Below, piece by piece: positions 1 to 64,000 of a stretch of DNA of 64,000 bases (position 1 is its first letter; every line of letters starts with the position of its first letter). The translations under genes and the position numbers were made by a program. Under the pieces are notes generated by a model, which was not told the DNA's origin, ran no database searches, and was given only the letters and a program-made list of their open reading frames with translations. Source of the stretch: Gordius albopunctatus (taxonomy: Eukaryota); NCBI GenBank assembly GCA_964276515.1, contig OZ193909.1, positions 15,686,001 to 15,750,000 on the forward strand. The letters run 5' to 3'.

Positions 1-96
1 CTCAGTTTAAAAGTATGTAAAAAATTGAAAAGATTACATTGTATGATAGAAATGGAAATAAATTGATAATTATGAAAAAATGCGCTAAAGACATTT

Positions 97-235
97 TCAA
101 ATTCCGGTATCGAACCAATTGCCAGTTAAGAGCCTCCGTTGTGAATATTATTCATGACCTGCATGCCTGGGTGATGTTGCCCGCCCTGGTGTTGAGCTTG
201 TTGTTCGTATGACATGGGCATGATCATGGCTTGAC
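97..235 (-). CDS. ctnnb1: Terminal beta-catenin exon of copy A; WFDT motif out of frame
   Basis: Acceptor ccatacag at 236. The frame [13 protein letters not shown]...HNGGS stops at 128-126. TGNWFDTGI* (to 97) follows in a different frame and resembles the canonical AWFDTDL C-terminus. Confidence 0.8.
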
Positions 236-3200
236 CTGTATGGAGGTAGGGCAAACAGTACTTTAAAATGATATATTAGTAATCTAATAAAATTAAACTT
301 TTTTCGTCATTTAGCGGAGGAAAGCGGACGTCCCCCCTGGCTACGCCCATGTTAAGCTCCACAGATTATAAAGGGCTCCAAAACAATAAAAAAGTTTATA
401 GGGGGAGGCATTTCGTAAAAAAGTAAAGGCTCTAAACATATTCACATCCTATTCTTTTTATTATTACCACTCACCCACCGCTAAAACGACACTGTTTTCA
501 CAAGCAACACTTAGTATTTAAAGCAAAAAATATTCCTCGCTAACAACGAAACTTTCCAACTTATGAAAGCTTTTTTAAATATTCAGACACCTTATTTGTA
601 ATTTTCCCAAAATGTCCATACCAATCAAAATGGTGTTTTGGCTAAATTACCTCCAGCATGTTGTTGATTGCCGAAGTGCACCAATGAGGGCGTCATAGGG
701 GCGTGGTCGGGCGGTCCTCCTGGATGATCCGGATGCCAATTCTGAGCGGGTGCGGATTGGGGGGCCTGACCCCCACCGAAATGTTGCTGCTGAGGGTTAG
801 AATGCTGATAGTGCTGACCGCCTCCCGCGTTAAAATGAGACGGAGCCGTGGGGTGGGGCTGTGAAGGATGAAATCCCCCATTACCCAAGGGCACGCCAAA
901 CTGTGGGGGTGGAGCAACGGCTGAGGGTGGAGGGCGGGCGGATCCAGAAAGGGGCGGGCCACGCATCATCAGCATGTTAGATGGAGGTGGGTGGGGTGCG
1001 GGCGGTGGAGCAAAGTAATCAGAAGAGACCTAAAAAGGTGAAAAATAGCGTAGATGCAACGCTAAATATTGACATCTAAACTCATTAAATTATTTTGGTA
1101 AGCTTGATTTAAAAATAAGTTTGACTGAGCCTATCAATAATATATAAAAGATTTTATACTCTTCCTCAAGTTATTAAGGCCACTGCTATCTTTGTACATA
1201 TAAAAATTTTGTAATTTATATGAAATGTTGTATTGGCAATTACGTTATTTGATATAATGAAACTGGTGTTAAACAATCCAATAAATTGCTCGATAAGGTT
1301 TTAAAAGATATGAGGGCCCAATAAAATTTTAAATAAATAAAGTATATGGTGTCCTTTATAATTAAGAGAGAGGGTTATATAAAATTATTTCAAATTGATA
1401 AGAAGAATAATAAATTTTTCTTTCAAATTTTGGCAATCTTAGGATATCGTCTATTTACACTTTTCCATATAATTTAGGGTTATGAACCGCTTTTTAATTA
1501 CCTATTTTTTAGTTCTAAAAACAAAATGTTAATTTTAGTAGTTCCTCGCTTTTAAATTCAGTGTATGTAAGCTAGTATTCCCATTAAATTTATGCAAAAT
1601 ACACTTTGTATTTTATAGGTAGGGAGAATTTTGAAGGGAATGCAAAAATATAAGAGGAGAGGATCTACATAGGAACGGTAAAGGCGAGAAGCCTAAAAAA
1701 TTCAACTAGGACACACTCACCAACGACCTTTTGTGGGTATATCTTGATAAAAACTAGGCAAATAGCGAGTTATCAAGAATTCACCCTCTGTTAAAATGTG
1801 TGTAACCGAAAAAAATTAGGTAAAATTTTAAAAGAAGCACACAACCACGTCAAACATGTTTTTCGTATATTTTACTTTTTGCTGCCTTATACCGTCTCTC
1901 GCTTAATTTGAAAATTTAATATTCATATATCTCCTAGCAAGGGCGTGGCGAGCATTCGAATTAAAGGGGGCACTAATAACTTGGGGGGGGGGGGTCAAAT
2001 GATCATTTTTAAAATTTTAGCCATAATTTAGAGGGTGGCAGCCGCCCCTCCCCTAGCTACGTCAATGTCTCCAAGTATAGTGAGGAGTGCTAAGTTTGTA
2101 AAAAGCCAAAAGTTATAGCAGTTATTGGAAAAAGAGACAAAAGCCGCTAGGGCCAGTCTATCTGGTAAGTGTTAAAATTCGGGACCAGCATCTAAAAACC
2201 CTACTTGAAACATATAAAACAAAACAAATACGTTCAATCGCGACAGTTTCCTTAATTTTTGGAAATCTTAATGCACAAATCATGTCAATCTTAAAACACA
2301 CGCATACACTCAAAAAACTCAAGAAAAGTGGAATTATAGCCAAAATGGCGCGGAGAAACACAGAAATTAATGCCCATTACCTTCCCCGGTTCATACCGCC
2401 CATGCTGAGCGGCTCCGTAGATGTTATTGGGATTGTTACTGTTATTGTTGGTGCCAGAGAGGGTGTGGGTATTGAAGAGGGAAGTGTGTAGCTCCAAGGA
2501 TTGTCTCTTCTTGTAATCTTGAGGTTTATGCTCGGACATCCTAAATAGCACGGCTGCCGCGTACGTCGCTACAATTGTTTGCGTTTACAAGGAAAACATT
2601 GAAATTTAATGAAATAAATTTTATAAAAAGGGATGGGGGCTTTGTTTGGTCAACCCTAGGTTCAACTAAGACCAACGGTAGATTCTGGTATGTTTATGTT
2701 GACTAAAACCAAAAGTCGATTTACAACAGTACAATTTTCACATAATTATATAAATACATATTTTGAGGTGACATATACAAAAATGAGCAAAAACTAAGGC
2801 TGGACCATAATTAACGACGCCGGTGAGGTCGAGTTTAAATAAACTATAGCACACCTCTTCTTTAATAAGTTATCTCTCAGTATCGCTATGATTTTTACGA
2901 TTCCCTAACAATTTTGGGCCTATGATGGATTCTGCTGACAACGACAAAAATACGTCATTAAGAGAACAACTACATACATAATTTCTCCTGCCACCTCTTG
3001 TCTCATTAAATTTTGGACAACTTAGAGAGCTACTGGGCGCGCTGCCAAAACCGATAAACATGCGACCCCTCCGTATAATTACACGCCAAGCCTTTCCCTT
3101 CGCCAGCAAGAGACATTCTGCCTGCAAAATACATTTTCCAACCTAAAATATTTTCTAAGTTTTCGAACGCTCACTTTATACGTGTCAACTCTTACGTCAG

Positions 3201-6200
3201 CGTCAATCCCTTTAAATTACTGAGCATTTGAATCAAAATTATTGAGCATTAAACTTACCAACATCTTCATTGGGAGAATGCAAAAGATCGGTTAGGGGTG
3301 TGGTGGCCCCTTCTTGTTTAATCAGTTCGACAACCTCCTTTTCAGTGGCCAATTCATAAAGCAGAGCCACCGTCGATCTTTGTAAGTCCTCGATGTCCGA
3401 ATACAAGAGCTAGGCAAAACAAAATCGATCGATCGATAAAACACCAATATTTTTACATTTCACCGAGATGTATATATAGTATTGCCGCGCGACAAAAAAA
3501 TAAATACCGCAAAAAATGGTTTATGAAATATTCCGCATAAGCGAATATGCGAAGGGGTGAATAAGATAGATTGATACTTGACAGCAGTGGTAGTAGTAGA
3601 TTCTTAATTCCTAGTGTTAAAGAGAAGGGAGGGAGACCTCAAGTTTGGGGTAAGATTGTCAATGTAAATAGCTAGTATTCCCATTAAATTTATACAAAAT
3701 ACACTTTGTATTTTATGGGTAGGGAGAATTTTGAAGGGAATGCAAAAATATAAGAGGAGAGGATCTACATAGGAACGGTAAAGGCGAAAAGCCTAAAAAC
3801 TAGACAAATAGCGAGTTATCAAGAATCCACCCTCTGTTAAAATGTGTGTAACCGAAAAAAATTAGGTAAAATTTTAAAAGAAGCACACAACCACGTCAAA
3901 CATGTTTTTCGTATATTTTACTTTTTGCTGCCTTATACCGTCTCTCGCTTAATTTGAAAATTTAATATTCATATATCTCCTAGCAAGGGCGTGGCGAGCA
4001 TTCGAATTAAAGGGGCCACTAATAACTTGGGGGGGGGGGGGGTCAAATGATCATTTTTAAAATTTTAGCCATAATTTAGAGGGTGGCAGCCGCCCCTCCC
4101 CTAGCTACGTCAATGTCTCCCCCTAGAGACAAAAGCCGCTAGGGCCAGTCTATCTAGTAAGTGTTAAAATTCGGCACCCGCATCTAAAAACCCTACTTGA
4201 AACATGTAAAACAAAACAAATACGTTCAATCGCGACAGTTTCCTTAATTTTTGGAAATCTTAATGCACAAATCATGTCAATCTTAAAACACACGCATACA
4301 CTCAAAAAACTCAAGAAAAGTGGAATTATAGCCAAAATGGCGCGGAGAAATACAGAAATTAATGCTCATTACCTTCCCCGGTTCATACAGCCCATGCTCA
4401 GCGGCTCCGTAGATGTTATTGGGATTGTTACTGTTATTGTTGGTGCCAGAGAGGGTGTGGGTATTGAAGAGGGAAGTGTGTAGCTCCATGGATTGTCTCT
4501 TATGCTCGGACATCCTAAATAGCAAGGCTGCCGCGTACGTCGCTACAAGTGTTTGCGTTTACAAGGAAAACATTGAAATTTAATGAAATAAATTTTGTAA
4601 AAGGGGATGGTGGCTTTGTTTGGTCAACCCTAGGTTCAACTAAGACCAACGGTAGATTCTGGTATGTTTATGTTGACTAAAACCAAAAGTCGATTAACAA
4701 CACTACAATTTTCACATAATTATATAAATACATATTTTGAGGTGACATATACAAAAATGAGCAAAAACTAAGGCTGGACCATAATTAACGACGCCGGTGA
4801 GGTCGAGTTTAAATAAACTATAGCACACCTCTTCTTTAATAAGTTATCTCTCAGTATCGCTATGATTTTTACGATTCCCTAACAATTTTGGGCCTATGAT
4901 GGATTCTGCTGACAACGACAAAAATACGTCATTAAGAGAACAACTACATACATAATTTCTCCTGCCACCTCTTGTCTCATTAAATTTTGGACAACTTAGA
5001 GAGCTCCTGGGCGCGCTGCCAAAACCGATAAACATGCGACCCATCCGTATAATTACACGCCAAGCCTTTCCCTTCGCTAGCAATAGACATTCTGCATGCA
5101 AAATACATTTTCCAACCTAAAAGATTTCCTAAGTTTTCGAAAGCTCACTTTATACGTGTCAACTCTTACGTCAGCGTCGATCCCTTTAAATTACTGAGCA
5201 TTTGAATAAAAATTATTGAGCATTAAACTTACCAACATCTTCGTTGGGAGAATGCAAAAGATCGGTTAGGGGTGTGGTGGCCCCTTCTTGTTTAATAAGT
5301 TCGACAAACTCCTTTTGAGCGGCCAATTCACAAAGCACACCTGCCGCCACTCTTTGTAAGTCCTCGATGTCCGAATACAAGAGCTAGGCAAAATAAAATC
5401 GATCGATCGATAAAGCAACAATACTTTTACATTTCACCGAAATGTATAACTTTATTGCCGCGCGACAAAAAAATAAATACCGCAAAAAATGGTATAAGAT
5501 AGATTGATACTTGACAGCAGTGGTAGTAGTAGAGTCTTAATTCCTAGTGTTAAAGACAAGGGAGGGAGACCTCAAGTTTGGGGTAAGATTTTCAATGTAA
5601 ATAGATAGGGATAAGTTAATTTTGTCTATAATTTAAAAAGTTGTTACGATTAAAAAAACTTGTGAATACATTTTTAACAATTTTATCTACGAATTAAATC
5701 CATTAAATAAAATTTTTACCGATAAATTTAAAAGTTGAAATACGCTAAAATCGCTGTTTTTGGCAACTTTGACAGCGAATATCTAAAAAAATTGACGTAT
5801 TGGGAAAAACTAAAAACATATTTGTGTTCACAGTGAAAAACTCTACAAGAACCTGCAAACAGTTTGCCGGTTAATTTTTCTTGTTGAACCGTGTAATCAG
5901 ATTAATTCGGCTAAAACCTATTCTTTTTTGCTTGTGATTCGAAAATAAAAACTGACATAACGTTTTTATTCTTATAAGAACTCATCTGCCATGGTGTTTT
6001 TTTATCGTAAAATTTTACCTAAGCAAGGAACAAAAAAATTTAAAAAATTTTTTAAATATAATCAGTTTACAAGAAAAGGCTGATTTTTTCAAGTCCGACT
6101 GCAATTTTCAACCCAGATCTTGGCTGCCAATTAACCAAGTACTTATAACTAGGCACGAGGCATACGTTAAAAGCGGCCTTAGCACACCAGTTCAGTTGGC

Positions 6201-9200
6201 CTTTATATTTAAAAGAGTGCGTTAGAGAAAATGTGATTAAAAGAAGAAATGACAGCTTGCGGCCTGAATCAAAATATTTTGAATTTTAAGTCATCATACC
6301 TATCTATACCCTTCGGATAATTGCGAGATCCTACAACTTAGTTTTTCAAATATGGTAAGCTTGCCATTAGATCAGGTTTGAAAAAGTTAGAGTTAAATCC
6401 AAAACTATCAACATAACACATTTATTTGCAAAAGACTATATACATCTTAACGACCAATCGTCTATAAACAGGTATGGGGTAGACAAAAACCAAACAAAAT
6501 TATAAGTCCAAATCAAGCAGCGCGGCCCGCTCCAGTTTAATTTATGCCAAAACGTAACTCGACAATTAGATTTAATAATTCGTCAAGCTGAAGAACACGA
6601 GTTTATACTGGATAATTTAGGTGCAAAATCAATAAATATCGATTCCTTCTCCATGTCAATATTTACTTATCGCAAATGAAGGCCCCCAAAACTTCAAATC
6701 TCATCTATGAACCATGATGCGTTTCAAACCCGTTTTTACAACAACCAAAATGTTTAAAAAAATGTCACAAAAATATAGCCACTGAAACTCTAACATGCAG
6801 GCTAGCGATAGATGCAAGTCGCTAAATACCGACACTTTCAAACGGGATGGGGGGGCGCGTGCGAAAGTGAGTATACCGTACCTGCACGAAGATGGGTATG
6901 ATGTTGAGTTCTCGTATTAAAGCCCGATTAAAGGCATCCCTAGCCAATACGTGCATCGCATCCACGGAAGCCTCCATAATCTCGTCCATGATGAGCGGGG
7001 AATTTCGCTGTTCTTTGCCCGGTTGCTTACACTGCTGTTGCCCTGCTTGGTTGGGCAAAGATTTCTGCATACATATTTATTTTCAAAAAACATAATTTTA
7101 ATTACCAGTCCTATCCTGTTTGTCTTGTCCGCGTTAGTTTACAACACAACTTTCAATATGTGTATATTTTATCGAGAGTATGAAAGATGTAAATTCAACA
7201 TACTACACGCGAGGTCATTGCTAAAGTAAGGTTACGTTTGGATCCGTATAATGTTTGTCTTATTGACAATTTGGAATTTTCCAAAAAAAAATTTTAATCA
7301 CCCAAAGTGAGGTTTATAAAGGATTTCAACATGGCGAAAAATCTGGCATTTAAATTAACTTCGCACGAATAACTAACAACCTAAAGCCGCGACAAATCGC
7401 TTGACAGAACTTTATGCGCTTTTCAAAAAGTGTAAATATATCAAATATGTTTGGATAATTCTCGAATTTCCTATTCAAAAACGCCTAATACGTGTCTATA
7501 ATTTACGGTTTTATGAAAACCGCGTAACATTCAAAATATATACGTCACGATTCGGTAATGTAGGAAAGACATCAAAGATGGCGTCGTCCACCCTTACTCA
7601 ATATTTTAAGTTAAGGGAAGTTTACCCTGGAATAATTTTGGTTGGCACGCATCGAAATCTGAGCCATCTTGGGCAGAGTCCCTTGTTCTCGCAGGGTTGG
7701 GTGATTCGAGGGGCAGCAAGCCAAATTTCTGATAACTCTGATAACAGCCTAAACACAGCCACGAGGCAAAGCACAGAAAATTAAGGATATACATCCCGGG
7801 GTTTTTATATCGACATCAATAATTTTTGAAATTACTTTTATGAATGGCCAAGAGCTGGGCGGGTTCAAAAGTTTCACCAAAATCGGGATCCCATTATGGA
7901 TTCTAACAGCATTTTGCGCGTTCTCAGATTCCGGGTGTCGCCTAGTTAAGTGTCTCAGGGCACACACCTAGAGTAATGTATTTCATAAAAATAACTTAAT
8001 AAATTACTGATCGCTTTGTAATATTTTTTACAAAGTTAAAAGTGAAAGTTTATAGTTATATATCTAATTATAATAAAAAATCCTACAATTATATAATAAT
8101 AATATGATATAAAAAACATTATATAAGTGATATCTGCTATGTCTTCATCTTGGTCTTTTAGAAGAGGCCAGGAATCCAAAAAAGATTTGAAATTAAATTT
8201 TGCGAATAAAATTCCTACCGATTGTTTGAGTAAAAATGCGGGGGAATATTTAAAGGGAGGGGATCGCTCGCCTATTTCTATGAATAAAGCCAAGGCCTGT
8301 ATTTCATGCGCTTGAGTTTTTGGGGAAAAAACATGAAAAGAGTGGCATTTTATTACATGTTATCACACTACAATATTTTTGGTGGATGTGATAGGCATTT
8401 GCAAGTAAGGGGACGGGGTCAATATAAAACGATAAAGGGGCTAATATGCAATTTACAGAAGTTTCGGTGATTTCTTCGAGATCGGGGAAAGGGTGGACCT
8501 CTTGTAGCAAGTCCTGCACGCCCCCGCAATCGAAAACGATGGTAGTAAAAAATTCTGAAATCATGAGAATCTAGGTCTTCTTGTATTAAATTATAAAATG
8601 AGATTTTTTAACAAGAGCCCCTTGCTCAAATGGAAAGGATTCATGTCATGCCATAACTTGGTGATTCTTACGAAGTTTAAATAATATTTTTACAATAACA
8701 GCAGGCATCAGTTTGATAAATAATTTAGCGCCTTTGTTAAAATCTAGAGCAATTGTAGGCAGGGGTTTGTCCCGAACACCTGAACCCGAACCGGGTAAAA
8801 CCCGATGTTTTACTGAAGCCGAACCCATTTTTTAGAATTATCACGTCTTATATCTTAAGAAATCTAAGCCATTGTGTGTATGCACCTCCATTTATCTACT
8901 TCAGAGCAAATACCCGAATCACTATTGATATCCATCTTTACAGGCTTTTATTAATCACATTAATTAGCTAAATCTTACTAAGTGCGGACAATAAAACAAG
9001 CGTTGTACGCTTTTATGCATTCAATGTTTTTATACACTTTAAGTCTGTAAGTAAGCCACACGCATATAGCAGACTTTGGATGCCCAAGGACCGCAACACC
9101 GCAGATCCAGGAGACATCTCTTTCGAGCTCCCAAGTTTAGAGAACATCGAGGAGGAAATAGACTTAGGCTTCTGGGAAAGCGAAAATATTAGCATAAGCG

Positions 9201-12200
9201 AAGGGGAAAACGAACCAAATCCCTAGACACGTGACCGTGCCACTATATAAACGCTTCCAAGGATCACACCGTCATTCGCTAATTTTTCTCACTCACACTA
9301 ATTGTTCCCACGTTTATACGCTTTCTGCCCCCTTTTACTTTTCGTTACATTTTTACCCTAAAATTTAAGTTCACCCTTTCTCAGTAAATGACAAAAGGGA
9401 GAAATGTAACCCAGGGAGAGCCACCAATAGCCAGTCCTCCGTTGAGCCCTGTTAGACCAGGGGTTCCCGGTGCGGGCCTAACGGAGCTGATTACACAACT
9501 CGTGGAATTTCAAAGGGAACAAACCAGAAACAACGCCGAAGCGGCGCGAGCAAATCAAAGGCAGATCGATGCCATGAGAGAGATGCTGGAGAACTCTCTC
9601 TCAGTGGTGGGCTCCTTAGCGAGACAGGAGCCCACCCCAACGCTGCCAGCACCGTTGCAAATGCCGTCAACGGTGCAAATCGTGCCAGCCCCAGAACAGC
9701 CTAAAACGCCGGCAGCCATTTGCGAGGACATCGCCAAGCATACTCAGGGGCTTAGTGAATTACTTACAGACCCGGACCTTAAAGTCCAGAAAAGGGACCG
9801 GCACGAGGCTAAGTATGCGATCCTCATGTCTCAAGTTTGCACACCATTATCCCCTCTGGAGGTCCTAACAGCGCACGACAAGCAATTAAAAACACTATGC
9901 CTAGCGATCAAATTCAATTGGGCTACAGCCATCCGGCACGATACCACTTGGTTATCAGATATGGGCTTCCAAAACGTGGAAGTAGCAGTTCCTAAATAGC
10001 CAAAGAAATCGTTTTTTCCGAGCGCTGGCAGGGGCCAAGGCAGCAAGCCGGGCCGACACTTCAAGAAGAACGCGGCCCCTGCCCCGCGTTCGTAAACTTC
10101 TGAAGCAAACGGTAAACAAGTGGGAGTACGGGCCTTCGGGCGTACCGACTCTCACTGGGGACGAAAGCCACAAGGCTCCTGACTGGTGGAGGAAGATCAA
10201 GGACTTCCTCAAGGAGACACGTCGTCAGCTTTTTTCCCCTGCACCGAACAACCATAACCATAACCAAAACCACCCCACCACCGCCAGAGGTAGAGGAACG
10301 CATCAACCCTACTGAAGAACCCACGGAAGGTGACGAGAGCAGCATAAAACGCTCTTTAAATGGGGGAAAACCAGCACTACCCAGAAACCCACGGGAAAGC
10401 TGGACATCAGAACGTCCCGACTCAAACCACACCCATTGATGTCGGAATTCACACTCAAAGTGGCGTTCGAAGTGTTCAAACCTCCACTGGACCTCCCCAA
10501 AATACGGCAGAATGGCGGCTTATTCAAGCCAGACAGATGGAGGCGCACATCAAAAGGGTCGCCAAGCTACTTTACGACTTTGAAAGAAGAGTCCGTTGTT
10601 TCCGAGACGCAAGCGCTCGCGGTCACGTCCTCCACCTTCTTCATAGCTAAGAGCAATGGGGATGCCCGAATAATCACCGATCTATCTGAAGCATCAAAGA
10701 ACTTCAGACATCTTCCGGTCAAACTGGCAACAATCCCATTGACGTCTAAATCTCTGGCAAAAGCAAACTACGCCGCAAAAATTGACCTCAAAGCGGCTTT
10801 TTCAGCATCCCGCTATATAACAACTACAAAAAATACTGCGGATTCAAATGGAGAGGGAAGCTGTTTCAATACAACGTCTTACCAATGGGAGCTTCCTTCA
10901 GTCCGTACGTATTACAAACCATTGTGGCAGACCTCGTAAAAGCCTCGGTCAAGCACTGCCACTACAACGTCTACTTAGACGATATCCTCATCTTCGCACA
11001 AGACGAGGACGACGTAGCAACCGATCTGGGAGAAATAGCAGAGATGGCCAAGGAATGGGGGCTAACGATCAATACGGCAAAATCCTCCATTATGCCTGAA
11101 AGGGAACTCAGCTACCTGGGGTTATTGCTCAACTTCGAAACACACACGATCAGCTGCTCGGTAGAAACGAAAGCAAGGCTTAATTACGCAGCCGACCTCC
11201 TCTACCTGTACCTGTCAACAAACGTCCCCCAGCTGACTACACCATGTTAGAAGCCTTGGGGGTAATGAATTATTTTTTCTACAATCTCACGGGAATGTCG
11301 AAGCTCCTCACGGCCTTCTACGCGGTGTCAACAGGGAAAGGCACTGCACACGACAGACCATTAGCACGAGGCAAGCTCGCTGGATGCCTAGCACTGCTCG
11401 AAACAACCATCCCAATACACGAGGACCATGACACAACAATCTATGCTGACGCATCCGATACACATATCGGAATATCATGGGAAAACATCAAGTTCTCGGT
11501 CTCGTTCGAACAAGCAGCAGACGTGATAGGCTTGGATTGGGTAAACACAAACCACATCACTGCAGCAGAAACATTAGCAGCTATTTACGCGTACCTGGTA
11601 GCCACCCAAAACGGGGCCCGATATCCAAAGGTGGTCACGGTCTCCACCACAGCCTACTACGTGCTTAGGAAGGGAGGGTCCAACTCCCCGGTGGTAGAAA
11701 AGATAATAGCCAGCTTCGTAGCAACACACAGCATCTCACACAAGGGCGTAGCCAGGATTTGCTAGAGGGGGGGGGGTTTAAAATTTTTGAAGCCATATTT
11801 TTTTTTGGAAGTAATTTTATTTTCGACATATATTATTGAAAGTAAAGTAAAAATACAACAAAAATAAATTATAATATAACAAAATATTTAAAAACTATAA
11901 ACAATTAATATCGACGTTTTTTAGATAAAAATGCATTAATAATATCTTCTGTTTTGGGGGTATATTGTCTATGTAGATTTAACAAGGTTAATCCAGTAAG
12001 CCTAAATTAAAAATTAGTAAAACCATTTAATTTACCTTTCTTGTCCCATTGTGTTCCTGAGGTAAGCTTTTAGTCTTTTTAAAGCTGAAAAAATCTCTCA
12101 TTAGAGCATGTTGTAACGGGGAGTGTGGCTAAAATATGGTATAATGTTTTTATATTTGGATGTAATTTTAATTTGGACGCATGATTGGTTAATGTTTCCA

Positions 12201-21750: not shown

Positions 21751-23032
21751 TTCATTTCGTTGATTAGGGCGGCATCTAATAAGTCATAAAAGAAATTTAT
21801 GAGCAGGAAACTTAGTTACAAATGGTAAAAAAAATTTCATTTCCTTGTCATGTGTCAATAAGAAATCAATTTAAATTCCATGAGAATTTATTTTGTACTT
21901 TATCATAAAATATGTTTCTAAAATTCACCCCCCCCCCCTTTAAATCCAAAAATGTGTTGAAATTTATTAAAAGTACGGCAGGCCGAAAATTTCTGCAACA
22001 TTAAGAACCTTTTCTAGTTAAAAAAGATATTTGTTTCGATAAAGAGTTTTTGGACAATTTTGTTAATTATCACATAATTAACTAATTTATTTGGGCACAT
22101 TGAGTATTTATACAACTTGCAATCTTCCTTTAAATCTGCAGGCACTTAGAAATAGTATTTTAAGCGATCTTAAACTTTTATAATTTAAGCACTTACCACC
22201 CCACTACCCTTTGGTATTGTATCTGGATTGCTAGGAAAGAGATGGGTTTAACTAATATTATCGATAAAAATCGATTAGTCGAATCAATAAATATTATGCG
22301 ATTAGATGGTTTTGAAATCGAATTTATGGGGGAGGGAGAGGGGAAGTGTATTTAAAATGTTTTAATTAAATGCTATGCAATTTACGGGGGATAAATTTTC
22401 CCAGAAAAATGTCCAGTAGCAAATAATATTATTATTAATGGCATTTACTTATATATAGTTATTTGACTATAATTTCAAATATGACCCATTTTACATTTGT
22501 TGTAAAGTTCCTATATTTCATACATGGGTATAGCCAAGGGGTGCAAAGAGGGGCGGTTGCTTTCCTCTAAATCCAAAAGTTTGCTAAAATTCCAAAAAAT
22601 GATCATTTTGCCCTTCCCTAAATCATTATTGCCCCCCTTTAATTACAATGCTGGGTAGGCCCATAATGTTGTAATGAATGAAAAATCTGGTATTTTAATT
22701 GAAATATATTATAATGAATTCTTTTTCCCTTACTATTGTATGTTTGTAAATGTATACTTATTAAACACTTAAATTATCTCGTAACCAAAATTAAAGTTTT
22801 GTATTTTTATTTTACTTACAGTATAGGTTCAATCAATCAACATTTCAAATTTTAACTTTAAAATAGTACAAAGTTTAGGGCTTAAATATAATAGTAAAAT
22901 TTATGATATTTTTGTTTGCTGATTTTAATTATACAATATACTAATTCAAATGCTGCCTACGCCCATGAAACCTTCTAAGGACCTATATAAATTACAATTA
23001 ATTTCCGAAAATATTATGTTTAATTCTGCTAT

Positions 23033-23375
23033 TATTAATTGCTATGCAAATTATGGGCTCACTTTCCATTTTCCGATGTCTTGTCACGCACCGAATCTAT
23101 TGTCATGCTTTTCGTCGTGTTTAGCACTGAAACCGCTTGGAAGTGGGTTCGATACCCGGGGAGGGCAATTTTTTTTAATTCAATGGAAAATTTGTATTAA
23201 TAATTAACTAATCATTTTGCATTTACTACCCCCCTATAAGCAATCGCGCCCATAAATTGCATAGCAAATATGCTACATTTATACGGAGTATGGATGAGTC
23301 GTTCCCCCTTCCCTCCTGCCCCTCTCTCCCCGCTTCCCTTCCCCTCCTCCCCTTCCCACGAGGGCCGAAGGCCCG
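23033..23375 (+). mobile_element. HINE/DINE-1-like (Helentron-associated) non-autonomous element, compact copy
   Basis: Subterminal inverted repeats gctatgcaaattatggg / cccataaattgcatagc, a pyrimidine tract, and a 3' hairpin gggccgaaggccc followed by a T-rich flank. Confidence 0.6.
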
Positions 23376-25012
23376 TGTTTTGTTTTATCGATCGATCGAT
23401 TTTGTTTTGCCTAGCTCTTGTATTCGGACATCGAGAACATACAAAGACTGGCGGCGGGTGTGCTTTGTGAATTGGCCGCTGAAAAGGAGGGTGTCGAACT
23501 GATTGAACAAGAAGGGGGCACCGCACCCCTAACCGATCTTTTGCATTCTCACAACGAGGGTGTTGGTAAGTTTAATGCTCAGTAATTTAAAGGGTCGTGA
23601 CGCTGACGTAAGGTGAGCGTTCGAAAATTTAGAAAAATCTTTAAGGTTGGAAAATGTATTTCGCAGGCAGAATGTCTATTGTTGGCGAAGGGAAAGGCTT
23701 GGCGTGTAATTATACGGAGGGGTCGCATGTTTATCGGTTTTGGCAGCTAGCCCAGGAGCTCTCTAAGTTGTCCAAAATTTAATGAGACAAGAGGTGGCAG
23801 GAGAAATTATGTATGTAGTTGTTCTCTTAATGACGTATTTTTGTCGTTGTCAGCAGAATCCATCATAGGCCCAAAATTGTTAGGGAATCGTAAAAATCAT
23901 AGCGATACTGAGAGATAACTTATTAAAGAAGAGGTGTGCTATATTTTATTTAAACTCGACCTCACCGGCGTCGTTAATTATGGTCCAGCCTTAGTTTTTG
24001 CTCATTTTTGTATATGTCACCTCAAAATATGTATTTATATAATTATGTAAAAATTGTAGTGTTGTTAATCACTTTTGGTTTTAGTCAACATAAACATACC
24101 AGAATCTACCGTTGGTCTTAGTTGAACCTAAGGTCCATGTGAAAACAGTGTGGTTTTAGGGGTGGGTGAGTGTTAATAATAAAAGAATAGGATGTTAATA
24201 TGTTTAGAGTCTTTACTTTTTTACGAAATGCCTCCCCCCTATAAGTTTTTTTTTATTGTTTTGGAGCCCTTTATAATCTGTGGAGCTTTAAACGGGTGTA
24301 GCCAGGGCGGACGTCCGCCCCCCCCTCCCCTAAATGACCAAAAAATAATTTCAATTCAAAAACCCCTAAAAATTAAAAAAAATTAGGTTTTGTCCGCCCC
24401 CCTGTTTGAGGTTTTAAACGTTTAGCCCCCTCCCCTAATCCAAAACCTGGCTACGCGCATGTAGCTTTACTGTTCCTCGTAGTCTATGTTTTTATCAAAG
24501 TTTTTTATACGACTCTTTATCAACTCTCATATTAAAATAAATTGTTTAATATCATTAGATCACTAATATATCATTTTAAAGTACTGTTTGCCCTACCTCC
24601 AAACAGGTCAAACCATGAGCATGCCCATGTCTTACGAACAACAAGCTCAACACCAGGGCAGGCAACATCACCCAGGAATGCAGGTCATGAATAATATACC
24701 CAACCGTCTTTAGCACCTTTTTCATAATTATCAATTTATTTTCATTTCTATCATACAATGTAATCTTTTCAATTTTTTACATACTTTTAAACTGAGAAAT
24801 TGTCTGAAATGACTTAGAAAAGATCGCGTTTTCGTTTGTGATAAATACCATTTAAAAGTTTCCAGTATTTTAATCATTCTTCTCTCAAGCATTTCTACCC
24901 AAGCACTGTTTCATTGTGATTACTTACACCTTACTTTTTTTTTGTTAAAAAGTTTATTTTCAAGAAACAAAGTTACATTAATAAGCGAAATACAAAAATA
25001 AAGACATATTGG

Positions 25013-25345
25013 TTAAATACAAAGATCTATATCATTCTCTTCTAAAATGGGCCATGAGTCGGCAAAGGATTTAAAGTTGTATCGTGCAACAAGAATCCTT
25101 AGTTGTTGCCTGGGTAAAAAAGACGCAGAAATTTTAGATTTCGGGGTGCGTTTTCCGATTTCTTTAAAAAACCCCATTGCCTGTTTGCCAAAGGAACCGG
25201 AGCACGTGGCGACGACAGGGATAAAAATATTGGATGCCAAAAGCGGAGAATACTTTGTTGTTTTACGCCCTTCTTCTGTAGCGATAGGGTCGTAATTAAA
25301 ATGGGAAGGGGCAAAAAGGTCAATACAAGTAAAATCCCATTTGAG
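25013..25345 (-). mobile_element. Restriction-like endonuclease domain of a CRE-like non-LTR retrotransposon (3' fragment)
   Basis: WDFTCID.FAPSH...EEGRKTTKY..L...FIPVVATCSGSFGKQAMGFFKEIGKR fits the RLE pattern. Confidence 0.75.
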
Positions 25346-26287
25346 GGATAGGCCATACACGCGCTGTTTACTAACACATCTCTCTCTCCCTTTCTCCATC
25401 TCTTCCACTCCCGCCCCCATATCTATCCAAGCACACATGAAGGGGACGGGATTGGAGGAGATAGAGAGGAGATTAGGTGAAGGGAGAGAGATATTTGTTA
25501 GTAAACATCGCGTACGCAGTATGTACTCTACTGTACTCCTTTTTCCAGACGGTGTGGGGCGAATTTTGATAAGGGGAAGGGGTTCACGTAAACGCGTATA
25601 AATGTAAATATAGAGGTGAAATAAAAAAAATTAATACAAGGGGAGATGAGACTTAAATCTACACAAAACACTAGTTTTTTTCAATATAAATTTAAAATGG
25701 CGTTGTTATTTAAGTTCAAAATACCTTAAAAAGGCCATTTTTTACACCTTTAACCTCATTTATCTAAAAAACTGGAGATTTTGTAAAAAAAACTAAAAAC
25801 ATATTTGTGATCAGCGGAAAATTTCTCTATCAGGATTATTGGTCCGATTGCAGGATGGAATCACAAAGTCAAAATTTGTAGACCTGTGTTGTGTTATTAA
25901 GTCTGACAAAAGGGCATAAAAATTTTTTTAATCGCCGTTAACCTCTCCCCATTGATGTAAAATTTATTTAGCGTCCCCCTTAAGGGAAAATGCTAGCTAC
26001 GCCACTGAAGATGCATATGTTTTATCCCCACAACATTTTCCTCATCTTTTGACATGTAGTATTTTCAAGTAATATAGTACTAATGTGATAGAATAATAAT
26101 ACCATAGACTGCCGAACAGATGATAATTCAGAAGTAACAATATAAACCGCCACGTATGTAGAAATTTTAACTGCGTATTGAACTCAACGTAATCTATTTC
26201 GTTCTATCTTACTACATATTTTTTAAATTTATAAATTAAGTTACTAAATCATAAAAAAAACATTTACTAAAGAAAAAATATAATTAA

Positions 26288-27050
26288 CCCTCTACTGCAT
26301 GAACTATGTTAGAATAATTTTTTTTTGTCTCGATACTATTGATAACCGCATGGCTCACTTTTTTAAAAAATTTTTTAAATATCCTAGAAGATACACGGTA
26401 TGTAGATTCAAATACACATTATGCAATTAAGGGTACAAATTTCCAGTAATTTTTATTATACTCTAACTATAAATATATATAATTTTATATGAATTACAAC
26501 AAATATTTAATGTTGGAACATTTTAATTTTCATTAAAATCTACAAAATAATTATTTTTAGGCGTAAAACATAAATATACGCCACATTTTAGGCAAGAAAC
26601 TTTCGTAACAAATATGCATCCTGGCAGTTTACATCTACCCTTTTTATCATTATATTTGGGCCAGTGAGCTGTGAGGTCTTTCCTAACCTCTACATTAGGT
26701 AAAGATTGGTCTGGTCCTTTTTTACATTTTTCCTGATAACCAGTCTCAACTGATTTTCGTTTGGGAATATTGTTTGTGGTGCATTTGCCATATTTGCAAA
26801 GGACTTCCGCCACCGAAATTTTTAAATTGTATAACCTTAATAGATCCTTTGCTTGTATTGATATACTATTATAGTCCCGTTTGTATTCCAACCAAGAATT
26901 TATAAGTAACATGTCGAATACATGAAATATAATTCGATGGTACCATTTTCTAGATTTGGAATGAATTCTATATAATAAAATTAAAGAATCCATAAGATCT
27001 ACACCTCCCATTGATTTATTATAAACTTTCACAATGTTTGGACCCTATAC
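26288..27050 (-). mobile_element. piggyBac transposon 3' fragment
   Basis: YNKSMGGVDLMD...KWYHRIIFHVFDMLLINSW plus a C-terminal Cys-rich domain (ORF 26523-27032). Terminus TTAA|CCCT at 26284-26291. Confidence 0.9.
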
Positions 27051-29003
27051 TTAGCATTTGGAAAGATAGCATAAAATACTTAGCACAAATTAAAATACTT
27101 AGCCAATTACTTAGCAATTTGTAATTTTTTACTTAGATAACACCCTTTTAAATATACCTAAATCATTATTTTGGGTTGACAGATCCTCCTCATCAGATGA
27201 TTCACTTAAATTTGAATCTTCACTATGTGCATTCCTTCTTTTTATAATACCACGACGATGAAAATAATAATGATAAAATAATAACAAGCGATTGCCAACT
27301 CACGCGGTGGCCATTAAAATCGCTTGATCAAAACAGGGTAATAAAATCTATTTCTATCCCAGTGATAAACGGAACGCATATAAGATATATGTGCGTGTGT
27401 GTGGGTAATAAAAACTTCAAGTAGTAAGTGTGGGGGGAATAAAAACTTTAAGTACACTACCGTGGTAACATTCATGACTCATCGTAAAAATAATAAAATA
27501 CGTGTGTAAAATTACACCGAACACCACAATGGCCATACTCGTTTGCATTTGTAAAGCCTCAATTTGACCCTATATTATTACATTTTGTTTTACAATTCCC
27601 CCGCATAATCCCTAAAACGCAGAATTTCGAAACTACGTTTTTCCGCCAATTTCAACATATGGAAAATTTGGAAAACTCTTTAACTATTGCAAATCAAGAT
27701 AACAAAGAGAATATAAGTAAGCTTTATTATGCAAGTATACACATATTGTTATAGGTTTTAAAAAATCTAATAGAAAAAATCGTATTTGCTCAAGTGATCT
27801 AATGCTCAAGTAATCTAAAATTTGCAAAGAATGCTTATAACTAATTAATTTTGTATTTAATCATGTTAAAAACGCTTTAAAAGGTTGCAAAAACATATAT
27901 TAAGCATATAATATATGAATATTAACTTTTTTATTGCTGCATATATATCTTTCATATTAAGCATATAATATATGAAGTTCAAATTTTTTATTATTTTCTT
28001 TCATAGGTTAGATTAAATGCTTTATAATATGTTAATATGCATTTACAATACTTTATAGGGTTAGGGTTAGAGATGTACTTATCTAATGATGTTTAAATTA
28101 CAATTTTTGTGCATTAGATTACTTGAGCATTAGACCGGTTGAGTATAAATCTAAAAAATGATATGGTCACTTTCAAAAAGTTTGGAGCAGGTAAATGGGA
28201 CAAGTATACTATAAGTGCAGGCACTACAGTATATGTAAATGCCCAGGAAGAGCTGTCCTTAGATATAATAATTTTATGATAACATCTGAACATTCCCAAA
28301 ATTGTATACAAAAACAAAATCTCCAAAGTAAGAAACTTAAAAGCTTTTTAATATAAATTTAGCTTGGAATGAAAAAACAACAAGTGTTATGGTTATAGAA
28401 AATATCTCTACACCCATAGAAAATCAAGAAAGTAAGATATGTCTATAATTTTTTGAGGTTTTTTAAAGATTCTAGTCAAGGTGCAATTTTATTAAACTCA
28501 GTGGATGATATAATACCAAGTAATGTCACATGATTGATTATCATAGACATTAACTGTTAGTTACTATTAACTATTAAATTTATTGTAAATAGATTCTAAC
28601 AATAATGATGCGTAGATACATGACCAAACATGAATTAAGTATCAAATCTAAGAAACAGATCATGAAAGAAAGAAATTATCCTGTGATAAAATTATAGTTC
28701 TAATTAAGTCTATATACATAAGCTAAATATATATTTAATATAATAGTTTTCTAAGCTTATTAGCTTTATAAAGTTTTTCAATAATCTAACAGAATTTACA
28801 TTAACTCTTTTTAAGTTACTAATGTTTTAAACCTTTATCTTATACTCCAGAAACTAAAGTTAGTAATGAAATTAAAATTTTTAGATACTATATGTAATTA
28901 TATAAAAATATCAATTGAATTGATATATTTTAGCAAGGCTCTGTATAATGTTCAAAGTGTAAATGATTCACAATATGCGGATAAGAAAAAATATCAACAT
29001 TAT

Positions 29004-32000
29004 TATAGTATTTATTGATAACACATGTAAAATCACAACAACTATTATATATATACACTAGGAATACAATATCATCAATAACACTATATTACAATACTCC
29101 CCCATAAGATTAATATTCATCGTCGAATCTTTTTGGTGGTTGTCTACGTCGTTGGGGTCTCGGCACATTGTCTTGTTTAAATCCTGCAATTGGTTCCTCT
29201 TCCTCGGCCCCTATTGATTCCTTTAGGTTGTCTATGGCTTTCCGTAAGTGATCTGTGTGTTTACGCTTAATCCGTCCTTCGGCCCAAACATCGTAGGACC
29301 AATCATTCTTCTTACGTTCAATTATTCCCTCGTGCCAACCCTTTTCTTTTTCATTTTTTACCCATACTTTATCCCCTTCCTGAAAATTACGGTCGGAAAC
29401 CTTCCTATCATGATAGTACTTTTGTTTCCAAACATTGTCGATAGTCGTTTCCTTGATCGAACGTCGCAGTTGGTCAAAAGAAGATCGGATTCTTCTTTTA
29501 AACATTAATTCACAAGGAGCTACACTTGTAGTATTATGAGGTGTCAATCTGTAAGCCATGAGTACCTGAGCCAAAAGTTTATCATCGTCTTGATTATACC
29601 TAGCGGCTGCGTAAAACCGTGATTTTAGTGTCCGAATAAATCTTTCACACAATCCGTTAGATTTTGGGTGATATGGAGATGTCCGAATATGTCTAAAACC
29701 ATTAGCTTTTATAAATATTGCGAATTCCTCTCCCAAGAATTGACTACCGTTATCGCTTACTAAAACTCTTGGTAGTCCCAATCGAGCAAACCATTCGCGC
29801 AACGCCTTGATAATTCCGGTAGAGTGTAAGGAATTTATGATTTTTACTTCTGGCCATTTTGAATAACCATCAACTAAAACCAACCAATATTTGCCGTTTA
29901 TGGGTCCTGCCAAATCAATGTGGACGCGATCCATTGGTTCTTCTGTTGTAGGCCATTGATATAAGGGAGATTCTAACATATTAGATCGATTTTCTTGACA
30001 ACCTTTACATCTTTGGACAAAAATTCCAATGTCATCATTGATTTTAGGCCACCAACAATAAAATTTTGCTAAATCAATCATTCCAGATATTCCCGGGTGT
30101 CCGGTATGTAAATTTTCTAACACCACCATGTTCAACTTCCCTGGAACTATTAACCGATTTTGCCAATATATTAATTCGTTTTGAATAGATAACTCATCTT
30201 TCTTCGGATAAAATGATCTTCGAATGGTTGCATCGTTGATAGGTTTGCTCCAATTACAGCGAATCAAATCACTAACATCATTCAACCTTCTATCTTTCCT
30301 TGTTTCCTCCACTAACGTTTTTCTGGAAAACTTTAAATCTTCAATCATGTTTATATGGATGTCTTCATTACTCTCTGCAAAGGTAGGTAGTCGAGATAAT
30401 GTATCTGCGATTTGATTAGTCTTTCCAGAAATATACTCAATTTTAAAGTCATAAGCCATTAATTTAGTATTCCATCTTTGTAATCGTAAGTTGCAATTAT
30501 AATGGTGTCCCTCTCGACCAAAAATGTATTGTAACGGTCGATGATCTGTTTTTAATGTGAATGTTCTCCCATAAATGTATTGGTGAAATTTATTGACAGC
30601 GTAAATAATACCCAGAGCTTCCTTGTCAATAGTGGAATATCCCTTTTCTGCTTGACTTAAAACCCTTGATGTATAGGCAATAGGCCTTTCTTGTCCATCC
30701 GACTCCACGTGCATTAACACCGCTCCCAATCCTGCTTCACAAGCGTCCGTATACAGAACTAACGGCTTCCGTAACGAATATGGAACAACGGTATCTTCAC
30801 TAGATATTAAGTTTTTCAATTTGTCAAAACAATCTTCTTCCTCTTTCCCCCATTCCCATTTGGCCTCTTTTTTTAAAAGGTTGTGTAATGGTACACATTG
30901 TGGTTGTAACATAGGTATAAATTTGCCTAAATATGTTAATAGTCCTAAAAATCCTTTAAGTTCAGATTTATTTGTGGGTCTTTTACAATTCCTTAAAGCT
31001 AAAATTTTTTCCTCCGTAGGTTGAATACCTTTAGAACTAATCTTGTGGCCCAAATAAACAACCCAGTCTTGCAGATATTTTATTTTGTCTGGTGTTGTGG
31101 TAATTCCTACCTCTCCAAACCGTTTTAATACTTCTTTAATATTTGAAATATGTTGTTCATCATTAAGTCCCGTAATGATAATATCATCAATAAATACCGC
31201 TGTATTTGGAATTCCAGCTAACAGATTAGTGATATACCTTTGAAAAATCAATGGAGCCACCTTTATTCCGAATGGCAGCCTACGATAACGGAATAATCCT
31301 ACGTGTGTAGAAATGGTAAGTAGTTTTGCGCTTTGCTCAGACATTCTTAATTGTAAGAAAGCGTCTCGCAAATCGATACATGTGAATTTATCGCCCCCGA
31401 GGAGCTTGGATGTTACATCCTCAAAGGTAGGCAGGGTATCCCCAATATCGCATAGGTAATCATTTAACGTGGCCTTAAAGTCCCCGCATATTCTAATGGA
31501 TTTGTTTTTCTTAAATCGATTGACAGTAGGGGTACACCATGGAATTTCAGTGTTAAGTTCGACTTTTTCTATTACTTGCTCTTCCAAAAGTCTTTTAATC
31601 TCAGATTCGATGGCCTCCCTCATCGGAAAAGGTACCCTTCTTGGTGGCAAACTTATAGGCTTATAGGGGGTTTTTAAATGCAAATTTACCATAAAATTGT
31701 TAACTTCACCTAATTTCTCTGAAAACACTTTAGGAAACTGCTCGATCAAATTTTCTAATTTAAGCTGTCTAATTACAATGTTTTTAGGTAATTCAAATCC
31801 AAATTCTAAAATTTCTGGTAATCCCAATATTAAATCCCCTTCATTAACTACTAACAAAGGAATTTCTAACCATTTATTGTTAATTTGAGCTTTTGCTAAA
31901 CACTTGCCCAAAGTTTTGACCCTAAAGTTCCCATAACTCAATATACTTGGGCAATTCCTTAACTCAGGTTTACCAATTTCCATCCAAGTCTGCTTATCTA

Positions 32001-32900
32001 TGACAGTAGCCTGAGCTGCAGTGTCAAACTCGAAATTATAATTTTTATCATTTAATACCACTTTAACCAATGCTTTATTAGTTTTATACACCTTAACACA
32101 ATTAATATTATTATTATACTTTTTGAATTGATAATGATTATTATTTTTATTAAAATAACAAAATCTAGCTAAATGGCCTTTCTTTTTGCAATTAAAGCAT
32201 ACTAGGTCAGCATAGTTGTTTTTATTATTATCATGAACTTTTGTAATTTTATTAATTTCTTCATGTGTTATATCTCTATCTTTATCTACCACTTCATTTG
32301 AGGCTCTCTCAAAGCTAAGTGCCAATTCAAATACAGTTTTAAATTTTAACTTTTCATTTCCATCTTTACCATCAGGAAATCTTATTCTTATTTCATTTTC
32401 TAATCTACTATTATTTAACCCTAACAAAAACCCATCCCTTAACATCTCATCTTCTTCCTTATACTCACACAAGATAACCAAGGACTTTAATTTTTGTGAG
32501 AAATCTTCAACTGACTCATTTTTCCTCCTAGCCCTTAAGAATTGTAATCTATAAAAAAAAATCGAGTTTTTACTTCCAAATAACAAAAGTAATTCTTTTT
32601 TTAAATCTTCATAAGTGCTATCCTCTATTTTTTTTAGGGTAAATTTTATATTTTAACCTTTTCAAATTCGGAAGTCCAAGGAATGTGATGAGATATTTTT
32701 TTTTGTTCGCAAGCGTAACTCCTTTGATATCCATGGCACTTTCTAGTACCATTATCCAGTCCTCTATTTCCATTAGGTCGGAGAATTCTTCTATTTTGAC
32801 CTGCGCCATTTATAGTATTTATTGATAACACATGTAAAATCACAACAACTATTATATATATACACTAGGAATACAATATCATCAATAACACTATATTACA
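29004..32900 (-). mobile_element. Full-length Ty3/Gypsy (Mag-like) LTR retrotransposon, 3897 bp
   Basis: Identical 90-bp LTRs (29004-29093, 32811-32900), 5-bp TSD ATTAT, PBS TGGCGCAG, PPT gggggagt, and gag-pol. Confidence 0.97.
29110..32809 (-). CDS. Gag-Pol polyprotein (CCHC knuckle, protease, RT, RNase H, integrase)
   Basis: CFNCKKKGHLARFC; FDTAA; FIDDIII; TDAC...DKE...TDH; H-H-C-C and D,D35E integrase. One extra A in an A8 run near 32630 separates ORF 32618-32809 from the 1158-aa ORF. Confidence 0.95.
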
Positions 32901-33256
32901 ATTATAAAAATAATTTTTAAAATAATGATTCCAACAACTTCAACTAATGATTTCATATTTTCTAATCTTGAAATAATTAATTTTCCTTAGTTAATGTGTA
33001 ACATATTAGCATCATTTATTTCTTGAAGGGCTAACAAGTTATCAATAATTTTCTCTTAATACAACAATTTATATGATTATTATATAAGGTTACTTGTGAG
33101 ATGTCATTCAGTGGTTGAAACTTTGTTATAGCTAAGGTTGACAATGCTAATAAATTAATTAATCCATGTCTAAAAATTATACTTTTATGTGGTATAATAA
33201 GATGGGGCTCAAATTTAATAAACTTTAAAATGTAACCAATTGAAAAATATCGAATT

Positions 33257-35868
33257 CGGGCCTTCTGCCCTCGTGGGAAGGGGAGGGGAGAAGGGTAGGG
33301 GGGACGACTCATCTATACTCCGTATAAACGTAGCATATTTGCTATGCAATTTATGGACGTTATATGCAAAATGTTTATACAAATTTTCCATCTAATTAAA
33401 AAATATGAGCGAGAAAGGTGGGAAGATGCGAAAATGCCTATAGAGGGATATTAAATGCAAAATGATTATTTAATTATTTATACAAATTTTCCATTTAATT
33501 AAAAAAAATTGCCCTCGCCGGGATTCGAACCTACATTAAATAGAGGCATAAGCCTTTGTAGGGGCACAGGGACCCATATCAGTAGAAGCATAGACACTTG
33601 TAAGGGAGAGCATAGGGCAATTTATCAATGTTAACCTATTCAAAAACAAAAAATTTCGATTTATTTGGCCAATGGTCATTTTTTTAATTGGTCAGTAGCC
33701 AGCGGAAGGTCAAAAAGTCATATTATCCATGGTATTAACAAGAACATAATATTAATTTAATTAAAAAAAATAAAAATTTATCGTCTCTCCGGGTTTCGAT
33801 CCTGAACCTCCAAGTCAGTAAGCCGTTGTTATAACCACTCTTACCATGCTGGCATTAAAATAAAATGAGTTTTTTATATTATTTATATAGATAATGAAAT
33901 AATAAAGATGTGTTTTATTTATGTTTATTATATAATAAAATGGAACAATGATAGAAAATCAATATATTATAGATAATTTAACAAATATCAACAAGAACAA
34001 AATATTAATTTAATTTAAAAATAGGCACTTGTAGGGGAGGGCATAGGGTAATTATCAACGTTGACCTATTCAAAAACGAAAATAATTATTTTGGGAGGAG
34101 CATTTTGAAATTTTAGCCTTTACTTAAGCAATATGGTCAATGTTCATTTTTTTATTGGTCAGTACCAAGAGAAGGTCTCGAAAAAAAAATTCGAATCACA
34201 ATTTGGCTAATGGTCATTTTTTTTCCATTGATCCGTACCAAAAGACTGTTTCTAAATACATACGAGTCAAAAAAACGAAAAAAAATTTTTAATCACAATT
34301 TGGCAAATGGTCATTTTTTCATTGGTCAGTGTCAAGAGATGGTCTATAAATACATACGAGTCAAAAAAAACGAAAAAAACTTTCGATCTACACTTTGGCC
34401 AATGGTCATTTTTTTCCATTGGTCAGTACCAACAGATACTCTATAAGTCAGTGTTAGCCAAAAAAACAAAAAAAATTTTTTTGATGCTCACTTTGGCCAA
34501 TGTTCATTTTTTTGATTGGTCAGTAGCCAGCGGACGGCCCTATTATCAATGGTATTAACAGGAACAATCATAATAGTCAAAAAAACCGGAAAAAAAAATT
34601 TCGATTCACACTTTGGCCAATGGTCATTTTTTTCCAGTGGTCAGTAGCCAGCGGACGGCCAAAAAGTCACGTTATCAATGGTATGAAAAATAACTATATA
34701 ATAATTTAAAAAAAAAAAAAAATTTTTTTTAAATTTTTTGGCCTCTCCGGGATTCGAACCACAGATCTGGATAGGCATAATGTAGGGGGGGGCACAGGGA
34801 CACATATCAGTAGAGGCATAGGCTCTGTTAGGGGAGGGCATAGGGTAATTGTCAATGTTAGCCAAAAAAAACGAAAAAAAAATTCGATTCACACTTTGGC
34901 CAATGGTCATTTTTTTCCATTGGTCAGTAGCCAGCGGACGGCCAAAAAGCTACATTATCAATAGTATTAACAGGAACAATCATGTAATCGAAAAAAACGA
35001 GAAAAAAAATTTCGTTGCACACTTTGGCCAATTGTCATTTTTTCCCATTGGTCAATACCAACAGATGGTCTATAAAGCAATGTTAGCCAAAAAAAACGAA
35101 AGAAGAAATTTTTTATTCACACTTTGGTCAATGGTCATTTTTTCCATTGGTCAGCAGCCGGCAGACGGCCAAAAAGTCATATTATCAATGGTACGAACAA
35201 TTAATTTTAAAAAAAATTTTAAAAAATTTTAAAAGTTTTTGGCCTCTCCGGGATTCGAATCCACCAGAAAGCCGGTGTAAATACATTGGAGGGTAACGGA
35301 CGGACAACCAAAAACGAGCCCATAAATTGCATAGCAATTAAAAATGGGGGGGGGGGGGGGGTCAGTAGAAGAGAGGCATACTCCTTTGTAGGAGGGCGGG
35401 GCACAGGGACCCATATCAGGAGAGGCATAGGCCCTTCTAGGGGAGGGCGTCTATAAATCAATGTTAGTCAAAAATAAACGAAAAAAAAATTTGCTTCACA
35501 TTTTGGCCAATGGTCATTTTTTTGCCATTGGTCAGTAGCCAGCGGACGGGCAAAAGCTATATTATCAATGGTACCAACAATAACTATATATTAATTTAAA
35601 GAAAAAAATATAAAAAAATTTCACTTTGGCCAATGGTCATTTTTTTCCATTGGTCAGTAGTCAGCGGACTGCCAATAAGCCATATTTTCAATGGTAGTAA
35701 CAAGAACAATATATTAATTAAAAAAAATAAAATTTGGCAGATTCGAACCCACAAACTAGTTAAATTATAATACGAACAAAAAATAAACAACGTGACATTC
35801 GGTGCGTGACACGAACAGCGTGACATAAACAAATGGAAAGTGAGCCCATAAATTGCATAGCAATTAAT
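33257..35868 (-). mobile_element. HINE/DINE-1-like element with internally amplified tandem repeats
   Basis: Both ends are the reverse complement of 23033-23375. The interior holds over 2 kb of degenerate ~110-130 bp units plus units containing ccgggattcgaacc. Confidence 0.65.
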
Positions 35869-36544
35869 ATGGTAATTTCAAATCGTAGCCATAGCCTTAT
35901 CGTAGTTTCGGGATTGTGCGATTTCAGGAATATGCGAGGTTCCTATATTTCATATTTTACAATTTGCTAACTTTTAATCTTTTTCATAGAAACAAGCCCA
36001 TATATCTTTCAATGTTTTCCCTGTGTTGCGAATTTCGAAGTTAATCCCTTTCTTTATTAGGTGCAACTTAATGTGAAACAACGCAGATTGAAGGTCATCA
36101 TGGGTTATAAAAAAGCTTGCCTACAAACCTTGCAAACTTTTTCCGATATAAAATTACCTAATTTTTTACTCCTATAATATACGATATGCTTTGCTAATTT
36201 ATAACCTTTTCCATTGTCCGGGCAGAATCCGAATCCTTTCACTAATTAGTACATTTAGCTTATATGCATAGCAAGATAATAATGAAGTCAAACTAAAAGA
36301 TGGTATCTGTCTGTTCTTTGGCATACTAGCAGCCCTAAAAGGCATAAGCATGGGCTCCCCTCAAGCCGTCATCTAAATATGTGTGTGCGAACTCGGGCTT
36401 TACTCTTGAGGTAATAATAATTTTATGGTACCGGTTTGGCACTTTAGTTAAGTCAGATGTTTTTAATAAAAAATTTGGAATCCGTTTCAGCTTACAAACA
36501 TAAAACTCACAAATTAAGGGTTAACGATGGATGGATGTCGTACA

Positions 36545-37210
36545 TGTTAAGTCCTGTGACTTAGAAAGGAAGGTTGTCTCGATTAATTGTTGAGCTCAAG
36601 AGTTTCCGTAACGTCAGGGTTTGAGTCGTTAGATTCGGGTGATTTTAGTGGTTAGTCTTGGTCCTTGCTTGTAAGCCTTCGTATTCAATTCATGGTCTGC
36701 CTGTGGTTGAGTTGGCGTTAACCCAATTGACAATATACACGTCCAAGAATTTATTGAGGGTATAATAATCGACAAGAAGTAAATTTAATAATAGAATCAA
36801 AGTAGCGATTCGACAGGCCATAGGGAAATATGGTAATACAATTGACGGGGAAAAGTTTCGGAGTTATTCGAGGCCAGAATATATATAATGTCCTCTAACT
36901 GGAAACATGGCCTTTTTATAATACCAGTGTTTCCTGACCCCAGCCTGTTCCTTATTAGGAAAAAAATGTTATTAAATTAACCCAGGCCTTATTTTTAGCT
37001 TATCTACTTTTTTATCTTCTTGAACTACCCCTTTTCCGGCCTCACTTTAAGCTTATCTACTGTACTAGAACATTTTCCGGTCTGATTTTAAGCTTATCTG
37101 CTCTTACATCTTTTTGAACTGCTTAATCTTGACCGCTCTCCTCACTATGAGGATACAATATTCCATCCCCTGCATTTGCACATTTTCCACTTCTACTACA
37201 CCTGCTCCCT
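36545..37210. repeat. Dispersed LTR-like repeat, copy 1
   Basis: Direct repeat of 44374-45043. Starts TGTTA and has an internal polyA-like signal on the minus strand. Confidence 0.65.
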
Positions 37211-37771
37211 TAAGTCTTGAGGATACAACACCTTCCTTGTTTTTTAAAGTCCCCCCACCAAACCGCAAACGAACCCGCGGCCAAGGGTATATATTATAAC
37301 GCGTAATATTAATAAAAGGTGACATGAATAAAAGGTGACATAAGTACAGGTGATTGTGAAAGGTGACATAAGTACAGGTGATTGTGAATAATTACACGAC
37401 ATTTGTTTTGACGAAGTAGACATAAAGGGTACGGGAGATCAATGTTGTTGAGATGAGGCACCGATCTGTAGGACTGGCTCAATCCATAGTGGTTTTACGA
37501 TCTCAATTTTTCGTACCCCTGTCGCAAGTTTTTGGAAACTTTCTTCCCATTGATCGGTTTGGGTACAGGCATCTTTAAATTTTTCGGCGTCTCTCACCTT
37601 CAGCTACCCGAGATCGAATCCATTTGCGCTTGATTCGCCGGTACGTTACTTTTTCATTACAGTTCCACACACAATCCTTCCACTGGTGCGTCCCCCTCTC
37701 GTTGCAAACATAGCATACGATCCCAACCCCTCGCACCTCTTCGAAATAATAGCATTCAGTGGTGAGGTGGT

Positions 37772-40700
37772 TGTAGCTTTCACAATTGTGACACCTAGTT
37801 TCTTAATAGAAAAATAATATACCGCGTAAAGTATTATAAACATCCCTACACTCCTCCCCTCCTCTTCAACTGATCCACATGTCGCCAAACTTCAACGCCT
37901 TTTTCCATTGCCACCCTTAGCCGGTACCCCTCTTCTACGGCTATAATAACCCCCTTCACTCAATTATTAGGCCCCTGATACATCCGCATCCAAACCATGT
38001 CCCCCAATTTAAAACGTGATGGCCTTCCTTCCCTCTTCCTCCCCTCTTCAGGTATCATTTGATCTAGTCGCAAGCGACCCGTACGCCCCAAAAATTTAAA
38101 TGATGGTGAACTCCCATCTTTGCCGATCGCGTTGTGATACATCAATTTCATGAGCCATTGTTTACTCCCTCCACTTTTTTCTTTTAGTAACCAACCCTTA
38201 ACCACCCCTACCATACGTTCGGCTTGGCCATTGGAACTAGGGTGATACGGCACCGTTACGATATGTTCCACCCCATGACTTCTGCAAAATTCCCCAAATG
38301 GTCGACTGGTAAAAGCAGGCCCTCCATACTTAGCTATTAATCCCTTCAATACCCTTATTACTATTCGCGTAGAACTGCCATTTACCCTCTCATATTCGAC
38401 CCATTTCGTGCACGCATCTACAACAATAAAGTAGACCTTCCCTAGGCATTCAAAAATGTCTACATGTATCCTGTCCCATGGATGATACGCTATGACCCAA
38501 CAGGTACCTTTTATTTTTGGAGGCATAGCCGCAATTCTATTACATGCCTCACAATTTTTTCATCTTTACAATTCCTTGATGTCCGAGATGGAGCTCTCGT
38601 AGCACTTCTTGACAAAGACCCTTAGGGATTACTAACCGAAAACCTTTAGTTACCGCCCCTTCCACTAAATTCAATTGTTTTTTAACCCTGTGATATTCGA
38701 TAAGCGCGAGTGGCCATTCTGCATGTCCCTGAAGGCATTCCCGTAATTTTTTGATTTCGACATCCTCTGTTGATGCATCTTTGATATCATTCCATGAGAT
38801 GGGTCTCCCTTCGGATATATGCAATACGCACGGAGTATCGTCTTGATTATATATTCCCTCTACTGAATTGTCAATTTCATTTGATACAAGATCCATAGTT
38901 TTACTTTCCCCATACATGCGGGATAAGGTGTCCGCTAGATAGTTGTGTTTTCCCTTGCGATACGCTATGTCCATATCAAAAGGCTCCGACCACCACCAAC
39001 CATCTTTGAAGTCGCGATGATAACATCAGGTCGTGATTGTCTTTCCGAAATAGCGAGACAAAGGGCTTGTGAACGGTGTACAGGGTAAAGTATTTACCTA
39101 CAATATATTCTCGACATTTAACTAAGCCATACACCACAGCCAACGCTTCCTTTTCGATTACGGAGTACCTTAGTTCGGGATCCCGGAATTTGCGATATAA
39201 CTTGTAGCAATGCTCTCCCGACCGCCTCTTGAGACGCATCTACTACGATATGTATTTCCTTGTCTGGGTTAAAGCAAATTAATACTGGAGCTTTCACGAC
39301 GCACTCTTTTAGACTTTGAAATATGGCTTCTGCCTCTTCGCCCCACATAAAGATTGTATTAATTTTTATTAGATCATATAATGTCCTTGCTCGAGCTGCA
39401 AACCGGGGAATATATTTATGGTAGTAGTTTATTAATCCAAGAAAAGATTGCAATTGTTTTTTAGACTTGGGTGCCCTAATATCCCTTAACGCTTTTAACT
39501 TATTTTCCAGAGGACTTATCGTTCCATTTTCAATAATATGTCCTAGATATGATATTTTGTTTGCTCTAAATATACATTTTTCTTTGGACACTCTCAACCC
39601 ATTGTTTTCAATTATTCTTAAAACCCCCATTAACCGGAAATTATGTTCGGCTTCACTTCGACCCGCTATTAATAGATCGTCCATATAGTAGAAAACGCCT
39701 TCTAAGCCTTTAAATAAGGAATTCATAGCCATTTTAAAAATAGGAGCCGATATGCTCAAACCAAAAGACAACCTAAGAAAAGTGAAGAGACCTAAATGGG
39801 TGTTAATGGTTAAACTTAGACTCATTTCTTCCGACACTTTTAATTGCATGCGAAATCAATTTTGGAGAACACCTTGCACCCACTCAGTTTAACCAATATC
39901 TCTTCCAATCTTGGCAACGGGAATCGGACCAGTTCAATACTAGGGTTCAAGGTGATTCGGAAATCAGCACAGAGCCTCAATTTTCCCTCCGCCTTCCTAA
40001 CTGGGACCAATGGGGTTGCCCAATAACTAAATACTACAGGCTTGGTTATTCCCTCCTTTACCCATTTTTTTAGTTCCTCTTCGATCTCCGATCTCCACTC
40101 TTAGGGCACTCTCCGGGCCGGACAAAATTTAGGTTTTACACCTTCCTTAAACTTCATGGTAGCCTCAAAGCGTTTTAGACATCCTAATTCCCTCTTAAAC
40201 ATAAGCGGAAATTTGTCCAATATGTCTTGAGCTTGTTCCTCAACCTCCTTTTTAGAAATCACCTCCACCTTAATAAAATTACGATATTCTCCAGGTATAC
40301 CTTTAATGATTTTGAGCCACTCTAATTCAAAACTCTGAATCCAGTCCCACCCGAAAATATTACTTGTCCCTGCCTCCGACACATACAATATTAAATTTTT
40401 ACTAATGTTGTTTATAGTTACCCGGGCCTCACATTGCCCTACCAACCGCACTTTCTCATTATTGAAAATTTTAATTTACTCGGAAAATAATCATTTTTGC
40501 TTATGATCGTTATAGAAGAACTTGTATCAAAAATAAAGGTTACGGGGGCATTATTTAATTGTATTTCAAGGGTAGGGATTTTACCTAAAATTACATTGAC
40601 AACGTTTAATTCTAGTTCACGGTAAGGATAATTTTTTTAAATACTCTTTTTATCATAATTTAAGAATTTTTCTTTCCATTTATTTCTACCCGCCTTTTCT

Positions 40701-41000
40701 AAGCGGCGACATTTTTGGCTATTTATTGTTATTAAATTAACATCAATCTCCTTAATTAAAAGATACATAAAATTCGTCCATATCCTTCCCATACACCCAC
40801 ACTCAAACTTCATTACCCGATTCTTATCCTTGGCGTAGGCGTTCTCATCATTTACTCGTCGAGCTAATTTTAAGGTGTCTAGAATTATTTCCTATTTAAA
40901 CCCTTTTATTAACATTTTAAACCTTCCCGTTTTACATATGCTTTCATTAACGTCCCTAGAAATTGTTAACCATTCAACATACGCATAAGGATGCAAATAG
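37772..41000 (-). mobile_element. Degenerate Ty3/Gypsy element
   Basis: Broken ORFs: protease (FDTSSS ~40525), RT (WATPLVPV, YYMDDLLI), RNase H (VDAS, IEKEALA), integrase (PWDRIHVD, PYHPSSNGQAER). A PPT is followed by a candidate short LTR at 37772-37850 (TGTAG...CTACA). Confidence 0.9.
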
Positions 41001-41095
41001 TTATGATCACTAAATTCCGAAACATTAAAATTGGTAATATTACACCAATTAATTCGTAATCGCCCCAACTTAAGTGGGATCGATTTTATATTATA

Positions 41096-43313
41096 CTAGC
41101 TGACCCAGCAAACGTTGTTTTGCTATATACATTATTTCTAGAAAATACTATAAGCGATGTGCATGCTCATCCTTATGCCTCGATCATATAATGAGCGATT
41201 AAAATATAATTGTCCTATGGGAAATAATTCACTAATTTAATGTAGGAAGAATTATTAAAACGCTAAATATAAACACAAAAAGCAAAGTACTTAACATCAA
41301 ATTTTTTATTGCTTTGCTTTACACATTTTGCCATATAAATATACTGTCAAATAAATTAATACATGCCTAAAGAATTATTTAATTTATAAATTGCCACAGG
41401 TTTGTTTTTTTATTAATGGTGTAAAAAACGTTTTTTGGTCCTACCGCAAAATCACCATTCTGGCAAATGGCCGTTTTCGGACTTCAATCAAAACCCCAAC
41501 ACCCCCCCCCCCCTTGAAAATCTGTTTTAATTTTGCGCCTGAACATATTTTAGCGCGTCTAGCTTTTAACTTATTTCGGCAAACTACAATTCAGCTTACA
41601 TATGCTTACAAACTTTAGGTATATCATTGGCCGCCAACTGAGCTTTATTGCAATAGAATCTCATTGTTATCATGTTTAGCTGATATATTGTGTAGTTTAA
41701 GCCAACAGGTACCATTATAGAGGTAGCCCGACCCTCTACCCTCAATTTGCCCTCCGTTAATTTTTACTATTGCTTAAATTGTATAGGAAATCAATGCTCC
41801 TATACAAAGAAGAGCCTAATGAGGCCACACAAAGACAGCAAGTAGACAGGGGTTTAAGGGGCAGAGCCCCTTGAGTAAGGTTTAGAGGGGCAGCCCCAAC
41901 CGGGGTACAGGGGTGAAGCCCTTTGTTTGAATCTTCTTCTTCTTTATCGGTTATTTGGTCCCACGGTCGTGGGGTTTGTTTTGATAAGTTTCTTGCATCT
42001 TGACCGGGTGAGTGCCATGTCTTGACTACTCTTTAGTTTTCATAACTTTATTGCCTTGCCCGTTCCATGTGACACGGGGTCGTCCTCTTACTCTCTTGTC
42101 CGGCACCTCCATGTCGAGTACTTTTCGATTTAGGTCATTCGTGTCCCCCTTAGTATATGTTCATATCACCTTAACCGATTTTCGTCAATCATGTCCGCCA
42201 TAGGTTGAATATTCATTTTTGTCATGAGAAAGTCATTCGTCATATGGTCGAGCTTAGTTTACGCCAAGCTTCACCGTAGAATTCTCATCTCTGTGGCTTT
42301 TAGAAGCCACCCTTCCCTGGTGTTTAATGCGGATGCTTAATAATCAATTTTTAATTCTTAAAATTAATTTATTATCATAATGTCAAGTTCGACAAAAAAT
42401 AAGGTTTTTTTAACTCACTTTGTTGTTCACATGTATTCCATCTTTATTTAGTTATTTTAAGAACCCACAGTCCAGGTATAAGATGATCCATAAAATTACC
42501 ACTGTCTTACGTTAATTTGTATGAGTAGTACGGCCCGAGGCGAAAAGCCATTTTTATTTTTGCCCCGAATCGAGCCCGGAGCAACATCATTAATCTCGCT
42601 TATTTCCGAAACATGCAAATATTCCCTTACTTCCTAAGCAAATCCTCCTTTTTGTTTAAAATATGCCTAGGTATACAGCATTAAAAACTGAGATATTATG
42701 AGGGGTCGTAAAAAAGTATTGCCCACAAACCTTACTTTGGTCAATAAGCTATCAGTGTACTCAGAAAATTCATAAAAACTTAAAGCAACCGGTAGGAATT
42801 AGGGGCGGAGTCCTTCTTAGAGGTCCGAAGAACTGAGATATATCAATATATATTGGCACTTTGTTAAAAGTATTTTCATTTTTCTCCTTATTTAACGCGC
42901 AAAAAATGACAAAATTAGATTTTTAATTTATTTAGCCACGCAGGAGGGAACACGACCGTCCTATAATAATAATAATTGACGTGAAAAATAAGCAAAAAAT
43001 GACTTTGATTTAATGTTTAAAATCGTAAAAAGTTTCCATTTTCCGCAACACATGCCTACTGCATTTATCACACTACCTACACGATAAATACGCAGTATAC
43101 CTCATGAGGTGACATTTGAGTGACATTTTACTAAACGTCAAAACGTATAAGACTAAATAACCTGACCGTCTTGTGACTTAGAAATTTGGAATATAGTTTA
43201 AAACCTATTCTCAGACCTACCAAATATTCGCAGAAATTTTCATAAAAATCGGTCCAGCCGTTTAGGAAGAGTTTAGCAACAAACACCGTGACACGGGAAT
43301 TTTATATATTAGA
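41096..43313 (-). mobile_element. Non-autonomous Helitron (~2.2 kb)
   Basis: On the minus strand: A|TC 5' end at 43313, subterminal hairpin gcaaaac-aac-gtttgc, and CTAG|T 3' end at 41096. Confidence 0.75.
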
Positions 43314-44373
43314 TAATGAAGGATCAGTACAGGAAGTTTGCCAGGGCTTGACATCGATTCCTCGCGCCTCACGCCTACTAGCCTCGCTCCCGCGATTTAT
43401 AATCTTTCCATAAATCATATGGTACTTGTCCTCCCTATATATGACATACCCCATTTTTAGAGTATCGGTGTGATCACATAATTTGTATTTTCGTCCTTTA
43501 CGTAATAAATTTACTTTAAAAGTAATGAATCTTCTAGAATTGGTTATTATTTTAACAATAATCCCAAAAATCCAAATCAAAAATATTTTCAATATTTTGA
43601 TGATTTTTTAATTCCCAAAGACGTTATCCTCCCTTAATTTTTCAAGTGGAATTGATTCTTTATAATTATATTATAATATCTTTATTATTACAATTTTTAG
43701 CCCACGAGTATTGACCTAACGCTGCCTGTTGTTATCGGAGTATTAAATATGTGTATATATGTATGCGGATATATATGTGAACTTGGGGGGGGGGGTAGAA
43801 TTAATATTATATTTATAATTTGTTATACTTTATAATGGTAAGAATAATTAAATATAAATTACTTTACATTAAATATAGTATTTACATATATAGTTATATT
43901 GGCGCCTATTGTTTTTTGTATTTCGGAAACTCAAAATTATTCTTGCAAAATTCCGCCCTATGCCCTAGTACCCCGAATTTCATGCACCTAGGACTTTTAT
44001 AATTGTTGAAATTATTTCTATGGCGTGGGGAATTGGGTATTACTGGATTATATACAGTTCTATTGGTACTACAATAAAAAATCAATTTACGTCGTAATTT
44101 ATCAAAGAGAACTCCTAATAAAAAAACTATCAAAACATCAATATAAACATACAGTTTCAACCATACTTGTTCTAAATATATCCTAAGAGGAACTTGATCA
44201 AACATTTTAATAAAAACATTTTTGTTAAAATAGTTATATTTAGTATTATTATAATTATTAAAAAAATAATAATTTTAAACATGTCATCGTTATTTTATAC
44301 CTTTATACTGCATCGGTTTTAGATAAGTTTCTTGTTCGTAAGGTCGTTGGCTTTTTCGCTTCCGGGGCACCAC

Positions 44374-45103
44374 TGTTATGTCCTGTGACTTAGAAAGGAA
44401 GGTTGTCTCGATTAATTGTTGAGCTCAAGAGCTTCCGTAACGTCGGGGTTTTAGTCGTTAGGTTCGGGTGATTTTAGTGGTTAGTCTCGGTCCTTGCTCG
44501 TAAGCCTTCGTATTAAATTTACGGTCTGCCTATGGTAGAGTTGGTGTTAACCCAATTGACAATATACACGTCCAAGAATTTATTGAGGGTATAATAATCG
44601 ACAAGAAGTAAATTTAATAATAGAATCAAAGTAGCGATTCTACAGGTTATAGGGAAATATGGTAATACAATTGACGGGGAAAAGTTTTGGAGTTATCCGA
44701 GGCCAGAATATATAGAATCATAGGGATTTTAGACGTGAAGGCAATTTCGCAGGGGTTCGTAAGGTCAGAGAAGATACGGTAATTCCCCCAACGGTGAATT
44801 AAAAAAAACAACCCACTTAATTAATTCTTTCTTTCTAGAAACAGGGATTCTTACAATAACCACCAGGTTTTCTAACCCACGCCTGTTCCCTTTATTTATC
44901 ATATTTACTTCTCTTTATCTACTAGGCCTTTTCGGGCCTCATTTTAAGCTTATCTTTTACATTCTCTTGAACTGCTTAATCTCGACAGCTCTCCTCACTA
45001 TGAGAATACAATACTCAATCCCCTGCATAACTACACCTGCTCCCTCCTTAATCCATAATTAACTCAAATAAAACAAAAACCCAATACCTAAGGGAATCCT
45101 AAC
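44374..45103. repeat. Dispersed LTR-like repeat, copy 2 (probable solo LTR)
   Basis: TGTTA...TAACA termini; homologous to 36545-37210. Confidence 0.65.
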
Positions 45104-45109
45104 ACCAAG

Positions 45110-48100
45110 GCAGGGGCATTTAGAGTACGGGTTGAGTTATTTATTGTCCCGATCCCGTGGGGACACGACATTTAGTTATTAGTGTATCAATCTTACACTT
45201 GCATAATTTTGTATTTTATTTACAAGGGCTAGTGCCGCTACATTTCTGGTGACCCCGCAAACGATAACGCAACTATATGGAACCTAAGATCGAAGAAGAT
45301 CCGACGGAGAATACCCTTTACTTTAAACTCCCAGTTTTTAACCTTACAAACCCTAGAATTTGGTTCTTGCAAATTGAATCACCTTTTAAAATTCGTAAAA
45401 TCAGAAATGAATTTACGAAACTAGGTTATCTAATCGAAGCACTTCCCTATGAGGTAACTACAGAAATTCAAGATTTACTGGAAAATATTCCAACTGACAC
45501 TCCCTTCTTAAAACTCAAAGATGTCATTATAGAGCGAACTTAACAGACGGACTCCTAACGCCTCCATGATTTACTGACCAATGTGGAGCTGGGAGATCGC
45601 TCTCCATCACAACTTATGCGCCACATGAGAAATTTATTAGGGAAACATTCTATGGACGACACCATCCTTAAACAATTATGGATGGATAAATTACCATCGT
45701 CAATGACTGGAATATTAGCAATATTTGCCGCAGACCAATCATCGACGAAATTAGCTGAAACAGCCGATAAGATTGCTGCAACTTACCATTTAAGTCCGGT
45801 TATCAATTCTGCCAAAAAAAATTTAGATTGTGAAATAGTTGAATTGAAAGAACTAGTAAGAAAACTGAGTGTCTCAGTGGAAGGATTAAAAAAGACATTA
45901 ACAAAATCCGATCAGCTTCCAGACACCGATCTCAGTCACGATCAACACGCACACCTAGTTCATCAAGCGGATCTAATTTTTGCTGGTATCACAGTAAATA
46001 TGGCGAAAAAGCAACCAAATGTATTGCACCGTGTGCTTTTATACCCAAAGACCCAAAATAGCAGGCCGCCCAGGCCAAGCGAAACTGGCACCGGCCTTAT
46101 CAAACCAAGTCGCTTATTTTTTATATACGACAAAACATCATCTCTACACTTTTTGGTCGATACTGGGGCGGAGTTAAGTGTTATACCTGCGCAAAAGAAA
46201 GACCAATTACAACAATCCCACATCCAACTACAGGCAGTTAATTTAAGTACTATAAAAACATTTGGACAAAAGTTTCTAAACTTAGATTTGGGACTTAAGA
46301 AACGATATCAATGGGTTTTTACAATTGCCGAGGTTAAATTTTCAATATTAGGTGCGGATTTTTTAAACAATTTTAACTTAATAGTTGATGTCAAGAGGAA
46401 ACAATTAATAGATGCACAAAACATATCCGTTTACGAAAAACCGGCATCAGATGCTTTAAATTCACAGCTAGCTATAATACATCCTCCGGAAAATTTCCGG
46501 CCGTTTTCAAACCTACTATCTATAGCCCGGCTATAAAGCACGATACCCAACACCACATAGAAACCAAAGGTCCACCCGTATTCGCGAAACCCAGACGCTT
46601 GAATACAGAGAAACTGAAGATTTCCAAGGACGAATTCATGCATATGATGGATTTAGGCATCATCAGAAGGTCAAAGAGCTGCTGGGCTTCACCGTTACAT
46701 ATGGCCCCAAAGAAAAACAAACAAGACTGGAAACCGTGTGGAGATTATCGGGGACTCAATATTGATACAATACCCGATCGTTATCCTCTTCCACATCTAC
46801 ACGACTTCTCTCTGTCTTTAGCGGGCAAGAATATATTTACTAAACTGGATTTAGTACGTGCCTATCACCAAATTCCGATGGCACCGGGAGACATCCCAAA
46901 AACAGCAATTACAACACCTTTCGGTCTATTTGAATTCATACGCATGCCTTTTGGTTTAAGAAATGCGGCAAAAACTTTCAAAAGATTCATATACCAAGTC
47001 TCCTTAAAGGGCTAGACAACACTTTCGTCTATTTAGATGATATTCTAATAGCCAGTTCCTATCTTCAAGAACATAAGGTACACGTCGAACAAGTTATTGA
47101 AAGACTTTTCGAAAATGGTATTAGCGTCAATCTAGGGAAATGTCAGTGGGGAGTCAAGGAAGTTGATTTTTTAGGGCATACAGTAACGTTCAAAGGTCCT
47201 AAACCGATACCTGAAAAAATTGACGCAATTAAAAAATTCCCAATTCCCACCACAATGACACAACTTAGACGTTTTATAGGAATAATAAATTTATATCGTC
47301 GTTTCATCCTATGTGCACAGAAATTCTTAAGCCCCTAATCGACCTACTAGACGATTCAAAGAGACCTATCATTTTAACCCCTGAAGCCGTAGAATCTTTC
47401 AGCCGGTCAAAACAAGCTCTTAAGCAAATAACCAGCCTTTCTCATTTAGACGAAGGTAGCACGCTGTCCATTACGACTGATGCTTACAATTATGCGGTCG
47501 GAGGAGTGTTACAACAACAATCAAATGAGGGCATCCTAACACTCGCGTTATTCACCAAAAAACTGTCAGATACTCAGACACGTTACAGCACCTTTAGCCG
47601 AGAACTTTTGGCCATTTACCTCATTATAAAACAATATAGCCATGTCCTCGAAGGACAAAACTTCACTGTATACACAGACCACAAGCCTTTGACTTATGCA
47701 CTCAAGGCAAAGATGGACAAATACTCACCCCGAGAAATCCGCCAATTGGACTACATTTCACAGTTCACGTCGGACATTCGATACATCCGGGGTAGTACAA
47801 ACATCGTGGCTGATACCCTGGTCCATACCTCAAAATCATTGTTGGAACTTATAGCAACAAGAAAGGAGGTTGAACGTTATACAAAGGACGACACTAAATC
47901 TTTAAGACTTGAGCAACTCCTTGTACCAGGTTTAAAACTAAATATAACTTGTGATATTTCCCAAACAACGCCTCGACTCCTGATACCTCTTTCCTTACGG
48001 CAAACCGTCTTCAATCAATATCATGGATTATCACATGCTGGTACCCGCTCAACCCTCAGTCTTATCTTCAAACGCTTTGTTTGGCCGAAAATGAATCATG

Positions 48101-48215
48101 ACCTCCGATTATGGGCACGACAATGCCATTACTGTCAGGTTAGCAAGGTACATAAACATATTATATACACACCAGGTACATTCACCAAACCGGATGCCCG
48201 ATTTACCCATGTCCA
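45110..48215 (+). mobile_element. Degenerate, 3'-truncated Ty3/Gypsy element
   Basis: LTR end CA at 45242 and PBS TGGTGACCCC at 45247. Gag (PRIWFLQIES), protease (FLVDTGAELSVIP), RT ([21 protein letters not shown]), RNase H (TDA, SRELLA, TDHKPL), and integrase HHCC, then truncated. Confidence 0.93.
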
Positions 48216-48621
48216 AAAAGTTCAATTAGGGAGGGGCGAAACAAAAAAAAATTATTAATTTGTAAGGGTTTTTTTACATAGGAAAAAATTTTTTTCGTCA
48301 TTCAGAGGGGGGGGGAGGGGAAGGGTGAGTTATTGATAAAATAAATGTAGAAGCAATGCAAAATATTTAAATTAAAGGCATACACTTAATTAAATTTATA
48401 TTAAAATATGTCGTAATTAGATGGTAAGATAGGGCAAAAAAATTATATTTTTACAGAGAAAGGGTGGGCGCCACTGGCGCACAACAGATGTATTTTATTT
48501 AATATCTAATCTAATAAATGAACAATCAAAAAAATTATTCCCAGTGTTAGCGCCGTGCTATAGGAGTAGCGCATTTAAGTGCTATCGGCTATAGCTCATA
48601 GCACCTCAAACCTCCCATCTC

Positions 48622-51010
48622 TAGTGATGCGGAAAAATCGAGAAAAATCTCGGGAGCGATTATAAAAATCTCGATCTCGTCTCGGTCTAGAAAATTCTCG
48701 GTCTCGTCTCGGCGAGAATTCGCGTCTCGTCTCGACATTTAAGAAAAATTTATACAACATAAAAATTTCTCCTGCTTTATTAAAATTATTAACTAAGTGT
48801 TACAAAAATCCAAGTCATATACCTATATATTTTTTAAAAAGCCTTAATACACAAACTTTTGACAATAAATAACATTTTCTATGGAGTGAAAATTAAAAAA
48901 CTATAAAAAAAAATTGAAAGTACGTAAGGATCGCTTTTTGTTTAATATATAAAATAGCATAAATAGTGCATTAAATTTAGAATTTAATGGTGGTGTTTAT
49001 GGACACTTTTTAAATTTGAGTTTAAACCAGTACTCTTGTGAGTGTTTTGGAGCTGAAACTTTTATATAATAAATATACTAACTGATCAGACCTTATTAAA
49101 TTTCATAGTTCTAGCAAATTATAACATGTCTGTTTAATTTAAACAGACGAAATTTATAATTTCACCTATATTTGACTTAGTTACATATTTAGGCAAATAT
49201 TTTAGTCCATTGATATTACCATCATGAATTATAACCCATAAAGATTATTGCATGATTACTATAGCGTTATTAGCCATAAAGTGCGAGTGACTTTTAATGG
49301 TAATATTATTATTTACAAAATTGATAACTTGTTGCACATATTAAAACGTTGTAAAAACAACAATAAAAGCAGCATCACTTAGGTGTTATTTTAGTATCAA
49401 ATATATTCCTATCGTATTGATTTATATTTAATACCTTAAATGTAAATCAGGCATATTAAAATACACAATAATTTACTAAAATCGAATGATCAATAAAAAC
49501 TCGAGATTTGAGTATAATCGGATTGCACAGAGCCATCATGATGTTTATTTCCTCCATTGTTAATTCCATAACTCGCTATTGTCTATCACACGTAGAGCCA
49601 GCAAAGTCACTTTTTTTCAAACCGAACCCGAAAGCTTTTAAATTTTTTCAACCCAAACCTAACCCGACTCGAAAGCGTTTTAAGCCAAACCCCACCGGAC
49701 CCGAAAGTAAAAAAAAGTGATTGGTAGAGATGCCGAAAAACTGAGACGAGAATTCAAAAGATGGAGACGTGATTTTATCGGCGAGATCTCGACTTTTTTA
49801 TCGTTATATTTTAGTAAATTATTGTGTATTTTAGTTTTCATGATTTACATTTAAGGTATTAAGTTTAAATTAATACGTATGGAATATATTTGACATTAAA
49901 AAATTCCTGTAAATATTATATTTTTTTTCAGGATTTACCTAAGTATGGTTGACCCTTAGGGTATGTGAATAATTTTATAATATCTTTATCACATATTTAA
50001 ATCCATAGCATTATTAAATATTACAAAATTATAGGCTTAGAATGAGTTCTGATTGAATAGTAAATATAAACAAAGCATATTTATATTTCGCAGTTATTCA
50101 TCCTGGATAATGCGGTAATTATAAATTGGTGGTCAATCACTTTGAATAATTAAACTAGTTAAGGTAATGTGGCTCGAGATTTTTTAGCACCCGCTTAACG
50201 ATTTCAAAAGTACAATAGATTATTTAATGACACTGCAATAGATTAAATCTAAAGCATGAGTTTTCTAGAAGTTTTATGCTTCAGCTATATTCGATGAATA
50301 TCTATTTAATGTCAAAGTTAGTTAGAATTAGAAGATAATTATTTGGAATATAAATTTGATTTTAATGATTTTTGTCATAAATTTAAATACGTGCAATTTA
50401 GAGTTTAAAACCTCATATTCTTGATCCTATAATAATGCTGCCTTTATTGTTGTTTCTACCCGTTTTTATATGTGCATCTAGTTATCAATTCTGTAAATAA
50501 TAATAATATCCATTAAAAGTCACTCGCACATTGTGGTTTATAACGCTATAGTAAACATGCAATAAACACTATGTGCTATAATTAATAATGGTACTAATGG
50601 ACTTAAATTTTTGCCTTAAATATGTTAAGGTCTACTTTGAAGCTTTAGCCATGGTTAATAAAGGGTCTTTATTTGCTAAATTGTGCAACTAAGTCAACTA
50701 TAACCGAAATTATTATTTTCTAAGTCTATATAGTTGACAAACACGGTGATGCAAACGTTATAATTTGCTACAACAATAAAATTTAACTTTCTATACTTCA
50801 AATTTATTTATAGTTTTTTAGTCTGCACTTTCCATAGAAAATGTTATTTTTTGAATGAATTCATATCTTTATATTGACAATGAGATGTCGTGTCCCGCTA
50901 AATCTTTAAAAAGTTTGTGTATTAAAGTTTATCAAAAAATATAAAAATTTGCCATTTTAATTTTTTAAAACTTATTTAATATTTTTAATAAAACAGCAAA
51001 AATTTTTATT
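48622..51010. mobile_element. Two inverted copies of a non-autonomous hAT-like element, with a small MITE between them
   Basis: Termini tagtgatgcggaaaaa (48622) and tagagatgccgaaaaa (~49725), with gtctcg subterminal repeats. 49230-49500 is the inverse of parts of 49790-50580. A WW...VARDFLAPA remnant lies near 50125-50195. Confidence 0.65.
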
Positions 51011-51677
51011 CCCTAAAGGTAAGATAGGGGTAGGGTAATAAAATGTAGTTTAACCTTGGCATATAAAAATAAAAGTAATAATGATAAATATGTAGTAAAT
51101 TTTATCAATATTTGTTGAACAAACTACGTCTCCACCCCTCAATCGAATACGTCACATGGGTAAGGAAAACGAATACCCCCACGAAGTATATAACTTTTAT
51201 TATTGATTTTATTTGATAGAGTGGGGAGGGAAACAAAATTACTGTGCTAGGGAAAAGCGAACTTTACAGGATTGGAGCTAGAAGGGGGCAATTATGATTT
51301 AGGTAGGGGTGATTTGATGTTTTTTTTAAAAATATTGATGTTTTCAAATTTGAGGGGGGGGCAGTCGCCACTTTTTGCCTCCCCCTACAATAGTAACTAT
51401 CATTCTTTACTAAATCTTATACATCTACTAACAATCACGGCAATCAATTGTTATTACTCTTGTACTAATACATATTTCTACTTATATTCTAACTTTCCTA
51501 AGCCCACTTCCTGAGTTGTAATAGACGATCTAAATTACAATGTTATACAAATTTGAAAAATTCAAATAAAATTAATGTTCTTTTTGCTTAATTCCAATCA
51601 TATATTTTCAAACATAGCAAATACAAAACGACGGAATATTTTTATGCATTTAGTTAGTAACGCATCTAAAAATATGA

Positions 51678-52680
51678 TTTGCCCTCGCCGGGATTCGAAC
51701 CCACATTAATAGAGGCATAGATTTTTGTAGGGGGGGGGCACAGGGACCCATATCAGTAGAGGCAAGGGCTCTTCTAGGGGAGGACATAAGGTAATTATCA
51801 ATGTCTACCTAATATACAAATTCAAAAACGAAAAAATGTTTATATTCACAATTTGTCCAATGGTCATTTTTTTTTGTTCAGCACCAAGAGACGGTCTATA
51901 AATATATACGAGTCAAAAAAACGAAAAAAAATTTCGAATCACACTTTGGCCACTGGTAATTTTTTTCCATTGGTCAGTACCAAGAGACGGTCTATAAATA
52001 CATACGAGTCAAAAAAAAAATTCGATTTATAATTTGGACAATGGTTATTTTTTCCATTGGTCAGCAGCCAGCGGACGGCCAAAAAGCCATATTATCAATG
52101 GTATTAACAAAAACAATATATTAATTTGAAAAAAACGAAAAAAAAAATTTCGATTCACATTGTGGCCAATGGTCATTTTTATCATTGGTCAGTAGCCAGC
52201 GGACTGTCAAAAAGTCATATTATCCATGGTATTAACAAGAACAAAATACATAAATTGCATAGCAATTAATTAATTTAATTTTTAAAAAAATAAAAATTTT
52301 GCCCTCTCCGGGATTCGAACCCACATCAGTAGAGGCATGGGCATTTTAGGGGCACAGGGACCCATATTAGTAAAGGCATAGGCCCTTGTAGGGTAGGGCA
52401 TAGGGTAATTATCAATGTTAACCAATAAAAAAACGGAAAAAAAATTTCGAATCACAATTTTGCCAATGATCAGTACCCAGAACACCATCAAAAATCATAT
52501 TATCAATGGTATTATTAACAAGAACAAAATATTAATTTAATTTAAAAAAAAATAAAAATTTTTTGTCCTCTCCGGGTATCGAACCAGCAATTCAGAACGT
52601 TCACCGGGATTCCAACCCACATCATTAGAGGCATAGGCTTTTGTAGGGGCACAGGGACCCATAGCAGTAGAGGCATAGGT
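51678..52680 (+). repeat. Third array of the HINE-associated tandem repeat family
   Basis: Same units as 33500-35750, including ccgggattcgaacccacat and cacagggacccatatcagtagaggcatagg. Confidence 0.8.
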
Positions 52681-53822
52681 TACACCTTAAACATCATTTA
52701 TCTAAAAAAACTGGAGGTTTTGGGGAAAAACTAAAAACATATTTGTGATCAGCGCAAAATTCTCTATCAGGATTATTGGTCCAATTGCAGGATGGAATCA
52801 CAAAGTCAAAATTTGTAGACTAGTGTTATTAGGCACAAAGTGAGTTTATACAAATAAATTAAAGCTCAAAATGGATCCGGTAGATTGACAAGAAAATTTT
52901 TAATTTTTACAAAAACGGTATTGCCCCGATCCTAAATAATACCATACATATTTGATTGAAGCTGTCGTTTGGAAAGGTTTTAAATATACGGTATTTTTAA
53001 ATTGCTTGCATTTCATTCATTGTGTATTAATAAATAACAAAATTTAATATAAATGGTCGCTTAGCTGAATTAAACGATTTAATTTTGTTAAAACGAATAA
53101 ATAAAAGAATTATTTACTAAGTCAAGATATATTATATAATTGCTTGGGGGGGGCAAAGGAGCCAGTAGGTGACTATATAGTATGTTGATTTAAAATTTCA
53201 TTTAGCCCTTAATACCTCGTTGTGCAAAATGTAAATTCCAAAATTACTTTTCATATAAATTTTAAAATAAAATGGGGGCGACCTTAATAACTCGAGGAAG
53301 AGCTATAGGTTATTTTTTTAAATAAAATAGTTTATTTAATCATAAAAATACACAATTAAAAATGAAATTTTGATATAAAATAGCTTAACCTATCTCAATG
53401 TATAGGATGATCTGGAGTCTATGTATAATAAAATCGAATATAAATAAATTTTTGTTTTGACATATGAATTGGGCAAAAAGTTAAAAGGCACAAGCTATTT
53501 TTTCAATTATTCTAAAGGTCTATCATATTTGCATCTTGTAATTTAAAAGTGGAATCAAACCCATTTTAACACATAATACTCAAAAACTTTTTTAATCACA
53601 AAGTTTATTAATGCTAGCCATTTATTTTCAATAAACATTTATAGTCAATTATAAGTTAAAATAGTTTAAAACTATAAATTACTGAAATCATATATTGCAA
53701 GTGGTTGCATATAGTATAATTGAGTAAGCAGTAAAATATAAATATATTTATGCTCTAGGGTAAAAACTACACATGGTTTAAAGGGTAAAAAAGCTGTAGG
53801 TGCTACTATATGATGTAAAAAT

Positions 53823-54598
53823 CAGAGTTGTTAAGGAGCGCGCACATCAAGAACGCGCACCGGATTTGCGGTGCGACGTGCTGGTGCGCGCACTTTTTTA
53901 TAACGAAGAGCGAGTGCGGGTGCGCGCACCTGATTAAGTCGGTGCGGGTGCGCAATTGCGCTCCTGTTTTGTGCACATTAAGAGTTTTAAAATTTATTAA
54001 TTTATTCGAAATTGTATTATATCGGATATTTCACAAATTAAATTTCTACTGATTTACTATATATATATAACAAACATCTATGTTCCTGGTGGAGAAGATA
54101 ACAAGGGTGGAAATTGGTTACTATCGATAGTCAATAAAAATAATCTAACCGCAATATTTCAATTTCACATTATTCACGTATTTACTTTATCAATCAACGA
54201 TTAATCTTTACACTTTTGAACCTATCTTTGGTATCGTAAGTTTAATCACATATAATAATCTAATTACAATTAATTTTCATTAAAATATATTAAATTAGTT
54301 AATTAATTTTAATTAACAATTTATATTATTTATTGTATTGGTTATCATAGTACTCCTTATCCAATTTTTTACTCTTTTCTTTTCTCACTGCTTATATATA
54401 ACACTTTAATATGATAGTGAGTTATGGAAATAGAAGAATCAAGCATAAATATAGCAAGCACATCATGCATGACAATTTTGCCATTTCCGAAATATGCCTG
54501 TTTTTTTTAACTTAAAGATAATCAGCATAATACACTTAATATTGAGGTGCAATGTCTTTTATGCGATGCCAAACTCAGGACTTCTTCTAGATCTTCAT
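53823..54598 (+). mobile_element. Probable hAT 5' end with a BED-finger remnant
   Basis: CAG-starting GC-rich terminus with gcgcac repeats. Downstream broken reading MEIEESS...VQCLLCDAKLRTS. Confidence 0.4.
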
Positions 54599-54769
54599 AA
54601 GGGTCAACCATACTTAGGTAAACCCTGCAAAAAATAAAATATTTACAAGAACTTTTTTAATGTCAAATATATTCCATACGTATTAATTTAAACTTAATAC
54701 CTTAAATGTAAATCATGAAAATTAAAATACACAATAATTTTGGTTTTTCCGCATCACTAATTCCACTCA

Positions 54770-55282
54770 TGTTCGGCGATTTGGCGCTCAACGCGTTTTA
54801 AGATTTTTAAAGTCACGATCCTACCAATCCTCCTATAAGGTTGCGAATCTTGGTCGCTGAAGGCTCCTAGCTTAAAGAAACTGCAAGTCAGTCTATATAA
54901 AATGCTACGTATCGTTTGCCGGATATTTTATCCGACGAGAATAACCAAAGAGGATCTATGGGTGCGCTGCAAAATCGCTCCAATTAAAAAAATTCTACTC
55001 GCGAGAAAATGGGGTTTTTGGGCACATCAAGTACGAAGGAAGGGAACCAACTACTGTCTATCTACCCTGTTTTGGTGTCCACCCCAGCTAAAAGGCCGCA
55101 AATGCAATGGCAGCTGTGTTTACAAGGTGTTCCACGATGTCCAAACACAGGGTCAGGATTGGAATTCATTGCTGCCCATCATGCAAGACAGTAAACCTTG
55201 GAAAGACCTCTCAAGGAACAAATTATTGCAGCTCCCCCTTAAGGATCTTCACACACATTATTCATTACGACCTTATCATTAA
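54770..55282 (+). mobile_element. 5'-truncated RTE-like non-LTR fragment (paralog of 16605-17120)
   Basis: KIFKVTILPILL*GCESWSL, followed by ORF 54902-55282. Confidence 0.75.
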
Positions 55283-56177
55283 AGGCTTTACATTACTTTT
55301 AAGTCAATAGGTATTACATATTTACATATCATAATTACTGTGGCATTAGGCCAATTTTTATTTTTAGTAATTTTTATTACCGTGGCAATGATTTGCCCTT
55401 TTTGATTTGCAAAATTAAAATTACCCTTGGATTTTATGGATCTCGTTTGGCTGTTCAAGGCAACGTATTTATTAATAGATTTTGGAATCACGATGATTGT
55501 TATTTTCGCTATTTGTTAGTTTATTGTTATTTTCGCTGTTTATTATTATTTTTTGTTCGCCATCTTGATTTACGCCTAATCTTATTACCTCACCCATGAT
55601 CTCCTTGTTATGTAAATAACTGTTGATATATCACCTCTCCCATGATCTCTTTTTGATGTGAATAACTTTTGATATATCATTATTGTTACTACTTTAAATA
55701 CGGGATGTTTTAATGAATTTTAAGTTGAAATAAATTTTATCTTGTAAGTTGAAATAAATTTTATCTGGGAAGTTGAAATAAATTTTATCTGAGTGTACTT
55801 TCTAGTAATTGTTACTTATCCAATAATTACATTGCATATTAATCATTTTGTTACAGCATATTTACACACGTTATCACTAACATGGCCCGATGCGCCATTT
55901 GGCGTTAGAAGGGGCTCAACCTTAGATTGCACTAACTAAGCTCTTGGGCGTTTTCGCGGGAAACATGAAATTTCACGCTTCATCAATTTTAAAATGTCGA
56001 TACAAAATAAGTTAATAAAGTTAGGTTGCATATATTAGATTATTATTCCTATTTTAAGTTGTTTTTTTATTAATTTTGCAAAGATATGATTAAATTTTAA
56101 ACACAATGAGTCATACATATAGCTAATATAACAACCCATTGCCATTTTTATGAGTTTTATAATATATATATAGAACA

Positions 56178-59100
56178 ATGAATTGTATAAATAATTTGAA
56201 TTTCCAAAATCAATCCATGAAGCAAGCATCATATATGGATATTGATAAAGGTCTTCCTATGCAAATTAGAAAAGAGCAAACCTTACAATGGCAGCAAAGT
56301 CATTATCATGGAGATTCTGGAATTCAGACTAAAATGAATACAAGGGTATATATTTTCAAGTTTTTTGCTCCATGTTCTAAGTTTATTTTATTTATGTTCC
56401 TTAACTTTTAATGTATCTTTATTTTTTTATTAGGCCCCTTCTATTTCTGGCCTCACTCATATGGATGATGGCATACAACATGATCATGTTCAACAACCCT
56501 ATAATAATTATGGAATGAATATGGGTGGGAATATTGGGCAAAACTTTGATTGGGGACAAGGTAAATTTTTCTAAGCCCTATTTTTAGAAAAAAATTTATA
56601 TTTGTAGGACATTTTTAAGTTAATTACTTTATAAAAATTGACTTGCTTTAAAATCTATATTGAGCCAATCAAAATAAAATAATGATTAAACTTCAACAGA
56701 GATTAAGACTTTATAATTTGAGACATCTGATTTAAAATAGGACTATGGTTGGTGTGTTAATTTTTTCCATCCTAATAGTGTTTTAAAATTACAAATTGGA
56801 TTCATTTTTAAATTTATTGTTTAATCACATAAATATATGATATTTTAGATATAAATCATGTTTTGAATCAAAATCGTTGTCAATGCATAAGAGCAGCCAT
56901 GTTTCAAGAAACTATGGATGAAGGGGTTGAAATAACATCAACACAATCTGATATGGAAGAACCTACGGCTGTTAAAAGACCTTCTGAGCCTAGCCAGATA
57001 TTGAAACATGCAGTGGGCAATTTGAAAAATTATCTAGTAAATAAACTTGACTCTTTTAAAATTTTAATTTTGTCACTGAAAATTATAACTATTTTAAAGT
57101 AATACTAAAAACCATTTTTAGTATCTTTTATAGAATGAAGTTAAAGTTTTCATATAATGCTTAATTTGCAATGTTAATCAGGGGTTTGTCCTGAAAGGTT
57201 TTTAGTTGGTGTGACATAACAAATTGAGATAATTTGCATACCCTGCCCTCATATGGATGGATTCTATTCAGCTGTCTTTAAAATTTAGGTCCCGCTGCTA
57301 TTTAATCCAGTAAAGTATTTATAAATTTAAAGGTTGTATTTTGTAGCAATTTAACAAAATCTACCTTTTTTTAATTTTTTATAGTTTATTTTAAAAGAGT
57401 ATTATTATTTACTATGTTAAAATGGTATAATCACAAATATCCATGTAAATTGGTAAAATATCTGGCAGTATCTAACTAATATTGCTATTAACCTAATACC
57501 AATAATGTATGCATAGCTTTAAGAGTTTGTGCAAATAATATTAAACAATCAAAAATAAAGATGCTTAATCTCAGAGTATTCTTTATTAGTCTTAATCAAT
57601 CAAAGAAGTCTCTTTATGCTATATGCGTGTGGCTTACTTACAGACTTAAAGTGTATAAAAACATTGAATGTATAAAAGCGCACAACGATCTATAATTAAC
57701 AGCTTTCTACTAAGCTTACAATTTTTAAATCTTACATTTTCGGTTTACAAACAAAGTGTTATTGTAGTTATCTCCCCAAAATGTGTGTAACGAATCAGAG
57801 AAAAACGTATTATTCCATTTAAAATGAAATTACAAGGAAAAGGACATAATTGAACTAGTTCATCACAAATATATTATTTAAAATAAATTTATAAGCCGAG
57901 TTTATTGTTTGTATATGCATCAACAATTTGACGTGCATTGTCTTCGCTGTGTTAATCATGCAGGCATACAGTACCCGCGCATTTTTGATTTTAAAAACAC
58001 AAAAAAACTTGCTTGTTTTATTGTCAGCACTTAGTAAGATTTAGTTAATTAATGTAATTTATAAAAGCCTGTAAAGATGGATATCAATAGTGATTCGGGT
58101 ATTTGCTCTGAAGTAGATAAATGGAGGTGCATACACACAATGGCTTAGATTTCTTAGATATAAGACATGATAATTCTAAAAAATGGGTTCGGGTTCTATA
58201 AAACATCGGGTTTTACCCGGTTCGGGACAAACCCTTGCCTACAATTGTTTAGATTTCTAACAAAGACACTAAATTATTTATCAAACTGATGATTGCTGTT
58301 ATTGTAAAAATATTATTTAAACTTCGTAAGAATCACCAAGTTATAGCATTACATGAATCCTTTCCATTTGAGCAAGGGGCTTGTGTTAAAAAATCTCATT
58401 TTATAATTTAATACAAGAAGACCTAGATTCTAATGATTTCAGAATTATTTACTACCATCGTTTTCAATTGCGGGGGCGTGCAGGCCCGATCGCGAAGAAA
58501 TCACCGAAACCGCTGTTTATCGTTTTATATTGACCCCGTCCCCTTACTTGCAAATGCCTATCACATCCACCAAAAATATTGTAGTGTAATAACATGTAAT
58601 AAAATGCCACTCTTTTCATGTTTTTTCCCCAAAAACTCAAGCGCATGAAATACAGGCCTTGGCTTTATTCATAGAAATAGGCGAGCGATCCCCTCCCTTT
58701 AAATATTCCCCCGCATTTTTACTCAAACAATCGGTAGGAAATTTATTCGCAAAATTTAATTTCAAATCTTTTTTAGATTCCTGGCCTCTTCTAAAAGACC
58801 AAGATGAAGACATAGCAGATATCACTTATATAATGTTTTTTATATCATATTATTATTATATAATTGTAGGATTTTTTATTATAATTAGATATATAACTAT
58901 AAACTTTCATTTTTAACTTTGTAAAAAATATTACAAAGCGATCAGTAATTTATTAAGTTATTTTTATTAAATACATTTCTCTAGGTGTGTGCCCTGAGAC
59001 ACTTAACTACCCGACACCCGGAATCTGAGAAGGCGCAAAATGCTGTTAGAATCCATAATGGGATCCCGATTTTGGTGAAACATTTGAACCCGCCCAGCTC

Positions 59101-62100
59101 TTGGCCATTCATAAAAGTAACATTTTAGGAAATATCACTACTACTCATAGTTTCCAAATTGCATCCGGGTTTTTTACAAGTTTGCTCCGCTTTAATGAAC
59201 TAAATTACACATTTTTTAGTAATCGCAAAGTTATTATAATCAACCTTGTATCATTTGAGATAGTTTGTCTGAGTAGAAAATACTTGTTTTCTTAATGATT
59301 ATCAATGTCAATGTTATAAAAGTGTTGAGAAAACCATTTTCTTTAGCCCCGCGCTTGCTGTGTACATATGTTATTTCAAAAATTATTGATGTCGATATAA
59401 AAACCCCGGGATGTATATCCTTAATTTTCTGTGCTGTGCCTCGTGACTGTGTTTAGGCTGTTATCAGAACTGTTATCAGAGTTATCAGAAATTTGGCTTG
59501 CTGCCCCTCGAATCACCCAACCCTGCGAGAACAAGGGACTATGACCAAGTTGGCTCAGATTTGTATGCACGCCAAGCAAAATTCTTCCAAGGTAAACTCC
59601 CTAAATTACTTTATATGGCTTAACTTATAATATTGAGTAAGGGTGGACGACGCCATCTTTGATGTCTTTCCTACATTACCCAATCGTGACGTCTATATTT
59701 TGAATGTTGCGCGGTTTTCATAAAACCGTAAATTATAGACACGTATTAGGCGTTTTTGAATAGGAAATTCGAGAATTATCCAAACATATTTGATATATTT
59801 ACACTTTTTGAAAAGCACATAAAGTTCTGTCAAGCGATTTGTCGCGGCTTTAGGTTGTTAGTTATTCGTGCGAAGTTAATTTAAATGCCAGATTTTTCGC
59901 CATGTTCGTTAAAATAGCCAAAATTGTTGAAATCCATTATAAACCTCACTTTGGGCGATTAAAATTTTTCCTAACTCTTCGATTTTTTTTGGCAAATTCC
60001 AAATTGTCAATAAGACAAACATACGGATCCAAACGTAACCTTACTTTAGCAATGACCTCGCATGTAGTATGTTGAATTTACATCTTTCATACTCTCGATG
60101 AAATATACACATATTGAAAGTTGTGTTGTAAACTAACGCGGACAAGACAAACAGGATAGGACTGGTAATTAAAATTATTTTTTTTGAAAATAAATATGTA
60201 TGCAGAAATCTTTGCCCAACCAAGCAGGGCAACAGCAGTGTAAGCAACCGGGCAAAGAACAGCAAAATTCTCCGCTCATCATGGACGAGATTATGGAGGC
60301 TTCCATGGATGCGATGGACGTATTGACTTTAATACGAGAACTCAAAATCATACCCATCTCCGTGAAGGTACGGTATACTCACTTTCGCACGCCCCCCCCA
60401 CCCCATTTGACGGTTTTGAAACGCATCATGGTTCATAGATGAGATTTGAAGTTTTGGGGGCCTTCATTTGCGATAAGTAAATATCGACATGGAGAAGTAA
60501 TCGATATTTATTGATTTTGCACCTAAATTATCCAGTATAAACTCGTGTTCTTCAGCTTGACGAATTATTAAATATAATTGTCGAGTTACTTTTGGCATAA
60601 ATTAAACTGGAGCGGGCCGCGCTGCTTGATTTGGACTTATAATTTTGTTTGGTTTTTGCCTACCCCATACCTGTTTATAGACGATTGGTCGTTAAGATGT
60701 ATAGTCTTTTTCAAATAAATGTGTTATGTTGATAGTTTTGGATTCAATAACTTTCAAATTAATCGGTAAAAATTTTATTTAATAGATTTAATTCGTCGAT
60801 AAAATTGTTAAAAATGTATTCACAAGTTTTTTTAATCGTAACACATTAACTTTTTAAATTATAGACAAAATTAACTTATCCCTATCTATTTACATTGAAA
60901 ATCTTACCCCAAACTTGAGGTCTCCCTCCCTTCTCTTTAACACTAGGAATTAAGACTCTACTACTCTACTACCACTGCTGTCAAGTATCAATCTATCTTA
61001 TTCACCCCTTCGCATATTCGCTTATGCAGAATATTTCATAAACCATTTTTTGCGGTATTTATTTTTTTGTCGCGCGGCAATAAAGTTATACATTTCGGTG
61101 AAATGTAAAAGTAATGTTGCTTTATCGATCGATCGATTTTGTTTTGCCTAGCTCTTGTATTCGGACATCGAGGACTTACAAAGAGTGGCGGCAGGTGTGC
61201 TTTGTGAATTGGCCGCTCAAAAGGAGTTTGTCGAACTTATTAAACGAGAAGGGGCCACCACACCCCTAACCGATCTTTTGCATTCTCCCAACGAAGATGT
61301 TGGTAAGTTTAATGCTCAATAATTTTTATTCAAATGCTCAGTAATTTAAAGGGATTCACGCTGACGTAAGAGTTGACACGTATAGAGTGAGCGTTCGAAA
61401 ACTTAGAAAATCTTTTAGGTTGGAAAATGTATTTTGCAGGCAGAATGTCTATTGCTGGCGAAGGGAAAGGCTTGGCGTGTAATTATACGGAGGGGTCGCA
61501 TGTTTATCGGTTTTGGCAGCGCGCCCAGTAGCTCTCTAAGTTGTCCAAAATTTAATGAGACAAGAGGTGGCAGGAGAAATTATGTATGTAGTTGTTCTCT
61601 TAATGAAGTATTTTTGTCATTGTCAGCAGAATCCATCATAGGCCCAAAATTGTTAGGGAATCGTAAAAATCATAGCGATACTGAGAGATAACTTATTAAA
61701 GAAGACGTGTGCTATAGTTTATTTAAACTCGACCTCACCGGCGTCGTTAATTATGGTCCAGCCTTAGTTTTTGCTCATTTTTGTATATGCCACCTCAAAA
61801 TATGTATTTATATAATTATGTGAAAATTGTACTGTTTTAAATCGACTTTTGGTTTTAGTCAACATAAACATACCAGAATCTACCGTTGGTCTTAGTTGAA
61901 CCTAGGGTTGACCAAACAAAGCCCCCATCCATTTTTGCAAAATTTATTTCATTAAATTTTAATGTTTTCCTTGTAAACGCAAACAATTGTAGCGACGTAC
62001 GCGGCAGCCTTGCAATTTAGGATGTCCGAGCATAAACCTCAAGATTACAAGAAGAGACAATCCTTGGAGCTACACACTTCCCTCTTCAATACCCACACCC

Positions 62101-64000
62101 TCTCTGGCACCAACAATAACAGTAACAATCCCAATAACATCAACGGAGCCCCTCAGCATGGGCGGTATGAACTGGGGAAGGTAATGGGCATTAATTCCTC
62201 TATTTCTCCGCGCCATTTTGGCTATAATTCCACTTTTCTTGAGTTTTTTGAGTGTATGCGTGTGTTTTAAGATTGACATGATTTTTGCATTAAGATTTCC
62301 AAAAATTAAGGAAACTGTCGCGATTGAACGTATTTGTTTTGTTTTATATGTTTTAAGTAGGGTTTTTAGATGCGGGTGCCGAATTTTAACACTTACCAGA
62401 TAGACTGGCCCTAGCGGATTTTGTCTCTTTTTCCAATAACTGCTATAACTTTTGGCTTTTTACAAACTTAGCACTCCTCACTATACTTGGAGACATTGAC
62501 GTAGCTAGGGGAGGGGCGGCTGCCAACCTCTAAATTATGGCTAAAATTTTAAAAATGCAAGTTATTAGTGGCCCCTTTAATTCGAATGCTCGCCACGCCC
62601 TTGCTAGGAGATATATGAATATTAAATTTTCAAATTAAGCGAGAGACGGTATAAGGCAGCAAAAAGTAAAATATACGAAAAACATGTTTGACGTGGTTGT
62701 GTGCTTCTTTTAAAATTTTACCTAATTTTTTTCCGGTTACACACATTTTAACAGAGGGTGGATTCTTGATAACTCGCTATTTGCATAGTTTTTATCTAGA
62801 TATACCCACAAAAGGTCGTTGGTGAGTGTGTCCTAGTTGAATTTTTCAGGCTTTTCGCCTTTACCGTTCCTATGTAGATCCTCTCCTCTTATATTTTTGC
62901 ATTCCCTTCAAAATTCTCCCTACCCATAAAATACAAAGTGTATTTTGTATAAATTTAATGGGAATACTAGCTATTTACATTGACAATCTTACCCCAAACT
63001 TGAGGTCTCCCTCCCTTCTCTTTAACACTAGGAATTAAGAATCTACTACTACCACTGCTGTCAAATATCAATCTATCTTATTCACCCCTTCGCATATTCG
63101 CTTATTTGGAATATTTCATAAACCATTTTTTGCGGTATTTATATTTTTGTCGCGCGGCAATACTATATATACATCTCGGTGAAATGTAAAAATAGTGTTT
63201 TTTTATCGATCGATCGATTTTGTTTTGTCTAGCTCTTGTATTCGGACATCGAGAACATACAAAGAATGGCGGTAGCTGTGCTTTATGAATTGGCCTCTGA
63301 AAAGGAGTTTGTCGAACTGATTAAACAAGAAGGGGCCACCGCACCCCTAACAAATCTTTTGCATTCTCCCGATAGAGGTGTTGGTAAGTTTAAAGCTCAA
63401 TAATTTTGATTCAAATGCTCAGTAATTTAAAGGGATTGACGCTGACGTAAGAGTTCACACGTATAAAGTGAGCGTTCGAAAACTTAGAAAATCTTTTAGG
63501 TTTGAAAATGTATTTTGCAGGCAGAATGTCTATTGCTGGCGAAGGAAAAGGCTTGGCGTGTAATTATACGGAGGAGTCGCATATTTATCGGTTTTGGCAG
63601 GACGCCCAGGAGCTCTCTAAGTTGTCCAAAATTTAATGAGACAAGAGGTGGCAGGAGAAATTATGTATGTAGTTGTTCTCTTAATGACGTATTTTTGTCG
63701 TTGTCAGCAGAATCCATCATAGGCCCAAAATTGTTAGGGAATCGTAAAAATCATAGCGATACTGAGAGATAACTTATTAAAGAAGACGTGTGTTATAGTT
63801 TATTTAAACTCGACCTCACCGGCGTCGTTAATTTTTGCTCATTTTTGTATATGTCACCTCAAAATATGTATTTATATAATTATGTGAAAATTGTAGTGTT
63901 GTTAATCGACTTTTGGTTTTAGTCAACATAAGCATACCAAAATCTACCGTTGGTCTTAGTTGAACCTAGGGTTGACCAAACAAAGCCCCCATCCCTTTTT
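56178..64000 (+). CDS. ctnnb1: Beta-catenin/armadillo-like gene, copy B (runs off the window)
   Basis: Exons 56178-56345, 56434-56560, 56849-57036, (58443-58514), 58985-59116, 59457-59591, 60206-60367, 61152-61302, 61993-62180, 63233-63383. All are GT-AG and open; structure matches copy A. Confidence 0.9.

Follow-up and report, generated by a model that had tools for sequence, protein, structure and literature searches.

A circularly permuted 2.7-kb RT-RNase H retroelement in a horsehair worm genome and its likely place beside the hepadnaviruses

Results

Two copies of a compact retroelement

The window, a 64-kb stretch of Gordius albopunctatus DNA, is AT-rich (35% GC), repeat-rich eukaryotic DNA in which two copies of one retroelement form islands of 50-51% GC. 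Copy 1 comprises 2,714 bp in two parts, 9072-11740 and 13375-13419, the hAT-like insertion between them being excluded. The features of both copies and of the flanking DNA are:

7832..9071, resuming at 13420-13784, no strand assigned: host repeat left of copy 1, matching 59120-57617 on the minus strand
9072..9226, plus strand: left end of copy 1, with the last pol codons (end of the RNase H motif and acidic tail) and the pol stop, upstream of ORF1
9246..9251, plus strand: TATAAA, the sole one in copy 1; predicted promoter and possibly also polyadenylation signal
9252..9387, plus strand: pyrimidine-rich leader
9388..10095, plus strand: ORF1, with predicted coiled coil, helical bundle and K/R-rich tail; a stop at 9997-9999 breaks the frame
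9986..10439, plus strand: interval with two overlapping open frames (9986-10315 and 10116-10439), the second stopping on TGATG over the pol ATG
10334..11740, resuming at 13375, plus strand: pol (RT and RNase H), with frame changes near 10802 and 11230-11237
11741..13366, minus strand: hAT-like DNA transposon, a later insertion into pol, with terminal inverted repeats and an 8-bp target duplication
13375..13419, plus strand: right end of copy 1, where pol picks up again and stops within the RNase H end motif
18754..19331, plus strand: copy 2 ORF1, probable ATG near 18754, frame change near 18820
19332..20350, plus strand: copy 2 pol (second half of RT, RNase H, acidic tail), with a frame change near 20010 and a stop at 20144-20146
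20377..20650, plus strand: copy 2 TATAAA (20377-20382) and pyrimidine-rich leader, downstream of pol; right end approximate
57590..57616, minus strand: empty site in the second host-repeat copy, keeping the 27 bases missing at the copy 1 insertion

Compared with copy 1, copy 2 has lost about 1 kb internally, and this deletion joins its ORF1 in frame with the second half of RT. No empty site for copy 2 was found within the window, and a 13-nt inverted pair flanking it was dismissed as an AT-rich chance match. Two adjacent stable hairpins lie behind an AATAAA at 20703..20777 on the plus strand (z -6.3, 0/200 shuffles folding as well), one arm being complementary at 13 of 14 positions to a segment of the pol tail of copy 2 (20286-20299); copy 1 yielded no equivalent, and the hairpins may act in cis for copy 2 or have nothing to do with it.

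The hAT-like element, whose target duplication occupies 11733-11740 and 13367-13374, gave a weak Dimer_Tnp_hAT match (E 0.017). Loose contig ends at 11741 were seen in 16 and 21 contigs of two public runs, other contigs skipping the element, and contig depth over it was very high in both runs, with many insertion flanks. Elsewhere the window holds a Gypsy element at 29113-32652 (minus strand) whose gag-protease-RT-RNase H-integrase frame runs unbroken for 1,180 aa, two further, frameshifted Gypsy-type elements at 37963-40475 (minus) and 45268-48258 (plus), and a fragment at 26526-27044 (minus) with a DDE_Tnp_1_7 transposase match (E 2e-8), which we take to be piggyBac-like. An irregular tandem family with units of about 95-130 bp forms clusters at 33500-35730, 51680-52680 and 21340-21750, one of them inverted, and kilobase-long non-coding repeats of 2-5 copies at 88-97% identity, mostly inverted, relate 1570-9071 to 54743-64000 and also include 14661-17141.

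Coding capacity of the element

ORF1 of the two copies shares 33% identity, with pN (0.48) below pS (0.74), and pol shares 46-59% amino acid identity, with pN 0.25-0.37 below pS 0.52-0.77. Purifying selection between the two copies is thus shown for both genes, third positions being saturated, indicating that the copies diverged as working genes. From its position and basic tail ORF1 is predicted to encode a gag/core-like structural protein. It gave no Pfam match, homologue or fold match, and all matches of an Atlas search stayed under 0.9. Its structure model is helical and of low confidence (pLDDT 54), and fold searches returned generic helical bundles, the best being a designed protein (Z 8.6, rmsd 2.6 over 78 residues), with the hepadnaviral core unlisted. 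The interval at 9986-10439, which has neither a Pfam nor a terminal-protein match, may represent a small ORF2, an extension of ORF1 or a decayed N-terminal part of pol.

Pol of copy 1 is spread over three frames. Its ATG lies at 10439, and the preceding 14 codons also match a Gordionus relative; of the 28,180 14-mers of the window, among which the segment itself is counted, 1 reaches the score. Pfam RVT_1 matches the central pol frame (E 7e-22), a PDB sequence search gave only weak RT matches and an Atlas search only unnamed eukaryotic RT clusters; no protease, integrase or methyltransferase was found in pol of copy 1. A sequence-only reading of this DNA had assigned 10600..11740 to a pol closer in style to hepadnaviruses, HEART and Ngaro than to LTR retrotransposons, quoting nine motif strings. 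Eight occur verbatim: FFIAK at 10637, a 12-letter string at 10664, a 13-letter string at 10879, YLDD at 10972, GLTINTAKS at 11059, YADAS at 11442, HITAAE at 11553 and, in copy 2, IPTSENPADYPSR at 20147. The letters of the ninth, DL...SIPL (10784-10815), are present but have no single-frame reading, with a frame change near 10802. The interval itself is indeed part of pol; the element is larger, however, and its permutation was missed.

Copy 1 is circularly permuted

The host repeat that flanks copy 1 recurs on the minus strand (57223-59120), and comparison with the empty site there sets the junctions of copy 1 at 9071/9072 on the left and 13419/13420 on the right. At this insertion, the only one with junctions defined on both sides, 27 host bases are missing relative to the empty site and no target duplication is present. 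The order within copy 1 is pol tail, TATAAA (9246), leader, ORF1 (9388), a 340-base interval (possible ORF2) and pol; the right end falls inside the RNase H end motif and the left end begins with pol's last codons. At the protein level 9072-9226 matches the pol tail of copy 2 with a score of 56, equalled by 1/2000 shuffles. The corresponding DNA match is weak (25/1000 shuffles reach its score), so that the permutation rests on the protein-level match together with the junctions. In its inserted form copy 1 is circularly permuted, resembling a DNA circle that was cut open. Each copy carries a single tail-TATA-leader block, on opposite sides in the two, and TATAAA occurs once per copy, 19 (copy 1) and 26 (copy 2) bases past the pol stop; the plus strand of copy 1 has no AATAAA. 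The tail of copy 2 did not match that of the Gordionus protein P0002 (740/2000 shuffles reach the score).

Contigs of both public runs join 13419 back to 9072 across 23 bases, indicating that the two ends of copy 1 adjoin in another copy; the evidence consists of contigs from a single study, possibly the window's own source. That the family is multicopy is shown by sequence variants in as many as 21 contigs, by internal deletions, by one strand switch or inversion and by the rearranged joints; contig depths in the two runs are not copy numbers. None of the 12 loose ends listed (494 more exist) lies inside the retroelement besides the hAT edge at 11741, a result compatible with fixed ends.

Domains and repeats sought in the window

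A tyrosine recombinase was found in 0/145 stop-to-stop window frames of at least 72 aa, a result that applies to these two copies only. Integrase and protease matches within the window were confined to the separate Gypsy elements, and no methyltransferase follows RNase H: in both copies, as in P0002, a short acidic tail closes pol. Among 1,451 window frames the best match to a terminal-protein profile had E 0.17 and the best to a core profile (19 rows) E 0.45, bearing out the earlier statement that no hepadnaviral terminal-protein domain is recognisable; both profiles matched 6/6 hepadnavirus control loci. The terminal-protein profile was built from 7 hepadnaviruses (controls E<1e-51) without PnNV rows, and a very remote terminal protein in the decayed 9986-10439 could therefore escape it. 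Compared with the terminal protein, the ORF1 profile gave a probability of 0.1%.

In the search for inverted terminal repeats or an internal complementary region, no inverted pair exceeded 20 nt (at 75-80%) in either copy; in that for split direct repeats of the A1-ORFs-B1A2B2 type, no direct repeat exceeded 24 nt (at 75-79%). A circle derived from a split-repeat element would also be free of repeats, so their absence is compatible with Ngaro/PAT descent. Around the copy 1 TATA there is no exact 11-12-nt repeat pair of the DR1/DR2 kind, no Rfam family reached its gathering score, and the leader shows no significant fold (z 0.35 and -0.73). As TGG is absent from the leaders of both copies, there is no canonical tRNA primer site, and the final 45 bases of copy 1 contain no purine run of at least 10. 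Of the LTR-retrotransposon hallmarks (integrase, protease, two LTRs, target duplication, primer site) none was found at copy 1, and the window contains no tandem copy of the element.

Relatives and phylogenetic placement

The nearest relatives, from a search that listed 120 matches among 1.84 billion representatives, are uncharacterised proteins of the horsehair worm Gordionus sp., two of which stand out (E 2e-24 and 4e-23). A profile search gave at least seven further Gordionus rows among the 120 best of 697 matches, the remaining rows among these reaching at most 130 bits and being mostly DIRS-like in look. XP_065317776 (P0001), XP_065315139 (P0002) and XP_065315196 (P0121) belong to the same family (100/99). 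The Gordionus proteins, annotated only as uncharacterised, have 31-40% identity to the window frames and share the pol start region and RT-RNase H, several fragments also having the acidic tail. A structure model of P0001 was unusable (pLDDT 34), and P0003 was rejected as a spurious repeat match. No related loci were found in viral or metagenome contigs, a word-indexed search among longer proteins with copy 2 pol gave no match, and a wider motif scan returned only 18 hepadnaviruses, all already in the set. Seven unnamed ENA/Logan sequences (P0190, P0221, P0211, P0215, P0238, P0199 and P0076) have RT-RNase H on the hepadnavirus side and no terminal-protein match, and may represent additional HEART-like lineages. 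P0190 scores above the Pfam threshold for DNA_pol_viral_C (E 6e-6); P0199, which lies on a contig of 3,760 bp, is longer at its N-terminus by about 290 residues.

Trees were computed with 10 hepadnaviruses, 23 DIRS-like rows (labelled from motifs without genomic context), 16 Gypsy rows, one Ngaro-like row labelled by eye and unnamed rows, published HEART, nackednavirus, PnNV, PAT or VIPER sequences not being part of the set. The window copies were entered with X at frame breaks, and P0006, a mis-assembled gene model, was dropped, a badnavirus-like locus being substituted in one tree set. A careful tree of 42 of 69 rows (400 columns, mixture model) recovered the family with 100/99, the family plus hepadnaviruses plus five unnamed rows with 97/89, and the DIRS side with 97/90. 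Six quick trees agree, with values of 91 for 68 rows, 90 for RT alone, 93 for RNase H alone, 95 for both, 96 without hepadnaviruses (family with unnamed rows) and 96 without those unnamed rows. All seven trees thus place the family on the hepadnavirus side and outside the sampled DIRS-like and Gypsy rows. In the careful tree it lies outside the hepadnavirus clade, more distant from it than the unnamed P0190 and P0199. Branches are long, and AU tests did not reject grouping with the DIRS side (p 0.262), the Ngaro-like row (p 0.079) or Gypsy (p 0.090). Profile scores of copy 1 were 154-165 bits for DIRS, 105 for Gypsy, 75 for the unnamed group and 58 for hepadnaviruses.

Motif counts, from patterns chosen after the family had been seen and thus descriptive within our own samples, favour hepadnaviruses and, in a comparison by eye, the Ixodes HEART rows. 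PMG...SP occurs in 4/5 family rows, 9/10 hepadnaviruses, 0/23 DIRS-like and 0/16 Gypsy rows; in the same order, RxxxD[FLM]S occurs in 4/5, 10/10, 2/23 and 0/16, and NPADxxSR in 3/5, 10/10, 1/23 and 0/16. The pattern P-x-F-x-L-x-x-(I/L)-P before the first catalytic Asp motif is present in 4/4 family rows and the unnamed P0076, and in 0/21 DIRS-like, 0/16 Gypsy and 0/10 hepadnavirus rows. The RNase H motifs DAS and H-I-x-x-x-E are not diagnostic, being present in DIRS-like rows too.

The proposed likeness of pol to hepadnaviruses is therefore supported in part: all seven trees agree with it, but the AU tests leave DIRS, Ngaro-like and Gypsy affinities standing and the profile scores are higher for DIRS. 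A supported nesting inside a DIRS or Ngaro clade, named beforehand as the outcome that would speak against the proposal, was not obtained. Its weakest part was the 'Ngaro style', since the element has neither split repeats nor a recombinase and the Ngaro-like row branches on the opposite side of the tree and is not sister to the family. We consider it likely that the family belongs on the HEART/hepadnavirus branch, HEART itself having been compared by eye only.

Discussion

Comparison with known systems

HEART retroelements were reportedly introduced by Gong and Han in 2018. They are RT elements of invertebrate genomes placed beside Blubervirales; the Ixodes rows given in PMC12691608 share P-x-F-x-L-x-x-(I/L)-P with the family by eye, but have (Y/H)(I/L)DN and LPFG where the family keeps YLDD and LPMG. 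The way in which HEART elements move is described as unresolved (PMC12440569), whereas at the copy 1 locus a whole unit with its junctions is visible.

The 2,714-bp unit lies within the nackednavirus genome range of 2.7-3.1 kb (PMC11551314). With nackedna- and proto-nackednaviruses (PMC11551314, PMC12691608) the element has in common a unit of about 3 kb, a structural ORF with short ORFs and P, no envelope, a TATA near the end of P with a short spacer to the RNA end, and the RT and RNase H motifs. Terminal protein, core homology and DR1/DR2 are features of these viruses, as is epsilon in most of them, but none of the four was found here. The viruses are reported as exogenous (same sources), whereas the present family is multicopy and chromosomal. 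The permuted 2,714-bp unit with abutting ends would fit a circular unit-length genome of about 3 kb such as Blubervirales have. The element would work like an endogenised pararetrovirus and, having no terminal protein, stands outside Blubervirales as defined.

A proposed replication cycle

We propose that a DNA circle serves as template, on which RNA polymerase II would start about 30 bases behind TATAAA and travel one round, yielding a genome-length RNA with a short terminal redundancy; on the second pass TATAAA may act as poly(A) signal. HBV uses TATAAA as its poly(A) signal. The ORF1 protein would package the RNA through its basic tail, and pol could be made from the same RNA by re-initiation at TGATG or by frameshifting. 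RT-RNase H would then copy the RNA, the terminal redundancy permitting closure into a circle; for RTPV, a redundancy of about 33 nt behind the TATA is given in PMC12691608. Priming is the weakest step: neither a hepadnaviral terminal protein nor a canonical tRNA site was found, and we speculate that it occurs by self-priming or from host RNA, as proposed for DIRS-type RTs. The chromosomal copies would be accidents of double-strand break repair, in which circles opened at varying points were captured and later decayed.

Several observations point to this circle-plus-repair reading: the permutation, the empty site, the ends joined across 23 bases, the block on opposite sides in the two copies and the lack of long repeats; the lack of any recombinase, integrase, terminal-protein or core match together with the tree placement; and a unit size in the nackednavirus range, the internal deletions and inversion, and the end-joining integration modelled for endogenous hepadnaviruses (PMC2946954). 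Against it we count that a single insertion has both junctions, the ends of copy 2 not being fixed; the AU tests and the profile scores that favour DIRS; the likeness, by eye, of the pol N-terminus to the pre-RT segment of DIRS; a possible loss of a recombinase gene; the origin of both runs in one study; and the fold searches with ORF1, which gave no capsid fold. Taken jointly, a 2.7-kb HEART-like RT-RNase H retroelement that replicates as a DNA circle, enters chromosomes by end joining and belongs to the HEART/hepadnavirus branch has in our estimate a probability of roughly 0.55.

Alternative explanations

The DIRS-favouring scores would also be expected of a divergent element of DIRS order (Ngaro/PAT/VIPER-like) whose circular intermediate was inserted by repair, its recombinase being lost or borrowed in trans. 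With DIRS1-like, Ngaro and PAT elements the family has in common a gag-like ORF followed by RT-RNase H, the lack of protease and integrase, a similar pre-RT segment (by eye the pol N-terminus seems to resemble that of DIRS), insertion without target duplication and its best profile scores, and a recombinase gene between ORF1 and pol could have been lost from copy 1, copy 2 being deleted there. It differs from them in that recombinase and methyltransferase are absent, that neither inverted terminal nor split direct repeats exist and that the unit is opened inside pol, whereas a recombinase inserts an element at the junction of its own ends. Its unit is half the size of DIRS1-like elements (about 5-6 kb; PMC3266345), and TATAAA lies within 26 bases of the pol stop in both copies, where Ngaro has its recombinase ORF (PMC8547959). 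Lacking recombinase and repeats, the element is outside DIRS1-like and Ngaro as these two sources define them, and with seven of seven trees placing the family outside the DIRS-like rows we regard such an origin as unlikely, if the best surviving of the alternatives.

The tail-TATA-leader block before ORF1 resembles U3-R-U5, and a Gypsy affinity is not rejected by the AU test (p 0.090); the block could accordingly be one of two long LTR-like direct repeats, the other having been lost from each copy by deletion or by excision as a one-repeat circle. The 13419-to-9072 joint, which shows continuity of pol and not a free circle, would suit this as well. Under such a history the deletion in copy 1 must have stopped 23 bases short of the second repeat, and copy 2 must have lost the other one. 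The element also has neither integrase nor protease, shows no target duplication and has no TGG primer site and no run of at least 10 purines near its right end; we think this history improbable. Equally hard to favour is a permuted unit drawn from head-to-tail tandem copies, by recombination or unit-length capture, with the circle a by-product and not the replicating form: permuted units do arise from tandem arrays, and the variant contigs and rearranged joints speak for a multicopy family, but the window has no tandem copy and an element without integration enzyme would still have to be explained.

Implications

The replicating-circle reading can be carried further, tentatively, to an undescribed invertebrate pararetrovirus or episomal retroelement family, of which the copies here would be chromosomal fossils, with a 2.7-kb circular, capsid-packaged genome that has RT-RNase H and is devoid of terminal protein, integrase and recombinase, a missing stage between DIRS-like elements and the protein-primed Blubervirales. 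We found no account of the family or its architecture in the literature that was searched, to which most subscription papers, the 2018 HEART paper and Repbase/Dfam did not belong; that paper may already describe some of these features. Invertebrate HEART retroelements have been put forward as the ancestors of hepatitis B-type viruses (PMC12691608), while HEART mobilisation, as noted above, is described as unresolved. A locus with both junctions and an empty site offers a testable answer, namely a circle without integration enzyme that is captured by repair. On the missing-stage reading, if true, a circular, non-integrating lifestyle preceded protein priming. If the circle-plus-repair answer holds, the steps would be ordered as loss of the recombinase, circular replication and later gain of the terminal protein, and the lineage would extend to a family present in horsehair worms.
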